Below, piece after piece: positions 1 through 64,000 of a DNA stretch of 64,000 nt. The notes beneath the pieces were generated by a model. That model was given only the letters and a program-made list of their open reading frames with translations. It was not told the origin of the DNA and did not search any database. The stretch lies in NCBI GenBank assembly GCA_963798855.1, contig CAWCUU010000001.1, positions 629,689 to 693,688 on the forward strand, read 5' to 3'. The position numbers and the translations under genes are program-made. Source of the stretch: an uncultured Gemmatimonadales bacterium. Its GTDB lineage: Bacteria > Gemmatimonadota > Gemmatimonadetes > Longimicrobiales > RSA9. The first letter of the stretch is position 1. Each line of letters opens with the position of its first letter.

Positions 1-4
1 CGAG

Positions 5-1057
5 ATGACCGCCATCCTGGGGCTGAGCAGCGCGCTGACGCCGAAGATGGCGAAGGCGCTCCAGGCCGCTAAGCGGCCGAGCGTGATCTGGCTTTCCCTG
101 CAGGAGTGCACCGGGTGTACGGAGAGTGTTCTGCGCTCGGCGGAACCGACCATCGGTGATCTCGTGCTGGATCTCATCTCGCTCGACTTTCAGGAGAACC
201 TGATGGCCGCCGGCGGCTCCGCGGCGGAGAGTGCCCTGCAGTCGGCCATGAAGGACAACTACGGCAAGTACGTCCTGGTCGTGACGGGCTCGGTGCCGCT
301 GAAGGAGAACGGTATCTACCTCATGATCGGCGGCCGCACGGCCGAGACGATCCTGAAGGAGGCCGCGGCGGGCGCGGCGGCGGTCGTCGCGGTGGGTGCC
401 TGCGCCCACTGGGGCAGCGTGCAGGCGGCGCGGCCCAATCCGACGGGCGCCGTGGGCGTGAGTGAGATCGTGAAGGACCGCCCCGTCGTCAACATCGCCG
501 GGTGCCCGCCGATCGCGGACACGGTCACGGCGACGCTGGTGCACTTCCTGACCTTCGGCAGCCTGCCTGCTCTGGACGGGGATGGGCGGCCGGTGTTCGC
601 CTACGGCGCGCGCATCCACGACCAGTGCCCGCGGCGCGCGAACTTCGACGCCGGCCAGTTCGTCGAGGTCTTCGACGACGACGCGGCGAAGCGGGGCTGG
701 TGCCTGTACAAGGTGGGGTGCAAGGGACCCGCGACGTTCGCTCCCTGCCCGATCTTCCAGTGGAACACGCGCACGAGCTGGCCGATCGGCGCGGGTCACC
801 CGTGCATCGGCTGCACGGAGCGGGGCTTCTGGGATTCGATGGCGCCGTTCTACGGTCGGCTCCCGGACATTGCCGGTTTCGGAATCGAGCGTACCGCCGA
901 CACGTTCGGCGCTGCGCTGGCCATCGGTGCCACGGCGGGCGTCGCCGCGCATGCGGTCGCGACCGGCGTACACCGCGTGCGCGAACGGCGGAAGGGAGAG
1001 CTTCCTGTATTGAACGAGGCGCCGAGCCCGGAGGAGGGAGACCATGGCGCGCACTAA
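5..1057 (+). CDS. hupS: [NiFe]-hydrogenase small subunit, membrane-bound uptake type; N-terminus probably lies upstream of the window
   Basis: Proximal-cluster motif SVIWLSLQECTGCTES plus further Cys ligand patches (AGCPP, HDQCPRR, CLYKVGCKGP, HPCIGC). Hydrophobic C-terminal anchor AALAIGATAGVAAHAVATGV. The frame is open to nt 2 and no twin-arginine signal is visible. Overlaps the large-subunit gene by 14 nt. Confidence 0.93.
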   Translation: MTAILGLSSALTPKMAKALQAAKRPSVIWLSLQECTGCTESVLRSAEPTIGDLVLDLISLDFQENLMAAGGSAAESALQSAMKDNYGKYVLVVTGSVPLKENGIYLMIGGRTAETILKEAAAGAAAVVAVGACAHWGSVQAARPNPTGAVGVSEIVKDRPVVNIAGCPPIADTVTATLVHFLTFGSLPALDGDGRPVFAYGARIHDQCPRRANFDAGQFVEVFDDDAAKRGWCLYKVGCKGPATFAPCPIFQWNTRTSWPIGAGHPCIGCTERGFWDSMAPFYGRLPDIAGFGIERTADTFGAALAIGATAGVAAHAVATGVHRVRERRKGELPVLNEAPSPEEGDHGAH

Positions 1058-2759
1058 GGTCGTCGTCGACCCCATCACCCGTATCGAGGGCCATCTCCGC
1101 ATCGAGGTGCAGGCGGAGAACGGCAAGATCGCGGATGCCTGGGCCACGTCCACGCAGTTCCGCGGGATCGAGCTGATCATGAACGGCCGCGATCCCCGCG
1201 ACGCGTGGGCGTACACGCAGCGGATCTGCGGCGTCTGCACGGTCGTGCACGCCGTCGCTTCCTGCCGCGCCGTGGAGGATGCGCTGGGGATCCAGATCCC
1301 GCCGAACGCGAATCTGATCCGCAACCTCGTGCACGGGATGCAGTTCATCCAGGACCACGTGATCCACTTCTATCACCTGCACGCGCTGGACTGGGTGGAC
1401 GTCGTCAGCGCGTTGAAGGCGGATCCGGCGCAGACCGCCGCGATCGCGAAGTCGATCTCGCCGTGGCCCAACAACTCGGCCACCTACTTCAAGGAGGTGC
1501 AGGACCGCATCGCGGCCTTCGTCGCGTCGGGACAGCTCGGTATATTCACGAACGGCTACTGGGGACATCCGGCCTACAAGCTGCCGCCCGAGGTGAACCT
1601 GCTCGCGGTCGCGCACTACCTCGAGGCCCTCGACTGGCAACGGGACGTGATCCGGCTGCACACCGTGTTCGGCGGCAAGAACCCGCACCCGAACTTCCTC
1701 GTCGGCGGCATGGCCTCCGCGATCAACCTGAACGACACGGCGACGATCAATGCGGAGCGGCTCACCGACATTCAGGGCATGATCCAGCGGGCGCGCCGCT
1801 TCGTCGAGCAGGTCTACTGGCCCGACCTCGTGGCGATCGCCGGCTTCTACAAGGACTGGGCGGCGATCGGCGGCGGAACCGGCAACTACCTCGCGGTTGG
1901 CGAGTTCCCGCAGGCCGGGATCAAGGATTACGGTCAGCTCTACTTCCCGCGCGGCGTGGTCCTGAACAAGAACCTTGCGGAGGTGCTGCCCTACGACGAG
2001 CAGAAGATCAAGGAGTACATCACCCACTCCTGGTACGAATACCCCGGTGGCGACGACGTCGGGCTGCACCCGTACGAGGGCGAGACGATCCCGAAGTACA
2101 CGGGACCGCAGGCGCCCTGGACGTACCTGCAGGACCAGGAGAAGTACACCTGGATGAAGGCGCCCCGTTACGACGGGATGCCGATGGAGGTCGGACCGCT
2201 GGCTCGCATGCTGGTCGCCTACGCGTCCGGCCACGAGGAGGTACGGGCGGTCACCAACGAGGCGCTCGGTCGCCTCAACGCTCCGCCGGCCGCGTTGTTC
2301 TCGACGCTCGGTCGCACCGCCGCCCGCGGCATCGAGACGCTGCTCCTCGCCCGCAAGATGGAGGAGTGGTACGACCAGCTCGTCGCTCGCATCAAGAACG
2401 GCGACACCACGACGTTCGTCGCGGACAGCTGGCAGCCGGACAGCTGGCCCGCGCAGGCCCAGGGCTACGGCTACCTGGACGCCCCGCGCGGCGCACTCGG
2501 ACACTGGGTCCAGATCGAGAACGGCCGGATCTCGCGCTACCAGGCGGTCGTGCCGAGCACGTGGAACTGCTCGCCCAGGGACACGCAGGGGCAGCCGGGA
2601 CCGTACGAGGCTGCGCTCATGGACAACCACCCGCTGGTCGATCCGGAGCGCCCGATCGAGATCCTGCGCACCATCCACTCCTTCGATCCGTGCATGGCGT
2701 GTGGCGTCCACGTCCTCGACGCGACGGGGAAGCCGATCACGCAGGTGAGGGTGCAATGA
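1044..2759 (+). CDS. hupL: [NiFe]-hydrogenase large subunit (group 1-like)
   Basis: N-terminal RIEGH and RICGVCTVVH Ni-binding motif. C-terminal DPCMACGVH motif followed by a short cleavable tail. 571 aa. Confidence 0.97.
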   Translation: MARTKVVVDPITRIEGHLRIEVQAENGKIADAWATSTQFRGIELIMNGRDPRDAWAYTQRICGVCTVVHAVASCRAVEDALGIQIPPNANLIRNLVHGMQFIQDHVIHFYHLHALDWVDVVSALKADPAQTAAIAKSISPWPNNSATYFKEVQDRIAAFVASGQLGIFTNGYWGHPAYKLPPEVNLLAVAHYLEALDWQRDVIRLHTVFGGKNPHPNFLVGGMASAINLNDTATINAERLTDIQGMIQRARRFVEQVYWPDLVAIAGFYKDWAAIGGGTGNYLAVGEFPQAGIKDYGQLYFPRGVVLNKNLAEVLPYDEQKIKEYITHSWYEYPGGDDVGLHPYEGETIPKYTGPQAPWTYLQDQEKYTWMKAPRYDGMPMEVGPLARMLVAYASGHEEVRAVTNEALGRLNAPPAALFSTLGRTAARGIETLLLARKMEEWYDQLVARIKNGDTTTFVADSWQPDSWPAQAQGYGYLDAPRGALGHWVQIENGRISRYQAVVPSTWNCSPRDTQGQPGPYEAALMDNHPLVDPERPIEILRTIHSFDPCMACGVHVLDATGKPITQVRVQ

Positions 2760-3487
2760 GCACGCGGTCCGGACCCGCGGTCGTGGACAGGGGGGCGCCG
2801 CCCGACACCCCCGCCTACCGCTGGGTCTACCTCTGGCACTGGCCGATCCGCGCGATGCACTGGACGGCCGCCGTCTGCATCGTCGTGCTGGCGGTCACGG
2901 GCCTCTACATCGGGCGCCCGTACTTCATGACGGGAGGGGAAGCCACGCCGCGCTACATCATGGGGTGGATCCGCTTCGCGCACTTCTTCGCGGCCGGCGT
3001 GCTGGTGATGACGGCGATCATCCGCGCCTACTGGCTCATCGCCGGCAACAAGTACGAGAGGGCGCCCGCCCTCTTCCCCGTGCGCAGGCGGGACTGGGTC
3101 AACTTCGGCCGGATGATGAAGTACTACCTGATGATCCAGCCCGAGAAGGCGCCCCACTACCTGGGGCACCATCCACTGCAACAGTTCAGCTACACGCTGA
3201 TCTACATGGTCGCGGCGCTGCAGGTGGTCACCGGCTTCACGCTCTACGGGCTCTACAACCCGAGCGGCCTGTGGTATCGCCTCTTCGGCTGGGTCGGACC
3301 GCTGTTCGGCGGGGTGCAGGATGTCCGCTTCATCCACCACGTCGCGACGTGGGTGTTCCTGATCTTCATCCCCATCCACATCTACCTCGCGACGCGCTCG
3401 GACGTGATGGAGCGCGAGGGCACCATCTCCTCGATCTTCAGCGGCGGCCGCTTCGTGCGCGCCGACCACCACTACGAGGACGAGTGA
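2756..3487 (+). CDS. hupC: Ni/Fe-hydrogenase b-type cytochrome subunit
   Basis: Real start is the ATG at 2756, which overlaps the hupL stop (ATGA). The listed 1205..3487 ORF is a read-through of the same frame. About four predicted TM helices with conserved His residues (WPIRAMHW, RFAHFF, RFIHHVATW, IPIHIY), typical of HyaC/HupC. Confidence 0.9.
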   Translation: MSTRSGPAVVDRGAPPDTPAYRWVYLWHWPIRAMHWTAAVCIVVLAVTGLYIGRPYFMTGGEATPRYIMGWIRFAHFFAAGVLVMTAIIRAYWLIAGNKYERAPALFPVRRRDWVNFGRMMKYYLMIQPEKAPHYLGHHPLQQFSYTLIYMVAALQVVTGFTLYGLYNPSGLWYRLFGWVGPLFGGVQDVRFIHHVATWVFLIFIPIHIYLATRSDVMEREGTISSIFSGGRFVRADHHYEDE

Positions 3488-3491
3488 GGGC

Positions 3492-3991
3492 GTGATGGGC
3501 GGGACCGTCGTGATCGGCGTGGGCAGTCCGCTCATGGGTGATGACGGCCTCGGCCTGGTCGCGCTGGAGGTGCTGCGCGAGCGCTGGACCCTCGACCCCG
3601 CCGTCGAGCTGATCGACGGCGGGACGTGGGGCATGAATCTGCTCCCCGCGATCGAGGACGCGGATCGGCTGCTGATCCTGGATGCGATCAATCGCGACGA
3701 GGCGCCGGGCACGCTCATTACGCTCGAGCGCGAGCAGCTGCCGCGCTACTTCGAGCTGAAGATCTCGCCGCATCAGGTCGACCTGAAGGACGTACTGGGA
3801 CTCGCCGAGCTGCGCGGGACGCTGCCGGCCGAAACCGTCGCGCTCGGCGTGCAGCCGGAGCGTGTCGAGCTGGGCATCGGCCTCAGCGACACCGTCGCGT
3901 CGCGAGTGGACGTGCTGGTAGCATGGCGCTGGACCGCCTCGCGACCTGGGGGCACCGGGCCGAGCGGAGGATGCAGGCCGCCGATGCATGA
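3492..3991 (+). CDS. hupD: Hydrogenase maturation endopeptidase (HyaD/HupD/HybD family); the C-terminus seems to need a frame change near 3920
   Basis: VVIGVGSPLMGDDGLGL ... IDGGTWGMNLL ... LLILDA ... ISPHQVDL are the family motifs. After ...SRVDVLVA, the family-like C-terminus (MALDRLATWGHRAE..., stop at 3989-3991) is in the +2 frame. The original frame instead runs on, without a stop, into the HypA-like sequence. Confidence 0.8.
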
Positions 3992-4244
3992 GATGAGTCT
4001 GGCCCTCGAGGTCTGTCGCATCACCGAAGAGCACGTCGGCAGCGAGCGGCTCGGCGAGATCGTCGAGGTCGCCGTCGAGATCGGCGACGACGCCGGCGTG
4101 GAGGTCGGCAACTTCGAGTTCTGTCTGGAGGCGCTGCTGGCGAACCCGCCGTTCGGTCGAGGCAGACCCCGGATCGTGCGTTGTGCGGGAGACGTGCTGC
4201 GAGTCCACCACCTGGAGATCGACGATGGCGGTCCGGACGATTGA
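3984..4244 (+). CDS. hypA: HypA-like nickel metallochaperone lacking the zinc-finger module
   Basis: Begins MHEMSLALEV..., the N-terminal MHE nickel site of HypA. Ends ...GDVLRVHHLEIDD, like the HypA C-terminus. It is only ~86 aa, and both CxxC pairs of the Zn domain are absent. It is in-frame with the upstream protease ORF (track ORF 3492..4244). Confidence 0.6.
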   Translation: MHEMSLALEVCRITEEHVGSERLGEIVEVAVEIGDDAGVEVGNFEFCLEALLANPPFGRGRPRIVRCAGDVLRVHHLEIDDGGPDD

Positions 4245-4896
4245 CGTGCGCGAGCGGGTGATGGAGCGCAATGACGAGCTCGCGACCGAGGTGCGCGGCC
4301 TGCTGGCCCGTCACGACATCACGGCGTTCAACCTCGTCTCCTCGCCGGGCGCGGGGAAGACGCTGCTGCTAGAGCGGACGCTCGCCGCGCTCGGCGATGA
4401 GATCCGCATGGCCGTCGTCAGCGGCGACGTGCAGACGAGCAACGACGCCGAGCGGATCGCGCGTCACACGGACCAGCTGGTGCAGGCGGTCGTCACCGGC
4501 GGCGCATGCCATCTCGACGCACGCCAGATCCTGTCCGCGCTCGAAGCCATCGACCTCGATGCGACGGAACTGCTGTTCATCGAGAACGTCGGCAACCTCG
4601 TCTGCCCCGCCAGCTGGGATCTCGGCGAAGAGTCGAAAATCGTGATCTTCTCCACCACCGAGGGAGAGGACAAGCCGTCGAAGTATCCGAAGATGTTCCG
4701 CGAGTCGCGCTACGTCGTGTTGAACAAGATGGACCTGCTGCCCCACGTCGACTTCGACGTGGACCGCGCCGTCGCCCTGGCACGCGAGGTCAACCCCGAT
4801 CTCGAGTTCTTCTTCACCTCCGCTCGAACGGGTGACGGTCTCGACACGTGGTTCGACTTCCTGCGCGCGCGGCTGCGGCACCCCGTCGCTCCGTGA
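4225..4896 (+). CDS. hypB: Hydrogenase nickel-incorporation GTPase HypB
   Basis: P-loop SSPGAGKT, the ENVGNLVCP motif and NKMDL. Start chosen at the ATG at 4225 (MAVRTIDV...); the track ORF begins further upstream at 4183. No His-rich N-terminal stretch. Confidence 0.92.
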   Translation: MAVRTIDVRERVMERNDELATEVRGLLARHDITAFNLVSSPGAGKTLLLERTLAALGDEIRMAVVSGDVQTSNDAERIARHTDQLVQAVVTGGACHLDARQILSALEAIDLDATELLFIENVGNLVCPASWDLGEESKIVIFSTTEGEDKPSKYPKMFRESRYVVLNKMDLLPHVDFDVDRAVALAREVNPDLEFFFTSARTGDGLDTWFDFLRARLRHPVAP

Positions 4897-7154
4897 GCTC
4901 CACGCTGCCCGTCGCTCCGCCCAGGGGCGCCCTCGAGCTCCACGTTCGGGGCGTCGTTCAGGGCGTCGGCTTCGTCGGTCGCAGCGACGAGCGCCTTCCC
5001 GTCTCGCCCGACGTAGCGCTGTGTCCCGCGTGTGAGGCCGAGCTGTTCGACCCATCGAACCGGCGCTACCGCTACCCGTTCATCACCTGTACGGACTGCG
5101 GACCGCGCTATACCGTGATCGAGGCGATGCCGTACGACCGCGAGCGCACCAGCATGCGCGCGTTCGCCCAATGTCCGACGTGCCTCGCCGAGTATCGCGA
5201 TCCCGGCGACCGGCGCTACCACTCGGAGACGAACTCCTGTCCCGTCTGTGGCCCGAGTCTCGTGCTCGTCACCGCCGAGCGTCGCCGGATCGCCGGGGGC
5301 GACGACGCGATCGCCGCGACCGCACGCCTGCTTCGCACCGGCGCGATCGTCGCCGTGCGTGGGCTCGGCGGCTTCCATCTCGCGGTGGATGCGACCAGCG
5401 AAGTGGCCGTCGCGCGCCTGCGTCTGCTCAAGCGGCGCGAGGCGAAGCCGCTCGCGGTCATGGTGAGGACGCTCGAGGAGGCGGCCCGGCTGGTGACTGT
5501 GACCGAGCCGGACGCGGCGCTGCTCGCCTCTCCGGAGCGACCGATCGTCGTCCTCGGCGCGCTGCCGGACTCGCCACTCGCACCGTCCGTCGCGCCCGGT
5601 CTTGTCGACGTCGGCGTGATGCTGGCCTACACGCCGCTGCACCAGCTGCTCCTCGACGCGACGGCGGGTCCGCTCGTCATGACCAGCGGCAACCTGAGCG
5701 ACGAGCCGATCGCGATCGGTAACGGCGAGGCTATCGAGCGCCTCGCCTCCGTCGCGGACGCGTTCCTGATCCACGATCGCGACATCGTCGCCCGCTACGA
5801 CGACTCCGTGCTGAGGCCCGGCCCGGTCGGGCCGATCGTCCTGCGTCGCGCGCGCGGCTACGCGCCGCTGCCGCTCGACCTGCCGGTCGCGACACCCGAG
5901 CCCCTCGTCGCCGTCGGGCCCCAGCTGAAGAACACGTTTGCGCTGGCGCACGAGCGCAGCGCCTACCTGAGCCAGCACATCGGCGACCTCGAGAGCCTGG
6001 AGACGCTCGCGCACTTCCACGACACGCTCGATCGCCTCCGCATGCTGTTCGACCTGCACCCGCGCGTCGCCGTCCACGATCTACACCCCGGCTACCTCTC
6101 CACGCGCATCGCCGCGGAGCTCGGCGTGGAGCGTACGATCCCCGTCCAGCACCACCACGCGCACATCGCGGCCGTCGCCGCAGAGCACGGCGTCGCCTCG
6201 CCCGTCCTCGGCGTCGCGTTCGACGGCACCGGCTACGGCGACGACGGAAGGATCTGGGGCGCGGAGCTGCTCGTCGCCGACCTGCTCGGATACCGCCGTG
6301 TCGCGCACCTGCGCTACGCGCCTCTGCCAGGTGGCGATCTCGCCGCGCGCCAGCCGTGGCGTGCGGCGCTCGGCTTTCTCTCCCTCGAGCCCGGCACCGC
6401 GCCCGCGTTCGCACGCGCGCTCGATCCCGTCGACGAGGTCGAGCGCGACATCGCGACCGCGCAGATCGACCAGGAGCTGAACGCGCCGCTCGCCTCCTCG
6501 ATGGGCCGCCTCTTCGACGCCGCCGCCGCCGTGCTCGGCCTCCGACACCGCTCGCGCTACGAGGGCCAGGCCGCCATAGAGCTCGAGGCCCTGGCCGCCG
6601 AGCGCCCCGCATTCCCGCTGCCGTTCCCGGTCACGGCCGGCGAAGACGGTCGCCGCATCTTCGATCCGCTGCCGCTGCTCTCCGCCCTCGGCGAAGCCGC
6701 GGCCCGCGGCGACGACCCCCGCGACCTCGCCGCCCGTTTCCACGAGAGCATCGCGGCGACCACGGCCGAGCTGACCGTCGAGCTCTGCGCCGACCATCGC
6801 CTCCACACCGTCGCGCTCGGCGGCGGCGTCTTCCAGAACGCACGCCTCCTCCGCTCCCTGTACCGCCGTCTCCGCGCCGCCGGCCTCCGCGTCCTCCTAC
6901 CGCGCCAGCTCAGCCCCAACGACAGCGCCATCAGCTTCGGCCAGGCAGCGATCGCGGCGGCCATTCTGGCCGCAGGGCGAGGGCGAGGGGACGACCTAGG
7001 TCGAGGTCGAGGGCGAGGGCGAGGGCGAGGGCAAGAGGTAGGGCGCGGGCGCGGGCGAGGGCGAGGGCGCGGGCGAGGGCGAGGGCGAGGGCGAGGGCGA
7101 GGGCGAGGAGGCTCGGGGCTGAATGGCGGAGGGGAAGGCCGTGCGGAAAGATGA
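4893..7154 (+). CDS. hypF: Carbamoyltransferase HypF, with a truncated acylphosphatase domain and a C-terminal Arg-Gly repeat tail
   Basis: GTG at 4893 overlaps the hypB stop (GTGA). Only VRGVVQGVGF of the acylphosphatase domain is present, followed directly by two zinc fingers (CPACEAE...CTDCGPRY, CPTCLAEY...CPVCGPS). YrdC-like (VRGLGGFHLAVDA) and Kae1-like domains follow. The tail GRGRGRG... is encoded by the hexamer repeat at 6975-7118. Confidence 0.92.
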   Translation: MSSTLPVAPPRGALELHVRGVVQGVGFVGRSDERLPVSPDVALCPACEAELFDPSNRRYRYPFITCTDCGPRYTVIEAMPYDRERTSMRAFAQCPTCLAEYRDPGDRRYHSETNSCPVCGPSLVLVTAERRRIAGGDDAIAATARLLRTGAIVAVRGLGGFHLAVDATSEVAVARLRLLKRREAKPLAVMVRTLEEAARLVTVTEPDAALLASPERPIVVLGALPDSPLAPSVAPGLVDVGVMLAYTPLHQLLLDATAGPLVMTSGNLSDEPIAIGNGEAIERLASVADAFLIHDRDIVARYDDSVLRPGPVGPIVLRRARGYAPLPLDLPVATPEPLVAVGPQLKNTFALAHERSAYLSQHIGDLESLETLAHFHDTLDRLRMLFDLHPRVAVHDLHPGYLSTRIAAELGVERTIPVQHHHAHIAAVAAEHGVASPVLGVAFDGTGYGDDGRIWGAELLVADLLGYRRVAHLRYAPLPGGDLAARQPWRAALGFLSLEPGTAPAFARALDPVDEVERDIATAQIDQELNAPLASSMGRLFDAAAAVLGLRHRSRYEGQAAIELEALAAERPAFPLPFPVTAGEDGRRIFDPLPLLSALGEAAARGDDPRDLAARFHESIAATTAELTVELCADHRLHTVALGGGVFQNARLLRSLYRRLRAAGLRVLLPRQLSPNDSAISFGQAAIAAAILAAGRGRGDDLGRGRGRGRGRGQEVGRGRGRGRGRGRGRGRGRGRGRGGSGLNGGGEGRAER
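6975..7118 (+). repeat. Tandem G-tract hexamer repeat (GGGCGA/GGGCGC)n, in-frame in the 3' end of hypF
   Basis: Direct reading: gggcgagggcgagggg...gggcgagggcgagggcgagggcaag...gggcgcgggcgcgggcgagggcgagggcgcgggcgagggcgagggcgagggcgagggcgagggcgagg. More than 15 runs of GGG on the + strand. Confidence 0.9.
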
Positions 7155-7159
7155 CCCGG

Positions 7160-7380
7160 TCGCCCCCCGCCGCGAAGCCGGCGCCCCCCGCCGCGAAGCC
7201 GGCGGCTCCCCGCCGCGAAGCCGGCGGCTCCCCGCCGCGAAGCCGGCGGCTCCCCGCCGCGAAGCCGGCGGCCCCCCGCCGCAGGCGGCCCCGCCGTCAG
7301 GCGGCGCCCCGCCGAAAGGCGGCGCCCGGCCCCTCGCGGCCGCGCCCGGCCGCAAGGCCGCGCCCCGCCTTCAAGGCGGC
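7160..7380 (+). repeat. Tandem array of ~10 GC mini-hairpins (REP-like) immediately after the hypF stop
   Basis: Five copies of CCGCCG-CGAAGC-CGGCGG, then CCGCC-GCA-GGCGG, CCGCC-GTCA-GGCGG, CCGCC-GAAA-GGCGG, GGCC-GCAA-GGCC and CCGCC-TTCAA-GGCGG, separated by short C-rich spacers. Confidence 0.85.
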
Positions 7381-7472
7381 AGTAGGGCCTTTCCCGACCC
7401 TATCCGTAGGATATTCGTGGACAGTCTTGAAGGAGATACCATTATTTTTTCTAAAATCGCGAATATGGCTCT

Positions 7473-7488
7473 TGTGAATCGTTTCACC
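7473..7488 (+). promoter_or_regulatory. CRP/FNR-family-like binding site TGTGA-N6-TCACC in the AT-rich island upstream of the cytochrome cluster
   Basis: cTTGTGAATCGTTTCACCaa read directly. It lies in the only AT-rich stretch (about 7400-7520) for kilobases, ~140 nt upstream of the cytochrome start. Confidence 0.4.
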
Positions 7489-7629
7489 AACCTGTAAAGT
7501 GGAGTCAAACGAGCTGTAAGGACTCCGAGGCACGCCGACCGGCACCCTCTCCGGACGGCGATCGCAGCAGGTAGAGGGAGGGCCGGTGGGGTGGAACAGA
7601 ACCATTATGCCGTTGTGCCGGAGGGATCC

Positions 7630-9099
7630 ATGGGTATGAAAGAGATGCGGAGGCTCGCGAGAGCGACCCCGGCGCTCCTTGTGGCGGCGCTCCTCGCCGG
7701 CTGTCTGGGCGAGAAGGTCGTCTACAAGGACCGGGACCTCTTCACGACGCCTCCGCCGGCGGCGGAGAAGTTCGTCGGCTATACGGATGTTTCGACGAAG
7801 CTGGCGGTCTGCGGGAACTGTCACGTGGACCATCAGGGGAAGTGGCAGGAGACGAAGCACGCGGAAGCGTGGGCCGATCTCGAGGCGAGCGGCCACGCGA
7901 ACGATTCGTGTCGCGCCTGCCACACGGTGAACGGGAACGGCAACGCCGCGGACAACCCGGCGGGCTGGGTTGCCGTGCAGGATGAGCGTTATCAGGACGT
8001 GCAGTGCGAGAGCTGCCACGGTGCCGGGCTCGATCACGTGAGCAACCCCGAGTCGGGTGTGCCGCTCGCCCCGATGTCGGTCGGTCTGGACCTGACGACG
8101 GGGTGTGGGGAGTGCCACAACGGGACGCACCATCCGTTCGTCGAGGAGTGGGCGCAGTCGGCTCACGGCGCGGTGCCGAACCAGGGACACACAGGGGACA
8201 ACCCGTCGTGCCAGGGGTGTCACACGGGTGAGGGGGCGCTCGCGGCGTGGGGTATCGAGACGAACTACCTCGAGAAGGATCAGCTCGGCGAGGGCAACCA
8301 CCTCGCGATCACGTGCGCGATCTGCCACGATCCGCACGAGCTGCATCAGGGCGTGGATCACCAGCTCCGCTTCTCGGTGGAGACGCCGAGCGTGGAGGAG
8401 AACCTGTGCATGAAGTGCCACCACAAGCGCGGCGTGCCGGATCCGACGACGTTCCGTGGGGCGCACTCGCCGGAGGGTCCGGTGCTGCTGGGCGAGGCGG
8501 GGTGGATTCCGCCGGGCACGGTCTTCCCCGGTGGCAAGATCGTGGCGACGCACGGCTCCGAGGCGAATCCGAAGCTGTGTGCCGGCTGCCATGTGAACCG
8601 GTTCGAGGTGACCGATCCGGAGACGGGGTCCTTCGCCTTCCAGGCGACGGGGCACCTGTTCACGGCGATCCCCTGCCTCGATCCGGACACGGGTCTGCCG
8701 ACGACGGGTGACTGCCCGGTCGAGGATCGCAGCTTCGAGGCGTGCACGGCCAGCGGCTGTCACGGCAATCAGGATGTCGCGCGCTCGCTGATGGCGACGG
8801 CGGAGACGCGTATCGATGACCTGGCGAACCAGCTGGACGCGATGCTCGAGCAGCTGCAGCCCGGCTGGAAGACCTGCCGTGCGGCTGCCGGGGGCTGCGG
8901 CCCGTTCGTGATCGACAGCGTCTACACGACCGCCGAGGGCGCCGGGTTCAACTACGACCTGGCCGAGTACCCTGGGTCGGCGATCCACAATCCGTTCCTG
9001 ATGGAGGCGCTGCTGACCGCGAGCATCAAGCAGGTCACGAAGGACTATGGCGTGCCCGCTGGAAACATCGTGCTCGAGAACCTGCTGCAGAGCCACTGA
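7630..9099 (+). CDS. Multihaem c-type cytochrome lipoprotein (8 CxxCH plus one CxxxxCH)
   Basis: Signal peptide with lipobox LLAGC. Haem motifs CGNCH, CRACH, CESCH, CGECH, CQGCH, CAICH, CMKCH and CAGCH, plus CTASGCH. GGAGGG Shine-Dalgarno 4 nt before the ATG at 7630 (ATG at 7636 is also possible; the track ORF starts at GTG 7591). Confidence 0.9.
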   Translation: MGMKEMRRLARATPALLVAALLAGCLGEKVVYKDRDLFTTPPPAAEKFVGYTDVSTKLAVCGNCHVDHQGKWQETKHAEAWADLEASGHANDSCRACHTVNGNGNAADNPAGWVAVQDERYQDVQCESCHGAGLDHVSNPESGVPLAPMSVGLDLTTGCGECHNGTHHPFVEEWAQSAHGAVPNQGHTGDNPSCQGCHTGEGALAAWGIETNYLEKDQLGEGNHLAITCAICHDPHELHQGVDHQLRFSVETPSVEENLCMKCHHKRGVPDPTTFRGAHSPEGPVLLGEAGWIPPGTVFPGGKIVATHGSEANPKLCAGCHVNRFEVTDPETGSFAFQATGHLFTAIPCLDPDTGLPTTGDCPVEDRSFEACTASGCHGNQDVARSLMATAETRIDDLANQLDAMLEQLQPGWKTCRAAAGGCGPFVIDSVYTTAEGAGFNYDLAEYPGSAIHNPFLMEALLTASIKQVTKDYGVPAGNIVLENLLQSH

Positions 9100-9133
9100 C
9101 GGAACGGGATTTCCGGATCTGCGCAGGTGAATC

Positions 9134-10690
9134 GTGAACATCGGGATGAACCTCTTCGCCATGGCCACCGTCGCGTTCGCGGCGGTGGCCATGGCATTCG
9201 TTCGCCGCTCGCCGCGGTCGCCTGACCGTCGGCGTTTCGGCCGCCTGATCCTCGCCGTGCTGCTCGCGGCCGCACCCGCCGCGCTGGCGGGGCAGGGGGT
9301 GCGGGGTCAGGCGCTGACGCTGGCCCGCTACGTCTCCGTACGGCCGATGCGTCCCGACACCGTGGCTCGCGCGAGCGTCACGGAGGACGCGGACGGCAAC
9401 GTCTCCTATCAGGGCGTGCCCGCTACCTGCTTCAGCGAGACGCAGTGCGTCGTGTATCTCGCCGATCCGACCGAGCATTCGCTTTCTCTGAGCCAGGACC
9501 TCAGCGCCACCGCGTGGGGCTTCGGCGTACGCGGGCTGAGCGTGACGGCGCTGCTGCGAGCGCGCGCCGATCTGGGCGGGGACTACACCTGGCCGCGGAG
9601 CGACGACGCGTTCGATGCGATCCTCGCCTACGCCGAGCTCGCGCGTGGCGTCTACCGCTTTCGCGTGGGACGCCAGCAGACGCTGTCGGGTCTCGGCTTC
9701 TCCGGATTCGACGGGATCAGCGCGCTCGTGGACCCGATCCCCGGCCTTCGCATCGAGGCCTACGGCGGACGCAGCCTGGCCCGCGGACTCTCCGAGCCCG
9801 CGAACGAGGCGCTCCAGGGGATCGAGGACTTCGTGCCCGATCGAAGCGCGTATCTCCTGGGAGGCGTCGTGGAGCTGCGACCGGAGCTGCCGGTCGGCGC
9901 CTCCGCGCGGTATCAGCGGGAGATCTGGTCGGACCGTTCCGCGCTGCTTTCGGAGCGCGCATCGTTCGACGCGTGGGTCGAGCTGCCCGCGAACGTGATG
10001 CTGACCGGCAACCTGGACTACGACTTCGGCTTCAGCCGGATCGGCAAGTCCCGCGTCTCGCTGCGCGTGCCGGTGGCGGGACGGCTCGGCGTGGACGCCA
10101 CGTTCCGGCGTTACCTGCCCTATTTCGATCTCTGGACGATCTGGGGCTTCTTCAGCCCGGTCGGCTACAATGAGGCCGAGATCAGCGTGACGTACCGCGT
10201 CTTGCCGGCTCTAGGGGTCTGGGGCTCCGCGGCCTTGCGCGCCTACGAGGACGCGGAGGCGCCCATCGTGCTCGAGCCGCTGCAGGACCATTCGCATCGC
10301 TTCGCACTCGGCACGCGCTGGAGCCCGTCACCCGGCTGGGACGTCGACGCGAGCTATCGGCAGGAGCGCGGCTTCGGCGCGACGCTCTCGAACGGTGAGG
10401 CTTCGCTCCGCTGGTCGCCGCGCGAGCGGACCAGCGTGAGCGCGTACGGCACCGCGTTCCAGCAGATCGAGGAGTTCCGCGTCGGCGAAGGCGCCGTTCT
10501 CGGGGCCGGGCTGTCGGCCACGCTTCCGCTGCCCCGGGGCGCATCGCTCGATGGCGGCGCCTCCCTCTACCGCAACCGGTACACGAACCGGCCCGGTGCG
10601 ACCGACTGGAACCAGACGCGCGGCTGGCTGGGGCTCACGGTGCCGATCGGCAGCGATCCGGGCATGGCGGCCGAGGTGGGCCGGCGATGA
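9134..10690 (+). CDS. Predicted outer-membrane beta-barrel protein (porin-like), no haem motifs
   Basis: Sec-type signal RRRFGRLILAVLLAAAPAALAGQ (the true start may be the ATG at 9191). Many alternating hydrophobic/polar beta-strand-like segments rich in Y/R/G/D, e.g. YRFRVGRQQTLSG, LRIEAYGGRS, DAWVELPANVMLTGNLDYDF, RFALGTRWSP, VDASYRQERGFG, EASLRWSP. The stop overlaps the start of the next gene (ATGA). Confidence 0.55.
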   Translation: MNIGMNLFAMATVAFAAVAMAFVRRSPRSPDRRRFGRLILAVLLAAAPAALAGQGVRGQALTLARYVSVRPMRPDTVARASVTEDADGNVSYQGVPATCFSETQCVVYLADPTEHSLSLSQDLSATAWGFGVRGLSVTALLRARADLGGDYTWPRSDDAFDAILAYAELARGVYRFRVGRQQTLSGLGFSGFDGISALVDPIPGLRIEAYGGRSLARGLSEPANEALQGIEDFVPDRSAYLLGGVVELRPELPVGASARYQREIWSDRSALLSERASFDAWVELPANVMLTGNLDYDFGFSRIGKSRVSLRVPVAGRLGVDATFRRYLPYFDLWTIWGFFSPVGYNEAEISVTYRVLPALGVWGSAALRAYEDAEAPIVLEPLQDHSHRFALGTRWSPSPGWDVDASYRQERGFGATLSNGEASLRWSPRERTSVSAYGTAFQQIEEFRVGEGAVLGAGLSATLPLPRGASLDGGASLYRNRYTNRPGATDWNQTRGWLGLTVPIGSDPGMAAEVGRR

Positions 10691-12207
10691 GACGTCCCAC
10701 GCTGAGCCGGACCGTGCTGCTACGTGGCGCCGCGGCGCTGCTCGCGCTCGCGCTGCTCGCCGGCGCCGCGGTGACGAGTCGCGTGATCGGATTGGACCTC
10801 GATCGGCGGCAGGGCTTCCCGCACGAGCGCCACGCGCGGCTGTTCCCCGTCTGCACCGGCTGCCACGAAGGTATCGAGTCGGGCGATTCGGCGAGCTTCT
10901 TTCCCTCTCCGCAGATGTGTGCGAGCTGCCACGACGGTGAGAATCAGGAGAGGGTCGCGTGGAGCGGACCGGAAGCGCGTCCGAGCAACCTTCGCTTCAC
11001 GCACCCGCGGCACATGGCCGGGCTGCGGGACACGACTCTGCAGTGCCAGTCGTGCCACACCGAGTCCGGGGCCGGCCGGATGGATGTGCGGCGCGTCGTC
11101 GTGGGGCAGTGCCTCTCCTGCCATCAGCACCGCGCGACGAGCCATTACCTGGATGCGAAGTGCGAGACCTGTCACGTGCCCCTGGCCCGGACCGCGTTCT
11201 CGGCGGAGCGGATACTGACACTTCCCGAGCCGTCCGACCACGAGGCGCAGGATTTCCTGACGAAGGGGCACGGGGAGGAGGCCCATTCCGGCACCGCCCG
11301 CTGCGCGACCTGCCACACGCGGGAGAGGTGCGCGAGCTGTCACGTGAACGCGTCGACGAACCAGGCGATCGCGCGAATGCCGGCCGCTGCGCCGGGGCTG
11401 GAGCTGCCCACCTTCCCTGTCCACTACCCGGTGCCGCCGTCGCACACGAAGCCGGACTGGCTGCGCCGTCACGGCGCGAAGGCCGGCGTGGCGGAGTGCA
11501 GTACCTGTCACGCCAGAGAAGACTGCCAGACCTGCCATTGGGAGAATGCGCCCTCCCTGGTTACCGCGTTGCCGTCGAGGGCCCACACGAGCGCCCCCGG
11601 AGTGATGCTGTCCAGGACTCCGCCCGCGAGCCACGCCGCCCCGACCTGGGGCACCGAGCACGGCACGCTGGCCGCCGCGAGCACGGCGAGCTGCACCACG
11701 TGCCACACCCGACTCTTCTGCGCCGATTGCCACGACGCGGCACAGATCGCACAGAATCGGGTCGGCGGCACGGCCGGCGCCTTCGATGCGAGCACGACTC
11801 CGCGGGCCGCGGAGCGCGCCCGGTTCCATTCGCCCGACTTCATGGCGCGCCACGCCTCGGAGGCGTGGGGCCGGCGGCTCGAATGCTCGAACTGCCACCA
11901 GGTCGCGGTCTTCTGTCGGGACTGCCACCAGCAGGAGGGGATGGGCACGGAGGGCCGGCTGGGCGGCGCCTTCCACGACGCGCAGCCGCTCTGGCTGCTG
12001 CGCCACGGGCAGGCTGCACGACAGGGGCTGGAAAGCTGCACGAGCTGTCACAAGCAGCGCGACTGCCTGCAGTGCCACTCGACTCTGGGAGCGTTCAAGG
12101 TCAATCCACACGGCCGGAGCTTCGATCCGGGCCGTGCCCAGAAAAAGAACCCCGTGATATGTTACGCCTGTCACGCAACCGATCCTCTTGCCGGGAGAAC
12201 CCCGTGA
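10687..12207 (+). CDS. 16-haem c-type cytochrome (paired-CxxCH modules), secreted or membrane-anchored
   Basis: 16 CxxCH motifs counted by eye, mostly as doublets such as CATCHTRERCASCH, CSTCHAREDCQTCH, CTTCHTRLFCADCH, CSNCHQVAVFCRDCH and CTSCHKQRDCLQCH. N-terminal hydrophobic signal/anchor LLRGAAALLALALLAGAAV. Confidence 0.92.
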   Translation: MRRPTLSRTVLLRGAAALLALALLAGAAVTSRVIGLDLDRRQGFPHERHARLFPVCTGCHEGIESGDSASFFPSPQMCASCHDGENQERVAWSGPEARPSNLRFTHPRHMAGLRDTTLQCQSCHTESGAGRMDVRRVVVGQCLSCHQHRATSHYLDAKCETCHVPLARTAFSAERILTLPEPSDHEAQDFLTKGHGEEAHSGTARCATCHTRERCASCHVNASTNQAIARMPAAAPGLELPTFPVHYPVPPSHTKPDWLRRHGAKAGVAECSTCHAREDCQTCHWENAPSLVTALPSRAHTSAPGVMLSRTPPASHAAPTWGTEHGTLAAASTASCTTCHTRLFCADCHDAAQIAQNRVGGTAGAFDASTTPRAAERARFHSPDFMARHASEAWGRRLECSNCHQVAVFCRDCHQQEGMGTEGRLGGAFHDAQPLWLLRHGQAARQGLESCTSCHKQRDCLQCHSTLGAFKVNPHGRSFDPGRAQKKNPVICYACHATDPLAGRTP

Positions 12208-12593
12208 TCGTGTTACGCCGTACCGCCATTGCGGTGGGCCTCGTCGCCATGCTCGCCGCCTGTGGCGGCGATAGCTCCGAGAACGCACCCACCCTGGGGA
12301 CCTCCACGGCCGGTGGCCCGAATCCGGCGCGCGAGCAGATACCGCCGGAGGTCGGGTTGCAGCTCGACAGCGGCAACCTGGCATTCCGCGACCACGAGTA
12401 CGAGGCGGCCCTCCGCTACTATGAAAAGGCGAACGAGCTCAGCCCGCACATCACGGCGACCTGGTTCGGAATCTCCATGGCAAAGCGCGCCCTCGGCGAT
12501 ACGGCGGCGGCCGACTCGGCGATGATGATGGCGCAGCGTCTCGCCCCCGGGATGAATCTGGCTCACCCGACGGCGCCGGACAGCGGGATGTGA
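12204..12593 (+). CDS. Small TPR-containing lipoprotein
   Basis: GTG at 12204 overlaps the cytochrome stop (GTGA). Lipobox VAMLAACGG. TPR-like GNLAFRDHEYEAALRYYEKANELSPHITATWFGISMAKRALGD. The track shows it only as the tail of ORF 10959..12593. Confidence 0.6.
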   Translation: MIVLRRTAIAVGLVAMLAACGGDSSENAPTLGTSTAGGPNPAREQIPPEVGLQLDSGNLAFRDHEYEAALRYYEKANELSPHITATWFGISMAKRALGDTAAADSAMMMAQRLAPGMNLAHPTAPDSGM

Positions 12594-12615
12594 GAGGGAG
12601 CTGATCCCTTCGACT

Positions 12616-13071
12616 CTAGCTCGCTTCGCGGCCGGTCGACTCCTGCACGGCGATGCGGAAGATGATGTTGCGGTGCGGCGTCGGGTCCTTCTCGCCGAGC
12701 GCATCCGGTATCAGCTTGCGGAGCCGCTCGACCGCACTCTGCCACTTCTCGAGGTCGGAGGGACGCTCGTCCGGATCGAGAACGTAGAAAGCGCCGTGGA
12801 CCACGACACTGCGCCAGCGGAACAGCGCCTCCACTTCGTCCACCTCGAACGCGACCCATCGGTTGTGGCTCAGGAGCTCGGTCTTCTCGCCGGGCGAGGT
12901 TCGACCGTAGATCCAGCCGTCGGCGTAGACGTAATGGACGGGCACGATGCCGATCCGGGTGCCGTGCCCGAAGGCCAGCCGGCCGACGTGGTTGCGGCGA
13001 AGGACTTCCTCGATCTCCTCCGCTCCCAGCTCCCGCACGTCGGCGGCGGAATCGGAAGGCTGAGCGCTCAT
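12616..13071 (-). CDS. Pyridoxamine 5'-phosphate oxidase-like FMN-binding protein
   Basis: Start at the ATG at 13071, preceded by GGAGGCC. LRRNHVGRLAFG...PVHYVYADGWIYGRTSPGEKTELL...VAFEVDEV...WRSVVVHG is the typical PNPOx-like split-barrel pattern. Confidence 0.7.
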   Translation of the reverse strand: MSAQPSDSAADVRELGAEEIEEVLRRNHVGRLAFGHGTRIGIVPVHYVYADGWIYGRTSPGEKTELLSHNRWVAFEVDEVEALFRWRSVVVHGAFYVLDPDERPSDLEKWQSAVERLRKLIPDALGEKDPTPHRNIIFRIAVQESTGREAS

Positions 13072-13244
13072 ATGGCCTCCTCTGTGTTCGGCTCCAACAT
13101 GCCGCCGCCGAGGCGACGCCGGCGTCGGGGAGAGCGCGTGACCTGCGTCCGGCCTCGCCCCACACCGCGCGCGGCGACCCGACAGCTCGCGGGCCGCGCC
13201 GCATTCCCGCTGACACGATAAGGCGAGCGTGTCCGGGAGGCACG

Positions 13245-15125
13245 ATGCGCACCATGCCAGCTCAGCAAGCCCGTGATCGCGCCCCGCGTCGCCTCGCATT
13301 CCTGAGGCCCGCGGGGACGCTGCTCTTCATCGCTGCCGGCGGCGTCCTGTACCTCTTCGTGGCCGCGCCCCGCGCTGCCGACCTCGTCTGGCTGATCGGT
13401 CTCCTCCTGACCGGAGTACCGGTGGTCGTCGGGACGCTGCTCGGCGCGCTGCGCGGACGCTTCGCGGCCGACCTGGTGGCGAGCCTGGCGGTGGCGACGG
13501 CGATCGTATTGAACGAGCCGCTCGCCGGTCTCGTGATCGTTCTGATGCAGACCGGCGGCGAGGCCCTCGAGCGGTACGCGGAGGGACGCGCCTCGGCGGC
13601 CGTTCGCGAGCTCGAGGCCGCGGCGCCGCGCGGCGCGCACCGGCGGGTCGGCAGCCGCATCGCGGACATCTCGGCGGAGGAGATCCGAGTCGGCGATGAC
13701 CTCCTCGTGCGCCCCGGCGAGCTGATCCCCGCAGACGGCATGGTCGTGGAGGGGCGATCGCACGTGGATGTCTCCCGCCTGACGGGCGAGCCGCTGCCGG
13801 TCGTGGCGGAGGCCGGCACGCCGCTCATGAGCGGAAGCGTGAACGGGGAAGGGCCGATCGTCGTGCGTGCCCGCGCCGTGGCCGGCGAGAGCCAGTATGC
13901 ACGCATCGTCGAGCTTGTGCGGAACGCGCAGGCGACCCGCGCCCCCATTCACCGGCTGGCCGACCGCTACGCCGTGGTGTTCACCCCGATCACGCTCGCC
14001 GTTTGCGTCGCCGCTTATCTCGCGACCCGCGACCCGGTTCGAATCCTGGCGGTCCTCGTCGTCGCGACGCCGTGCCCGCTGATCCTCGCCACGCCCGTCG
14101 CGATCATCGGCGGCATCGGCAGCGCCGCCCGACGCCAGATCATCTTCCGCACCGGTGCAGCGCTCGAGCAGCTCGCGCGCGTGCGCGTGGCCGTGTTCGA
14201 CAAGACCGGGACGTTGACGGTCGGCATTCCCCGCGTGCGCCACGTGCTCGCCCTGCCGCCGTTCTCGGAGGCCGAGCTGCTGCGCCTGTCCGGAGCCGTG
14301 GAGCAGGGTTCCAGTCACGTGCTCGCCCGAAGCGTGGTGGAGGCGGCCCAGCTGACCGCCCCGGAGCTGCCGCCCGCCCGCAATGTGCGCGAGGATCCCG
14401 GTCGCGGAATACGGGGCGAAGTGGAGGGCCGGAGGGTCTCCATTGGTTCCCTCGGCTTCGTCGCCGCCGATGCACCCGCCGCCACGGAGCGCTTCCAGCG
14501 CGAAGGGGCGGACGGCGATGGCCTCCGCGCGTTCATCGTCGTGGACCGCCGCCCCGCCGGCGTGCTCGAGTTCGCCGACGCCGTGCGCCCCGGGCTCGAC
14601 CACTTCTTCGAGGCACTCTCCCGTCTCGGTGTCCACCGGACGCTGTTGCTCTCGGGCGATCACGAGATCGAGACGCGGGCCGTGGCCGACCGCCTCGGTA
14701 TCCGCGAGATGCGCGGTGACCTTCTACCTGAAGACAAGGTTCAGATCGTCCGCTCCCTCGTCGCCGCTGGAGACGCGGTCCTGATGGTCGGCGACGGCAC
14801 CAACGACGCGCCCGCGCTCAGCGCCGCCACCGTGGGCATCGCGCTCGCCGGGCGCGGCGGCGGCATCACCGCGGAGGCCGCCGACGCCGTCGTCCTCGTC
14901 GACGACCTGACCCGGATCGTCGATGCCGCCCGCATCAGCCGTCGCACCATGCGCATCGCACGCGAGAGCATCTGGGTCGGCCTCGGCCTCAGCGGCCTGG
15001 CGATGGGCTTCGCTGCGGCCGGGATGATCGCGCCCACCATCGGCGCGCTACTCCAGGAGGCAATCGACGTGGCCGTCATCCTGAACGCCCTGCGCGCCAG
15101 CCGCCGCCTCCGCCCCGCACTCTAA
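13245..15125 (+). CDS. P1B-type heavy-metal ATPase without an N-terminal metal-binding domain; transmembrane motif TPC(P)
   Basis: DKTGTLT phosphorylation site, TGEP, GDGTNDAPAL, VATPCPLILATP in place of the usual CPC helix. 626 aa. Confidence 0.92.
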   Translation: MRTMPAQQARDRAPRRLAFLRPAGTLLFIAAGGVLYLFVAAPRAADLVWLIGLLLTGVPVVVGTLLGALRGRFAADLVASLAVATAIVLNEPLAGLVIVLMQTGGEALERYAEGRASAAVRELEAAAPRGAHRRVGSRIADISAEEIRVGDDLLVRPGELIPADGMVVEGRSHVDVSRLTGEPLPVVAEAGTPLMSGSVNGEGPIVVRARAVAGESQYARIVELVRNAQATRAPIHRLADRYAVVFTPITLAVCVAAYLATRDPVRILAVLVVATPCPLILATPVAIIGGIGSAARRQIIFRTGAALEQLARVRVAVFDKTGTLTVGIPRVRHVLALPPFSEAELLRLSGAVEQGSSHVLARSVVEAAQLTAPELPPARNVREDPGRGIRGEVEGRRVSIGSLGFVAADAPAATERFQREGADGDGLRAFIVVDRRPAGVLEFADAVRPGLDHFFEALSRLGVHRTLLLSGDHEIETRAVADRLGIREMRGDLLPEDKVQIVRSLVAAGDAVLMVGDGTNDAPALSAATVGIALAGRGGGITAEAADAVVLVDDLTRIVDAARISRRTMRIARESIWVGLGLSGLAMGFAAAGMIAPTIGALLQEAIDVAVILNALRASRRLRPAL

Positions 15126-15129
15126 CCCC

Positions 15130-15335
15130 CGCCCAGCCGAAGGCCGGCGCTCCCGGCGCAGCCGCGCCCGGCCGCAAGGCCGCGCCCCGGCGAAGCCGGC
15201 CCCGGCCGCAAGGCCGCGCCCCGGCGAAGCCGGCCCCGGCCGCAAGGCCGCGCCCGGCGAAAGCCGCGCCCGGCGAGAGCCGCGCCCGGCCGTAAAGGCC
15301 GCGCCCGGCCGCAGTGGCCTGCGGCCGCTACGGCG
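15130..15335 (+). repeat. Tandem array of ~12 GC mini-hairpins (same family as 7160-7380) immediately after the ATPase stop
   Basis: GGCC-GCAA-GGCC alternates with CCGGC-GAA-GCCGG (three rounds), then CGGC-GAAA-GCCG, CGGC-GAGA-GCCG, GGCC-GTAAA-GGCC and GGCC-GCAGT-GGCC. GCGCCC spacers. Confidence 0.85.
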
Positions 15336-15364
15336 CGTATTCTGCCCATCGCCATGGTTTGCCT

Positions 15365-16336
15365 ATGAAGCTGAAGGGCGGAGTCCTTCACTGGCTCAAC
15401 CGCCTCGTCGGCGTCGCACTCGCCGTCTTCGCGGTCTGGGCGGCGTGGCGTTTCCCGTGGGGAGAGACGCGCGCGGCGCTGGAGCAGGCCACCTACTGGC
15501 CACTGGCGATCGCGGTCATCACGAACCTGCTCGGTCTCGTGGCGCGTAGCTGGGCGTGGCACCTACTGCTCAAGCCGGCGGCGCCGAACCGGCTCAAGAT
15601 CGCGCTGGAAGCCTCCCTGATCGGCAACGCGCTCGCGAGCGTCTCCATCGCGGTCGCGGGTGAGGGATCGCGCGCGAAGTTCATCTCGCGACGCGATGAC
15701 GTGCCCATGGGCCTGGCGGTCGCGGCGATCGTCTGGAGCCGCGTCCTGGAGGGCGTCGCGCTCGTCCTGCTGTTGCTGCTCGCACCGCCGTTCCTGCACC
15801 TGCCGCCTCAGCTCCGCTGGATCCACCTGGCTGGTGTCATCGTCGCTCTCGTCGCGCTCATCGTGCTCGCCCTGCGGCAGCGCTTCAGCCTGTCACGCTA
15901 CGCCCCCGGCTTCCTGCGCGCTCCTGTCGAGACGATGAAGAAGATCCCGTTCGGCGGCCCTCGTCTCGTCGGGCCGCTCGTGTTCTCGCTCATGCACTGG
16001 ATCACCCAGGTCGCGACGTACCAGCTCACCTTCCTCGCTCTGGGCGTGCGGCTTCCTCTCGCCGGCGCCTTCGTCGCGGTCGTCGTCGCGAACCTCGCCT
16101 GGGCCTTCCGCTTCACGCCGGGCAACGTCGGCGTGATGCAGGGCTCGATCGCGCTCGCTCTGCTCCCGTTCGGGATTGCGACGACCAGCTCCGTTCTCGC
16201 CGGCATTCTGCTGCAGGCGCTGCAGGTGATTCCCGTCATCGCGCTGGCCGCGTTCTTCGCGGGAATCCGCGGGCTCGGCCGCCTCAAGTCGGAGGAGGAG
16301 GAGGAGTCGGCCGGGCAGGCTGAGCTGGAGACGTGA
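15365..16336 (+). CDS. Integral membrane protein, UPF0104 / lysylphosphatidylglycerol-synthase-TM-like family
   Basis: Start taken at MKLKGGVL (ATG 15365). About eight hydrophobic helices and a family-like N-terminus (WRFPWGETRAALEQATYWPLAIAV..ARSWAWHLLL). Assignment by resemblance only. Confidence 0.55.
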   Translation: MKLKGGVLHWLNRLVGVALAVFAVWAAWRFPWGETRAALEQATYWPLAIAVITNLLGLVARSWAWHLLLKPAAPNRLKIALEASLIGNALASVSIAVAGEGSRAKFISRRDDVPMGLAVAAIVWSRVLEGVALVLLLLLAPPFLHLPPQLRWIHLAGVIVALVALIVLALRQRFSLSRYAPGFLRAPVETMKKIPFGGPRLVGPLVFSLMHWITQVATYQLTFLALGVRLPLAGAFVAVVVANLAWAFRFTPGNVGVMQGSIALALLPFGIATTSSVLAGILLQALQVIPVIALAAFFAGIRGLGRLKSEEEEESAGQAELET

Positions 16337-16525
16337 TCGGGCCGGACAAGCCTCGGGCGGCGGCAGCGGCCGAGGCCGCCAGCCCCCGCATCTCCTCTCG
16401 CTGTCCGGCGGCGGCGCCAATGCGCTCTCGTCGGCGGCAGCCGTGCGGCTGACCCGCCCCTTGCGATCACCCGGCTGCCCCGAAAGATTCCCCCGCCTCG
16501 ACCCCCAAAGAGGAAGGCCTGCTAC

Positions 16526-17002
16526 TTGGGCAGAACGATCGCTCTCGGCGCCATCCTGCTGGCGCTCTGGTTCCTGCTGTCGGGCGTCTTCGAGCCGCTC
16601 TTTTACGGCTACGCCGCCTTCTCGGTCGTGCTGACGGTCTACATCGCGAATCGTATGGATGTCATCGACCGGGAGGGGCTCCCCGTGCACCTCACGGCTC
16701 GCGCGATCACCTACCTCCCGTGGCTGGTCTGGGAGATCGCGAAGTCCAACGTCGCCGTGATGAAGGTGATCCTCTCACCGTCGCTGCCCATCACCCCGAC
16801 GATCGTCCGCTTCCGAGGGATGCAGCGCACCGACCTCGGTCGCTTCGTTTTCGCCAACTCGATCACGCTCACGCCGGGCACGATCACGATCGGCGTCGAG
16901 GAGGACCAGTTCGAGGTGCACGCGCTCGTCTCCGGAATGGTGGACGGGATGGAGGAGGGGCCGATGAACCGGAAAGTGAGCCGGCTGGAGGGTGACACAT
17001 AA
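16526..17002 (+). CDS. mnhE: Mrp/Mnh cation:proton antiporter subunit E
   Basis: TTG start with an AGGAAGG Shine-Dalgarno upstream. LWFLLSG...LPWLVWEIAKSNVAVMKVIL...FANSITLTPGTITIGVEEDQFEVHAL is a typical MnhE signature. Confidence 0.75.
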   Translation: MGRTIALGAILLALWFLLSGVFEPLFYGYAAFSVVLTVYIANRMDVIDREGLPVHLTARAITYLPWLVWEIAKSNVAVMKVILSPSLPITPTIVRFRGMQRTDLGRFVFANSITLTPGTITIGVEEDQFEVHALVSGMVDGMEEGPMNRKVSRLEGDT

Positions 17003-17286
17003 TGTTCATCGCCACGGGGGGGGCGATCCTGGTCACGATGCTGCTCGCGATGACCCGGGCGCTGCTCGGGCCCACCGTCTACGACCGGGTGCTCGCGCTG
17101 AACATGTTCGGCACGAAGACGGTCCTGATCATCGCCGTCCTCGGCTTCATCAACGGCCGCCCCGAGTTCCTCGACATCGCCCTGATCTATGCGCTCATGA
17201 ACTTCATCGGGACCATCGCCGTCCTCAAGTTCTTCGCCTTCGGCCACCTCGGCGGACCTTCTCCGCGCAGGGGAGAGGCGCCGTGA
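17002..17286 (+). CDS. mnhF: Mrp/Mnh antiporter subunit F
   Basis: 94 aa, three TM helices, LLGPTVYDRVLALNMFGTKTVLIIAVLG...IALIYALMNFIGTIAVLKF. Confidence 0.85.
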   Translation: MFIATGGAILVTMLLAMTRALLGPTVYDRVLALNMFGTKTVLIIAVLGFINGRPEFLDIALIYALMNFIGTIAVLKFFAFGHLGGPSPRRGEAP

Positions 17287-17603
17287 GCACCGTTGACGTC
17301 GTCAGCTGGGCGCTGCTCATGGGTGGCTCCTTCTTCGCACTCGTGGGCGGCATCGGGGTCCTGCGGCTGCCGGACGTCTTCACGCGCATGCACGCCTCGG
17401 GCATCACGGACACACTCGGCGCCGGACTGATCCTGGCCGGGCTCATGGTGCAGGCCGGCTTCACAATGGTGACCGTCAAGCTGATCCTGGTCCTGCTCTT
17501 CCTCTGGTTCACGAGCCCGGTGTCCACGCACGCCCTGGCCCGCTCGGCGCTGCACGGCGGTGTGCAGCCGATCCTCCACGAAGACCGGCGGGGCGACGAC
17601 TGA
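17283..17603 (+). CDS. mnhG: Mrp/Mnh antiporter subunit G
   Basis: GTG at 17283 overlaps the mnhF stop (GTGA). FFALVGGIGVLRLPDVFTRMHASGITDTLGAGLIL...SPVSTHALARSA is a typical MnhG pattern. Confidence 0.85.
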   Translation: MSTVDVVSWALLMGGSFFALVGGIGVLRLPDVFTRMHASGITDTLGAGLILAGLMVQAGFTMVTVKLILVLLFLWFTSPVSTHALARSALHGGVQPILHEDRRGDD

Positions 17604-18178
17604 TGGACATCGACCGCATCATCGACTTCGGCCTGCTCGCGCTGCTCGCCGTCACCGCCCTCGGCGCTCTACGCCTGCGCAACCTTTTCGCCGTGGTGAT
17701 GCTGACGGGCATCTACAGCCTCCTCTCCGCCAGCCTCTGGGTCGTCATGGACGCGGTCGATGTCGCGTTCACGGAGGCCGCCGTCGGCGCCGGCATCTCG
17801 ACCGTGCTGTTCCTCGGTACGCTCGGCCTGGTCGGCAGTCGCGAAAAGAAGCCGGCGCACGGGCGTATCCTGCCGCTCCTCGTCGTGCTCGTGACCGGCG
17901 GCATCCTCGTCTACGGCTCGCTCGACCTGCCGTATTACGGCGAGCCCGACAACCCGATCCACCAGCACGTCGCGCCCCGCTACATCGAGAAGACCGGTGA
18001 GGAGATCGGCGTGCCGAACATCGTGACGGCCGTGCTCGCGGCGTATCGCGGCTACGACACCATGGGGGAGACCACCGTGATCTTCACGGCTGCCGTCGGC
18101 GTGCTCCTGCTGCTCGGAAAGCCCACGCTCTGGCGGCGTGGAACCGACCCGGAAGCGGGCGACGAGGAGGCCACATGA
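17603..18178 (+). CDS. Mrp membrane subunit, DUF4040 (MbhD-like) plus MnhB-related segment
   Basis: LLALLAVTALGALRLRNLFAVVMLTGIYSLLSASLWVVMDAVDVAFTEAAVGAGIST (DUF4040-like), then NIVTAVLAAYRGYDTMGETTVIF (MnhB/MbhE-like). TGATG overlap with mnhG. Confidence 0.72.
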   Translation: MDIDRIIDFGLLALLAVTALGALRLRNLFAVVMLTGIYSLLSASLWVVMDAVDVAFTEAAVGAGISTVLFLGTLGLVGSREKKPAHGRILPLLVVLVTGGILVYGSLDLPYYGEPDNPIHQHVAPRYIEKTGEEIGVPNIVTAVLAAYRGYDTMGETTVIFTAAVGVLLLLGKPTLWRRGTDPEAGDEEAT

Positions 18179-18597
18179 GGGAGCAGGTCGTGCTGCGGGT
18201 CGCCACCAAGATCCTGGCGCCGCCGATCGTGCTCTTCGCGCTGTACGTACAGTTCCACGGCGACATCAGCCCGGGCGGCGGCTTCCAGGGCGGCGTGATC
18301 ATGGCCGCAGCCTTCATTCTCTACGCTCTCGTCTTCGGCCTCGACACCGCGCAGCGCGTGCTCCCCGTCTGGCTGTTGAAGATCCTCGCCGCCGTGGGCG
18401 TGCTGATCTATTCCGGCACGGGCGTGCTCTCGCTCCTGTTGGGCGGCGATTTCCTCGATTACGGCGTGCTCAGGCACGATCCCGTTCACGGCCAGGAGCT
18501 CGGGATCTTCATGGTCGAGGCGGGCGTGTTCATCACGGTCTTCGGCGTCATGACCGCGCTCTTCTTCACGTTCGCCGGACGGGAGAGATCGGAGTGA
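18175..18597 (+). CDS. mnhB: Mrp/Mnh antiporter subunit B
   Basis: FALYVQFHGDISPGGGFQGGVIMAAAFILYAL is the MnhB core motif. ATGA overlap upstream. Confidence 0.8.
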   Translation: MREQVVLRVATKILAPPIVLFALYVQFHGDISPGGGFQGGVIMAAAFILYALVFGLDTAQRVLPVWLLKILAAVGVLIYSGTGVLSLLLGGDFLDYGVLRHDPVHGQELGIFMVEAGVFITVFGVMTALFFTFAGRERSE

Positions 18598-18953
18598 CAC
18601 GCATCATCGGGCTCTACAACTATTGGATCGTCATCTTCCTGATGATGGCGGGCTTCTACGTGCTCATCGCGCGGGGCAACCTCGTGAAGAAGGTGGTCGG
18701 ACTGAACATCTTCCAGACGTCCGTCATCATCTTCTACATCAGCATGGGCCGGATCCGCGGCGGGACCGCGCCGATCCTCATCGAGGGCAAGACGCCAGTC
18801 TACTCCAATCCGATCCCGATGGTGCTGATGCTGACGGCGATCGTCGTCGGCGTCGCGACCACGGCCGTCGCGCTCGCGCTGGTCGTTCGCATCAAGGAAG
18901 CCTACGGCACCGTGGAGGAAGACGAGATCGACGCGATGGAGCGCGATACGTGA
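18594..18953 (+). CDS. mnhC: Mrp/Mnh antiporter subunit C (NuoK-like)
   Basis: GTG at 18594 overlaps the mnhB stop. YNYWIVIFLMMAGFYVLIARGNLVKKVVGLNIFQTSVIIFYIS...LTAIVVGVATTAVALALVVRI. Confidence 0.85.
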   Translation: MTRIIGLYNYWIVIFLMMAGFYVLIARGNLVKKVVGLNIFQTSVIIFYISMGRIRGGTAPILIEGKTPVYSNPIPMVLMLTAIVVGVATTAVALALVVRIKEAYGTVEEDEIDAMERDT

Positions 18954-20431
18954 GCTCCACGCACATCCCGCCGCTGCAGGTCGTCATCCCGCTGATGGCC
19001 GCGCTGGCGGCCTCTCTGCTGCCCCGCCCGCGCCTCGCCTGGGCGTGGGCCGTTGCCGTTTCCTGGGCCGTTCTCGGCATGGCTGCGGTGCTCCTGCACC
19101 GTGTGCTCGCCTCCGGCATGATCTCCTATCCCCTCGGCGGCTGGGCGCCCCCATGGGGGATCGAGTACCGGATCGATCCGCTCAACGCGCTCATGCTCGT
19201 GCTCGTCGCCGGGATCGGCGCCGTCGTTCTCCCTTTCGCCCGCGACAGCGTCGAAAGCGAGGTGGAGCGGGGTCGGATCCCGCTCTTCTACTCGGCGTTC
19301 CTGCTCTCGCTGGCGGGACTTCTCGGCATCGCGATCACCGGCGACGTCTTCAACCTCTTCGTCTTCCTCGAGATCTCCTCCCTGTCGACCTACGCGCTCG
19401 TGGCGATGGGGCGGGACCGCAGGGCGCTGACCGCCGCCTACCGTTACCTGATCATGGGCGCGATCGGTGCCACGTTCATCGTGATCGGTATCGGCCTGCT
19501 GTACGCCGTCACCGGAACGCTGAACATGGCCGACCTGGCGGAACGGCTACCCGCGCTATACGGACAGCGGACGGTCGGCGTGGCGTTCGCGTTCCTGACC
19601 GTGGGCATCAGCCTCAAGCTCGCGCTCTTTCCGCTGCACCTCTGGCTGCCGAACGCATACGCCTACGCGCCTTCCGCGGTGACTGCCTTCGTCGCGTCGA
19701 CCTCGACGAAGGTCGCCGTGTACATGCTGCTGCGCTTCTTCTTCACGGTCTTCGGCTTCGAGTTCTCCTTCGGCGTGATGCAGCTCGACGCGGTGCTGCT
19801 GCCGCTCGCGTTGATCGCGATGCTCAGCACATCGCTGGTGGCGATCTTCCAGGACAACGTGAAGCGCATGCTGGCTTATTCCAGCCTGGCGCAGATCGGC
19901 TACATCATCCTCGGCATCAGCATCGGCACGATCACGGGCCTGACCGGCGGCGTGCTGCACCTGTTCAACCACGCGCTCATCAAGGGCGCGCTGTTCATGG
20001 CGATGGGCTGCGTCATGTACCGCGTCGGCTCCGTGAGCCTGGACTCGATGGCGGGGCTCGGGCGGCGCATGCCGCTGACCATGGCCGCGTTCGTCGCTGC
20101 GGGGCTCAGCCTGATCGGCGTGCCGCTCACCGTCGGCTTCATCAGCAAGTGGTACCTGGTCCTGGGCGCGCTGGAGCGGGGTTGGTGGGGCGTCGTCCTG
20201 CTCGTTTTGTTCACCTCGCTTCTCGCCGTCGTCTACATCTGGCGGGTCGTCGAGGTCGCCTACTTCCGAGCGCCGCCCGGCGGGGAGCGAACGCGCATCG
20301 AGGCCCCGGCGTTGATGCTCGTGCCGACCTGGGTCCTCGTCCTCGCGAACTTCTTCTTCGGCATCCACACCTCCCTGACCGTCGGCGTCGCGCGCCGGGC
20401 CGCCGCGCTGCTGCTCGGAGGCGGCCGGTGA
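18950..20431 (+). CDS. mnhD: Antiporter-like pump subunit, MrpD/NuoN family (copy 1)
   Basis: GTG at 18950 overlaps the mnhC stop. About 14 TM helices. FVFLEISSLSTYALV, LHLWLPNAYAYAPSAVTAF, AYSSLAQIGYIILG and HALIKGALFMAMG are proton-pump family motifs. Confidence 0.85.
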   Translation: MSSTHIPPLQVVIPLMAALAASLLPRPRLAWAWAVAVSWAVLGMAAVLLHRVLASGMISYPLGGWAPPWGIEYRIDPLNALMLVLVAGIGAVVLPFARDSVESEVERGRIPLFYSAFLLSLAGLLGIAITGDVFNLFVFLEISSLSTYALVAMGRDRRALTAAYRYLIMGAIGATFIVIGIGLLYAVTGTLNMADLAERLPALYGQRTVGVAFAFLTVGISLKLALFPLHLWLPNAYAYAPSAVTAFVASTSTKVAVYMLLRFFFTVFGFEFSFGVMQLDAVLLPLALIAMLSTSLVAIFQDNVKRMLAYSSLAQIGYIILGISIGTITGLTGGVLHLFNHALIKGALFMAMGCVMYRVGSVSLDSMAGLGRRMPLTMAAFVAAGLSLIGVPLTVGFISKWYLVLGALERGWWGVVLLVLFTSLLAVVYIWRVVEVAYFRAPPGGERTRIEAPALMLVPTWVLVLANFFFGIHTSLTVGVARRAAALLLGGGR

Positions 20432-21894
20432 GCACGACGTCGCTCGTGCCCCTCACGCTCCTCGTCCCGCTCGTCGGCGCGGGGCTCATCGCGCTCCTCG
20501 GCGGCCGACCGAACCTGCGCGAGGCCGCGACGCTGCTCACCGCCGGCGTCCTCTTCGGGCTCGTGCTCCGGCTGGTACCGACCGTCGCGGCGGCGCCGAG
20601 CGCGCCTCTCGTGCTCGCGGAGCCGCTGCCCGGCCTGCCGATCGCGCTGAACGTCGAGCCGCTCGGGATGCTGTTCGCGATCGTCGCGAGCTCGCTGTGG
20701 ATCGTCACGTCGATCTACTCGATCGGCTACATGCGAGCGCACCACGAGGCGCACCAGACCCGGTTCTACCTCTTCTTCGCGCTCGCCATCGCGTCCGTGA
20801 TGGGCATCGCGTTCTCCGCTAACCTGCTGACGTTGTTCATCTTCTATGAGGCGCTGACGCTTTCGACCTTCCCGCTCGTGACGCACGAGCAGACGACGGA
20901 AGCACGTCGCGCGGGCCGCGTCTATCTGGGCGTCCTCCTCGGCACGTCCATCGTGCTGCTGCTCTTCGCCATCATCTGGACCTACTCCATCGCCGGCACT
21001 CTCGACTTCAGGCGTGGCGGCATCCTGGCCGGCCACGCTTCGCCGGTCGCGCTCTGGATCCTGCTCGGGCTATACCTCTTCGGCGTCGGCAAGGCCGCGG
21101 TCATGCCCGTCCACCGCTGGCTACCCGCCGCCATGGTGGCGCCGACGCCGGTCAGCGCGCTGCTGCATGCGGTCGCGGTGGTGAAGGCGGGCGTGTTCAC
21201 GATCCTGAAGGTGGTCGTCTACATCTTCGGCATCGATCTGCTCGCGCGCACGGGCGCGAGCGTCTGGGCGATGTACGTCGCGGCTACGACGATCCTGCTC
21301 GGCTCCCTCGTCGCCTTCGGCAAGGACAACCTGAAGGAGCGGCTCGCCTACTCGACGATCAGCCAACTCTCCTACATCGTGCTCGGCGCGATGCTCGCGA
21401 ACCGCTGGGGGGTCATCGGTGGCGGGCTCCACATCGTGATGCACGCGTTCGGCAAGATCACGCTCTTCTTCTGCGCCGGCGCGATCATGGTGGCGAGCCA
21501 TCGTACGGAGGTCAGCCAGATGGACGGCCTGGGGCGACGCATGCCGATCACGTTCGGGGCGTTCTTCGTCGGGGCGCTGAGCGTGATCGGGCTGCCGCTG
21601 GGCGGCGGCGTGTGGAGCAAGTGGTACCTGGCGCTCGGCACGCTGCACGCGCACCAGCTCGCGCTGCTCTTCGTGCTGATGCTCAGCTCGGTGCTGAACC
21701 TCGGCTACCTGCTGGTCGTGCCGGTTCGCGCGTTCTTCTATCCGCCGCGCGGCGACGACGCCCGCGAGGTGGGGGTGCGCGAGGCACCCTGGCCCTCGGT
21801 GCTGGCCCTTTCCGTCACCGCGCTCGCGACCATGTGGCTGTTCTTCTTCCCGGAACCGTTCTTCCGCCTGCTCTCGCTGGTGGTGGCACCATGA
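20428..21894 (+). CDS. mnhD: Antiporter-like pump subunit, MrpD/NuoN family (copy 2)
   Basis: GTG at 20428 overlaps the upstream stop. FIFYEALTLSTFPLV, VHRWLPAAMVAPTPVSALLHAVAVVKAGVF, AYSTISQLSYIVLG, HAFGKITLFFCAG. Confidence 0.85.
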   Translation: MSTTSLVPLTLLVPLVGAGLIALLGGRPNLREAATLLTAGVLFGLVLRLVPTVAAAPSAPLVLAEPLPGLPIALNVEPLGMLFAIVASSLWIVTSIYSIGYMRAHHEAHQTRFYLFFALAIASVMGIAFSANLLTLFIFYEALTLSTFPLVTHEQTTEARRAGRVYLGVLLGTSIVLLLFAIIWTYSIAGTLDFRRGGILAGHASPVALWILLGLYLFGVGKAAVMPVHRWLPAAMVAPTPVSALLHAVAVVKAGVFTILKVVVYIFGIDLLARTGASVWAMYVAATTILLGSLVAFGKDNLKERLAYSTISQLSYIVLGAMLANRWGVIGGGLHIVMHAFGKITLFFCAGAIMVASHRTEVSQMDGLGRRMPITFGAFFVGALSVIGLPLGGGVWSKWYLALGTLHAHQLALLFVLMLSSVLNLGYLLVVPVRAFFYPPRGDDAREVGVREAPWPSVLALSVTALATMWLFFFPEPFFRLLSLVVAP

Positions 21895-22106
21895 CCGTCA
21901 AAGCGATGCTGTGGGGTTTCACCGGGCTCGGGATCGTGGCACTGCTCCTCGATCTCTTCGTGCACCGCCACGTGATCGACCCGTGGGAGCGACTCTTCGG
22001 CTTCTACGCGCTGTTCGGCTTCATTGGCGTGACCGCGCTCGTCTACGGCGCGAAGCTCCTGCGCAGGATCGTGATGCGCGACGAGGACTACTACGATGTG
22101 GATTGA
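21891..22106 (+). CDS. Small two-TM membrane protein embedded in the mrp cluster
   Basis: ATG at 21891 overlaps the upstream stop (ATGA). 71 aa, MTVKAMLWGFTGLGIVALLLDLF...FYALFGFIGVTALVYGAKLL. Translationally coupled on both sides. No family recognised. Confidence 0.5.
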   Translation: MTVKAMLWGFTGLGIVALLLDLFVHRHVIDPWERLFGFYALFGFIGVTALVYGAKLLRRIVMRDEDYYDVD

Positions 22107-23799
22107 CGCGCCGCCGTTCCTGATCTTCTTCGTCGGCGCCGCCTTCGCCGCCGTGCTGCGCGGGAAGGCGCGCGCGGCCGTCATGCTGCTCGTCCCGGTC
22201 CTCGGCGCGTTGAACCTGATCGGGGCGGCCTCCGGCGTGCACCTCCAGGTCGGCTTCTTCGGCTACCGGCTCGAGCCGTTCCGCGTCGACCGCCTCAGCC
22301 TGCTGTTCGCCTTCCTGTTCCACATCGCCGCGTTCATCGGCTTCCTCTATTCGCTCCACCTCTGCCGTGAGGAGAAGGCGACGCTCCAGCACACGGCAGG
22401 AATGATGTACGCCGGCAGCGCGGTCGGCGCCGTATTCGCCGGCGACCTGCTCACGTTCTTCGTGTTCTGGGAGCTGCTGAGCGTCACGTCCGTGTTCCTG
22501 ATCTGGGCACGCGGGACGCACCGCTCGATCCGCGCCGGTGGCCGTTACCTCATCGTGCAGGTCGTCGCGGGAGTCGTGTTCCTGGCGGGAGTGCTCGTCT
22601 ACTACAACGACACCGGCAGCCTCGAGTTCGGGCACATGACGCTGAGCGGGCTCGGCCCCTGGCTGATGTTCGTCGCGATTGGCGCGAAGTGCGGTTTTCC
22701 GCTGCTGCACAACTGGCTGACCGACGCCTACCCCGAGGCGACCGTCACCGGCACGTTCTTCCTCAGCGCCTTCACGACCAAGGTCGGCATCTACGCTCTC
22801 GCCCGCGGCTTCGCGGGCACCGAGATGCTGATCTACATCGGCGCGGTGATGACCGCGTTCCCGATCTTCTACGCCGTGATCGAGAACGACCTGCGCCGCG
22901 TGCTCGGCTACAGCATGATCAACCAGATCGGCTTCATGGTCGTCGGCATCGGCATCGGCACGGCGCTGTCCGTCGACGGCGCCGTCGCCCACGCCTTCAA
23001 CGAGGTCATCTTCAAGGGCCTGCTCTTCATGTCGATGGGCGCGGTGCTCTATCGCACCGGTACCATCAATGGCTCGGACCTCGGAGGGCTCTACAAGAGC
23101 ATGCCGTTCAGCGCCGCGATGTCCATGGTCGGCGCCGCGTCGATCTCCGCCTTTCCGCTCTTCAGCGGCTTCGTCAGCAAGTCGATGATCATGTCCGCGG
23201 CCGCCGAGCACGGCTACCACTGGATCTGGCTCGTGCTGCTCTTCGCCTCCGCGGGCGTCGTCGAGCACGCCGGCATCAAGATCCCGTTCTTCGGATTCTT
23301 CGGTCACGACTCGGGGATTCGCACGGAGGAGGCGCCGCTGAACATGCGCGTCGCGATGGCCATCGCGGCTGCCCTGTGTATCGCCGTCGGCGTGCTGCCG
23401 CAGACCTTTTACTCGTTGTTGCCGTTCCACGTGACCTACACCCCCTACGACACCGGTCACGTCGTCGAGCAGATCCAGCTGTTGTTCTTCTCTATGCTCG
23501 CCGTCTTCTGGCTCATGCGACTCGGCCTCTACCCCGCCGAGCGACACGCCGTCAACCTCGACAGCGACTGGTTCTACCGCCGCCTCGCGCCGAGGCTGGT
23601 GCGCGGCATCGGCGGCGCCGCGCTCGCGCTCGACCGTCGAGTCCGCTCCGTCGCGACGCGGCTCGTCCGCTCCGTCGTCGGCAGCGCGTCGCGCCACCAC
23701 GGCCCCCAGGCCGCCCTCGCCTCCACCTGGCCGGCCGGAAGCATGGTCATGTGGGTGACGATCCTGCTCGCGGCGTACCTCGTGTTCTACCTGTTCTAG
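22096..23799 (+). CDS. Antiporter-like pump subunit, MrpD/MrpA/NuoL-N family (copy 3)
   Basis: 567 aa. FVFWELLSVTSVFLIW, LLHNWLTDAYPEATVTGTFFLSAFTTKVGIY, GYSMINQIGFMVVG, HAFNEVIFKGLLFMSMG. Confidence 0.85.
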   Translation: MWIDAPPFLIFFVGAAFAAVLRGKARAAVMLLVPVLGALNLIGAASGVHLQVGFFGYRLEPFRVDRLSLLFAFLFHIAAFIGFLYSLHLCREEKATLQHTAGMMYAGSAVGAVFAGDLLTFFVFWELLSVTSVFLIWARGTHRSIRAGGRYLIVQVVAGVVFLAGVLVYYNDTGSLEFGHMTLSGLGPWLMFVAIGAKCGFPLLHNWLTDAYPEATVTGTFFLSAFTTKVGIYALARGFAGTEMLIYIGAVMTAFPIFYAVIENDLRRVLGYSMINQIGFMVVGIGIGTALSVDGAVAHAFNEVIFKGLLFMSMGAVLYRTGTINGSDLGGLYKSMPFSAAMSMVGAASISAFPLFSGFVSKSMIMSAAAEHGYHWIWLVLLFASAGVVEHAGIKIPFFGFFGHDSGIRTEEAPLNMRVAMAIAAALCIAVGVLPQTFYSLLPFHVTYTPYDTGHVVEQIQLLFFSMLAVFWLMRLGLYPAERHAVNLDSDWFYRRLAPRLVRGIGGAALALDRRVRSVATRLVRSVVGSASRHHGPQAALASTWPAGSMVMWVTILLAAYLVFYLF

Positions 23800-24075
23800 C
23801 AGGTCGCTGAAGAATGGAAGCGAGCCGCGTTGCGAGCGCCACGGGGCCGGACGCGAGGCGGCGCGACGACGCAATGCCAGGGCGCATCTCGGAGGAGCGG
23901 CAACGACGCAGACGACCCCGTGCCGCCACAACCCGAAGGGAGCAGGGGGGTTGCGGCCTCACTCATTGTTGCTCGTCGTCGCCATAGCGCTGCTATGACT
24001 CCTCCTCGCGCCTTGATTGAGGCTCCGCAAGCCCCCTGCTCGCGGCCGCACTCCCATTTTTCAGCGACCTGCTAG
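23796..24075. mobile_element. MITE-like / long structured inverted-repeat element flanked by CTAG
   Basis: CTAG-CAGGTCGCTGAAgAATGG... at 23796 and ...CCATTtTTCAGCGACCTG-CTAG ending at 24075. Perfect 16-nt inverted match including CTAG, extendable imperfectly to ~30 nt. A second nested long stem pairs 23940-23965 with 24014-24041. The left CTAG contains the TAG stop of the last mrp gene. No ORF with coding character inside. Confidence 0.5.
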
Positions 24076-24205
24076 GGCGCGCGCCGGCGCCCGTCCCGGG
24101 CGAGCGCGGGCGCGTGGGCGAGGGCTGCGCCTGGGGTACTCGTTGAGCCCCGCCGCGGATCCCAAGCGAGCAGCACTCAGTCCGTTCGGCGCACGCCGTC
24201 GCCCC

Positions 24206-25837
24206 TCACCGCGTGAGCTGGATCACCCGCGCCTCCAGCGGCTCCAGCGTTCCGACGGGTTTCCATCCGCGGATCCGCCCGTCACTGCGGGTGCGTAGCG
24301 CCCGGGCGGCACCGCCGCCCAGCAGCGCCTTCGCGGCGTACCGGCCGCGTGGCAGCGCACCCGCCGGGGACGAGATCGCCACGCCGGACACGGGCGCCTC
24401 GCCCAGGTTCAGGAGCACGAGCACGACCGAGTCCCGCTCCGGATCGCGGCGCAGGTACGCCATCGCGGCATCGCTCCCCGTCTCGAGCGCGACGAAATCG
24501 CCCGAGCCGAGCGCCGCCTGTGCTCGCCGCAGGTGGATCAGGCGACGGTAGACGTTCAGCAGCGATGCGGAGTCCGACTCCTCGACCTCGACGTTCGCGC
24601 TCAGCGAATCCGACGGCGGCGGCTCCCATTCCACGCCGGTCGTGAAACCGACGCCGGGGCGCTCGGCCCACTGCATCGGCGTCCGCAGCCGGATGTCGCC
24701 GTCGGGCTTGGCGCCCGTCATTCCGATCTCCTCGCCGTAGTAGACGAACGGGATGCCCGGCAGCGTGAGCAGGAGCGTGGCCGCGAGCTTCGCGCGCGCG
24801 ACGTCGCCCCCCAGCTCCGTCATCGTGCGCGTCTGGTCGTGGTTGCGGATGAACGTCGCAGCGCGGCCCGCGGGGATGTCGCGCTGCATTCGCTCGACGA
24901 TCGCTTCGAGGCGCTGCTTCGAGCCGGAACGGACGGCATCCACGATGTCGTCGGCCATCTCGAACATGAACATCGCGTCGAGCTCGTCCGGGTAGTACGG
25001 CATCACGCCGCCCAGGCTGTCGTACGCCTCGCCGACCGTGAATACGTCAGCCTTCATGCGCCGGAGGTCGGCGGCGAACGTGTGCAGCCACGGGAAGTTG
25101 CCCGATGCGTTCCGCCAGGTGCCGTCCGGCTCCTCGAACAGGTGGCCGACCGCGTCGAGCCGGAACCCGTCGGCGCCCATCTCGTCCAGCCAGTAGCGGG
25201 CGATCTTCCGGGTCTCTGCGGTCACGGCAGAGTCCGCCAGATTCAGATCGGGCATGCCGCTCCAGAACAGGCCGTAATAGTACTCGTCGCGGCCGGGCAC
25301 CTTGTGCCACGCCTCGCCCTGCCAGCCGGGCGTGGGTCGCGGGGTCGCCGACCACCGGTACCAGCTGCGATACCGCGACGTCGAATCCAGGACGGCCGAC
25401 CGGAAGAACGGGTGCTCGGACGACGTGTGGTTCAGCACCAGGTCCACGAGGATGCGGATGCGCCGCCGGTGTGCCTCGGCCGCGAGCCGCTTGAAGTCGG
25501 CCTTCGTGCCATAGTCCCGATTGACGTCGTAATAGTTCGTGACGTCGTAACCGTGGTAGCTCGGCGACGGCATGATCGGCATCAGCCAGATGCAGCTCGC
25601 GCCCAGATCGCCGTCGGTGGTGGGGTCCCCGTCGTTGATGTAGTCGAGCTTCTGGATCAGGCCGGGCAGGTCGCCGATCCCGTCTCCATCGCTATCGAAG
25701 AACGAGCGGACGAACACCTCGTAGCAGACGCCGCCCTCCCGCCCCCACTCCGGCGCTCTGGCGACGCCGGTGGTCTGCGCTCGGAGCGGCGCGAAGGACA
25801 GCAGCAGCGCGAGGAACGCGGTGGTGGAGCGAGGCAT
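24206..25837 (-). CDS. Secreted alpha-amylase-family glycoside hydrolase (GH13)
   Basis: Start at the ATG at 25837 (MPRSTTAFLALLLSFAPLRAQT signal; GAGGAG Shine-Dalgarno). GDGIGDLPGLIQKLDYI, YHGYDVTNYYDVNRDYG, ILVDLVLNHTS, GFRLDAVGHL, VGEAYD and FIRNHDQ are the GH13 conserved regions. Confidence 0.9.
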   Translation of the reverse strand: MPRSTTAFLALLLSFAPLRAQTTGVARAPEWGREGGVCYEVFVRSFFDSDGDGIGDLPGLIQKLDYINDGDPTTDGDLGASCIWLMPIMPSPSYHGYDVTNYYDVNRDYGTKADFKRLAAEAHRRRIRILVDLVLNHTSSEHPFFRSAVLDSTSRYRSWYRWSATPRPTPGWQGEAWHKVPGRDEYYYGLFWSGMPDLNLADSAVTAETRKIARYWLDEMGADGFRLDAVGHLFEEPDGTWRNASGNFPWLHTFAADLRRMKADVFTVGEAYDSLGGVMPYYPDELDAMFMFEMADDIVDAVRSGSKQRLEAIVERMQRDIPAGRAATFIRNHDQTRTMTELGGDVARAKLAATLLLTLPGIPFVYYGEEIGMTGAKPDGDIRLRTPMQWAERPGVGFTTGVEWEPPPSDSLSANVEVEESDSASLLNVYRRLIHLRRAQAALGSGDFVALETGSDAAMAYLRRDPERDSVVLVLLNLGEAPVSGVAISSPAGALPRGRYAAKALLGGGAARALRTRSDGRIRGWKPVGTLEPLEARVIQLTR

Positions 25838-26034
25838 CGCCGAACTCCTCGAATCCGTGGCTGGGGGTTGTCGAGAGGGCGGCTTCGAACGGACCGACCG
25901 GAGGGCGCACGTAGGCCGCCGAGCAGGATCGTAGCACGGTGGCGCCGCGCAATACAAGATGAGGCTTCTCCGTCCGTGCGGGCGCGGCTAGCTTTTAGTG
26001 CCTTCCGAGCCATGGAAAATCGACGACATCCGAG

Positions 26035-27420
26035 GTGTCCGTGGAACGACCCCGCTTGAAATTTTCACAGCTGTTCAATCTCAGCTTCGGCTTCCTCGGC
26101 ATCCAGTTCGGGTGGGGGCTGCAGCTCGCGAACATGTCGGCGATCTACGAGAAGCTCGGCGCGAAGCCGGAGGACGTGCCGCTGCTCTGGCTTGCCGCGC
26201 CCATGACCGGGCTGCTGATCCAGCCGATCATCGGCGCGCTGAGCGACGCGACGTGGGGTCCGCTCGGCCGGCGTAGACCGTATTTCCTCGGCGGCGCCGT
26301 CGTCGCGTCCGTGGCGCTCTTCCTCATGCCTTCCTCCAGCGCGCTCTGGATGGCCGCCATGCTGCTCTGGCTGCTGGACGCATCGATCAACGTCTCGATG
26401 GAGCCGTTCCGCGCCTTCGTCGCCGACAACGTCCCGCCGCAGCAAAGCACCATGGGCTACGTGGTGCAGTCTTTCTTCATCGGCATCGGCGCGAGCCTGG
26501 CCAACGCGCTGCCGCTCACCCTTCGCTGGCTCGGCGTTTCCGGTGAGACCGCGAGCGGCATCCCGCTGACGGTCAAGTACAGCTTTCAGATCGGGGCGGC
26601 CGTGTTCCTCGTCGCCGTGCTCTGGACCGTCGCGACGACCCGCGAGCGCCCGCCGGACGACCTGCTCGCCTTCCGCCGCGAGAAGGCGCATGCCGGCTTC
26701 CGCCCCGGCAGGATCCTCGCCGAGATCGGCAGCGGAATCCGCAACATGCCGGCGACGATGCGCCAGCTCGCGGTCGTCCAGCTGCTGACCTGGCTCGGGC
26801 TCTTTTGTATGTGGCTCTTCTTCGTGCCCGCCACCGCCCGGCACGTCTTCGGTGCGACCGACCCCCGGTCGCCGCTCTACACCCGGGGAGTGGAGTGGGG
26901 CGGCTTCGCGTTCGCGATCTACTCGATCACTTGCTTCGTGGTCGCGTTCGCCCTGCCGCGGCTGGCGGCTTTGACCAGCCGCAAGACCGTGCACGCCGGA
27001 GCGCTAATCTGCGGCGGAATAGGGCTGCTCTCCGTCTACCTGGTGCACGATCAGTACGTCCTGCTGCTCACGATGGTCGGCGTAGGAATCGCCTGGGCGT
27101 CCATCCTCGCCCTGCCGTACGCGATGCTGTGCGGCGCCGTGCCGCCGGAGCGGATGGGGCTTTACATGGGGCTGTTCAACGCATTTATCGTGATCCCCGA
27201 GATCATCGCGTCCGTCGGCTTCGGACCCCTGATCCGTGTGGCGTTCGGACCGTCGAACCCCAATGCGCCGCTCTACGTCGTGATGATCGGAGGGGTGTCG
27301 CTGCTACTCGCCGCCGCCGCGGTCAGCTTCGTGAACGACCCCGCCGGCCACGCGATCGTGACGGAGCCGGCGACGCTGCCCATGGGCGAAGCCGTGGCGC
27401 CCGGCGAGGCGGCGGGCTAG
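26035..27420 (+). CDS. MFS/GPH-type sugar:cation symporter (SLC45 / maltose-transporter-like)
   Basis: 12 TM helices. N-terminal FSQLFNLSFGFLGIQFGWGLQLANMSAIY...LLWLAAPMTGLLIQPIIGALSDATWGPLGRRRPYF is typical of this family. GTG start at 26035 or 26041. Confidence 0.8.
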   Translation: MSVERPRLKFSQLFNLSFGFLGIQFGWGLQLANMSAIYEKLGAKPEDVPLLWLAAPMTGLLIQPIIGALSDATWGPLGRRRPYFLGGAVVASVALFLMPSSSALWMAAMLLWLLDASINVSMEPFRAFVADNVPPQQSTMGYVVQSFFIGIGASLANALPLTLRWLGVSGETASGIPLTVKYSFQIGAAVFLVAVLWTVATTRERPPDDLLAFRREKAHAGFRPGRILAEIGSGIRNMPATMRQLAVVQLLTWLGLFCMWLFFVPATARHVFGATDPRSPLYTRGVEWGGFAFAIYSITCFVVAFALPRLAALTSRKTVHAGALICGGIGLLSVYLVHDQYVLLLTMVGVGIAWASILALPYAMLCGAVPPERMGLYMGLFNAFIVIPEIIASVGFGPLIRVAFGPSNPNAPLYVVMIGGVSLLLAAAAVSFVNDPAGHAIVTEPATLPMGEAVAPGEAAG

Positions 27421-27513
27421 TGGAGCGTATTCCGAAGCAAGTTGAGCAGGGCAATGCCCCAGCTCATTCGTGACTTGCGTCGCGGCGCCGAAGACGCCCC
27501 GCGCCCCGCCGGC

Positions 27514-27642
27514 AGGGGATGAGGCGATAACAGGAGATGCAGGGGATGACCGGCGTCGAAGCCGGCCGCGTAGCAATGGAGCAACTCGAAACCCATAGGC
27601 CAAGGTAGTCACCTCCATCTCCTGCATCCCCTGATCGCCTCA
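27514..27642. repeat. Imperfect ~35-bp inverted repeat built of CAGGRGATG units, flanking a ~60-nt core; left arm recurs at 47068-47122
   Basis: GGGGATGAGGCGATAACAGGAGATGCAGGGGATGAC ... GTCACCTCCATCTCCTGCATCCCCTGATCGCCTCA read directly. The core contains the CCGGCGTCGAAGCCGG hairpin. Confidence 0.6.
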
Positions 27643-27724
27643 ATGGAGCCGGCGGCGCCTTGGGGCAGACGTGGGTCGACGACCGCGAGGCGCCCACTCC
27701 GGCGGTAATCACCTCCGCAAACAG

Positions 27725-27766
27725 AAACGCGCAGCCCCATCGCCGAAGCGACGGAGCTGCGCGTTT
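27725..27766 (-). terminator. Rho-independent terminator downstream of the SusD-like gene (possibly bidirectional)
   Basis: Perfect 11-bp stem AAACGCGCAGC / GCTGCGCGTTT. On the minus strand it is followed by TTTCTGTTTG. Confidence 0.6.
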
Positions 27767-27789
27767 CGAGACGCCCCCGAGCTAGCCGC

Positions 27790-29364
27790 TCAGTAACCCG
27801 GGTTCTGCTTCAGATTCGGATTCGCGATGAGCTCCGACGACGGAAGCGGGTAGAGGTCGCGGTACGAGTCGGTAGCGGAGCCGGCCTCGGTCCCGCCCTT
27901 CCACGACCAGATGTAGTCTCCTCCCGTGAACTGGCCGAACCGCACCAGGTCTGTGCGGCGGGTCCCCTCCCAGAGCAGCTCCCGGCCCCGCTCCGCCAGG
28001 ATAAAGGGTAGCGTGAGCTGCGCCGCGGTAATGTCGTGGCTCGTATCGCCGAACGCCCGCTCGCGCAGCGCGTTCACGTAGGCGAGCGCCTGCGCCTCGG
28101 TGCCGCCGCCTCCGCGCAGAAATGCCTCCGCATACATCAGGTACGCGTCGCCGAGACGGAAGACGGGGTAGTCGACGTCCACGAAGCTGTTGTGCGACGC
28201 GGGCTGCCCGTCCGACCGGATGTTCGTGTACTTCGGAGCGGCGACGCCGGCGTTGAAGTTGCCAATCGAGGTCACCTCGACGCTCTGGTCGTCCGTATAG
28301 AAGTACGAGGAGCGCTCGTCACCCGCACCGAAGAGGTTGTACGCCTCCGGCTTCAGCCGCAGGCCGTACCACCCACCGTCGATCCCGTAGTTGCTGGGGG
28401 CCATGCTGCCGCCGACGGACGCGTGCACGAGGAAAGTCATCCCGCCGTACGTCTGCGTCTTGAGTCCGTCCTGCGGGATCACGAAGATCAGCTCGGGCGA
28501 GGTGTTGTTGTCGGCCATGAACATGTGCCGATAGACCGGGTCGAGCGTGTAGCCGCCGGCGATCGCGTCCTGAGTTGCGGCCATCGCTTCCGTCCACTGC
28601 GCGGTGCCGGTGTACACCTCCGAATTCAGGTACAGCTTCGCGAGCAGCATCGAAGCCGCAGGCCCAGTCGCGCGGCCGTAGGAGCTCGCGCCCGGCTGGG
28701 GCAGCTCGTCCTTGATCGCGTTCAGCTCGTCCACCACGTACTGGAAGACCTCCTCTCGCGTGTTCTGTTGCGGCGGGGTCGCACCGATCGCGTCATCCTC
28801 CGTCACGAGCGGGATGTTGCCGAAGAGGTCGATGCCGTGCCAGTAGCTGAGGGCTCGGAGGAACCGTGCCTCCGCACGGTACTGCTCGACCTGCGTCTTC
28901 AGCGCCGCGCTGACTCCGCGCGCCGACAGCTCCTCGTCCGTCGTCTGTCGGAGGAACTCGTTGGCCATCGCGACCTGGAAGTAGATCCGGTAGTACATGG
29001 CCACGGTGAAGCGGTTCGGCGGCGACCACTGCTGCGTGTTCAGCTCCGGCAGCGTCTGATCTCCCCACGCGATCACGGCTTCGTCGGTCGGCAGCTCCTC
29101 GAGCTGCCACCAGAGCCGCAGATACTGTGAGAATCCCTCGTCGATTCCCTGGATGTCCGGCTGGCCGGCCGGGCCCTGCTGACCGCTGACGCCCAGCCCA
29201 ATGTAGATCCTCGCCAGGAACGCCTTGTAGGAGTTCACGTCGTTGAAGACGTTCGCGTCAGTGATCGTGCTCTTGGGCTCCACCGTCGTGTCGGTGCAGC
29301 CCACTGCGCCCAGGACCAGGACCGCAGCGGCGACGGCGAGCGCCCTGCACCCTCTCGTTCTCAT
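27790..29364 (-). CDS. RagB/SusD-family nutrient-binding outer-membrane lipoprotein
   Basis: Lipobox LGAVGCTD. SusD-like N-terminal region (SYKAFLARIYIGLG..., WWQLEELPTDEAV, AMYYRIYFQVAMANEFL). Immediately downstream of the SusC-like gene. Confidence 0.87.
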   Translation of the reverse strand: MRTRGCRALAVAAAVLVLGAVGCTDTTVEPKSTITDANVFNDVNSYKAFLARIYIGLGVSGQQGPAGQPDIQGIDEGFSQYLRLWWQLEELPTDEAVIAWGDQTLPELNTQQWSPPNRFTVAMYYRIYFQVAMANEFLRQTTDEELSARGVSAALKTQVEQYRAEARFLRALSYWHGIDLFGNIPLVTEDDAIGATPPQQNTREEVFQYVVDELNAIKDELPQPGASSYGRATGPAASMLLAKLYLNSEVYTGTAQWTEAMAATQDAIAGGYTLDPVYRHMFMADNNTSPELIFVIPQDGLKTQTYGGMTFLVHASVGGSMAPSNYGIDGGWYGLRLKPEAYNLFGAGDERSSYFYTDDQSVEVTSIGNFNAGVAAPKYTNIRSDGQPASHNSFVDVDYPVFRLGDAYLMYAEAFLRGGGGTEAQALAYVNALRERAFGDTSHDITAAQLTLPFILAERGRELLWEGTRRTDLVRFGQFTGGDYIWSWKGGTEAGSATDSYRDLYPLPSSELIANPNLKQNPGY

Positions 29365-29406
29365 TTCTCAGTCCCCTCTCGAGTAGTCGTATCCGTGGTC
29401 ATGGGC

Positions 29407-32400
29407 TCAGAACCGGACGCTGAGGCCGCCGGTGAACGTACGCGAGCGCGGATAGAGGTTGTTGTCGATGCCGTTCAGCCCGGCCGTCGGGTCCACGCCG
29501 CTGTAGCCCGTCAGCGTGAACACGCTCTGCACCGTGCCGAAGAGCCGCATCGGCCGGCCGCGGTAGTTCAGCGTGTAGCCCAGCGTGATGTTGTCCATGC
29601 GCAGGAACGAGGCGTCCTCCACGTACCAGTCCGAGAAGTACTGCGGCGTCTCGAACCCGGTCTCGAGCACCAATGCGTGGAGGTTGTACGGAGAACCGCG
29701 GGTGACCTCCGAATACGTTCCGAGGTTCGACGCCACGTTGTTGTATACGTAGTTGCCGATATAGGCGCGTAGGGTGAACCCGAGATCGAACGCGCCGTAG
29801 CCCATTGTCGACGTGTGACCGAGAATCCACTTCGGCGCCGGATCATGGAAGGGGCGGAGATCGTTGTTGTCGATCTTGTTGTCGCCGTTGAGGTCGACAT
29901 AGAGATCCTGCTCATTGATCGTGTTGTCGCCGTTCGTGTCCTCGTAGATCGGCTTGCCGTTCTCGAGCTTGTGCTCATAGACGTAGAACGAGTGGATCGG
30001 CACGCCCGGCTGCAGCACCTGGATGTCGGTTCCGACGCCACCTGCGACCCTCCCCGTCAGGATCTGCTGCGCTTGCCCGGCGAACGGGTTGATGCTGGTC
30101 AGCTCGTTCTTGTTGTGCGACGCGTTGAACTCGGCCGTCCAGCTCAGGCCGCCCTCCTGACCGGGCTCGAGGATCCGCGCGCTCAGGCTCATCTCGATGC
30201 CGCGGTTCTTCATGCTGCCGATGTTCGTCGTCAGGTAGTTCGACAGGTTCGTGCCCGCAGCGATCGGCACCGTGAAGATCAGGTCCTTCGTGTCCTTGAC
30301 GTACCAGTCGAAGGAGCCGCTGAAGCGCTGACCCAGGATGCCGTAGTCGAGGCCCACGTCCCAGGACTCCGTCGACTCCCAGCGGATATTCGGATCGGCC
30401 GCGCTCGGCCGGATCGTCGTCACCCACTCGTTGCCGAACTGGTACTGCGCCTGCGCGTTGCCGACCAGATAGGTCGTGTATTGCTGGTAGTTGTCGAACG
30501 CCTGGTTCCCCGTCTTCCCCCACGACCCTCTCAGCTTCAGATCCGAGAAGAGCCCGTTCTCCCGCAGGAACGGCTCATCGGAGAGACGCCACGCGAGCGC
30601 CACCGAGGGGAACGTGCCCCACGCGTTGTGCGTGCCGAAACGCGAGGAACCGTCGCGCCGGACGCTCACGGACGCCAGGTAGCGGTCCATCAGGCTGTAG
30701 TTCAGCCGTCCGAAGACCGAGATCAGCTTGCTGTCCTGGATGTCGAGGAAATTCGTCACGGTCGTCGCGCCCGGAATACCGTTCGGCCCGAGCAGATTCG
30801 TGCTGAGACCCTGCTCCTGCAGCCACGGGTATTCGCCGTTCGACTGCGAATACGAATAGCCGCCGGTCACGTCGATGTTGCCGGGCAGCGACCCGAGCGC
30901 ACCCGCGTAGTTCAGGTATGCGTCCAGCGCGGTGTTCGTCAGCGTCTGGTTGTTGCTGTAGTACGTCCCGCCGGTCCCCGCCTTCAGCTGGCTGTGCAGA
31001 TCGCTCGGCGAGAACGTCTTCCGCTGCGACTTCGTCACGTCGTAGCCGAGGTTCACGTTCGCCTTCAGCCCCTGCAGGAACGGCAGAGAGTATGCGCCCT
31101 GCACATTGCCGATGCTGCGGTAGGTGGTGCCCTCATCCGACGCCAGCGCCAGGATCGCGACCGGATTGTCGGCCGATTGAATGTCCTTGTAGTCCGGCGG
31201 GTCCGCACTGCCCGGCCACTCGAAGTAGCCCGTGCCCGCCGGGTTGTTCGCGTCCATCACCGGCTGCGTCGGACCCATCTGGGCCGCGTTCGATAGCACG
31301 CCGCCCGGCGTGAAGCGATCGAAGTTCCGCGACCCCTTCAGGCTGGCGTTGATCTCCAACGTGTTGTCGAAGAAACGCTGCCCGTAGTTCAGGCCCGCCG
31401 AGATGCGCTCGGTGGTCGTGCCGTCGATCACGCCATCCTGATTCAGGTAGCCCAGCGACAGCCGGTAGTTCATCACCTCGTTCGCGTTCGACAGCGCGAG
31501 GTTGTGCTCCTGCCCGAGCGCCGTCCGGTCCACGAGCCCGAACCAGTCCGTATTCGCGTTCCCGAGCTGGCTGACGTTCCCCGGCGCATACTGCTGAACC
31601 GCTGCCCGGTACTGCGCCGCGTTCAGCATGTCCGGCAGCTTCGTCACCGTCGATGCGGAGACGCTGCCCGTGTACTCGATCTGAGTCCCCGTCTTGCCCT
31701 TCTTCGTCGTGATCATCACGACGCCGTTCGCCGCGTTCGCGCCGTAGATCGCCGCGGCCGCCGCGTCCTTCAGCACCGTGATGCTCTCGATGTCCTCGGG
31801 GTTCAGGAAGTTCAGCGGGTTGCGCCCGGCCGAAAGACCGCCTCCCGACCCCGAGCCCACCGGCATCCCGTCGATCACGAACAGCGGATCGCTGCTCGCA
31901 TTGATCGACGTCGCGCCGCGGATCCGTACGGAAATGCCGCCGCCGGGCTCGTTGTTGTCCACCACCTGCACGCCCGGGACCTTGCTCTGGATCAGCTGCT
32001 CCGGGCTGACGATCCGACCCTTGTTGAACTCCTCGGGGCTCACCTGCTGTACCGAGACACTCAGGTCCTTCGCCCTCGTGGTGCCGTATCCCACGACCAC
32101 CAGCTGCTCGAGCTGCATGGCCTGCGGCTGCAGCCGGAAGTCCGTCGTCGCGGTCGCGCCCGCCCCGATCGTCACGCTCCTCGTCGCCGTCGCGAAACCG
32201 ACGGCCTCGGCCGTGACGTCGTAGACGCCGGGCGCAACGCCCGTGATCACGTACGTCCCGTCATCGCCCGCGACCGCCCGGGCCATTGTCTGGATCACCG
32301 TGATCGTGGCGCCCGGGATCGGACGCCCGTCGTCCTGCGCTCTCACGGTCCCCGAGATGCGCCCAGCCTGAGCAGACAACGAGCCCGCGGCCAGGAGCAT

Positions 32401-32433
32401 GGCGACCATGCTCAGGAATACAGTCCGCCTCAT
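29407..32433 (-). CDS. SusC/RagA-family TonB-dependent outer-membrane transporter
   Basis: Start at the ATG at 32433 (MRRTVFLSMVAMLLAAGSLSAQA). Carboxypeptidase-regulatory-like domain (GRISGTVRAQDDGRPIPGATITV...DGTYVITGVAPGVYDV), a plug (IESITVLKDAAAAAIYGANAANGVVMITTKKG) and the C-terminal barrel ending ...RTFTGGLSVRF. Confidence 0.92.
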   Translation of the reverse strand: MRRTVFLSMVAMLLAAGSLSAQAGRISGTVRAQDDGRPIPGATITVIQTMARAVAGDDGTYVITGVAPGVYDVTAEAVGFATATRSVTIGAGATATTDFRLQPQAMQLEQLVVVGYGTTRAKDLSVSVQQVSPEEFNKGRIVSPEQLIQSKVPGVQVVDNNEPGGGISVRIRGATSINASSDPLFVIDGMPVGSGSGGGLSAGRNPLNFLNPEDIESITVLKDAAAAAIYGANAANGVVMITTKKGKTGTQIEYTGSVSASTVTKLPDMLNAAQYRAAVQQYAPGNVSQLGNANTDWFGLVDRTALGQEHNLALSNANEVMNYRLSLGYLNQDGVIDGTTTERISAGLNYGQRFFDNTLEINASLKGSRNFDRFTPGGVLSNAAQMGPTQPVMDANNPAGTGYFEWPGSADPPDYKDIQSADNPVAILALASDEGTTYRSIGNVQGAYSLPFLQGLKANVNLGYDVTKSQRKTFSPSDLHSQLKAGTGGTYYSNNQTLTNTALDAYLNYAGALGSLPGNIDVTGGYSYSQSNGEYPWLQEQGLSTNLLGPNGIPGATTVTNFLDIQDSKLISVFGRLNYSLMDRYLASVSVRRDGSSRFGTHNAWGTFPSVALAWRLSDEPFLRENGLFSDLKLRGSWGKTGNQAFDNYQQYTTYLVGNAQAQYQFGNEWVTTIRPSAADPNIRWESTESWDVGLDYGILGQRFSGSFDWYVKDTKDLIFTVPIAAGTNLSNYLTTNIGSMKNRGIEMSLSARILEPGQEGGLSWTAEFNASHNKNELTSINPFAGQAQQILTGRVAGGVGTDIQVLQPGVPIHSFYVYEHKLENGKPIYEDTNGDNTINEQDLYVDLNGDNKIDNNDLRPFHDPAPKWILGHTSTMGYGAFDLGFTLRAYIGNYVYNNVASNLGTYSEVTRGSPYNLHALVLETGFETPQYFSDWYVEDASFLRMDNITLGYTLNYRGRPMRLFGTVQSVFTLTGYSGVDPTAGLNGIDNNLYPRSRTFTGGLSVRF

Positions 32434-32626
32434 CGTGATCTCCATACGGGATGTGGGGTCAGCCGCAAACCGGCTGCGGGAAGAAGCGCGTCTACAGCGC
32501 GACGCATCGTGCACGTGTCGTTGCTGAAGCGGGAATGCTGACCGGGGACGGAGAGCCGCAAGGCCCTGCGGCCCCGGGGGTTGCGGGTGGCGAGTGCCGC
32601 CCGGCCGCGTACTTCGTTAATGTCGG

Positions 32627-32643
32627 CCCTCGACTTTGTCAAT
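32627..32643 (-). promoter_or_regulatory. Conserved AT-rich motif ATTGACAAAGTCGAGGG (minus-strand reading) upstream of susC/susD-like genes; contains a TTGACA -35-like hexamer
   Basis: 14 of 17 nt identical to the motif at 33987-34003. TTGACA-17 nt-TAACGA arrangement on the minus strand. Confidence 0.4.
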
Positions 32644-32719
32644 GAAGTTTTCAATTGCCGGGCCCGCACCGATTTTCCGGCCGCCGATCGCTGCCTCCGC
32701 GACCCGGCTCGGCCGCCTC

Positions 32720-33931
32720 TCACGCCACCTCGGGGGCGACGAACACCGGGGCCAGCACGAGCGCCGAAGCGCCTTTTAGCCGCAGTTCCGGCTCCCTCGC
32801 CTCGACCACGATCGGCGCCGCGCCCGAGGCTTCCGTGAGGCAGCGCCGCTGCAGCGAGTCGTGCACCGCGGGCTCGATCAGGTCCCATGCCCCGGTGAGA
32901 TCGCCGCCGACGACGATCCGCGCCGGGCTGAAGGCGTTGATGATGTTGGCGATGCCGATGCCGAGATAGCGGCCGGTTTCCCATAGCGCCCAGGTGGCGG
33001 CGGCGTCGCCGGCCCGCGCCTGCGCGATCACGTCTGCGATCGCGACGCCGCAGGTGCGGTAGGCGTCCCCGGTTGCGAGGTCTCTTCCCAGATAACGCGC
33101 GACGGTCGCAGGATTTGACGCGTACGCTTCCAGGCAGCCCCGCGAGCCGCAGGCGCACTGGGGTCCGTCCAGGCTCAGCGGCACGTGCCCGAACTCGCCC
33201 GCCGTGCTCCAGTGCCCGCGCAGGACGACGCCGTTGACGACCAGGCTCATGCCGACGCCGTCGGAGACGGTGATGTAGACGAAGTTGTCGCCCGCGCTCG
33301 CGGCCTGTGGGCTCAGCCACATGTGGGCCATGGCGCACGCGACCGCATCGCGGTCGATGTGGACCGGCAGGTCCAGCGCCTCGGCCAGCGCGCCGCGCAG
33401 ATCCACGTCGCGCCACCCGAGCGTCGGCGCGTTCAGCACCACGCCCGAGTTGCGATCCACCATGCCCGGTACGACCAGGCCGATGCCCTCGCACGCGCCG
33501 CTTCGCGAGTGCGTGCGAAGCAGAGCCTGGACCCGGTCCACCAGCTCGGCCACCAGCTGCTCGTGCGAGAGTGGCGTGTCCAGCGTCTCTTGCGCGATCG
33601 CCCGGCCCGCGAAGTCGCTCAGCAGGATGGACGTGCGGCTGTAGCGCACGTCGATGCCAATCGCGAGTCTGTCGCCGGTCCGCACATAGAGGAGCCGGGG
33701 CTTGCGCCCGCGAGGCGCCTCCCCGGTCGCGCCTTCGATGATCAGGCCGTCCGTGAGCAGGTCTCGCACGAGGGGCGTGACCGATCCCCGCGCCACACCC
33801 ATCCGTCGGGCCAGGTCCGCGCGCGAGAGCGGCTGGTGCTCGCGCACCAGGTTCAGGACGATCTGACGGTTGACCTGGCGGGCCGTGCCACGCGTGGCGC
33901 GACGGAAACTGCGTGTGTTGATCTTTCGCAT
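32720..33931 (-). CDS. ROK-family transcriptional regulator (NagC/XylR/Mlc-like)
   Basis: Start at the ATG at 33931 (MRKINTRSFRRATRGTARQVNRQIVLNLV...). Winged HTH (LSRADLARRMGVARGSVTPLVRDLL). ROK sugar-kinase fold with LVVPGMVD and the Zn motif GHVPLSLDGPQCACGSRGCLE. Confidence 0.88.
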   Translation of the reverse strand: MRKINTRSFRRATRGTARQVNRQIVLNLVREHQPLSRADLARRMGVARGSVTPLVRDLLTDGLIIEGATGEAPRGRKPRLLYVRTGDRLAIGIDVRYSRTSILLSDFAGRAIAQETLDTPLSHEQLVAELVDRVQALLRTHSRSGACEGIGLVVPGMVDRNSGVVLNAPTLGWRDVDLRGALAEALDLPVHIDRDAVACAMAHMWLSPQAASAGDNFVYITVSDGVGMSLVVNGVVLRGHWSTAGEFGHVPLSLDGPQCACGSRGCLEAYASNPATVARYLGRDLATGDAYRTCGVAIADVIAQARAGDAAATWALWETGRYLGIGIANIINAFSPARIVVGGDLTGAWDLIEPAVHDSLQRRCLTEASGAAPIVVEAREPELRLKGASALVLAPVFVAPEVA

Positions 33932-33986
33932 GGGCTCCCGGGGAAGGCGCGAGGTGCGCGCGGAGTCACTCGATGTTCTTGACCGT

Positions 33987-34003
33987 GCCCCGAATTTGTC
34001 AAT
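33987..34003 (-). promoter_or_regulatory. Second copy of the ATTGACAAA-type motif, part of the near-palindrome TTGTCAAtattcTTGACgA between the ROK and GH97 genes
   Basis: GCCCCGAATTTGTCAAT (plus strand). The adjacent TTGTCAA-N5-TTGACGA inverted repeat was read directly. AT-rich island in GC-rich DNA. Confidence 0.4.
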
Positions 34004-34218
34004 ATTCTTGACGAACTCCCGGCTTCGCGCCCTCTCCTCCGACGCCAGCGACCCGTGAGCCACCCCGATCCAATGCGGCGACGAGCTACGCCGGGAGGTG
34101 GGAAGTGGACGTGCCGACGGCCGGCACTCCGAGTGGTTCTGGCGTCGCGAGTTCCCGGTCGCGTACCATTGGCTCTTCGCCGTTCGCCGAGCCCCACCCG
34201 ACACATCCAGGAGATCCG

Positions 34219-36285
34219 ATGATGCAGACGCATGCAGGGCCTCGTGGCCTGCGCCGTCCGCTGTGGCTCGCTTCCGCCGGCGCGATCCTGATCGCCGTGC
34301 CCGTCTGTGGTCAGCAGTCGGTCCGCGTCGCGTCGCCGGACGGCCGCAACGTGGTCACGGTGGAGACGCACGACGGCGGACTCTACTACAGCCTAGAGCG
34401 GAACGGCCGGAAGATCCTCCTCCCGTCGCGCCTGGGCTTGTCATTCCGGAACGCCCGGCCGCTGAGCGACTCGCTGCGCATCACGGGAACGTCTCGAGAC
34501 AGCGCCGACCAGACCTGGACGCAGCCGTGGGGCGAGGTCGCGCGGGTGCGGGACCATCACAACGAGCTGCGGGTCTCCGTCTCCGAGGCGGCTTCGCCGG
34601 GCCGGCGCTTCGACGTCGTCTTCCGCGCGTTCGACGACGGCATCGGTTTCCGCTACGAGTTGCCCGAGCAGTCGGGTCTCGGGTCGTTCGAGATCATGGA
34701 CGAGCTGACCGAGTTCGCGATGGCGAGCGACGGGCACGCGTGGTGGATCCCCTCCGACCGACCCCGCCTGGACCGCTCGGAGATGCTCTTCTCCGAGTCA
34801 CCCATCAGCGTGCTCGACAGCGTGCAGACGCCGCTGACGATGGAGACCTGGACGGGCACCTACGTCGTGATCCACGAGGCGGACCTCGAGGACTACGCGC
34901 GCATGTTCCTGGCGACCGAGCACGGCATGGAGAGCCGCACCCTGCACGCGGCACTCGCGCCCATGGCGGACGGCGTGAAGGTGCGCGGGACGACGCCGTT
35001 CGTGACGCCGTGGCGCACGATTCAGCTCGCGGACCGTGCGGGTGACCTCGTGCCGTCCGTGCTCGGCCTCAACCTGAACCCGCCGAGCCGGATCGAGGAC
35101 ACGAGCTGGATCGAGCCGATGAAGTACGTCGGCATCTGGTGGGGCATGCACATCGGGCGGATGACGTGGGAATCCGGGCCGAAGCACGGCGCCACGACCG
35201 CGAACGCGAAGCGCTACATCGACTTCGCCGCGAAGAACGGACTGGGCGGCCTGCTCGTCGAAGGCTGGAACATCGGCTGGGACGGCGACTGGATCCAGAA
35301 CGGCGGACAGTTCTCCTTCACGAAGCCGTACCCCGACTACGATCTGCCGGCGGTCGCCGCGTACGCCAATAGCCGCGGCGTCTCGCTCATCGCGCACAAC
35401 GAGACATCCGGCGGCATCCGCAACTACGAGCAGCAGCTCGACAGCGCCTTCGCGCTCTACGAGTCGCTCGGCATCCACGCCGTGAAGTCCGGCTACGTCG
35501 CCGATACCTTCGAGGGCAACTCGCACTACTCGCAGTTCGCGGTGCGGCACTACCGCAAGGTGATCGAGGCGGCTGCGCGCCACCACATCATGCTCGACGT
35601 GCACGAGCCGATGCACGACACCGGCGAACGACGCACGTGGCCCAACATGATGACCCGCGAGGGCGCGCGCGGTCAGGAGTACAACGCCTGGGGCGGCGAG
35701 GGCGGCAACCCGCCCGAGCACGAGACGATGCTCTTCTTCACCCGGCTGCTCGACGGGCCGATGGATTTCACCCCAGGCATCTTCGACATCCTGATCCAGT
35801 CGGCGAACGGCCAGCCGCGCCCACCCGAGGAGCCGCGCGTCCGCACGACGCTGGCGAAGCAGCTCGCGCTCTACGTCGTGCTCTACTCACCGCTGCAGAT
35901 GGCGCCGGACCTCCCCGAGAACTACGAGGGACAGCCCGCCTTCCAGTTCATCCGCGATGTGCCGGTGAGCTGGGACACGACGCGGGTGATCGACGGCGCG
36001 ATCGGCGACTTCGTGGTCGTCGCCCGGCGACAGCGTGACGGTCAGGACTGGTACATCGGGGCGATCACCGATGAGGAGGCGCGCACCTTCGAGGTCCCGC
36101 TGGACTTCCTGACGCCCGGCAGGCGATATGTAGCAGAGATCTACGCCGACGGTCCCGGCGCCGACTGGCGCGACAACCCGCTGCCCATCCGCATCTCGAA
36201 GATGAACGTGGACTCCGGCATGCGGCTCACGGTGAAGCTCGCGCCCGGGGGCGGGCAGGCGATCCGCTTCAGGCCGGCGTCCTAG
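34219..36285 (+). CDS. Glycoside hydrolase family 97 (SusB-like alpha-glucosidase)
   Basis: Start at the ATG at 34219, preceded by CAGGAGA. Signal peptide. VASPDGRNVVTVETHDGGLYYSLERNGRKILLPSRLGL, then the catalytic region (LLVEGWNIGWDG, LIAHNETSG, VKSGYV, MLDVHEP, MTREGARGQEYNAW), characteristic of GH97. Confidence 0.88.
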   Translation: MMQTHAGPRGLRRPLWLASAGAILIAVPVCGQQSVRVASPDGRNVVTVETHDGGLYYSLERNGRKILLPSRLGLSFRNARPLSDSLRITGTSRDSADQTWTQPWGEVARVRDHHNELRVSVSEAASPGRRFDVVFRAFDDGIGFRYELPEQSGLGSFEIMDELTEFAMASDGHAWWIPSDRPRLDRSEMLFSESPISVLDSVQTPLTMETWTGTYVVIHEADLEDYARMFLATEHGMESRTLHAALAPMADGVKVRGTTPFVTPWRTIQLADRAGDLVPSVLGLNLNPPSRIEDTSWIEPMKYVGIWWGMHIGRMTWESGPKHGATTANAKRYIDFAAKNGLGGLLVEGWNIGWDGDWIQNGGQFSFTKPYPDYDLPAVAAYANSRGVSLIAHNETSGGIRNYEQQLDSAFALYESLGIHAVKSGYVADTFEGNSHYSQFAVRHYRKVIEAAARHHIMLDVHEPMHDTGERRTWPNMMTREGARGQEYNAWGGEGGNPPEHETMLFFTRLLDGPMDFTPGIFDILIQSANGQPRPPEEPRVRTTLAKQLALYVVLYSPLQMAPDLPENYEGQPAFQFIRDVPVSWDTTRVIDGAIGDFVVVARRQRDGQDWYIGAITDEEARTFEVPLDFLTPGRRYVAEIYADGPGADWRDNPLPIRISKMNVDSGMRLTVKLAPGGGQAIRFRPAS

Positions 36286-36562
36286 GAGTCGATCGGGTCC
36301 GCCCTGCCCCCGGCAGCGGCCGCCGGGGCGACGGCCCTCCTCGGCTGTCCGACATCGTCTCGTCTTCGACGGCGTTCGAGGGTTCGTCCCGCGCCGCCTT
36401 CTCGGCCGCCTCAATGTGCGCGCAGCTCGCTGCCCGGCAGAGCGCGCAGTGCCATCGGCCATCGCGGCCCCTGCGGAGCACCGACACGTCCCACGTGTCG
36501 CTGGCAGTGGCCCAGACCACGCAATCAGCGCGGTGCCCGAAGCGCACGTTGTAGCTCGTCAT
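36269..36562 (-). CDS. Hypothetical small protein with a SWIM-like zinc-finger pattern (weak call)
   Basis: MTSYNVRFGHRADCVVWATASDTWDV...WHCALCRAASCAHIEAA (CxxC...CxH). The C-terminal half is low complexity and overlaps the GH97 3' end on the opposite strand. Confidence 0.3.
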   Translation of the reverse strand: MTSYNVRFGHRADCVVWATASDTWDVSVLRRGRDGRWHCALCRAASCAHIEAAEKAARDEPSNAVEDETMSDSRGGPSPRRPLPGAGRTRSTPRTPA

Positions 36563-36802
36563 CGGCAGCTTCTCGCTCGAGGGACTGGGGCGGACGCCGC
36601 GCGTTCGATTCGGGCGGACTCCGGGTGACGTCGGGACATCGCCGGGGCGCGGCGATGGCGTATCCGGAACAATGGCATCGGGTCGGCCGTGCGGGCTATG
36701 CCCCACCCCCCGCATGCGCGCGCTGCTACATCTCTGTTACCGCACGATGACACGAGCCGGGACCGGATCGACGGCGCCGCGCTCGGCATCATGCCATGCT
36801 CA

Positions 36803-37663
36803 TCACGACCTTACCGCTTCGGACCGCGCGAGCGGGCGCGGGTGCTCGGCGCGAGCGCCGGACTCCTCGCGCGCGATCAGCGGCCTCAGAGCGGCCGCGA
36901 TCACGAGCACGGCGCCGAACGCGCACACCAGCAACGGCCCGGTCGTCAGGTCCCATACGAAGGACACGATCAATCCGCCCGCGATCGCGATCGCGCCGCT
37001 CAGCCACGCGACCAGCAGCGCCGGCGCGAACTGCCTCACGTACAGGAACGCGATCACGGCGGGGATCACGAGCGTGCTGAAGATCATGAGCACCCCGGCC
37101 AGCGTGACGGAGAACGTGACGGCGACGCCGAACGTGAGATAGAAGATGAAGTCCCAGAGCCGTACGTTGCGGACCTGCTCGGGGTGGAAGGTGGTCGCCA
37201 GGAGGGGTCGTCGGAACACGTAGTGGAAGATCGCGACGAGCGCGTAGATCCCGGCCAGCTCGAGCACCGTGGGCCACGTCGCCCAGATGAGCGAGCCGGT
37301 GAGGGTCTCCTTGATGTGCTCGGCGCCTTCGGCGGTGAAGCTCGCGAGCAGGATCACGGCCGCGGAGGCGACGACATAGGAGATGCCGATGATCGCTTCC
37401 TGCGGCACGCGCGAGTTCTCCATGCGCGTGTAGCTGAACAGCATCGCGCCGAAGAGCGTGAAGCCGAAGGAGAACAGGTACGCCAGCGGCGTTCCCGGCT
37501 CGGCGCCGAACAGCAGCGCGAGCGTGCTGCCGACGGCCGCGATCTGCGCGAACGCCAGGTCCACGAAGATCACGCCGCGGCGAATGACGTGCAGCCCGAA
37601 ATACGCGTTGATCAGCAGGATGATCAGCGCCGCGGCGAACGGGACGAGGAAGAGATCGAGCAT
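36803..37663 (-). CDS. Metal ABC transporter permease (ABC-3 / ZnuB-TroC family)
   Basis: Start at the ATG at 37663 (MLDLFLVPFAAALIILLINAYFGLHVIRRGVIFVDLAFAQIAAVG...). About eight TM helices. 14 nt downstream of the binding-protein gene. Confidence 0.85.
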   Translation of the reverse strand: MLDLFLVPFAAALIILLINAYFGLHVIRRGVIFVDLAFAQIAAVGSTLALLFGAEPGTPLAYLFSFGFTLFGAMLFSYTRMENSRVPQEAIIGISYVVASAAVILLASFTAEGAEHIKETLTGSLIWATWPTVLELAGIYALVAIFHYVFRRPLLATTFHPEQVRNVRLWDFIFYLTFGVAVTFSVTLAGVLMIFSTLVIPAVIAFLYVRQFAPALLVAWLSGAIAIAGGLIVSFVWDLTTGPLLVCAFGAVLVIAAALRPLIAREESGARAEHPRPLARSEAVRS

Positions 37664-37676
37664 CGACGGCTCCGTT

Positions 37677-38789
37677 TCAGCTCTTGAGGGACTGGAACGC
37701 CTTCGCGACGCCATTCACCCACCGGTCGACCATGTCGAAGTACGACGTCTCTCCCGGCTGGTCGCCCGGCTCCATCGGCATCATCACGTACGTCCCGCCC
37801 GCGCGGTTCGCGACCGTCGCCACCTTCTGCTCGCCGAAATACGTGGCCGCGATCATGACCCGGATGTCCTGCTTCTTCATCAGCTGGATCAGCGACGCGA
37901 CGTGACCGGGGGTGGGCGGGATACCCGGCTTCGCCTCCACGTAGTCCACGCACTTCACCGCGAAGCGGTCCTCGAAGTACGCCCAGTTCTTGTGGTAGCA
38001 GATGAGATCCTGACCGCGGAACGCCTGCGCCTTGCCCAGCCAGCCGCCGAGGAAGGAGATCAGCGGCTTGCCCTGATACGGCGTCTTCTCGAGGAAGGTG
38101 TAGAAGTTGCCGGAGCGCGCCAGCTTCTCCAGCGTCGGCCCGCCCAGCATCGAGACGAGCTTGTCGCCGAAGAGTCGGCTGTAGACCCGGCTCGTGAAGT
38201 CCGCCAGTCCCTTGTCCCATGCGGCCGACCGCTCGGGCGCCACTTTCTTCAGCCCGCTGGTGATGTTGCGCGCGACCTGCAGCGCGTTCAGCGGGTCGGT
38301 GTAGACGTGCGGGTTGCCGTAGATGTGGATGTCACCGGCCGCCCGGTCCGCCGACGACGGCACGTCGAGCAGGTGGATGCCGGTGTACGCCGTCACGTAT
38401 CCCTTGCCGCCTTCCGCGACCGACGCGTTCCCCGCCTTGTCGAGCAGCGGCGGCGCCCACAGCTCCAGATCCAGTCCGGTCGTGACGAACATGTCGGCCT
38501 GCCGCAGCTTCGCCGCGAAGCTCGGCTTCGGTCGCACGAAGTGCGAGTCCTCGTGCGGATTCGCGATCGATGTGACGTCCACCTCCGAGCCGCCGATCTG
38601 ACGCGCGATGTCCGCATACACCGGCAGCGTCGCCACGACCTTGACCGGCGCCGCCGCCGCCCGAGCCGTCATTCCCGGATCTCCCGCCGGTGCCCGGCCC
38701 GACACGCTCCCCGGCCGCACTCCGAGCGCCGCCCCCGGAATCACCCCGCCCGCGACCAGCGCGAGCGCCATCGTATTGAAATACCTCAT
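37677..38789 (-). CDS. Metal (Zn/Mn/Fe-type) ABC transporter substrate-binding protein, ZnuA/TroA family
   Basis: Start at the ATG at 38789 (MRYFNTMALALVAGG...). VKVVATLPVYADIARQIGGSEVDVTSIANPHEDSHFVRPKPSFAAKLRQADMFVTTGLDLELW is a typical cluster-9 binding-protein pattern. Confidence 0.85.
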   Translation of the reverse strand: MRYFNTMALALVAGGVIPGAALGVRPGSVSGRAPAGDPGMTARAAAAPVKVVATLPVYADIARQIGGSEVDVTSIANPHEDSHFVRPKPSFAAKLRQADMFVTTGLDLELWAPPLLDKAGNASVAEGGKGYVTAYTGIHLLDVPSSADRAAGDIHIYGNPHVYTDPLNALQVARNITSGLKKVAPERSAAWDKGLADFTSRVYSRLFGDKLVSMLGGPTLEKLARSGNFYTFLEKTPYQGKPLISFLGGWLGKAQAFRGQDLICYHKNWAYFEDRFAVKCVDYVEAKPGIPPTPGHVASLIQLMKKQDIRVMIAATYFGEQKVATVANRAGGTYVMMPMEPGDQPGETSYFDMVDRWVNGVAKAFQSLKS

Positions 38790-38810
38790 CGTCCTGTCCC
38801 TTTCATAGAT

Positions 38811-38912
38811 CGCCCTTGCCCCCTGACCCCTTCCCCGCCCGCGACCCTCCCCTATGCCCCTCGTCCCTCCCCTATCCCCTCCTCGCCCTAGCCCTTGCCC
38901 TCGCCCTAGCCC
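38811..38912 (-). repeat. G-tract-rich block (sense strand of the flanking minus-strand genes), related to the GGGCGA repeats at 6975-7118
   Basis: Minus-strand reading: GGGCGAGGGCAAGGGCTAGGGCGAGGAGGGGATAGGGGAGGGACGAGGGGCATAGGGGAGGGTCGCGGGCGGGGAAGGGGTCAGGGGGCAAGGGCG. More than 12 runs of at least 3 G. Confidence 0.85.
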
Positions 38913-38935
38913 TGCGCGCCGCTCCGCGGCGCGCC

Positions 38936-40288
38936 TCAGTACGTCTCGTGCTTGTGCGGCCCCATTGCGAACGTCGTCTGGATGAGGAACTGCCGGAGCG
39001 TGTCCGTCGGACGCTGCAGGTAGTCGAACTCCGCCCGCAGCCGGACGAACTCGCTCTGCCACCACGTCAGCGTCGGCGCGACGAGCCACGAGTGGCGCGT
39101 CGCGTCGAGTGGATCCTCGGTGTACTGGTAGGTCGCGCCGGCGATCCATTGCTGGGCGAGTTTGTACTCGGCGATGCCGAACGCGCCCCACGCGTCATCG
39201 AGCGTGCCGGCCGCGCGGCTCGCGACGGCGCCGCCGCGCACCGAGAGCTCGCGGTAGAGTGCTCGCTCCGGCGGCCGCCAGTCGAAGGAGAAGTCCACGC
39301 CGTAGAGCCGGGCGCCGACGTCGGTGCCGAGCACTGGATCCCTGCGCGTGCCGCCGAGCGCCGAGGCGCCGAGCTCGAAGTAGGTGGAGGGCGACAGTGT
39401 CCAGAACCCGTTGATGTGGCCGAGCGCGCTGAGCTTGCGCGAGTCGCCGAACAGCGCGTCGTCGCTGCTGCGTGTCAGCTCGGTCCACACCTCGTAGGTG
39501 CCGGCCCCGTGCAGCGGTACCAGCCAGTGCACGGAGACCCCGGTCTGTGCCAGCCCTTCCTCGCCCAGGAACGCCGTGTAGGGGATCGGCAGCATCTGCG
39601 TCGGCAGCGCGTGCGCGTGCCAGCGGTTCAGCGTGCCGAAGCGCTGCCGGAACTTGCCGACCGTGACCCCGAACCCGCCGGGCAGGTTGACCCACTCGGC
39701 GTACCCCTCCTCGATCTCCGTTTCGCTTTCCGTGGAGGGTGTGGCGTCGTTCGGCGTGAATGGCAGCACCTCGGCGCCGGGAGAGTGGTGCGCGACGAAG
39801 ACCTTGGCGCGCGAATACGGGTCGAGGTTCGACTGCAGCGCGAGCTCGAACTCGCGCGGCACGAAGGAGTTCGTGCTAGGGCGGTCGGTGTCCACGACGG
39901 CGAACAGGTCGCCGGTCGCGCTGATTTCCGGGTTGAATTGCGACAGGTTGCGCTGTCGTCCGACGAACTCGACGTCCTTCGGCGCCGGCGCGGGCTCCTT
40001 CAGCTCGGCGGTGTCCGCGCCGACCGCCGCGGCGGCCGCAGCGCGCAGCGCCGCGAGCGCGTCCGCGCCGGTGTCCGCAGGTGGGCCCGGCGAGACGGCC
40101 GCGCCCTCCGTCTTCATTCGCGCCAGCTCGGCGCTCAGGCTGTCGACCCGCGCGCTGAGCGCGCGGATCTGCTGGATCAGCGAGTCCACCCGGGCCGGCT
40201 GCTGTGCCGAGCCGGTCGCTGGGACGGCGACCCGGATGGCCGCCGCCGTCGCGACGAGCAGATGCCGCCAATGCGTACGTTGATGCAC
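38936..40288 (-). CDS. Predicted outer-membrane porin-like beta-barrel with an N-terminal coiled coil, associated with the metal-uptake locus
   Basis: Signal peptide (AAAIRVAVPATGSAQQ). Heptad-like VDSLIQQIRALSARVDSLSAELARMK. Beta-strand-rich remainder. C-terminus ...TTFAMGPHKHETY (aromatic terminal residue, His-rich). Confidence 0.6.
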   Translation of the reverse strand: MHQRTHWRHLLVATAAAIRVAVPATGSAQQPARVDSLIQQIRALSARVDSLSAELARMKTEGAAVSPGPPADTGADALAALRAAAAAAVGADTAELKEPAPAPKDVEFVGRQRNLSQFNPEISATGDLFAVVDTDRPSTNSFVPREFELALQSNLDPYSRAKVFVAHHSPGAEVLPFTPNDATPSTESETEIEEGYAEWVNLPGGFGVTVGKFRQRFGTLNRWHAHALPTQMLPIPYTAFLGEEGLAQTGVSVHWLVPLHGAGTYEVWTELTRSSDDALFGDSRKLSALGHINGFWTLSPSTYFELGASALGGTRRDPVLGTDVGARLYGVDFSFDWRPPERALYRELSVRGGAVASRAAGTLDDAWGAFGIAEYKLAQQWIAGATYQYTEDPLDATRHSWLVAPTLTWWQSEFVRLRAEFDYLQRPTDTLRQFLIQTTFAMGPHKHETY

Positions 40289-40354
40289 CGGCTTCCTCCG
40301 TTGGCTGAACGTGGAATCCTCCCCCGGACGTGCGGGGGAACGAATCCGGATCCG

Positions 40355-40687
40355 TCAGGCCAGCGGTGGAGCTCGGGGACGGCAGGTAGTCGTGCGGGGT
40401 TGCGCACCGCCGGTCGTACGCCCACCGAGCGGCGGCGCCGCCATCGCGGTCGCCACCTCGCGGAGCGGCGGCGGCGCCTGGGGCAGGCCGGGGTTCGCGT
40501 GGAAGACGACGCACAGGTCGTGGTCGTGCGTCAACACCCCGCTCACCGGGGCGGACCCGTCGGTGAGCGCCGCGCGCGGGTTGAAGAGGCCGCGGTCGAG
40601 GATGGGGAACATCGCGCCCACGACGATCACGATCGCCAGGAGCGGCGGAGCCATTACCCTCTTCAAGAGCCGGGCCTTGTGGAGCAT
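40355..40687 (-). CDS. Hypothetical small membrane-anchored protein (weak call)
   Basis: MLHKARLLKRVMAPPLLAIVIVVGAMFPIL... has one TM helix. THDHDLCVVFH is a possible metal-ligand patch. Lies just upstream of the porin-like gene. The start is uncertain. Confidence 0.3.
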   Translation of the reverse strand: MLHKARLLKRVMAPPLLAIVIVVGAMFPILDRGLFNPRAALTDGSAPVSGVLTHDHDLCVVFHANPGLPQAPPPLREVATAMAAPPLGGRTTGGAQPRTTTCRPRAPPLA

Positions 40688-40884
40688 GAGCGCGACTATA
40701 GAGCGGTGGTCGGCGGGTGTCAAACCCGCCTGGCGCGGTGAAGCCTCGTCTACACGGACGCGCCGTGGCGGGTTCCTCGCCGGTTACATGCTCGCGGAGT
40801 CGATCCGTCTTGCGGCGGCTCTCGCCTGCGTCCATGCTGTCTCCTGCGACACCGCCGCCCGAGCCCGATCCATCCCGACCCTCA

Positions 40885-42354
40885 ATGGAGGAAGCCACGA
40901 AGACGACGTACGTCCGCCGCCTCTCGTTGTTCGACGGCGTAATGGTCGTCATCGGCGGGATCGTCGGCGCGGGGATCTTCCTGAACCCCGCCATCGTCGC
41001 GCAGCGCGCGGTGACGGCGTCGCTCACGCTGGCCGCGTGGGTCCTCGGCGGCGTGATCGCGGTCGCGGGCGCGCTCTGCTTCGCGGAGCTCGGCGCCCGC
41101 CGGCCCGAGGCCGGCGGCGGCTACATCTACCTGCGTGACACGATGGGGGGCCTGCCCGCCTTCCTGTACGGCTGGACGCAGCTGCTCGTCATCAACACCG
41201 GTGGCATCGCCGCGGTCGCGATCACCTTCGCCCGCTACGCGAGCGCGCTCGCCCACGCCCCCGTCGCCTGGGTCAAGCCGCTCGGCATCGGCGCGATCGT
41301 GCTGCTTTCCGCGGTGAACTACTTCGGCGTGCGACCCGGCGCGACCACGCAGAACATCGCGACGCTGCTCAAGCTCGTCGCTCTCGCTGCGCTGATCGGC
41401 GCCGCGCTGCTGCTCTCGCCCCACTCCGGGCCCACGGCGGTCGAAGCCTCTGTGGCAGGGACGCCCCCGCGCGGCGCGGGGGCGGTGGTCGGCGTCCTCG
41501 GCGCGTCGCTGATCCCCGTCCTCTTCTCCTACGGCGGATGGCAGCACGCGAACCACATCGGCGGCGAGATCCGCGATCCACTGCGCAACCTCCCGCGCGC
41601 GATCATCATCGGCGTGATCGTGGTCGTCGCGGTCTACGTCCTCGCGAACGTCGCCTACCTGCGCGTGCTCGGCCCGACGGGCCTCGCCGCCAGCCTCGCG
41701 CCCGCCGACGACACAATGCGCGACGTGCTCGGTCCGGCCGGCGCCACGTTCATCACCGCCGGCATCGTGATCTCGACGTTCGGGATCACGAACCTGTTCA
41801 TCATGGCCGCCCCGCGCGTCTACCAGGCGATGGCCGACGACGGCCTCTTCTTCCGCTCCGCCGCCCGACTCCACCCGCGCTGGCGAACGCCCGCCGGAGC
41901 GATCGCGTTCCAGGCCGCATGGGCCGTGCTGCTCGCGCTCTCCGGCACCTACGGCCAGCTCCTCGACTGGGTCGTATTCGGCGACTGGATCTTCTTCGGC
42001 CTCGTCGCCGCGACGCTGTTTCGCTACAGGCGCGCCGACGGCGCGGGCGCCGGCCTTCGCCGGGGCGCGGGGCGCGGCTTCGCCGGCGCCCCGGGCGCGG
42101 AGCTTCGCTTCGCGTCGGCTCCGGGCGCGCGTGCTGCGCACGCGGAGCGTCCTGCGGACGGGGGCGGCTTCCGACTGCCGGGCTATCCTTTCGTTCCGGT
42201 CTTCTTCGTGCTCACGGCGGTCTTCGTCGTGGGCAGCTCCGTCGCGTCGAATCCGCGTAACGCCGCGCTCGGAGCGTTGTTGATCGGCGCCGGCATCCCG
42301 GTCTTCCTGTACTGGCGCCGCGGGAGCCGCGGTGGCGGCGAGATTCCAGGCTGA
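40885..42354 (+). CDS. APC-superfamily amino-acid permease carrying an ~40-aa low-complexity insertion
   Basis: Start at the ATG at 40885 (MEEATKTTYVRRLSLFDGVMVVIGGIVGAGIF...). AELGARRPEAGGGYIYL and 12 TM helices. The usual ...RYRR-(short)-FR.PGYP segment is interrupted by ADGAGAGLRRGAGRGFAGAPGAELRFASAPGARAAHAERPADG. Confidence 0.88.
   Translation: MEEATKTTYVRRLSLFDGVMVVIGGIVGAGIFLNPAIVAQRAVTASLTLAAWVLGGVIAVAGALCFAELGARRPEAGGGYIYLRDTMGGLPAFLYGWTQLLVINTGGIAAVAITFARYASALAHAPVAWVKPLGIGAIVLLSAVNYFGVRPGATTQNIATLLKLVALAALIGAALLLSPHSGPTAVEASVAGTPPRGAGAVVGVLGASLIPVLFSYGGWQHANHIGGEIRDPLRNLPRAIIIGVIVVVAVYVLANVAYLRVLGPTGLAASLAPADDTMRDVLGPAGATFITAGIVISTFGITNLFIMAAPRVYQAMADDGLFFRSAARLHPRWRTPAGAIAFQAAWAVLLALSGTYGQLLDWVVFGDWIFFGLVAATLFRYRRADGAGAGLRRGAGRGFAGAPGAELRFASAPGARAAHAERPADGGGFRLPGYPFVPVFFVLTAVFVVGSSVASNPRNAALGALLIGAGIPVFLYWRRGSRGGGEIPG
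42036..42165 (+). repeat. GC mini-hairpin repeat block (reverse orientation of the 7160/15130 family) located inside the APC permease CDS
   Basis: CCGGC-CTTC-GCCGG, GCGCGGCTTCGCCGGCGC, GCGGAGCTTCGCTTCGC, GCGCGTGC-TGC-GCACGCG read directly. The CTTC loops are the reverse complement of the GAAG loops in the intergenic arrays. Confidence 0.65.
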
Positions 42355-42460
42355 TCTTCCGGCCGCATGGCGGGTCGCGGCGCGAGAATGCGCTTGGCGG
42401 GTGAAGACACGGGCGGACCCTTGGGTCCGCTACGGCCGCTCCCGCTCAACGGAGGTCTCG

Positions 42461-44176
42461 ATGTCGACCCGCCACTGCGCCGCCCTGCTGCTCCTGGCCG
42501 CCGGTGCCGTCCTGTTCGCCTGTGATCAGCCAGGACCTGCGGCCCCGCCCGCGGCGCCGGTTGCCCACCCCTCCGCCGAATTGATCGGCGACCTACCGGC
42601 GACCTGCGGATCGGAGACGTTCGATCTGATCGCCGACCGGAGTCTCGTGATCGGATCGGTCGAGGTCGCGAACGACGCGGACATGCTCTACGTCACGTTC
42701 GAGACGACCGGCGGCTGGGCGATGGCGAAGACGCACCTCGCCGTCGCCGAGGATCCGGACGATATCCCGAAGAAGGGCAAGCAGGTCGTGCCCGGCCACT
42801 TCCCGGACGGGGCGGAGCACGATCCGCCGGCCACGGTCGTGCATTACGCCGTGCCCTTTGCCGGCGGCACCGTGGTTGTCGCGGCCCACGCGGATGCGAT
42901 GAACGGGGACCGCACCGAGGGCGCGTGGATCGAGGGTCAGGAGATTCGCAGCGGCGGCAGCTGGGCCTCCTACGCGGAGTACCAGCCGGCGAGCTGCGGC
43001 TCCACCTCGGAGGAGGTGATCGGCGCCGACGGTGGCGCGCTCGTCGGCGACGGCGGGAATGTGACGCTCGATGTCCCGCAGGGCGCTCTCTCCGGTGACC
43101 AGACGCTGTCCGTTACACCGGTGCCGGCCAGCGAGCTTCCCGAGGGCGTGCTGGAGGGCACCGCCTACGAGTTCGGCCCGGACGGTCAGACATTCGACCA
43201 GCCGGTAATCCTCACGGTGAAGTACGACGATAACGGACTGACCCTCCAGGAGGAGCAGCAGTTGTCAATTCACCTGCTTCACGACGATGGCACGTGGTTC
43301 GCCGTTCCGAGCACGGTGGACACGGACATGAACGAGATCATCGCCGAGATCGAGCACTTCAGCGTGTACGCCGTCGTGCCGCGGCTCTTAGACGTCGAGA
43401 TCCGCATCGATCACCAGCCCGTCACCGAGGGCCAGCGGATCAAGTACACCGTCCTGTTCTGGAACCGCACAATGTCCGCGATCGACCCCAGTCAGATCGC
43501 CGCGCAGTTCCACCTCCAGGCCGACTTCAAGGACGCCACGCTCCAGTACGGCAGCGGGCTCTGTACGCTCTCGCAGACCGGCAGCGACCAGGAGTTCACC
43601 TGTACTGCGGGCTTTGCCTCGCAATCGTACCAGCCGGGCCAGGCCGCTGTCCTGCTCTTCTCCGGCATCCCCGCGTTGGGGAGCGCGCCCACGACGATCG
43701 AGGCGGAGGCCACGGCCACGTTCCGTGGGCGGAGCGCCACGACGCCGGTCTCGAGCACGGCCGTGCTCGTCGCTCCGATGGAGGCGGATCTGCGGCTGAC
43801 CCCACTTGTGACACCGGGCAGCACCGCCCTGGGTGCACCGTTGCAGCTGCAGTTTCAGGTCAGGAACGAGGGGCCACGCCCGATCGACGGCGCGACGCTG
43901 TCGCTGGAAATCGTCGGCGAGGTCGATCTCACGACGTTGCCGTCCGAGTGCACCGACGAGTCTGATCCCCTCGTCCCCGATATCTCTTACATCGAGTGCG
44001 ACATCCCAGTGCTCGACATCGAGGCGATGACGATTCTGAACTTGGTGATCACGCCCCTCATGGAGGGCGAGCTCCGGTGGTTCGCGACGGTCGAGGACAT
44101 CCTCCCGGCGACATTGAGCGATCCGAATCCGGGAAACAACGCAATCGAAGCCTTCACGATGGTGACGGCTCCTTAG
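42461..44176 (+). CDS. Surface/secreted lipoprotein with a ZU5-like segment and DUF11-type repeat domains
   Basis: GGAGG Shine-Dalgarno, then the ATG at 42461. Lipobox VLFACDQ. LDVPQGALSGDQTLSVTPV...YEFGPDGQTFDQPVILTV...HFSVYAVV (ZU5-like). Two Ig-like repeats resembling DUF11 (e.g. ADLRLTPLVTPGSTALGAPLQLQFQVRNEGPRPIDGATLSLEI). Confidence 0.6.
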   Translation: MSTRHCAALLLLAAGAVLFACDQPGPAAPPAAPVAHPSAELIGDLPATCGSETFDLIADRSLVIGSVEVANDADMLYVTFETTGGWAMAKTHLAVAEDPDDIPKKGKQVVPGHFPDGAEHDPPATVVHYAVPFAGGTVVVAAHADAMNGDRTEGAWIEGQEIRSGGSWASYAEYQPASCGSTSEEVIGADGGALVGDGGNVTLDVPQGALSGDQTLSVTPVPASELPEGVLEGTAYEFGPDGQTFDQPVILTVKYDDNGLTLQEEQQLSIHLLHDDGTWFAVPSTVDTDMNEIIAEIEHFSVYAVVPRLLDVEIRIDHQPVTEGQRIKYTVLFWNRTMSAIDPSQIAAQFHLQADFKDATLQYGSGLCTLSQTGSDQEFTCTAGFASQSYQPGQAAVLLFSGIPALGSAPTTIEAEATATFRGRSATTPVSSTAVLVAPMEADLRLTPLVTPGSTALGAPLQLQFQVRNEGPRPIDGATLSLEIVGEVDLTTLPSECTDESDPLVPDISYIECDIPVLDIEAMTILNLVITPLMEGELRWFATVEDILPATLSDPNPGNNAIEAFTMVTAP

Positions 44177-44395
44177 GAGCGGACCGGATCAGAGAGTCGG
44201 GGAGCTTTCGTAGCCACGACTCTCCAGGTCAGCTGCGATCCGTAGCGCGCTCTCTTGTCGCCCCGGCGCCGGGTATCGCTCCGGCGCCGGGGCACCTTCC
44301 CGGGTCCCCTTCGCCTCGCAGCCATCGGTCTTCCGCGGTCCCCGTTCCCGATCTACGTTTCGGCGGCTCGGTCAACGCCCGTCCTCCACCGATCG

Positions 44396-44635
44396 ATGGA
44401 CCTGCGCGAGGGGACCTGGCCGGCCGACTGGCCGTCAGATGCCTTCGTCGCGCTCGAGCAGACCGGCCGCCGCATCACGCTGCAGCCGAACAGCGCCCGG
44501 GTGGAGCTGCGTCGGCTGCACGAGCGACTCCCGGTCGTGCTGGACTGGCTCGCGGCGATGAAGGGCGATTCGACTTTGATCCAGCGGGCGCCCACGCACC
44601 TGGCTGGGGACCGGTCGGCGAGCCGTCGCCCCTGA
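44396..44635 (+). CDS. Hypothetical 79-aa protein (weak call)
   Basis: An ORF with moderate coding appearance (MDLREGTWPADWPSDAFVALEQTGRRITLQPNSARVELRRL...). No obvious Shine-Dalgarno and no recognised family. Confidence 0.25.
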   Translation: MDLREGTWPADWPSDAFVALEQTGRRITLQPNSARVELRRLHERLPVVLDWLAAMKGDSTLIQRAPTHLAGDRSASRRP

Positions 44636-44648
44636 GTCGAGACCCGCC

Positions 44649-44793
44649 GTCAGCGCCTGCGGTCAGCGCCTGTGGTCAGCGCCTTGCTTTCAGCGCCTGT
44701 AGTCAGCGCCTGCCTTCAGCGCCTGTAGTCAGCGCCTGCCTTCAGCGCCTGTAGTCAGCGCCTGCCTCTGGCGCCTCACTTCAGCGCCTGCTC
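44649..44793. repeat. ~11 tandem copies of a 13-bp unit (TCAGCGCCTGyrk); the last copy is the 3' end of the M28 peptidase CDS
   Basis: gtcagcgcctgcg gtcagcgcctgtg ... tcagcgcctgtag tcagcgcctgcct (x3) ... cacttcagcgcctgctcc. The final unit encodes ...EQALK-stop on the minus strand. Confidence 0.9.
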
Positions 44794-46923
44794 CAGCTGC
44801 TCCGCCGCCTTCGAGATCGCGTCCGCGTACCGGTTCAGCGCGGCCTCCACGCGCTTCGCCTCCGTGTTCGCGAGGGCCAGGTCGGGGCGATCCTCGATCG
44901 CCTCACGGATCCCCGGCATCGTCTTGACTCCGTATCCCGTGTAGAAGCCGGGCGCGTAGATCATGTGCCGGAACCACTGCCGGTGCCGCAGCCCCCCGTC
45001 GTCGGTCAGCGCCCGCTCCGTCAGGTAGAGGGTCTGGTTAACGTCGGACAGCTGCTTCCATTTCTTCTGCGCGTCCTGCGCACTCATCGCGGCGACCGGC
45101 GCGTACGCCTGTTCGTAGCGGTCCGCGGCGCTCTTCAGCCGATCCAGCGCCGAGTACACGCCCGACAGGTCGACGTCCTTTACGTCCGCCTTCTCGGCCG
45201 CCTCCTTCTTGATCTCGTCCGCGTACTTGCGGTACGTCTGCTCCGCCTGCGTGAACTCGAACGGCAGCACCGGCGCGTCCGCCAGTCGCAGCAGCGCCGT
45301 CGTCATCGTCTGCGCCTCGGCGACCTCGTACTCGAACGTGGGGTCGAGGAAGCGCGTGTAGAAGTCGTAGCTGTCATAGATGCTGTGGTAGATTCCGGAA
45401 TCCTGGCCCCCGCCGTACGACGCGTTCGCGCTCGCCAGGCCGAGGAAGTCGAGGTATGCCGTGTAGTCGGAGCCCGAGCCGAGCGCGCGGATCGTGTAGA
45501 CGGAGTCGCGATCGTGCTCCAGCCGCGCCTCGAGGACGCTCTTGCCGGTCTTCGGGTCCTTGATGTCACGCGCGAGCTGGTGGAAGAACTCCTGCAGCGA
45601 GTGCGAGCCAGAGACCCCGAGCCAGCCACGCGAGTTCGTGTCGCTGTTGAGGTAGACGGCGGCCTTCTGCTTCAACTCGTCCTGGTGTTTCTCGGCCCAT
45701 TCCGTCGAGCCGAGCAGCCCCCACTCCTCACCGTCCCAGGCGGCCAGGATGATCGTGCGGGCGGGGCGCCAGCCGTTCTTCAGCAGCGTTCCGAGCGACC
45801 GCGCGGTTTCGTCGAGGGCGACCTGTCCGGACAGCGGGTCCTCCGCGCCGTTGACCCACGCGTCGTGGTGATTTCCGTAGATGACCCACTGGTCCGGCGA
45901 CTTCGTACCCGGGATCCGTGCGAGGACGTCGTAGAGCGGCCGCTCCTGCCAATCGAACTTCAGTGCCAGGTGCACTTTCGTGCTGTCGCTGCCGCCGACG
46001 TGGTAGGTGATCGGCAGCCCGCCCTGCCAGCCACGCGGGGCGGTCTTGCCGCCGAGCGACTCGAGAAGCGGCTGGGCGTCCCCGTAGGAGATCGGCAGCA
46101 CCGGGATCTTCATGATCGTCGGTGCCGTGTCCACGGCCATCATCCGGCCCTGGCCCGGCTTCATTCCCGGCTCTGACGCGAAGCCGGGCGACAGCGGATC
46201 GCCGGGATAGGTCGGCATGTCCATCACGCTGCCGCGCTGGACCCCCTGCCACGGCCGCATCGGCCCCGTGGGGTAGGTGTCGTCGACGTGGTAGCCGTCG
46301 TCCTCCGGATCGGAGTATATGATGCACCCCACCGCGCCGTGTTCCGCCGCGACCTTCGGCTTGATGCCGCGCCACGAACGGCCGTACTTCGCGATGACGA
46401 TCTTTCCCTGGACGCTGACCCCGAGGCTGTCGAGCGTCTTGTAGTCCTCCGGGATCCCGTAATTCACGAACACCAGCGGCGCCGTCACGTCTCCGTCGGC
46501 CGAGTAGAAGTTGGCCGTCGGCAGCTGGTTCGCGTCCCCGCTGTCCTTGTCCTCCGGGATCGCAGGCTCCTTCAGCTGAGCCGTGAAGTGCTTCGGCGCC
46601 ACGAGCTCCAGGGTGCGCGAGATCGGCCTCGGCATGAGTGCCTCGAACTGCTCGATTTTCGCGTCGAGACCGAACGACTTGAAGCGCGCCAGAATCAGCT
46701 CGGCCACGTGCTTCGAGCGGTCGGTCCCAGCCTCGTGCGGATCCTCGCTCAGGATCCTCAGCTGCTCCCGCAGGGTGTCCGGCGAAGGCACTGCCCGCGC
46801 GCGTTCCTCGCGCTGCGCCTGCTCTCCCAGTGTGGCGGAAGGAAAGCCGCGGATCGGCTGCTGTGCACCGGTGGGCACGGCGCCGAGGAGTCCCAGCGCC
46901 AGCGCGAGGAGCCAACGTCTCAT
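44776..46923 (-). CDS. M28-family metallopeptidase with PA and transferrin-receptor-like dimerisation domains (glutamate carboxypeptidase II-like)
   Basis: Start at the ATG at 46923 (MRRWLLALALGLLGAVPTGAQQ signal). LSEDPHEAGTDRSKHVAELI, the PA-domain insert, YGNHHDAWVNGAEDPLSG, AWDGEEWGLLGSTEW, and the C-terminal helical domain. Confidence 0.88.
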   Translation of the reverse strand: MRRWLLALALGLLGAVPTGAQQPIRGFPSATLGEQAQREERARAVPSPDTLREQLRILSEDPHEAGTDRSKHVAELILARFKSFGLDAKIEQFEALMPRPISRTLELVAPKHFTAQLKEPAIPEDKDSGDANQLPTANFYSADGDVTAPLVFVNYGIPEDYKTLDSLGVSVQGKIVIAKYGRSWRGIKPKVAAEHGAVGCIIYSDPEDDGYHVDDTYPTGPMRPWQGVQRGSVMDMPTYPGDPLSPGFASEPGMKPGQGRMMAVDTAPTIMKIPVLPISYGDAQPLLESLGGKTAPRGWQGGLPITYHVGGSDSTKVHLALKFDWQERPLYDVLARIPGTKSPDQWVIYGNHHDAWVNGAEDPLSGQVALDETARSLGTLLKNGWRPARTIILAAWDGEEWGLLGSTEWAEKHQDELKQKAAVYLNSDTNSRGWLGVSGSHSLQEFFHQLARDIKDPKTGKSVLEARLEHDRDSVYTIRALGSGSDYTAYLDFLGLASANASYGGGQDSGIYHSIYDSYDFYTRFLDPTFEYEVAEAQTMTTALLRLADAPVLPFEFTQAEQTYRKYADEIKKEAAEKADVKDVDLSGVYSALDRLKSAADRYEQAYAPVAAMSAQDAQKKWKQLSDVNQTLYLTERALTDDGGLRHRQWFRHMIYAPGFYTGYGVKTMPGIREAIEDRPDLALANTEAKRVEAALNRYADAISKAAEQLEQALK

Positions 46924-47067
46924 GGCGATCGTCCGTGTCGGGGGTGCGAATCCAGCGGGGCGATTTCGGGACCGCCCCGCGGCCAGCGCAACGTGCGGGG
47001 AGGTTCGACGTGGCGTCAAGCGAGGTCATCCCCTTCGTCTGCCGACGACGCAGGTCGGCCTTCGAGA

Positions 47068-47122
47068 GTGGGGATGGGGAGATGACAGGAGATGCGGGTG
47101 ATGAGCCGGCGTCGAACCCGGC
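47068..47122. repeat. Second copy of the CAGGRGATG-type motif plus CCGGCGTCGAAsCCGGC hairpin (compare 27514-27566)
   Basis: GTGGGGATGGGGAGATGACAGGAGATGCGGGTGATGAGCCGGCGTCGAACCCGGC. About 33 of 38 nt identical to 27530-27566 over the shared block. Confidence 0.6.
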
Positions 47123-47161
47123 GTCAGGCGACCGCGCGACACTCAGCTCCCGCCAAATACC

Positions 47162-47190
47162 TTGACGCCCCGGCATTCTCTCACTACCCT
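47162..47190 (+). promoter_or_regulatory. Candidate sigma-70-type promoter of cspA (TTGACG-17 nt-TACCCT)
   Basis: The hexamers and a 17-nt spacer were read directly. This would give a ~110-nt leader, as is usual for cold-shock genes. Confidence 0.4.
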
Positions 47191-47257
47191 GTCGCGCCAG
47201 CGGTGCGGTATTGCAGGCGAGGAAATGTACGCCGTCTGAGACCGATGCAGGTCAGGA

Positions 47258-47287
47258 GGGACCTGAGCTACCGCTCGGGTTTTTTTT
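47258..47287 (+). promoter_or_regulatory. Terminator-like hairpin plus U8 tract inside the cspA leader (possible attenuator / RNA thermosensor)
   Basis: CCTGAGC-TACC-GCTCGGG (7-bp stem with one G-U pair) followed by TTTTTTTT, ending 21 nt before the cspA ATG. Confidence 0.45.
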
Positions 47288-47308
47288 GTCACCCAAGGGA
47301 GCACGAGC

Positions 47309-47518
47309 ATGCGCACCACCGGGACCGTGAAGTGGTTCAACGACGCGAAGGGCTTCGGCTTCATCACGCCCGACAACGGAGAAAAGGACTGCTTCGTCCA
47401 TCACACCGCCATCCAGGGTCAGGGCTTCAAGAGCCTCGCGGAAGGGGAGCGGGTCGAGTTCGAGATCGTACAGAACGCGAAGGGCCCCGCCGCGGCGAAC
47501 GTGGCCAAGGTCGGCTGA
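47309..47518 (+). CDS. cspA: Cold-shock protein (CspA family)
   Basis: [15 protein letters not shown] (RNP1) and DCFVHHTAI (RNP2). 69 aa. AAGGGAG Shine-Dalgarno. Confidence 0.97.
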
Positions 47519-47545
47519 GCCGTCTCCGGTTTCGCTGGCAGCGAG

Positions 47546-47573
47546 CGGCCGCTCCCTTCAGGGGCGGCCGTTT
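47546..47573 (+). terminator. Rho-independent terminator after cspA
   Basis: CGGCCGC(T)CCC-TTCA-GGGGCGGCCG stem (10 bp with a one-nt bulge) followed by TTT. It sits between the convergent cspA and marC-like genes. Confidence 0.6.
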
Positions 47574-47575
47574 CC

Positions 47576-48211
47576 CTACCGCATCTGCCTGACCACCACC
47601 GTCACGCCGTCGATCACGAACTGCGTTCCGACCACCATGACCAGCAGGCCCATCAGGCGCGTCATCACGTTCAGTCCCGTCTGTCCGAATCGGCGCAGCA
47701 GCAGCGGCGCGGCGAACAGCACGGCTGCGCTCACGGCCATCACGGCCACGATGGAAGCGACGACGATCGCGCCACCGGCGAAGCCCGGCTGCTGGCCCAT
47801 CAGGGCGATTACGGTGGTGATCGCGCCGGGACCGGTCAGCGTGGGGAGGCCGAGCGGGATGATGCCGATGTCCTCCTTCTCGGCGCCTTCGACCTCCTCC
47901 TCCGGCGTGGTCTTCCCGCGCGACCGCTTCGCCTGCAGCATGTCCCAGCCGATGAAGAAGAAGAGGATGCCGCCCGTGATCTTGAAGGCGTGGGTCGTGA
48001 TGCCGAAGAAGCGCAAGATTCCGGTGCCCAGCGCGGCGAAGACGAACAGCACGATCGTCGCGGTGAGGACCGCGCGCTGGACGGTTCGCCGTCGCTGCCG
48101 GGGCGGGTAGCTCGCGGTCATCGCCAGGAACACGGGCACGGCGCTGAGCGGGTTCACGATAGCGAGCAGGGAGCTGAACGCGAGCAGCCCGAAGTTGGTG
48201 AGCTCGTTCAT
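47576..48211 (-). CDS. MarC-family (UPF0056) integral membrane protein
   Basis: FSSLLAIVNPLSAVPVFLAMT...GITTHAFKITGGILFFFIGWDML..., six TM helices, 211 aa. Confidence 0.85.
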   Translation of the reverse strand: MNELTNFGLLAFSSLLAIVNPLSAVPVFLAMTASYPPRQRRRTVQRAVLTATIVLFVFAALGTGILRFFGITTHAFKITGGILFFFIGWDMLQAKRSRGKTTPEEEVEGAEKEDIGIIPLGLPTLTGPGAITTVIALMGQQPGFAGGAIVVASIVAVMAVSAAVLFAAPLLLRRFGQTGLNVMTRLMGLLVMVVGTQFVIDGVTVVVRQMR

Positions 48212-48242
48212 CCGACGGCGCTCATTGGCTGGAGCAGGGCCG

Positions 48243-49877
48243 CTATCGGCGGTGGCGGAGCACGCGCCCGGGTCGCCCCCCCACGAAGCGACCCCCGTCC
48301 ACCTCGACCTCGCCGTTCACGATGACGTAGTCGATCCCGATGGGATACTGGTGCGGCTGTTCGAACGTGGCCATGTCCTTGACGGTGGCGGCGTCGAAGA
48401 TGACGATGTCGGCGTACGCCCCCTCCCGGAGGCGGCCCCGCTCCCCGAGGCCGAGCCGATCGGCGGGCATCGACGTCATCTTCCGGACCGCCTCCTCCAG
48501 CGTTAGCAGGCCCTTCTCCCGCACGTAGACGGCGAGCACGCGCGGGAACGTCCCGTACCAGCGGGGGTGCGGATGGCCCTCCCCCGGCCGCGTCAGGCGG
48601 CCGTCGGACGCGATCATCGTCTGCGGGTGCGTCATGATCCGCTCGACGTCGCCCTCGTCCAGCACATGATAGATCGCCGACGCGCCGCCCCGCCGCAGCG
48701 CCTCCACGACCAGCTCCGCTCCCACGCGCGGCGTCGGCTCGCGCCCCTCGCGGCGCGCCCAGTCTGCCAGCGTGCGGCCCTCAAGGCTGCGGTCCCATGG
48801 CACCAGCGCGAGCTGGACGCGCCCCAGGTCGCCGCCGCCGCGGTCGTTGAGGATGTTGAAGACGATGCCGTCGAGGATGCTGTCGCGCAGGGCGGCGCCC
48901 CGCATCCGGGCGAGGAAGGCGCTGTCGCCATCGGCCATCGCCCACGCCGGCACGAGGATGCCGATCCCGGTGTAGGTGGCCGTATACGGGTACTGGTCCA
49001 GCATCACGTCGGTGCCGGTGGCTCGTGCGGAATCCACCATCGCGAGCGTCCGCCGGCTGGCGCCCCACATCGGCCTTCCGACCACCTTGTGGTGCGTCAG
49101 CACGACCGGGATGCCCGTGCGCCGCCCGATCTCGAGCGCCTCGGCGACGCCATCGATCAGCCCGAGTCCCTCTTCGCGCAGGTGCGACGTGTAGATGCCG
49201 CCGGCGTCGGCGGCCACTTGGGCGAGCGCCACGATCTCGCCCGTTTCCGCGAAGGCGCCGGGCAGATACTTTAGGCCGGTCGAGAGGCCGAACGCGCCGT
49301 CCCGCATTGCCTCCCCGACCATGGCGCGCATTCGGTCCAGCTCCCGCTGCGTCGGTGCCCGGTCCGCCATGCCCATCACGCGCTCCCGGATCGTGTTGTG
49401 ACCGGTCAGGAAGGCGACGTTCATCCCGACGCCGGCAGTGGTGACCGAGTCGAGATAGGGACCGAGAGGGAAGGGCGAGCCGCCGTCCGGTCCGCCCAGC
49501 GCCGTGGTGACGCCCTGACGGACGTGGCTCTCCGCGTCCGGCAGCCGCAGCAGCGGGTCCAGGTGGGCGTGCAGGTCGATGAAGCCTGGAGCAACGATGC
49601 GCCCCGAGGCGTCGATGACCCGTTTGCCCGCGGCCGGCGGGATCGGGCTCCGCGAAATGGTGGCTATACGGTCTCCGACCAGCGCGACGTCCGCCCGGTA
49701 CGCCGGTGCGCCGCTTCCATCGACGACCCGCGCACCGACGATCACGACATCGTATGCGCTTCCGTCGGGGCCGGCGGAGCGGGGCGCCGGCGCGGATTGC
49801 GGCGCCGTCGAAGCGCAGCCGATGAGGAGCCAGACCGGCAGGAATCGCAGCAAAGGGGCACCGATGCGGAGCGTCAT
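48243..49877 (-). CDS. N-acyl-D-amino-acid deacylase (D-aminoacylase) family amidohydrolase, lipoprotein
   Basis: Start at the ATG at 49877 (MTLRIGAPLLRFLPVWLLIGCAS lipobox). YDVVIVGARVVDGSGAPAYRADVALVGDRIATI...VIDASGRIVAPGFIDLHAHLD. Typical family C-terminus (FDAATVKDMATFEQPHQYPIGIDYVIVNG). Confidence 0.85.
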   Translation of the reverse strand: MTLRIGAPLLRFLPVWLLIGCASTAPQSAPAPRSAGPDGSAYDVVIVGARVVDGSGAPAYRADVALVGDRIATISRSPIPPAAGKRVIDASGRIVAPGFIDLHAHLDPLLRLPDAESHVRQGVTTALGGPDGGSPFPLGPYLDSVTTAGVGMNVAFLTGHNTIRERVMGMADRAPTQRELDRMRAMVGEAMRDGAFGLSTGLKYLPGAFAETGEIVALAQVAADAGGIYTSHLREEGLGLIDGVAEALEIGRRTGIPVVLTHHKVVGRPMWGASRRTLAMVDSARATGTDVMLDQYPYTATYTGIGILVPAWAMADGDSAFLARMRGAALRDSILDGIVFNILNDRGGGDLGRVQLALVPWDRSLEGRTLADWARREGREPTPRVGAELVVEALRRGGASAIYHVLDEGDVERIMTHPQTMIASDGRLTRPGEGHPHPRWYGTFPRVLAVYVREKGLLTLEEAVRKMTSMPADRLGLGERGRLREGAYADIVIFDAATVKDMATFEQPHQYPIGIDYVIVNGEVEVDGGRFVGGRPGRVLRHRR

Positions 49878-49939
49878 GGGGGCGCAGGATAGGACCGCGC
49901 CTTCGCGGCGAGCAAGGCTCGCGCTGCAGGTGGAGTGGC

Positions 49940-50362
49940 TCAGGCCGCGCTGCGAGCCTGCGACGGGCCGGCCCCGCCGACCTCCACGCGAAGCTGCAGG
50001 TCGTGGTGGCATCCGGGGCAGGTCAGCGAATGGGGTCGGTTCAGGCGGGTCGGCTTCTCGATCTCCTGGCGCGCTCCGCACTTGGGACAGCTGCCCTCCA
50101 GGTGCAGCAGCGTGTACTCCTCGCGCGCCTTGCGCACCGAGAGCACGATTCCGGCGATGAACGCGGTGGCGGCCCACGGAATGTGGGGCGGGATGATCGC
50201 GACCACCGGCACCAGCGCCCAACACACCGCCAGGTACAGCAGGGCCCGGCTCGAGCGCCATCCGGGCGCTCGGTACGCTACCGCCACGTCCGCCGGCGTC
50301 GGCTCGAACCCGAACAGCTCGATCTTCGCCGGCACCTTTGCAGCCTGTCGCTCCTCTGCCAT
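49940..50362 (-). CDS. Membrane protein with two TM helices and a C-terminal zinc-ribbon (CPKC...CPGC), downstream of the ba3 oxidase genes
   Basis: GGAGGC Shine-Dalgarno directly before the ATG at 50362 (MAEERQAAKV...). LLYLAVCWALVPVVAIIPPHIPWAATAFIAGIVL. EGSCPKCGARQEI...LTCPGCHHDL. The rest of track ORF 49940..51961 is off-frame read-through of cbaA. Confidence 0.55.
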   Translation of the reverse strand: MAEERQAAKVPAKIELFGFEPTPADVAVAYRAPGWRSSRALLYLAVCWALVPVVAIIPPHIPWAATAFIAGIVLSVRKAREEYTLLHLEGSCPKCGARQEIEKPTRLNRPHSLTCPGCHHDLQLRVEVGGAGPSQARSAA

Positions 50363-50487
50363 GCCTCCGCCTGTCCTCCGGCCCTGCGCACCGCTCGCGC
50401 TCCCGATCGCAGCGGGAACTACTCCGCGCTCCCTACAACCGCAACCCTCGCGCCCCGGATGCGCTGCCGCCAGCGAAGCGGGTGCCT

Positions 50488-50603
50488 TAGCCTGATTGTG
50501 CGCAGCCTGACCAGCCTGATTAGCCTGACCAGCCTGATTAGCCTGATTAGCCTGACCAGCCTGATTAGCCTGATCAGCCTGATCAGCCTGATCAGCCTGA
50601 CTG
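50488..50603. repeat. ~12 tandem copies of a 9-bp unit (AGCCTGAYY) between cbaA and the zinc-ribbon gene
   Basis: ttagcctgattgtgcgc agcctgacc agcctgatt agcctgacc agcctgatt agcctgatt agcctgacc agcctgatt agcctgatc agcctgatc agcctgatc agcctgact. Confidence 0.9.
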
Positions 50604-50604
50604 C

Positions 50605-52290
50605 CTAAAACAACTTGAACGGTTCCGACCCCATCTTCGGAGGCAGGTAGTGGATGAAGAACGGGGCGTACGCGATCAGGATCAGCACGATGGCGACCAC
50701 GGCCAGCAGTCCGAAGCGGTCCAGCTGCAGCGTCCAGCCGGAGGTCGCCGGCGGCGAGATGGTCTCGGTGAGCGGCATCGTCTGCCCCTCCAGACGCCTC
50801 CCGAACAGGATCGTGACGGCGATGACCAGGAAGAACAACATCCCGCTCGCGAACATCAAGCTGCCGCCGACGCCGGTGAGGATCCCGGCCAGGTGCCAGC
50901 TCGGCTTGGAATAGGTCGCGGCGAGGATCATCGTACGGCGCGGCATTCCCTCGAGACCTCCCGAGATCATGCCCCGCGCGAAGATCAGCACGCCGATGAA
51001 ATACAGCCACACCTGCGCCAGCGCGACGCGGCGGCCCCACAGCTCCCGGTCGGTCAGCCACGGGATCAGCCAGTAGGCAATGCCCATGAACGTCAACGCG
51101 ACCGCCGTGCCGACCGTCATGTGGAAATGCCCCGGCACCCAGGCCGTGTTGTGGATCACGCGGTTGATCGCGTAGCTCGCGTTGACCAGTCCCGTGATGC
51201 CGCCCAGCACGAACACCAGCATCGCGAGCAGCTGCGCGGCGAGCGAGGGATCGCCCCAGGGCAGCTTGAAGAACCAGTCCACGACCCCCGTCGCGCCCCG
51301 CTTCCGCCCCGCCAGCTCGAGCGCCGCCAGCAGGCTGAACGCCGTGATCACGCTCGGGAAGAAGACGCCGAATGTCATGGCCCCGTGCACCAGCTTCATC
51401 GTCGAGGAGATACCCGGGTCCGTGTACTGGTGGTGGAAGCCGGTCGGGATCGACAGCAGGATGAAAAGCGCGAAGACGAGACGGGTCAGCGAATCGCTCC
51501 ACAGCTTGCCACCCGCCTGGTGCGGCACCATCGCGTACCAGGACACGTAGGCGGGGAGCAGCCAGAAATAGACGATCGGGTGGCCGCTGAACCAGAACAG
51601 TGTCCGCGTGAGCAGAGGGTCGATGCGGGGGAAAAGGCCGAGCGACCACGGCAGCAGGAACCCGACGACCTCGACCGCGATGCCGACAGAGGCCAGATCC
51701 CACATCACGTACGTCGCGATGGAGATGTAGGACAGCAGCGGGATCCGCTCGCCCGGATGGTCGCGTCGCCACGCCCGCAGCACCAGGAACATGTTCAGCG
51801 ACGTGAGCCATGTGCTGATCACGAGCAGCGCGAGGCCCAGATAGAACGTCCAGTGCGCCTGAAGCGGTGCATAGAAGGTGTAGAGCACGCTGGCGCGCCC
51901 GGTGAACATCGCGAACGCCGCGAGCGCGACGCCGCCCAGAGTCGCCAGCAGCGTCGCCCACAGCAGACCGCCGTTGAGCCGGCGGCCGAACCCGCGGGCC
52001 GTGGTCAGCGACAGGAATCCGTTCGTGAACGTGAAGGTGAGCACGATGGCGTTGAAGACGCCGTGCACGGTCAGACCCTGGTAGTAGGTGCGCATCCCCG
52101 GGAAATACTTGAGGATGTCCACCCCGGCGTAGTTCAGGGCCTGGCCCAGTCCGTTGATGATGCCGACCGCGAGAGCGGCGAAGCCGATGTAGATCATCCA
52201 GCGGATGATCGCCCGCTGATCGTGCGGCAGCGCGAACGGCTCCGGCGTCTCCGCGACGGGGCTTCCGGGGTAGACGCTGGTCGTGCTCAT
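50605..52290 (-). CDS. cbaA: Cytochrome c oxidase subunit I, B-family (ba3-type)
   Basis: YQGLTVHGVFNAIV, LFWFSGHPIVYFWLLPAY (CuB His and cross-linked Tyr region), HHQYTD, WVPGHFHMTVGTAV. 561 aa. ATGA-type 4-nt overlap with subunit II. Confidence 0.93.
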   Translation of the reverse strand: MSTTSVYPGSPVAETPEPFALPHDQRAIIRWMIYIGFAALAVGIINGLGQALNYAGVDILKYFPGMRTYYQGLTVHGVFNAIVLTFTFTNGFLSLTTARGFGRRLNGGLLWATLLATLGGVALAAFAMFTGRASVLYTFYAPLQAHWTFYLGLALLVISTWLTSLNMFLVLRAWRRDHPGERIPLLSYISIATYVMWDLASVGIAVEVVGFLLPWSLGLFPRIDPLLTRTLFWFSGHPIVYFWLLPAYVSWYAMVPHQAGGKLWSDSLTRLVFALFILLSIPTGFHHQYTDPGISSTMKLVHGAMTFGVFFPSVITAFSLLAALELAGRKRGATGVVDWFFKLPWGDPSLAAQLLAMLVFVLGGITGLVNASYAINRVIHNTAWVPGHFHMTVGTAVALTFMGIAYWLIPWLTDRELWGRRVALAQVWLYFIGVLIFARGMISGGLEGMPRRTMILAATYSKPSWHLAGILTGVGGSLMFASGMLFFLVIAVTILFGRRLEGQTMPLTETISPPATSGWTLQLDRFGLLAVVAIVLILIAYAPFFIHYLPPKMGSEPFKLF

Positions 52291-52757
52291 TGGACGATCA
52301 CCCCCCCCGACATGGTGTGGTGGCCCAGGCCGCAGTACTCGTGGCAGATCAGCAGGTGCTCACCCGCCTCGTCGAAGTGGTAGGTGAGCTCGCTGACCTG
52401 GCCCGGGATCAGCATCATGTTCACGCGCGTGCCATCCAGCTCGAAGCCGTGGATCACATCCGCCGACGTCGCGATGAAGCGCACCTCTGAGCCGGCGGGG
52501 ATGCGGATCTCCGCGGGCCGGAACGACCATGCCTGCCCGATCACCACCACGTCGTACTGGTTCGGCCCCCGCTGGTGCACGCCGGGATCGTCGAAGGGCG
52601 GCGTGGTGGACAGCTTCGAGACGTCCACCGTCCCGTGCGCCGTCGGCACGCTGATCCCCATCGCGTAGGCCGAGTAGAGCAGCGCGAGGAAGAAGACGAC
52701 CAGCAGCCCGGCGGCCACCTTCAGGAACGCCCTCTCGTATCTCTCCACGTTTCCCAT
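52287..52757 (-). CDS. cbaB: Cytochrome c oxidase subunit II, ba3-type (single TM helix plus CuA domain)
   Basis: CuA ligands: VIHGF ... CHEYCGLGHHTM. 156 aa with one N-terminal TM helix. Confidence 0.9.
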   Translation of the reverse strand: MGNVERYERAFLKVAAGLLVVFFLALLYSAYAMGISVPTAHGTVDVSKLSTTPPFDDPGVHQRGPNQYDVVVIGQAWSFRPAEIRIPAGSEVRFIATSADVIHGFELDGTRVNMMLIPGQVSELTYHFDEAGEHLLICHEYCGLGHHTMSGGVIVQ

Positions 52758-52761
52758 GGTC

Positions 52762-52902
52762 TTACCGCTCCAGCAGGATCCAGTACATGGTGCCCCAGAT
52801 CGCCACCATGAGAATCAGGAAGAGGGCGCCGAAGAACAGCGTGCCTCGAGGGGTGAAATCCCGCTCGTCGGTAGGAACCGATTCGGTCGGATCGGGCTTC
52901 AC
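52762..52902 (-). CDS. cbaD: Cytochrome ba3 oxidase subunit IIa-like single-helix protein (46 aa, not in the supplied ORF track)
   Basis: Hand-translated from the minus strand: (GTG)M-KPDPTESVPTDERDFTPRGTLFFGALFLILMVAIWGTMYWILLER-TAA. GGGAGG Shine-Dalgarno 7 nt upstream of the GTG at 52902 (an alternative GTG lies at 52905). The stop is 4 nt before the cbaB ATG. Confidence 0.65.
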   Translation of the reverse strand: MKPDPTESVPTDERDFTPRGTLFFGALFLILMVAIWGTMYWILLER

Positions 52903-52945
52903 CACGCCACCTCCCTTCGTTGGGGGTTCTGGCCTCGGACCGGAC

Positions 52946-53179
52946 TCAACCCCGGCCGGGGCGGCCCAGTCGCCGGGCCACCAGCGTCAGCGCACCGAGC
53001 AGTGCGCCCAGCAGCACGATCGCGGCGATGAGCAGGGGGCCGTGCGGGCGGCCGAGCAGTGCCTCGCTCAGCTCGTGCCAGATGAACCCGGCCGCGGGCC
53101 CGGCAATGACCAGCGTGGCGATCAGATAGATCATGATCCGTCGGGGGTCGCCCCCCGGAGCGTTGTCGGTCTCGGGCAT
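52946..53179 (-). CDS. Small two-TM membrane protein, first gene of the oxidase operon
   Basis: GGAG 5 nt upstream of the ATG at 53179. IMIYLIATLVIAGPAAGFIW and LLIAAIVLLGALLGALTLVA helices. No family recognised. Confidence 0.45.
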   Translation of the reverse strand: MPETDNAPGGDPRRIMIYLIATLVIAGPAAGFIWHELSEALLGRPHGPLLIAAIVLLGALLGALTLVARRLGRPGRG

Positions 53180-53244
53180 TCGGCTCCGTCCGGTTGGAGA
53201 TCGCTCGAAGGCGGAAGGCTAAACGGCGGAGCCTGCGTCTGCCG

Positions 53245-53317
53245 TAGGGAAGATTCCGATTCTGCGTGCGTAGGGACTCCTCCTGTCGGAAATGCCCTGT
53301 CGGGATTATTCCTACGG
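53245..53317. promoter_or_regulatory. Three spaced GGGA-N4-TCC/TTCC sites (two flanked by CCGTAGG) in the divergent oxidase / two-component promoter region
   Basis: ccgTAGGGAAGATTCCga (53247-53257 core), cgTAGGGACTCCTCCtg (53273-), cGGGATTATTCCTACgg (53302-53312 core; its CCGTAGGAA lies on the opposite strand). Spaced ~26-29 nt apart. Confidence 0.35.
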
Positions 53318-53430
53318 TAATTCCGGCCCGCCCCGACTGCGAGGGCTTCGCGGAAGGCGGATCTTCCTCGGGTGTTGCCGTGGATCGCTTCGACCGACGA
53401 CCGAACGACCGGGGAAATGAACGGGCCAGA

Positions 53431-54537
53431 GTGACGGATAAGGATCTTCCACCGCTACCGCAAGCGGCGACCGCGGAGGCGTCAACCGCCTCCGCTTTGC
53501 CTGCGCCGGTGCGCGCTCTGCTCGGGATCCCGCTGTTCTGGAAGGTCCTGGTCGCGAATGCTGCGCTGGTCGTTGCCTCCGCGGGGGCGGGCGCGCTGCT
53601 GACGGCGCGCCTCGAGCGCGCCGAGCCGGGGGCGTCCGCGGTCACGCTCGCGCTGTGGATCGCCGGAATCGCGCTGGTGCTGTCGCTTCTCGTGAATGGC
53701 GTGATCGTCTGGGTGGCCCTGCGGCCGCTGAGGAACCTCGAGGCGACGGCGTCGCGGGTGCGCGCGGGCGACGCGGAGGCGCGGGTACCGCTTTCTCCGC
53801 TGGCGGATCGAGACCTCTGCCGCCTGATGCGGACGTTCAACGCGATGCTGGACGGCCTGTCCGTCTATCGCGGCCGACTCCGCGAGATCGCGGCTCGCGC
53901 GCTCGACGCCGGCGAGGAGGAGCGGAAGCGGATCGCGCGCGAGCTCCACGACGAGACGGCGCAGAGTCTCGCCGGTCTGATGCTCCGGCTGCGGCTCGCG
54001 CGGGCGACGAAGGACGAGGAGGCGCGTCAGCGTGTCCTCGACACGGTCCGCGACGAGCTGGCGATTGCGGCCGAGCGCGTACGGGAGATCGCCATGGGGC
54101 TGCGGCCGCCGGCGCTCGAAATGCTCGGCCTGGGCGCGGCCTTGCGCTCCTACGCCGCCACGGTCGCCGACACGGCCCGTGTCGATATCGACGTGCGCGC
54201 CGAGGACGTGCGCGGACTGATCAGCGAGGAGGCCGAGCTGGCCGTTTACCGGATCGTGCAGGCGGCGCTTTCGAACGTGGCGCGCCACGCAAGCGCCCGG
54301 CATGCCCACGTTTCGCTGCACCCGCGGGATGGAGTCGTGCAGGTCCGCGTCGACGACGATGGCTGCGGCTTCGATGTCGATGAAGTGCTCGCCGCACCCG
54401 ACGCGGGTCTCGGCCTCGCGGGCATGCAGGAGCGGGCTGCCTACCTGGCGGGGCACGTGCACATACGCAGCGAGCCGGGGCGGGGTACACGGATCGAGGT
54501 CGAGATCCCCTATCAGGAGACTGTGGCACATGCCTGA
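53431..54537 (+). CDS. Sensor histidine kinase, HAMP plus HisKA_3 (NarX/DegS/LiaS-type) plus HATPase
   Basis: Two TM helices, a HAMP-like linker (LRPLRNLEATASRVRAGDAEARV...), the H-box EERKRIARELHDETAQSLAG, and the ATPase domain (GCGFD, GLGLAGMQERA). Start uncertain: GTG at 53431 chosen; the track ORF begins at 53266. Confidence 0.85.
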   Translation: MTDKDLPPLPQAATAEASTASALPAPVRALLGIPLFWKVLVANAALVVASAGAGALLTARLERAEPGASAVTLALWIAGIALVLSLLVNGVIVWVALRPLRNLEATASRVRAGDAEARVPLSPLADRDLCRLMRTFNAMLDGLSVYRGRLREIAARALDAGEEERKRIARELHDETAQSLAGLMLRLRLARATKDEEARQRVLDTVRDELAIAAERVREIAMGLRPPALEMLGLGAALRSYAATVADTARVDIDVRAEDVRGLISEEAELAVYRIVQAALSNVARHASARHAHVSLHPRDGVVQVRVDDDGCGFDVDEVLAAPDAGLGLAGMQERAAYLAGHVHIRSEPGRGTRIEVEIPYQETVAHA

Positions 54538-55186
54538 TGCGATTCGCATTCTGATCGCCGACGACCACGCCGTGCTGCGCGCGGGGCTGAAGGCGTTGCT
54601 CGAGTCCGAGGAGGACCTGCGCGTCGTCGGCGAGGCGTCGAACGGTCGCGAGGCCGTCGAGAAGACGCAGCAGATGAAGCCGGACATCGTCGTGATGGAT
54701 CTGTCGATGCCCGAGCTGGACGGCCTCGAGGCGACGAAGGAGATCGCTGCGCTCAAGCAGGGGACTCGCGTGCTCGTCCTGACGATGCACGCCGAGGAGG
54801 AGTACCTGCTTCCGGTCCTCGAGGCTGGAGGCAGCGGCTACGTTCGCAAGACCAGTGCGGATGAGGATCTCACGAACGCGATCCGCACGGTGGCGCGCGA
54901 CGAGGTCTTCCTCTATCCCAACGCCGCAAAGCTGCTGCTGCAGGGCTACCGCGTGAAGCGGCAGCCCAAGGAGGAGGATCCGCTCGAGAGGCTCAGTGAC
55001 CGCGAGCGCGATGTGATGGCGATGACCGCCGAGGGTTTCACCTCCAGCGAGATCGGTGAGAAGCTGTTCATCTCGCCGAAGACGGTCGACACCTACCGCT
55101 CCCGCATCATGGAGAAGCTGAGCCTCAATCACCGCTCGGAGCTGGTGCGCTTCGCGCTGCAGGCGGGGCTGCTGAAGCGCGAGTAG
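54530..55186 (+). CDS. NarL/FixJ-family response regulator (REC plus LuxR-type HTH)
   Basis: The ATG at 54530 overlaps the kinase gene by 8 nt. IRILIADDHAVLRAGL...DIVVMDLSMPELDG...LSDRERDVMAMTAEGFTSSEIGEKLFISPKTVDTYRSRIMEKL. Confidence 0.93.
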   Translation: MPDAIRILIADDHAVLRAGLKALLESEEDLRVVGEASNGREAVEKTQQMKPDIVVMDLSMPELDGLEATKEIAALKQGTRVLVLTMHAEEEYLLPVLEAGGSGYVRKTSADEDLTNAIRTVARDEVFLYPNAAKLLLQGYRVKRQPKEEDPLERLSDRERDVMAMTAEGFTSSEIGEKLFISPKTVDTYRSRIMEKLSLNHRSELVRFALQAGLLKRE

Positions 55187-55420
55187 GTTCGCGGCGCAGG
55201 CATCGCGCCGAGATACCTCGCCTCCGCGGAGACGCTGGCGGATCGTGCGCGACGACTCTACCTTCCCGCGTCGCACATGTCCGCATCATTCGCCCCTCTC
55301 CATTCGCCCGGGGCGCGCCTGCCGCGCCCGAGCCCGCTGCGGCTGCCGCGGTCGCTGCGTCGCACGAATCGTCCGCCCGTGCGGATGCCGCCCCGCTAGA
55401 GGCGGCGACGTCGCAAGCGC

Positions 55421-57136
55421 ATGAGCGAAGCCGCCCTTCCCGCACTGCTCGTCGGCCTGGGTCTGTTGAGCGCCGCAATCCTGTTCGTCTCCTGGCGCAA
55501 GCGCCGGCGCGTGGAGGCCTCGCTGCGCTTCTCCGAGGCGAAGTTCGCGGGCATGGTCGCGATTTCGACCGACGCGATCATCTCCGTCGATGAGTCGCAG
55601 AGGATCACGGACTTCAACAGTGGCGCCGAGCAGATCTTCGGCTACCCGGCTTCCGAGGTCCTCGGCGAGCCTCTTTCCATGCTCATTCCCGATCGATTCC
55701 GCGCGGCCCACGCCGGGCACGTCGCCTCCTTTGCTGAAAGTCCGGTCGCCGCCCGCAGAATGGGGGACAGGCGCGACGTGGACATCCGCGGCGTTCGTCG
55801 CAGCGGCGAGGAGTTCCCCGCCGAGGCGTCGATCTCGAAGCTTTCGATCGGGGGCCGACGCGTGTACACGGTCGTGCTGCGCGACATCACGCTCAGGCGC
55901 CGCAGAGAGGAGGGCCAGCGCTTCCTCGCCCGGGCCGGCGCCCTGCTGGCCGGGTCGCTCGACTATCAGGAGACGCTCCAGACCGTCGCCGACCTTGCCG
56001 TCGCCCATCTGGCGGACCTGTGCGTGATCTTCATGCTCGACGACCATGGTGCGCTGCGCCGCGCCCACGCCGCGCACCGCGACCCGGACCATGCCGAGAG
56101 CATCCAGCGGCTGCTCCGCTTCCCTCCACTGGAAGCCCCGCACCCGGGGCGTACCGCGGTGGACACGGGTCGGCTACAGCTGCTGTCGGAGGTGCCGGAG
56201 ACGCTGCTCGAGAGCCTTTCCGAGGACGGGCTCGGCGACCTGCTGAGGCAGCTCGGCGCCGGCTCCGCCGTGATCGCGCCCCTGGTCGCCCGCGGCGCGA
56301 CCCGCGGAGCGCTCGAGTTCGTGTCGGCGGAAAGGGGCCGCTATGGCGAGGATGATGCTGCGCTCGTCGAGGAGCTCGCGCGTCGCGCGGCGCTGGCGCT
56401 CGACAACGCCCGTCTCTATAGCGAGGCCCAGCAGGCGATCAGCGCCCGCAACGAGGTGCTCTCGGTCGTTTCACACGACCTCGGGAACCCGCTGAGCGCG
56501 ATCTTCATTGGCACGCGGCTGTTGCTCCGCAGCGTGCCGGAGTCTGAGCGCGGGCGGGGGGGGTGGGAGCACCTCGAGAGCATCCGTCATTCCGCCGAGC
56601 AGATGCAGACGCTGATCGACGATCTGCTCGAGGTCCAGCGCATCGAGTCCGGCAAGCTCAGCCTCGAATGGGACCGATACAGCGCGCAGGCGCTCGTCTC
56701 GGAGTCCGTCGCCCGCATCTCTCCACTCGCCTCCGATCGCTCCCTCTCTCTCGTCGTCGAGCTGCCGCCCCACCTGCCGCCCGTGCGCGGCGATCGAGAC
56801 CGTATCCTGCAGGTCTTCGGCAATCTGCTCGGCAACGCGGTGAAGTTCACGCCGGAGGGGGGGCGCATCCGCATCCGCGCGGAGCGCGAAGGGAGCTCCT
56901 TCATCCGCTTTTCCGTCGCGGATACCGGCACGGGCGTCCCGCCGGACCAGCTACCGCACATCTTCGACCGATTCTGGCAGGCGCGGCGCACCGGAAAGCG
57001 GGGTGCGGGACTCGGCCTCGCGATCGCTCGCGGGATCGTCGAGGCGCACGGCGGGGACATCCGTGCCGAATCCGAGGCGGGCCGAGGCACGGTCCTTTCC
57101 TTCACCATCCCGCTCGCTTCTGCGGCCGGGGAGTAG
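55421..57136 (+). CDS. PAS-GAF-HisKA-HATPase sensor histidine kinase (one N-terminal TM helix)
   Basis: PAS ([34 protein letters not shown]...), a GAF-like middle region, H-box [18 protein letters not shown] boxes ([34 protein letters not shown]). Confidence 0.88.
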
Positions 57137-57402
57137 CCCGCAGGGACCGTGTGGTGAAGGACCGTACGTGCGCACCGGTCGCGCCGCAGTAGGGAAGAGC
57201 CCCACAGCCGAAATCACCCAACGTCCCACAGCGATTCCGACTTTTCCCGGCATTTTCGGGCTCGGGCCGCGCCTAGCTTCGTTTCGAGCCACTGGCGAAG
57301 GGGTGCCGTTGCCTTCGCCCTACCGCCGGCTCGTCGAGATCCCGCGGAGGGACCGCAGGAATGACGGGCAGCACACCGGCGGCTCAGATCTGGAGGTCGA
57401 CG

Positions 57403-58314
57403 ATGGGTCTTCACGTGTTGGCGGTTTCGGATGGCCGCCCTGCGAGCGAGGGTGCGCTGCGGCTTGCCGCGGCACTGGCCGCTCGCGAGGGCGTAAGGCC
57501 GCGAGCGCTGGCCCTGCTTCAGCCGTTGCCGGTTCCGGAGCTGGTCGCGACGGGTCTGCCGCACGTCGAAGAGGTGGAGCGCGCCCGAGCCGCCGAGGTC
57601 GCGGCTCGCGTGCGGCAGCAGGCCGAAGACCTGAACGGTGGCGTCTCCTGGCACGTCTCCGTCTGCCGTGGCTCGATCGGGGAAGCGCTGGAGCAAGCGA
57701 ATCGACACCACGTGGACCTGGTGGTCGTTCCCCGCAACGGCTGTGAGCGTTTCTCCGGGTGCGGCGGCGAGCTGCTGGCCCTCGCCCGTGCCTCCCACGT
57801 CCCCGTCGTGCTCGCCGCCTCCGATGTCACCGGGCTTCCGAGCCAGGGCGTGGTCGGCCTCGACTTCGGTCCCACGACCCTGAGGCTCGCACGCACCGCC
57901 GCGCTGCTGATGGGGGATCCCGGTCGCCTGCGGCTGACCCATGTCATGCCTCGTCTCGACTTCCCGGCCGCCTCGTTGTGGGGCTGGAACGACTCCTACG
58001 CCGGCGCGTTGCCGGCGCAGTTCCGGCGCCTGCGGGACGAGCTGGCTCCGATCGCCGGGCTCGAGCTGGAGGAGACGGTGCTCGAGGGCGACCCGGTCAC
58101 CAGCCTGCTCGGGCTGGCAAAGGATGACTCAGCCGATCTGCTCGCTCTCGGCAGCGTCGCCTACACCTACCGCGAGCGCGTCACGTATTGCGGAGTGCCA
58201 TCCGAGTTGGCCCGCCGCTTCAGTGGAGCGGTGCTCCTCGTCCCGCCGCGCGCGCGACCGTTGAAGCACGGGCGCGGCGAGCGCATCGACGGTCAGGAGA
58301 CCGTGGCGGCCTGA
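57403..58314 (+). CDS. Tandem universal stress protein (UspA-family) domains
   Basis: GGAGG Shine-Dalgarno before the ATG at 57403. Two repeats with USP-like ends (DLVVVPRNG...LARASHVPVVL and DLLALGS...LARRFSGAVLLVP). Divergent, so moderate confidence. Confidence 0.6.
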   Translation: MGLHVLAVSDGRPASEGALRLAAALAAREGVRPRALALLQPLPVPELVATGLPHVEEVERARAAEVAARVRQQAEDLNGGVSWHVSVCRGSIGEALEQANRHHVDLVVVPRNGCERFSGCGGELLALARASHVPVVLAASDVTGLPSQGVVGLDFGPTTLRLARTAALLMGDPGRLRLTHVMPRLDFPAASLWGWNDSYAGALPAQFRRLRDELAPIAGLELEETVLEGDPVTSLLGLAKDDSADLLALGSVAYTYRERVTYCGVPSELARRFSGAVLLVPPRARPLKHGRGERIDGQETVAA

Positions 58315-58502
58315 TGGCGATCGCCGCCGCGGGGTAGGCCTAGGCTCGCCCGCAAAGCCCCGGCCCCGACGCCGCCATGGGGTCCTGCGCCCGACGGTTG
58401 CAGGCGCCAGCGAGGCGGCGATCCGCCGCAACCCGCCGGTTTGCCTACGACCCGGGCGAGGTCTATCTTGCCGCACCCGTTCCACGTTCAACCCCTACCC
58501 GA

Positions 58503-59018
58503 ATGACCGAGGAGTCCCGCGGCCCCCTTCAGAGTCGAGCGGAGCGCTTCCTGGCTCGGCGACGAGCCCGGCTGGAGCGTCTGCTCGGACGTCCGCTCCC
58601 GCCGGCGCGGGGAGCGCACGTGCCACTCGACCGCCGCCGCTTTCTCGTTGAGGAGGCGCAGGAGTTGTACTGGAACGAGCTGGCGTGGGAGGCGCTGACG
58701 GCGGAGGAGCGCGAGAGCGGCAGTGAGCTGGTCGAGCTGACCTTTCCCGGCTTCCTCACCTTCGTCGACGGACTGCTCCTCAAGGAAGTGATGCCCGACT
58801 CGCCGTCGCCGCCGACTCCGCGGCCCCAGGTCGTCGAGGACATCCTGCTCTTCCTGGCGGAGCGCCGAATCGAGCGCGAGGGTGCGGCCGGTGCCGAGGA
58901 CGTCTTCGCGCTGCAGGCGACAGACCGACTGCTCGACCTGGTCCTCTACCGGCTGCACATGATCCCGGTCCAGACGGTGGACCGCCTCGAGCTGTCGGCG
59001 GCCGACGGGGAGGACTGA
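58503..59018 (+). CDS. Hypothetical protein (171 aa)
   Basis: Coding-like composition. The stop lies 1 nt before the next gene's GTG start. No family recognised (…YWNELAWEALTAEERESGSELVELTFPGFLTFVDGLLLKEV…). Confidence 0.45.
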   Translation: MTEESRGPLQSRAERFLARRRARLERLLGRPLPPARGAHVPLDRRRFLVEEAQELYWNELAWEALTAEERESGSELVELTFPGFLTFVDGLLLKEVMPDSPSPPTPRPQVVEDILLFLAERRIEREGAAGAEDVFALQATDRLLDLVLYRLHMIPVQTVDRLELSAADGED

Positions 59019-59019
59019 C

Positions 59020-59859
59020 GTGAGCTCGGGGCTGCCCGCGCCGCCCCAGCTGATCGCGCACCGCGGCGGCGCCGGCCTGGCGCCCGAGAACACCCTCGCG
59101 GCCTTCCTCGACGCCGTCGAGCGTTGGCAGGCCGACCTCATCGAGCTCGATGTCCGCCTGACGGCCGATGGCCGCTGCGTCGTGATCCACGACGCGCGCG
59201 TGGACCGCACAACCGACGGCACGGGCGACGTCGCCTCCCTTCCGTTCGCGGCGATCCGCGAGCTCGACGCGGGCTACTCGTTCACCCCCGACGGCGGCGC
59301 GACGCACCCCTTCCGGGGACGGGCCGTCCGCGTTCCGGCCTTCGATGAGGTTCTCGACGCGGTGCCACCGCACACGCCGCTGATCGTCGAGATCAAGACC
59401 GTGGAGGCGCAGCGGCCCACGCTCGAGTCGATCCGCCGCTGCGGTGCGGAGCACCGCGTGATCCCGGCCTCCGAGCGCGCGGCCTGCCTGCGGCTCTTTC
59501 GGGACTATCCGGGAGCCACGAGCGCGCCGCTCGAGGACATCCGTCGCTTCTACATCCAGCACCGGCTGCACCTCGCGCATTGGGCCCGACCCCACTTCCG
59601 GACCTGTCAGCTGCCGGAGCGCTACGGCACGCTGCGGCTGATCACGCCGCGATTCGTCCACGATCTGCATCGTCACGGCGTTCAGCTATCCGTCTGGACG
59701 GTGAACGATCCATCCGACATGGACCGCCTGCTGGATTGGGGTGTCGACGGCCTCATCACGGATCGGCCGGACGTTCTCGCGAAGCTGCTCGTGGAGCGGT
59801 CGGGACGCCCTCCGCCACCGGGGCTCGACCGCCCCGTCGCGCCTTCCGAAAGGGAATAG
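59020..59859 (+). CDS. Glycerophosphodiester phosphodiesterase family protein
   Basis: LIAHRGGAGLAPENTLAAF...ADLIELDVRLTADGRCVVIHDARVDRTTDGTG...VWTVN are the GDPD motifs. Confidence 0.88.
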   Translation: MSSGLPAPPQLIAHRGGAGLAPENTLAAFLDAVERWQADLIELDVRLTADGRCVVIHDARVDRTTDGTGDVASLPFAAIRELDAGYSFTPDGGATHPFRGRAVRVPAFDEVLDAVPPHTPLIVEIKTVEAQRPTLESIRRCGAEHRVIPASERAACLRLFRDYPGATSAPLEDIRRFYIQHRLHLAHWARPHFRTCQLPERYGTLRLITPRFVHDLHRHGVQLSVWTVNDPSDMDRLLDWGVDGLITDRPDVLAKLLVERSGRPPPPGLDRPVAPSERE

Positions 59860-59946
59860 AAGTTGCTATCTTGCGAAGACCGACGATCGTGCCAATGGCC
59901 GCGCTTCCGGGTCCGGGAGGCGGCCCTTTCATTCTCGAGGTGAGAC

Positions 59947-60216
59947 ATGAGCCCCTACGACGCGTCGTTCGAGGAGGGGTGGGGCGTTCCGGCGGAGGTG
60001 CCGTCGGCCTCAGCTCATGCGGATGCGGTCGAGCGCGGAGATGTGGTTCCGGCCCCACGCTACCGGACGCCCGCGCCGCAATCGGGTGAGAATGCGGAGC
60101 CGCGCGCGCCGTACCTGCCGTGGTACGAGTGGCGCAAGCAAGGGCCGCGCGGTCGTGCCCTCTACTTGCCCGCGCCGGAGGCTCCGGTCATACCCGAGGA
60201 GCCGGGGACGTCCTGA
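59947..60216 (+). CDS. Hypothetical 89-aa Pro-rich protein
   Basis: GAGGTGA Shine-Dalgarno before the ATG at 59947. No family recognised. Confidence 0.35.
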   Translation: MSPYDASFEEGWGVPAEVPSASAHADAVERGDVVPAPRYRTPAPQSGENAEPRAPYLPWYEWRKQGPRGRALYLPAPEAPVIPEEPGTS

Positions 60217-60224
60217 ACGAACGG

Positions 60225-61700
60225 ATGCCCGGTTCGGCGACGATGGACGCGGCCGGGCCCGAGGGGGCCCGGCCGCGTCGTCTTTCGGATGAAGGCCTCA
60301 GCGTGAATGAGCGCTGGCGGAAGCCCGAGACGAGCGACGTCGCGCTGGCGCGACGCTTCGTCGCGCATCTCCGGCAGAATCAGGACCTGCTCCCCGCGGG
60401 CTCACGAGTGCTCGTCGCGTTGTCGGGCGGTCTGGACTCGCTCGTCCTGCTGCACCTCCTGCTTGCCCATGAGACCGACCTCTGTGTCCAGGTCACCGCC
60501 GCCCATTTCGATCATCGCATGCGCGAGGGAAGCCGCGCGGATGCGCGGTGGACGCGCGCGCTGTGCCGCGAGCTCCGCATCCACTTTTTGACCGCGGCGG
60601 CGTCACAGGCTCTCCGCTCGGAGTCGGATGCGCGCGCGGAGCGATACCGCTTCCTTCGGCGGGCCGCTCGGCGCGTGGACGCGAGCCGAATCGTGACCGG
60701 TCACCACGCGGACGATCAGATCGAGACGCTGGTCTTCCGGCTCGCGCGCGGAACCGGGATGCGGGGGATGCGCGGGATTCCTCGTCGCAGGGGGTGCTTG
60801 GTCAGGCCGCTCCTGCCGTTCCGCCGGGCGGAGCTGGAGGAGTATGCGGCTTCCGTCGGAATCGAGGCTCGCGAGGATCCCAGCAATCGGGACCGCCGGT
60901 TCGCTCGCAATCGGCTGCGCCATGATCTGCTGCCTCGACTGTCCGCGATGGATCCCGAGCTGCCCAGGAGATTGCTCGAGACTGCTGCCTCGGCCGAGCT
61001 GGCCGAGGCAGCCTGGAACGGCGTCCTCGAGAGGCTCGCCTCGCGCGTCGTGCTCCACGAATCCGAGGCGTCCATTGAGCTTGCCAGGCCCGTCCTGCTT
61101 TCCTATCATCCGCACATTACTGCAAGGCTGCTACGAGTTGTCTGCCGCCGCGTGGGCTGCGTCCCCGGTCGGGCCGGAACCCGCGCGGCACTCGCGTTTA
61201 TTAGCTCCGGCTGCAGCGGACGCGCCATTTCACTCGCGGGCGGCTGGCGTCTCGAGAGGGAGTTCGACCGCCTCTGCGTCCGGCGCGCGTCGGTCTCCGG
61301 CGCGACTGGAGTCGAGGACCGGCCGCTCCTTATCGAGACCCTCGCCGGTGAAGGAAGCGCTTGGGTCGGTGGGCGCCGTTTGCTCGTGCGCTGGGGCTCA
61401 TTGGCGGAGGAGGCGACACCGGACCAGGCGGCTCTCGCCTCCTCGGCGCTCCGCCTCCCGCTGGAGCTGCGAGGCTGGCGACCGGGTGAGCGGATCGCGC
61501 TGCCCTGTGGAACCAAGAAGATGAAGAAGCTGCTGGCCGAACGCCGGGTCGGGGTGCGCGCGCGACGGCGGGCGGCCGTCCTCGTGGACGCGGAAGGCCG
61601 CGTGCTGTGGGTCGCTGGCGTCGTGCGGCGCGCCGGTGTGGAGCCCGTCCCGGGCGAGTCCGTATTCAGAATCACGGTTAGGGATGCCGAACTCCACTGA
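60225..61700 (+). CDS. tilS: tRNA(Ile)-lysidine synthetase
   Basis: PP-loop VLVALSGGLDSLVLLHLL, HFDHRMR, TGHHADDQIETLVFRLARG, and the C-terminal domain (RPGERIALPCGTKKMKKLLAERRV). Start uncertain: ATG at 60225 chosen. Confidence 0.88.
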   Translation: MPGSATMDAAGPEGARPRRLSDEGLSVNERWRKPETSDVALARRFVAHLRQNQDLLPAGSRVLVALSGGLDSLVLLHLLLAHETDLCVQVTAAHFDHRMREGSRADARWTRALCRELRIHFLTAAASQALRSESDARAERYRFLRRAARRVDASRIVTGHHADDQIETLVFRLARGTGMRGMRGIPRRRGCLVRPLLPFRRAELEEYAASVGIEAREDPSNRDRRFARNRLRHDLLPRLSAMDPELPRRLLETAASAELAEAAWNGVLERLASRVVLHESEASIELARPVLLSYHPHITARLLRVVCRRVGCVPGRAGTRAALAFISSGCSGRAISLAGGWRLEREFDRLCVRRASVSGATGVEDRPLLIETLAGEGSAWVGGRRLLVRWGSLAEEATPDQAALASSALRLPLELRGWRPGERIALPCGTKKMKKLLAERRVGVRARRRAAVLVDAEGRVLWVAGVVRRAGVEPVPGESVFRITVRDAELH

Positions 61701-62238
61701 CGTGGCCGGACGGACGGGTGGCCAGGCGCTGCGGCGTATCGTCTTCGATGAAGGGCAGATCGGCTCGCGCGTCGAGGCGATGGGGCATGCCATTACGGAT
61801 GCCTACCCGGACGGGGAGGAGTTGCTGGTTCTCGGACTGCTGAAGGGCTCGTTCATCTTTCTCGCCGACCTCGTCCGCCACATTGATCGACCGTTGCACG
61901 TCGACTTTCTCGTCGCTTCGAGCTATGGTGCCGGTACGGTCAGCAGCGGCGATGTGCGGCTCCTCTACGACCCCGAGGCGTCCGTCGAGGGGCGCCACGT
62001 GCTGCTCGTGGAGGACATCATCGACAGCGGGACGACGCTGAGTCGGCTGATCCCGCTGCTGCGCAGGCGCAGCCCGCGGAGCCTCGAGCTCTGCGCGTTG
62101 CTGCACAAGCGCATCGCGGGCGATTTCGGACTCGAGCCGCGCTGGGTGGGTTTCGACGCACCCCGTGAATTCCTGATCGGATACGGGCTCGATCACAGCG
62201 AGAATTTCCGAAATCTGCCCTTCATCGCGAGTCTCTGA
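61684..62238 (+). CDS. hpt: Hypoxanthine(-guanine) phosphoribosyltransferase
   Basis: LLKGSFIFLADLVR and VLLVEDIIDSGTTL (PRPP-binding motif). The conserved tilS-hpt-ftsH order. The ATG at 61684 overlaps the tilS 3' end. Confidence 0.92.
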   Translation: MPNSTDVAGRTGGQALRRIVFDEGQIGSRVEAMGHAITDAYPDGEELLVLGLLKGSFIFLADLVRHIDRPLHVDFLVASSYGAGTVSSGDVRLLYDPEASVEGRHVLLVEDIIDSGTTLSRLIPLLRRRSPRSLELCALLHKRIAGDFGLEPRWVGFDAPREFLIGYGLDHSENFRNLPFIASL

Positions 62239-62266
62239 CGACGTTGGACGTTGAAGGATCCGAAGA

Positions 62267-64000
<1,734 letters not shown>

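Follow-up and report, generated by a model that had tools for sequence, protein, structure and literature searches.

A 64-kb window of DNA (64,000 nt, GC content ~69%) from an uncultured member of the Gemmatimonadales carries two intergenic arrays of very short GC-rich hairpins and a third, reversed and degenerate array inside a protein-coding gene. These arrays represent a real, fast-evolving family that is confined to a narrow clade of the Gemmatimonadota. The proposal made in the initial annotation of this DNA, that strings of very short hairpins form a distinct repeat family, is borne out by a 26-mer common to the two intergenic arrays, by an alignment with an array of a related genome (L020) and by the retention of complementarity as the sequences vary.

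Structure of the hairpin arrays

Array 1 (7162–7380, + strand) consists of 11 chained hairpins, a chain being defined here as a series of non-overlapping perfect hairpins with a stem of at least 5 bp, a loop of 3–6 nt and a gap of no more than 12 nt. All ten palindromes listed earlier can be read in the sequence where they had been placed; the count of about ten described a real array and fell short by one hairpin, CGGCC-CCTCGC-GGCCG at 7327. The young part of the array (7162–7282, + strand) comprises 5.5 copies of a 22-nt unit with 97% matches (TRF), each unit being made of a C-rich spacer followed by CCGCCGCGAAGCCGGCGG and having GCGAAGC inside. The palindrome CCGCCG-CGAAGC-CGGCGG does occur five times in this part (7168–7271), the first copy with one mismatch, but the 6-nt loop originally assigned to the 18-nt unit has to give way to a natural core of GC-GAA-GC with one bulged C. 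The diverged part (7276–7379, + strand) is made up of six perfect hairpins with CC, CGC and CGCC spacers, namely CCGCC-GCA-GGCGG (7276), CCGCC-GTCA-GGCGG (7291), CCGCC-GAAA-GGCGG (7309), the aforementioned hairpin at 7327, CGGCC-GCAA-GGCCG (7347) and CCGCC-TTCAA-GGCGG (7365), with the respective loops GCA, GTCA, GAAA, CCTCGC, GCAA and T(TCA)A; past 7282, TRF resolved the sequence into 6.3 copies of an ~18-nt unit with 72% matches. The blocks of 97% and 72% identity thus represent two ages, which indicates an ongoing gain of units. Over 221 nt, the + strand of array 1 contains 19 A, 8 T, 115 C and 79 G.

The sister array that had been noted after the ATPase gene, array 2 (15130–15335, + strand), is indeed present and contains at least six chained hairpins, or 13 if 4-bp stems are included. 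TRF described it as 5.4 copies of a 34-nt unit (15130–15313). This unit is a double hairpin, CGGCC-GCAA-GGCCG plus CCGGC-GAA-GCCGG, with ~3 occurrences as read, and is followed by CGGC-GAAA-GCCG, CGGC-GAGA-GCCG and CGGCC-GTAAA-GGCCG; the last hairpin (15306–15327) is 22 nt long and has a 9-bp stem. The base counts of array 2 (+ strand, 210 nt) are 24 A, 5 T, 101 C and 80 G.

The units of both arrays share a simple design, a C-rich spacer of about 2–6 nt followed by an 11–18-nt perfect GC hairpin with a 4–6-bp stem. The spacers are, as previously described, short and rich in C (CC, CGC, CGCC, CTCC and CCCC); their length of 2–4 nt excluded a CRISPR-like reading. Most loops start with G, end with A, are closed by a C-G pair and are mostly 3–4 nt long (GAA, GCA, GAAA, GAGA, GCAA, GTCA and GTAAA). 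Described earlier as GNRA-like, they are GNA or GNNA loops closed by C-G and not strictly GNRA. At least six stem sequences (CCGCCG, CCGCC, CGGCC, CCGGC, CGGC and GGCCGCAG) are found, every one perfectly paired, so that the units differ by compensatory changes. The initial view that stems are conserved and loops vary thus holds only in part, as the stems vary too; the features best kept across the units are the loop class and the C-rich spacer. The 3′ arm of one hairpin can equally well pair with the 5′ arm of its successor, leaving the spacer as the loop: stems of the CCGCC/GGCGG type are complementary either way and the register is ambiguous by complementarity alone.

By sequence, most of the hairpins in the two arrays fit the 'extraordinarily stable mini-hairpin' DNA motif GCGNAGC / GCGNNAGC, with its CC..GG variants, described by Hirao and co-workers (reviewed in PMC13037366), in which a GNA or GNNA loop is closed by two G-C pairs and its G and A form a sheared pair. 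In the two arrays together we counted GCGAAGC (seven times), GCGAAAGC, GCGAGAGC, CCGAAAGG, CCGCAAGG (four times), CCGCAGG and GCGCAGC; array 2 contains GCGAAGC, GCGAAAGC and GCGAGAGC. Such motifs melt at ~70–76 °C as DNA, as compared with 39 °C for r(GCGAAAGC), and GAA or GCA triloops on a C-G pair have an extra stability in DNA that is much reduced in RNA (PMC13037366). The far greater stability of the triloops in DNA is a hint of a DNA-level origin.

The longest chains in the window contain 11 and 6 hairpins, and the next best has 3. When the window was shuffled 100 times with its dinucleotides preserved, chains grew to 5 hairpins at most, a length reached in 4 of the 100, so the strings lie far outside the expectation from base composition. 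Shuffling the arrays themselves, with their extreme composition, produced a chain of at least 6 in 2 of 500 trials and a chain of 11 in none of 500, and only one further chain of 6, located in a relative, was met in 954 kb of DNA from elsewhere, most of it high in GC. Lone hairpins with the stems noted earlier, counted outside the blocks, occur at ~1.0–1.6 times the shuffle expectation and within the window are concentrated neither in the arrays nor at gene ends. The anomaly lies in the strings and not in the individual palindromes, and the suspected bias toward gene 3′ ends is likewise a property of the intergenic strings but not of single hairpins.

Genomic setting and distribution among relatives

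Array 1 is located downstream of hypF (4848–7154, + strand), which codes for the carbamoyltransferase HypF and matches the Pfam domains HypF_C_2, Sua5, HypF_C and zf-HYPF. The best matches of this protein come from Gemmatimonadota (Longimicrobiales or Gemmatimonadales MAGs) and are no more than 71% identical. A BLASTP alignment with P0001 (71% identity) pairs residues 10–684 (4893 start) with residues 87–755 of the latter; no homology was found past residue 684, and the similarity to relatives ends near 6944–6975. Most of the N-terminal acylphosphatase domain is absent, about 70 residues being lost, with a gap in the alignment there and no match to Pfam Acylphosphatase. The TGA at 7152–7154 is a secondary stop codon, and the last 69 codons of the ORF are in-frame (AGGGCG)n: a hexamer array, (AGGGCG)x22 (6974–7108, + strand; TRF period 6, 22.5 copies), begins where the ancestral hypF stop is expected and encodes a GRG/GEG tail of HypF. 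As for the reported start of the hairpins 6 nt past the hypF stop, both intergenic arrays of the window do begin 4–8 nt past a stop codon, but in the case of hypF that codon is not the one at which the homology ends. The G3N3 repeats of the hexamer array fit the canonical G-quadruplex motif.

The junction runs from the end of the HypF homology through (AGGGCG)x22, ~50 nt of unique sequence, array 1, the motif GGCCTTTCCC and an AT-rich spacer to a multihaem cytochrome operon, a gene of which (7591/7636–9099) has Pfam cytochrome matches. Within the spacer there is a sigma-70-like promoter match (7418–7445, + strand), which is a match to the consensus only. The genes hypC, hypD and hypE, expected at this junction, were not found in the window by tBLASTn. 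A coding reading of arrays 1 and 2 was rejected, as the overlapping ORFs 6996–7355 (− strand), 7123–7497 (+ strand) and 7297–9192 (− strand) are artefacts of high GC content. The window is syntenic with two relatives, represented by L019/L142 and L020/L143, in which HypF is 71% and the ATPase 74% and 69% identical. The common gene order starts with the V-ATPase, followed by the small and large subunits of NiFe hydrogenase, cytB, hycI, hypA, hypB, hypF, hypC, hypD and hypE, and continues with three genes of the cytochrome operon, a pyridoxamine-oxidase-like gene on the reverse strand, the P-type ATPase gene and a PF03706 gene (lysyl-phosphatidylglycerol synthase TM-region domain).

Array 2 follows the gene for a heavy-metal P-type ATPase (13245–15125, + strand; Pfam E1-E2_ATPase and Hydrolase; 100% identical to P0121). 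As only ~30 nt separate its end from the ATG of the next gene (15365), the ATPase gene and its neighbour may be co-transcribed with array 2 between them. The third locus (42036–42165, − strand) lies inside a gene for an amino-acid permease of the APC family (40885–42354, + strand; 100% identical to a database protein). The block had been reported as reversed, and so it is, although it is degenerate: on the − strand it reads CCGGC-GAAG-GCCGG, CGGC-GAA-GCCG, CGCGTGC-GCA-GCACGCG and CGTCC-GCA-GGACG, and its skew is opposite to that of arrays 1 and 2 (G>C and T>A on the + strand). It codes for a Gly/Ala/Arg-rich loop of variable length before the last TM helix, the homologues having 439–484 aa as compared with 489 aa here. 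Because this copy is opposite in orientation, the sense-strand structure would not appear inside the gene. Annotators should recognise such arrays, since they give rise to falsely extended ORFs and to protein tails of low complexity, of which the HypF tail and the permease loop are examples.

The intergenic arrays, including one in the relative L020, are all located at the 3′ ends of genes or operons, i.e. between hypF and the cytochrome operon, between the ATPase and the next gene and between V-ATPase D and the hydrogenase operon. In every case it is the sense strand of the upstream gene that carries the C-rich spacers and the G..A loops. This polarity rests on ~3 independent intergenic arrays, all of them after + strand genes and on the C-rich strand of the window, so that the polarities of transcription and replication are confounded.

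Arrays 1 and 2 share the exact 26-mer GCGCCCGGCCGCAAGGCCGCGCCCCG (7343–7368), whose inner 21-mer was found by search and extended to 26 nt by eye, and are also alike over ~55 nt at 71% identity. The array of L020 (4590–4815) is located between the last V-ATPase gene and the hydrogenase operon; it opens with short C-rich repeats, continues with six hairpins separated by TGCC spacers and ends in CTTCAAGGGTTTCCCGAC. The 3′ half of array 1 aligns with it over two units (~45 nt) plus the end motif CTTCAAGG..TTTCCCGAC, and the two loci are not orthologous. This end motif, GGCCTTTCCC(GAC) at 7386–7395 (+ strand), is a short, U-tract-like sequence that also occurs at the terminal hairpins of three operon ends in relatives (7386 in the window, 4825 in L019, 11880 in L142 and 4820 in L020). 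In L141, whose ATPase is 85% identical, an array starts directly after the ATPase stop, that is, at the site of array 2, but with different units, CCGCC-GAA-GGCGG; the contig ends within this array, an example of how such arrays break short-read assemblies. Other relatives have no array at the corresponding places. At the site of the L020 array, L019 has a single long hairpin followed by GGCTTTCCC (4790–4833), and a single hairpin with GGCTTTCCC is found near the ATPase stop in L142 (11857–11890); the site of array 2 takes up ~100 nt in L142 and L143. A single hairpin with GGCTTTCCC in relatives that lack an array is what a model of expansion from a terminator predicts.

In all, there is one array in 33 kb of one relative and none in 32 kb of another, as against three loci within our 64 kb (two extragenic and one in a CDS), and 67 kb from the hyp loci of three more distant Gemmatimonadota showed no arrays. 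The shared 26-mer, the alignment across loci and this patchy occurrence among relatives point to a clade-restricted family with a fast turnover and not to local noise. An assembly artefact was ruled out by the related arrays in the independent assemblies L020 and L141. Searching a collection of genomes with the 21-mer CCCGGCCGCAAGGCCGCGCCC returned 18 single matches in unrelated taxa, all coding or chance and none in arrays. A two-hairpin pattern run against metagenomes proved too permissive to sample the family: nearly all of the at least 120 loci that it matched are coding sequence or chance, and a C-rich 3′ array with a vague likeness to ours is seen in L024/L107 only. Viral contigs gave no match to either unit dimer, and Rfam 15 gave none in the whole window at the gathering thresholds and none in 6900–7650 at E ≤ 1.

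Occurrence of identical or similar units at three loci within 35 kb and at a non-orthologous site of a second genome, with one copy in opposite orientation within a CDS, might suggest classical REP/BIME elements spread by a RAYT (TnpA-REP) tyrosine transposase that reads the single-stranded hairpin, the elements with which the initial annotation had compared the hairpins. Tandem REP clusters and REPs with 5-bp stems are known (PMC3733652), and there is a GTAG (7383–7386) 2 nt past the last hairpin of array 1 and a CTAC (15329–15332) just after the last one of array 2. We nevertheless consider this origin very unlikely. REPs are imperfect palindromes of 20–50 nt that carry a GTAG (or CGTC) tag, form pairs of REP and inverted REP and are associated with RAYTs (PMC8266576; PMC3733652). 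In the arrays, GTAG and CTAC are found only at the ends, which is within chance, and the units are not flanked by any conserved tag of the GTAG or CGTC type; only the final 22-nt hairpin of array 2 falls into the REP size range, the units otherwise being 11–18 nt long; all units are head-to-tail and of the same polarity, without the alternation of REP and inverted REP (PMC8266576); no Y1 or other transposase is encoded among the ~47 predicted proteins of the window; and a search of the window that allowed up to 3 mismatches turned up no unit standing alone.

Possible function and origin

Taken together, the 3′-end position of the arrays, their sense polarity, the UUUCCC-type end motif, the single hairpins of the relatives and the presence of both young and old units lead us to infer that the arrays are slippage-amplified 3′-end hairpins that would act as a barrier at the ends of transcripts; we rate this reading as about evenly balanced between right and wrong. 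The ancestral state would be a single 3′-end hairpin right past the stop codon at the operon ends of the clade, which would have multiplied head-to-tail via slipped-strand replication, with units being exchanged between loci. An array would be transcribed at the end of the upstream operon's mRNA, each unit folding into its own hairpin on emergence, and would produce a string of 6–11 stable stems with a weak U-tract, GGCCUUUCCC, at the end. Such a string could pause or terminate RNA polymerase, block 3′-to-5′ exonucleases and shield the upstream operon from the promoter that follows; for array 2, it might provide for differential stability between two adjacent genes.

Several observations count against this reading. 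A scan of 6800–16500 for canonical terminators (at least 5 T in the 8 nt after a hairpin) found nothing in either array, the sole TTT being that of GGCCTTTCCC at the end of array 1, although a canonical hairpin-plus-U-tract terminator is present elsewhere in the window (27724–27767). Whole-array minimum free energies show no excess over shuffled sequences on the sense strand (z = −1.0, +1.1 and −0.6), and the nearest-neighbour energies of the individual hairpins, with RNA as well as DNA parameters, are equal on the sense and antisense strands, so the energy models cannot pick the relevant strand or molecule. The perfect stems themselves need not reflect selection, as template-switch correction of quasi-palindromes can maintain them without it. 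Finally, the triloops are extra-stable in DNA and far less so in RNA (PMC13037366), and tandem repeats free of hairpins also start at stop codons both here and in relatives, so that a general mutational tendency may suffice.

Alternatively, the arrays could be a neutral by-product, in which unusually stable GCGAAGC-type hairpins in single-stranded DNA provoke slippage, and hence a gain of units, while template-switch repair keeps the stems perfect. Arrays would then pile up wherever they are tolerated, as in the gap between a stop codon and a promoter or in a floppy protein loop, and have no function of their own. We regard this, the main competing reading, as unlikely, if far from negligible. 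The loops fit the DNA motif GCGNAGC / GCGNNAGC / CCGAAGG (Tm ~76 °C in DNA vs 39 °C in RNA; PMC13037366), and the block of 5.5 copies at 97% identity indicates recent slippage. Non-hairpin tandem repeats abut stop codons at 44649–44791, 50503–50600, 38837–38913 and 6974–7108 in the window, as well as in relatives (20689–20791 in L142 and 20753–21042 in L143). One array sits within a variable permease loop, arrays have been gained and lost between close relatives, the energy models show no strand preference and whole arrays fold no more stably than their shuffles. On the other hand, all intergenic arrays have an identical strand polarity relative to the upstream gene. The end module is kept, and the ~45-nt two-unit segment is common to non-orthologous loci of genomes whose HypF proteins are only 71% identical; such sharing between genomes so diverged would hardly persist unless the segment were constrained or actively copied. 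Also, the diverged units retain perfect stems and G..A loops while the spacers drift.

The composition of the sense strand raises the question of Rho. In phage lambda tR1 (rutA-boxB-rutB), a hairpin clamps two C-rich segments together, and by analogy the arrays could be Rho-loading platforms, i.e. Rho-dependent terminators at operon ends, with short C-rich single-stranded spacers recurring between compact hairpins. The sense strand has more C than G (skew +0.14 and +0.11), every spacer offers a YC dinucleotide (CC, CGC, CTCC and CGCC), the location is at operon ends where a canonical U-tract is absent and the sole copy within a gene is reversed and hence G-rich in the mRNA. However, rut sites are typically G-poor and largely unstructured (~80 nt, C-rich), whereas the arrays contain 36–38% G (79 of 221 and 80 of 210 nt), are nearly all paired and do not resemble rut sites by this standard; the spacers of 2–4 nt are very short, and in this genome there are other 3′ tandem repeats whose sense strand is rich in G. 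We consider a role as Rho-dependent terminators to be highly improbable.

Highly improbable, too, is the broader idea that the arrays act as nucleic-acid structures themselves and not as plain terminator hairpins, either as C-tract platforms for a factor such as Rho or as DNA-level barriers and fragile sites. In the former case, a periodic row of short C-tracts, clamped by the hairpins, would be presented to a hexameric factor such as Rho. In the latter, the sense strand would form Hirao-type ultra-stable mini-hairpins, and the template strand, with G4–6 runs and hairpin-forming loops between them, could form quadruplex-duplex hybrids, to which adjacent G-rich hexamer arrays such as (AGGGCG)22 would add. 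The outcome might be programmed barriers or fragile sites that drive rearrangements at operon ends, such as the loss of hypCDE at array 1.

Gemmatimonadota are abundant soil bacteria and, to our knowledge, transcript ends have hardly been studied in them. If the transcript-barrier reading is correct and the arrays define 3′ ends, they would provide a recognisable signature of operon boundaries in a high-GC phylum with scarce U-tract terminators and a natural case of bulk use of the 'extraordinarily stable mini-hairpin' motif. If they are products of slippage only, they would offer a clean example of the birth and death of a bacterial hairpin-driven minisatellite.

Relation to known repeats and terminators

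The arrays are untagged, tandemly amplified, REP-like 3′-end hairpins; none were found described for Gemmatimonadota in the literature searched, which yielded no reports on repeats in this phylum. Like the REP/BIME elements of Enterobacteria and Pseudomonas, they are short GC-rich extragenic palindromes clustered past stop codons or between the genes of operons, at times in tandem and occasionally intragenic, and the roles proposed for REPs include protection of mRNA 3′ ends and attenuation of transcription. They differ from REPs in having 11–18-nt perfect hairpins as units, without a tag and strictly head-to-tail, and no RAYT within the 64 kb. Untagged REP-like stem-loop families from M. tuberculosis, D. 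radiodurans, Bordetella, Brucella and cyanobacteria are cited in PMC3733652; these are also short, dispersed and lineage-specific stem-loop repeats that lack a terminal tag, but they are reported for the most part as scattered single or paired copies, whereas here only long head-to-tail strings are found.

Intrinsic terminators of the WebGeSTer classes (PMC3013805) are likewise GC-rich hairpins right after stop codons, and the UUUCCC end of array 1 is shared with the single hairpins of the relatives. Compared with such terminators, including the tandem and U-tract-poor forms of high-GC genomes, the arrays have no U-tract of 5 or more after any hairpin. Tandem terminators consist of 2 hairpins, as against 6–11 in the arrays, whose units are moreover related in sequence between loci. 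The mini-hairpin motifs GCGAAGC, GCGAAAGC, GCGAGAGC, CCGAAAGG, CCGCAAGG, CCGCAGG and CCGAAGG tip most of the array hairpins, but the motif has been described at isolated sites, among them phage origins, ssiA and promoters, and is not known from tandem arrays at gene ends. The mycobacterial MIRUs are intergenic tandem repeats of 40–100 bp within operons whose units are not self-complementary; with these and other VNTR minisatellites the arrays have in common their intergenic, tandem arrangement in operons and a copy number that varies between close relatives.

Repeats at gene 3' ends in the window and its relatives

Tandem repeats adjoin the 3' ends of several genes in the window, all coordinates being those of the window itself unless a relative is named. 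Beginning 5 nt past the stop codon of the gene for cytochrome oxidase subunit I (50605-52290, - strand) are about 11 copies of a 9-nt tandem repeat, CAGCCTGAT (50503-50600), which lacks hairpin potential. The stop codon of the M28 peptidase/TFR-like gene (44776-46791, - strand) is itself covered by 4.5 copies of the 13/26-nt tandem repeat GTCAGCGCCTGCCTTCAGCGCCTGTA (44649-44791), a site lying between convergent genes. The gene at 38936-40189 (- strand) has a hairpin directly 3' of its stop codon, with a stem of 9 bp and the loop GGA (38914-38934, - strand sense). This hairpin is followed, within 38837-38934 and in the same sense, by a G-rich hexamer-like array (AGGGCT/AGGGCG and so on), which is similar to the hypF tail repeat. 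Further tandem repeats that begin at stop codons, with convergent genes on either side, are present in the two syntenic Gemmatimonadota relatives (L142, 20689-20791, and L143, 20753-21042). Their units are a 26-nt G-rich sequence (x4), CTGAGG (x6), GAACGGCGG (x7.8, 100% identity) and GCCTCA (x9.7). Minisatellites at gene 3' ends may thus be a clade-wide tendency.

The HypF tail and the hyp cluster

The hypF tail repeat, (AGGGCG)x22 (6974-7108), encodes an in-frame 69-residue Gly/Arg/Glu extension of HypF that has no counterpart in the homologues; it starts at the expected site of the ancestral hypF stop codon, and its sense strand is a canonical G3N3 quadruplex motif. The HypF of the window also lacks approximately 70 residues of the acylphosphatase domain. 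In both syntenic relatives hypC, hypD and hypE come 3' of hypF; the window contains none of the three, as its positions 4848-7600 show on comparison with the corresponding regions of these relatives (L019, 10001-15066; L020, 10001-15051), and here hypF is followed directly by the repeats and then by the cytochrome operon. The hyp cluster of this organism may be decaying, or there may be a second copy elsewhere in the genome.

Other intergenic elements

A 280-nt MITE-like element (23796-24075), bounded at both ends by the 25-nt terminal inverted repeats CTAGCAGGTCGCTGAAGAATGGAAG and carrying a 17-nt inverted repeat inside, has its first position exactly on the TAG stop codon of the gene at 22096-23799. 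Nested inverted repeats (27520-27642) adjoin the canonical intrinsic terminator of the SusD-like gene (27724-27767, - strand), a 20-bp stem followed by a U-rich tail; this terminator shows that U-tract terminators are in use in this genome. A conserved ATTCTGCCC/TTCTGCC motif (window, 15340-15352; L142, 11935-11947; L143, ~11955-11965) is found in all three genomes 15-25 nt 5' of the start codon of a gene with the lysyl-phosphatidylglycerol synthase TM-region domain (PF03706), where it possibly serves as an element of the promoter or the 5'-UTR.

A hairpin array and a possible analogue in other assemblies

In the closest relative (L141), the short-read Logan contig stops within its hairpin array, 53 nt past the ATPase stop codon (5910-5963), an indication that short-read assemblies break at arrays of this kind. 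Two metagenome contigs with no assigned taxon (L024, 590-780, and L107, 2420-2600) carry a C-rich repeat, (CCCCGCCCCGCCTCCGG)n, directly 3' of a stop codon, and in both the repeat is closed by two CCGCC-TCC-GGCGG hairpins; these repeats are possibly a distant analogue of the GC mini-hairpin arrays.

Follow-up and report, generated by a model that had tools for sequence, protein, structure and literature searches.

A GC-rich tract in the helix 10-11 loop of a Gemmatimonadota amino-acid permease is related to intergenic mini-hairpin arrays

Can a tract of non-coding repeat DNA sit inside a protein-coding gene and be read through without harm to the protein? This question is raised by a permease gene in a 64,000-nucleotide stretch of DNA from an uncultured Gemmatimonadales bacterium (the whole stretch analysed, referred to here as the window), where a block of short GC palindromes lies within the reading frame. 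A first-pass annotation had taken this block for a mini-hairpin repeat inserted in frame, in the reverse-complement style of two intergenic arrays elsewhere in the window. Its reading of the peptide and the three palindromes it named proved correct, in sequence and in position. The features discussed below are collected in Table 1.

Table 1. Location of the permease gene, the GC-rich block and its parts, and the two intergenic arrays, in window coordinates
Feature	Position	Strand	Basis or remark
Mini-hairpin array 1: a run of five 22-nt units (97% identity) and, after it, variable hairpin units of 16-18 nt	7160..7385	+	
Mini-hairpin array 2: ~11 hairpins; loops GCAA, GAA, GAAA, GAGA, GTAAA; CGCC spacers	15130..15335	+	
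APC/SLC7-type amino-acid permease gene, 489 aa	40885..42354	+	Pfam AA_permease_2, identity with P0001, xCT-type relatives, AlphaFold
Six mini-hairpins that tile the loop, at 42031-45, 42050-63, 42075-85, 42086-98, 42128-44, 42148-60	42031..42160	-	
GC-rich block, 44 codons, residues 384-427, ADGAGAGLRRGAGRGFAGAPGAELRFASAPGARAAHAERPADGG	42034..42165	+	Codon-aligned bounds
Best-estimate extra DNA, ~33-35 codons, bounds uncertain by ~6 nt	42040..42141	+	Alignment with short-loop orthologues
Array-like core, ~2.5 units homologous to array units	42045..42100	-	10-mer sharing, TRF, GCGAAGC
Palindrome CCGGC-CTTC-GCCGG	42050-42063		
Palindrome CGGC-TTC-GCCG	42075-42085		
Palindrome CGCGTGC-TGC-GCACGCG	42128-42144		

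The reading frame of the host gene starts with the ATG at 40885 and runs unbroken across the block. An entry of the protein database, P0001, is identical to the permease over its full length (100% identity) and sits on a 1.89-Mb contig. The Pfam profile AA_permease_2 matched the protein at 5e-46 and 157.8 bits (curated cut-off 27), the AA_permease profile matched at 115.8 bits (cut-off 24.6), and the closest solved structures are those of the SLC7 transporters xCT, b0,+AT and LAT1. By these profile and structure matches, the host gene is a member of the APC superfamily and an SLC7-type amino-acid permease. Its nearest homologues belong to Gemmatimonadota, mainly to Longimicrobiales, with a top identity of 68%; a search of the protein database and of species-representative genomes found no relative above this value.

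We then compared the loop that carries the block, taken as the segment between the motifs TLFxYR and GYP, with that of the 82 orthologues in which it could be aligned. The TM10-TM11 loop comprises 50 residues in this permease and has a median of 15 in the orthologues, with 13 in Acidobacteriota, 12-16 in most Gemmatimonadota and ~10 in the solved xCT structure, which bears out the earlier remark that this loop, preceding the final two helices, is normally short. The alignment with xCT (7ccs_B) breaks at this loop only, where the query passes from residue 385 to 436 while the chain passes from 416 to 426, leaving ~41 extra residues. Against L005 and L029, whose loops are short, the permease shows one gap of 33-34 residues between YR(RAD) and (A)AHAERPADGGGF / AAHAERPADGGGF. 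Aligning orthologues, as the annotation had proposed, thus delimited the extra DNA (Table 1).

Long loops of 26-83 residues are found in many high-GC lineages of Gemmatimonadota, and their sequences are unrelated. An orthologue whose loop was alike in both length and sequence would speak against an insertion; the similar lengths come with unrelated sequences, and the claim of an insertion is not refuted by them. As judged from the alignments, the TM10-TM11 loop is an expansion hot spot in high-GC Gemmatimonadota, which several related lineages have expanded independently. Because long loops are common in the lineage, the extra length is not unusual in itself, and just the array-like, frame-alternating tract described below is specific to this permease.

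The block stands apart from its surroundings in composition. Its GC content is 86%, against 68.6% for the window, and the usual codon periodicity is lost in it: GC at the three codon positions is.93/.80/.84, compared with.68/.52/.93, the normal pattern, in the remaining permease gene. The block has a GC skew of +0.10, opposite in sign to that of the remainder of the gene (-0.09) and of the two arrays (-0.10 and -0.17). Six mini-hairpins tile the loop, the outermost two of which probably overlap native loop codons. Counting non-overlapping hairpins with a stem of at least 4 bp, 0.61 of the block is tiled, against 0.38 ± 0.10 in shuffles, 6 of 500 of which reach 0.61. The hairpins with a stem of at least 5 bp number 6, which is not significant either against dinucleotide shuffles of the block (4.3 ± 2.6) or against the same peptide re-encoded with the codon usage of the permease gene (3.6 ± 2.1). 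The RNA folding energy of the block is likewise not above chance (z = -1.4), and the arrays behave alike (z = -1.7 and -1.1). Since neither the hairpin count nor the folding energy rises above chance for DNA of 85% GC, even in the arrays, we did not take them as support. No Rfam family matched at the gathering score anywhere in the 64-kb window.

The two arrays both lie between genes of the + strand, array 1 between HypF and a multihaem cytochrome gene, and array 2 between a P-type ATPase gene and the gene for an LPG_synthase_TM membrane protein. Their units are 16-25 nt long, keep a single orientation within an array and present the loops GAA, GCAA, GAAA and GAGA on the transcribed strand. 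The stems vary from unit to unit with complementarity kept (CCGCC/GGCGG, CGGCC/GGCCG, CCGGC/GCCGG). Hairpins cover 0.60 of array 1, compared with 0.38 in shuffles (1 of 500), and 0.76 of array 2, compared with 0.39 (0 of 500). The tiled fraction of the block resembles that of array 1. Intrinsic termination, by a GC hairpin and a T-run, was considered as a role for the arrays and rejected, as neither contains a terminator-like site or a T-run.

Comparison of short words revealed a strand-specific likeness between the block and these arrays. The block and the reverse complement of the arrays have 29 9-mers in common, against 6.3 ± 3.9 in dinucleotide shuffles, 21 10-mers against 3.0 and 14 11-mers against 1.3, values that none of 2000 shuffles reached at any of the three lengths. 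On the same strand, just 5 9-mers, 3 10-mers and 1 11-mer are shared. The runner-up site of the window shares 11 9-mers, a nearly threefold gap, and when 10-mers of the loop were sought throughout the window in an unbiased way, the peak fell on array 2, with which the block has its longest exact match, the 16-nt CCGCGCCCCGGCGAAG. The shared 10-mers fall in the array-like core of ~55 nt; beyond this core, the block is degenerate in its 3' half.

The pattern of the array units (stem, G-first loop, stem, CGCC), as seen in array 2, points the same way. Four hairpins of the block follow it, with the - strand loops GTC, GAAG, GAA and GCA, against 0.8 ± 0.9 in shuffles (21 of 2000 reach four), and the block is the top-scoring - strand site of the window for this pattern. 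The motif GCGAAGC occurs 50 times in the window, where 25 copies are expected, and three of these lie in a 37-nt stretch of the block, on the - strand (42077-42113); judged by eye, tight clusters of the motif are confined to array 1, on the + strand, and the block, on the - strand, array 2 having two copies. By these comparisons, the block and the intergenic mini-hairpin arrays of this genome are related as DNA, and the orientation of the block is opposite to theirs. The reverse-complement likeness that the first-pass annotation had noticed is therefore statistically real in its 9-mers, its unit pattern and its hairpin tiling. The block is the sole intragenic array-like tract in the window.

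The repeat itself is organized at the level of DNA. TRF reported for 42033-42108 a head-to-tail repeat with a period of 23-24, 3.1 copies and 79% matches. The hexamer CTTCGC lies at 42055 and 42103 in codon phase 0, where it is read as LR, and at 42078 and 42108 in phase 2, where it is read as (G)FA and (R)FA. With units spaced by 23 and 25 nt, the frame of CTTCGC alternates and is restored by pairs of units only, which marks the repeat as one of DNA and not of peptide. None of the six frames of the block contains a stop, so that a total length divisible by 3 is sufficient for staying in frame. The tract does preserve the reading frame, as had been claimed at first pass, yet this amounts to a weak constraint given the six open frames.

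Nothing in the protein points to decay of the gene. An AlphaFold2 model of the permease, built on an alignment of 26 sequences, has a pTM of 0.85 and keeps the transporter fold, a twelve-helix, LeuT-type helical arrangement in which the cytoplasmic helix 10-11 loop is long. The pLDDT block means are 88-95 for helix 10 and helices 11-12 and drop to 39-47 for the residue blocks 391-420. Translation of the tract would yield a disordered, Gly/Ala/Arg-rich loop with ~35 extra residues; we infer that the tract is translated and that it is probably neutral. The idea that a Gly/Ala/Arg-rich loop had been added agrees with this ~35-residue extension of low model confidence in an intact fold. The helices downstream of the block are conserved with the orthologues.

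Taken together, we favor the reading, to which we give a probability of roughly 0.65, that the block is a short, partly decayed, antisense tract of the tandem mini-hairpin repeat of this genome, carried in frame in the cytoplasmic loop that joins helices 10 and 11. A unit of the tract consists of ~23-25 nt, made up of a GC stem of 4-7 bp, a loop of 3-4 nt and a CGCC-type spacer. For the origin of the tract, we infer a course of three steps. Where GC-rich microhomology allowed template switching or illegitimate recombination, one or a few units may have entered the loop or arisen there. The units would then have multiplied by slipped-strand mispairing, and the tract could have survived because its length is a multiple of 3, no frame contains a stop and the loop tolerates large insertions.

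The nearest orthologue is 68% identical, so import of array units and growth in place by slippage cannot be told apart, and with no closer orthologue to provide an empty site, the event is undated. Neither a target-site duplication nor terminal inverted repeats were found bracketing the block, although a short duplication might be missed, as the bounds of the insert are uncertain by ~6 nt; the direct repeats flanking it are weak (70% identity over 27 nt, and a 12-mer with one mismatch). No transposase domain was found in the 38 window ORFs scanned, a set that passes over ~8 kb without a filter-passing ORF (10.7-13.2, 17.3-21.7 and 59.9-61.5 kb). With no target-site duplication, terminal inverted repeats or transposase found, any mobility of the repeat is putative. 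Furthermore, the native end of the loop, GGGGGCGGCTTC, resembles the unit GGGCGCGGCTTC, a likeness that would also fit a purely local origin. Of the earlier proposal that the repeat family can invade coding sequence, the kinship at the DNA level and the in-frame position hold up; the invasion itself does not follow, import and in-place growth being indistinguishable.

We next weighed whether the loop is an ordinary low-complexity expansion, grown locally from codons for Gly, Ala and Arg in a genome of high GC, with the likeness to the arrays compositional or coincidental and no origin or process in common. The independent growth of the same loop in many relatives would be expected under it, as would a palindrome count and folding energy at chance, and Gly, Ala and Arg codons are themselves prone to form GC palindromes. 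The strand-specific k-mer sharing, on the other hand, exceeds that of all 2000 dinucleotide shuffles and of every other GC-rich segment of the window. The orthologue loops provide natural controls here: with 26-83 aa and 72-88% GC, they are equally GC-rich and have no more than 9 9-mers in common with the arrays, whichever orientation is taken. Nor does the spacing fit, since units of 23 and 25 nt are read in alternating frames, whereas the tandem repeats in the orthologue loops of L002, L025, L042 and L071 have periods of 12, 18, 18 and 21, all multiples of 3. We therefore consider such an expansion unlikely.

A selected functional addition, be it a regulatory or interaction loop or an mRNA element acting in translational pausing or stability, is improbable. 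The ORF is still intact, the loop lies accessible on the cytoplasmic side, and several lineages carry long loops at this place, all of which such a function could explain. These long loops show no sequence conservation among them, though, and the segment is modelled as disordered; at the RNA level there is no Rfam match and the folding is no better than in shuffles, and the reading in alternating frames argues against selection on the peptide. Even less probable is an early pseudogene, in which the insertion would have disabled the permease, as the first-pass annotation had suggested for a first step. A foreign segment of 35 residues between transmembrane helices might well have this effect, but the gene contains neither a frameshift nor a stop codon, its GC3 is still high past the block, the orthologues share the conserved helices 11-12, which are confidently modelled, and even longer loops, of up to 83 aa, are widespread in orthologues; this suggestion was not upheld. 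Finally, an artefact of assembly or of sequencing, arising in a GC-rich repeat, can be set aside almost entirely: the contigs of L019 and L020 end in this loop, a sign that the region is hard to assemble, whereas the protein here lies on a 1.89-Mb contig, the frame is preserved exactly and the tract is identical to neither array, which speaks against a mis-join from them.

Returning to the antisense, partly decayed tract as the preferred reading, we also considered a more far-reaching version of it. The Gemmatimonadota of this lineage could carry an active, undescribed family of GCGAAGC-type tandem mini-hairpins, which would build intercistronic arrays, repeatedly seed the loops of membrane proteins, survive there solely antisense to the intergenic (RNA-active) orientation, and so generate disordered loops. 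We regard this as speculative and rather unlikely. If it were true, the contigs of L019 and L020, which belong to two of the closest orthologues and end within the same loop, would be further occurrences. In the loop fragment of L020, the likeness to the arrays is weak (at k = 9, 86 of 2000 shuffles reach it), and we treat this fragment as no more than a lead.

Palindromic DNA within reading frames has been described in the Rickettsia palindromic elements (RPEs), which occur as in-frame insertions in protein-coding genes (Ogata et al. 2000, as summarised in PMC10969869 and PMC1779305). RPEs have in common with the block that a non-coding palindromic repeat is found both between genes and, in frame, in ORFs, and that a peptide of ~35-50 residues is added at a position compatible with the fold (PMC10969869, PMC1779305). 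An RPE, however, is a single element of 100-150 bp, dispersed in the genome and assigned to one of several discrete families, each with a conserved peptide, whereas the block consists of tandem units of 23-25 nt in alternating frames. The block is also unlike the RPEs in that ~55 nt of it match the arrays, that it is one intragenic case, and that its host is a high-GC member of Gemmatimonadota rather than Rickettsia. Compared with RPEs and MITEs as classes, the arrays and the block together do combine an intergenic with an in-frame location in an ORF. The copies are 16-25-nt tandem units rather than a dispersed element of ~100-150 bp with a full-length consensus, and the terminal inverted repeats and target-site duplication of a MITE were not found. 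Because the features that define an RPE, the discrete element of 100-150 bp and its conserved peptide, are missing, the block works like an RPE insertion and is not an RPE itself. By analogy, in-frame RPE insertion is the closest precedent for the block.

REPs are ~35 nt long, have a conserved GTAG head, alternate in orientation and are mobilised by RAYT transposases. The repeats described here, in contrast, are direct tandem units of 16-25 nt with one orientation per array, and no GTAG head was seen in them. Shared with the REP / BIME repeats are the short, GC-rich, imperfect palindromes, clustered after genes in intercistronic positions, with some intragenic copies (PMC10969869); among the small repeats REP / BIME, ERIC and BOX, some copies lie within ORFs (PMC10969869). 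Coding repeats that arise by slippage resemble the block in their head-to-tail copies within a permissive loop. Their periods are normally 3n and their peptides repeat too, whereas the units of the block, spaced by 23 and 25 nt, correspond to a family of non-coding repeats found elsewhere in the genome; as units that are not multiples of 3, they set the block apart from ordinary coding tandem repeats. The d(GCGAAGC) mini-hairpin of Hirao and colleagues is reportedly an exceptionally stable DNA hairpin. The same GCGAAGC forms the core of units in both arrays; the literature on d(GCGAAGC) deals with the biophysics of a single hairpin, while here the motif stands in tandem genomic arrays.

If the preferred reading, a tract of the mini-hairpin repeat carried in frame, is true, it would extend the notion of selfish DNA inside protein-coding genes beyond its best-known case, the palindromic elements of Rickettsia, to a free-living, high-GC phylum. 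The type of repeat would differ as well, being tandem mini-hairpins with a unit length other than 3n. High-GC bacterial proteins commonly contain disordered loops rich in Gly, Ala and Arg, and for one such loop the reading would offer a concrete source at the DNA level. As this is one case in one gene and any function would be putative, the significance is modest. In practical terms, such tracts break metagenome assemblies, as at the contig ends of L019 and L020, and inflate the apparent divergence of proteins.

A few sites outside the window were followed as candidates and put aside. The long loops of orthologues, compared with their own flanks, showed no clustering, the apparent cluster of L006 being an ordinary coding match, and a hot spot of L071 at 10417 resolved into two short patches, one of them in conserved coding sequence, rather than an array. 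A metagenome scan for three tandem copies of GCGAAGCC proved too unspecific, as most of its 120 matches had 3n periods, which fit coding repeats of the Ala-Lys-Pro type; in L088 and L102, the scan picked up short intergenic repeats of period 22 without the hairpin pattern. Arrays comparable to those of the window are rare in 1.2 Mb of DNA from relatives, where L019 carries one example at ~2980-3250.

Throughout the high-GC Gemmatimonadota, the TM10-TM11 loop, the cytoplasmic permease loop that hosts the hairpin tract, is a hot spot for expansion (L002, L025, L042, L057, L071 and other loci in relatives). Among the permease orthologues its length varies between 11 and 83 residues, with a median of 15, and the loop sequences are unrelated to one another. 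Tandem repeats occur inside several of these loops; their periods, 12-21 nt, are all multiples of 3, as exemplified by PAGSVTPAGSVTPANSATPAG in L042.

L019 and L020 are among the nearest orthologues, at 67-68% identity, and the contigs of both break off within this same loop. The L020 contig ends in GC palindromes, and its loop fragment shares a 15-nt exact match, in + orientation, with array 1, the intergenic mini-hairpin array downstream of HypF, together with a weak enrichment of array k-mers (p about 0.04). These contig ends may represent another repeat tract at the TM10-TM11 loop, or they may reflect an assembly break in low-complexity DNA.

L019, a Longimicrobiales relative, also contains an irregular mini-hairpin array, intergenic as judged by eye, whose units resemble CCCGC-GAA-GCGGG and are separated by GGAGCCC-type spacers. 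Its presence suggests that mini-hairpin repeats of this class belong to the lineage and are not confined to the genome of the window. The window as a whole has 50 copies of GCGAAGC, known to form an exceptionally stable DNA mini-hairpin, where 25±5 would be expected; about 10 of these occurrences fall within the two intergenic arrays and the permease tract, the others being scattered over both strands.

HypF is the second protein in the window that is lengthened by repeat DNA. At its C-terminus, a hexanucleotide repeat is translated in frame into a (Gly-Arg)n tail; the last HypF domain ends before this tail, at residue 699 of 768. The repeat is found a short way upstream of array 1, and array 1 itself is located at the 3' end of the NiFe hydrogenase cluster with which the window starts.

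Hydrogenase operon and repeat features in the window and in related loci
Feature	Location	Description
NiFe hydrogenase operon	window 1-7154	genes for the small and large subunits, followed by ORFs that carry HycI protease, HypA, HypB/CobW and HypF domains
AGGGCG x 22.5	window 6974-7108	inside ORF 4848-7154 (+)
CCTAGC x 5.5	window 38837-38913	adjoins a 20-nt repeat
18-nt direct repeat	window 41964-42000	permease gene; encodes DWVVFG/DWIFFG, helix 10
Tandem repeat, 13/26-nt unit GTCAGCGCCTGCCTTCAGCGCCTGTA	window 44649-44791	about 5-11 copies; in gap of approximate ORF map
Tandem repeat CAGCCTGAT x 11	window 50503-50600	in gap of approximate ORF map
DWVVFG/DWIFFG-type direct repeat	L004 1430-1464	permease orthologue
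Mini-hairpin array	L019 2980-3250	
GC palindromes	L020 3386-3438	final 53 nt of contig

Short tandem repeats are unusually abundant in the window. Those at 38,837, 44,649 and 50,503 are further, unrelated repeats. The direct repeat in helix 10 of the permease is shared with L004 and is thus an old, conserved peptide-level duplication, separate from the hairpin tract.
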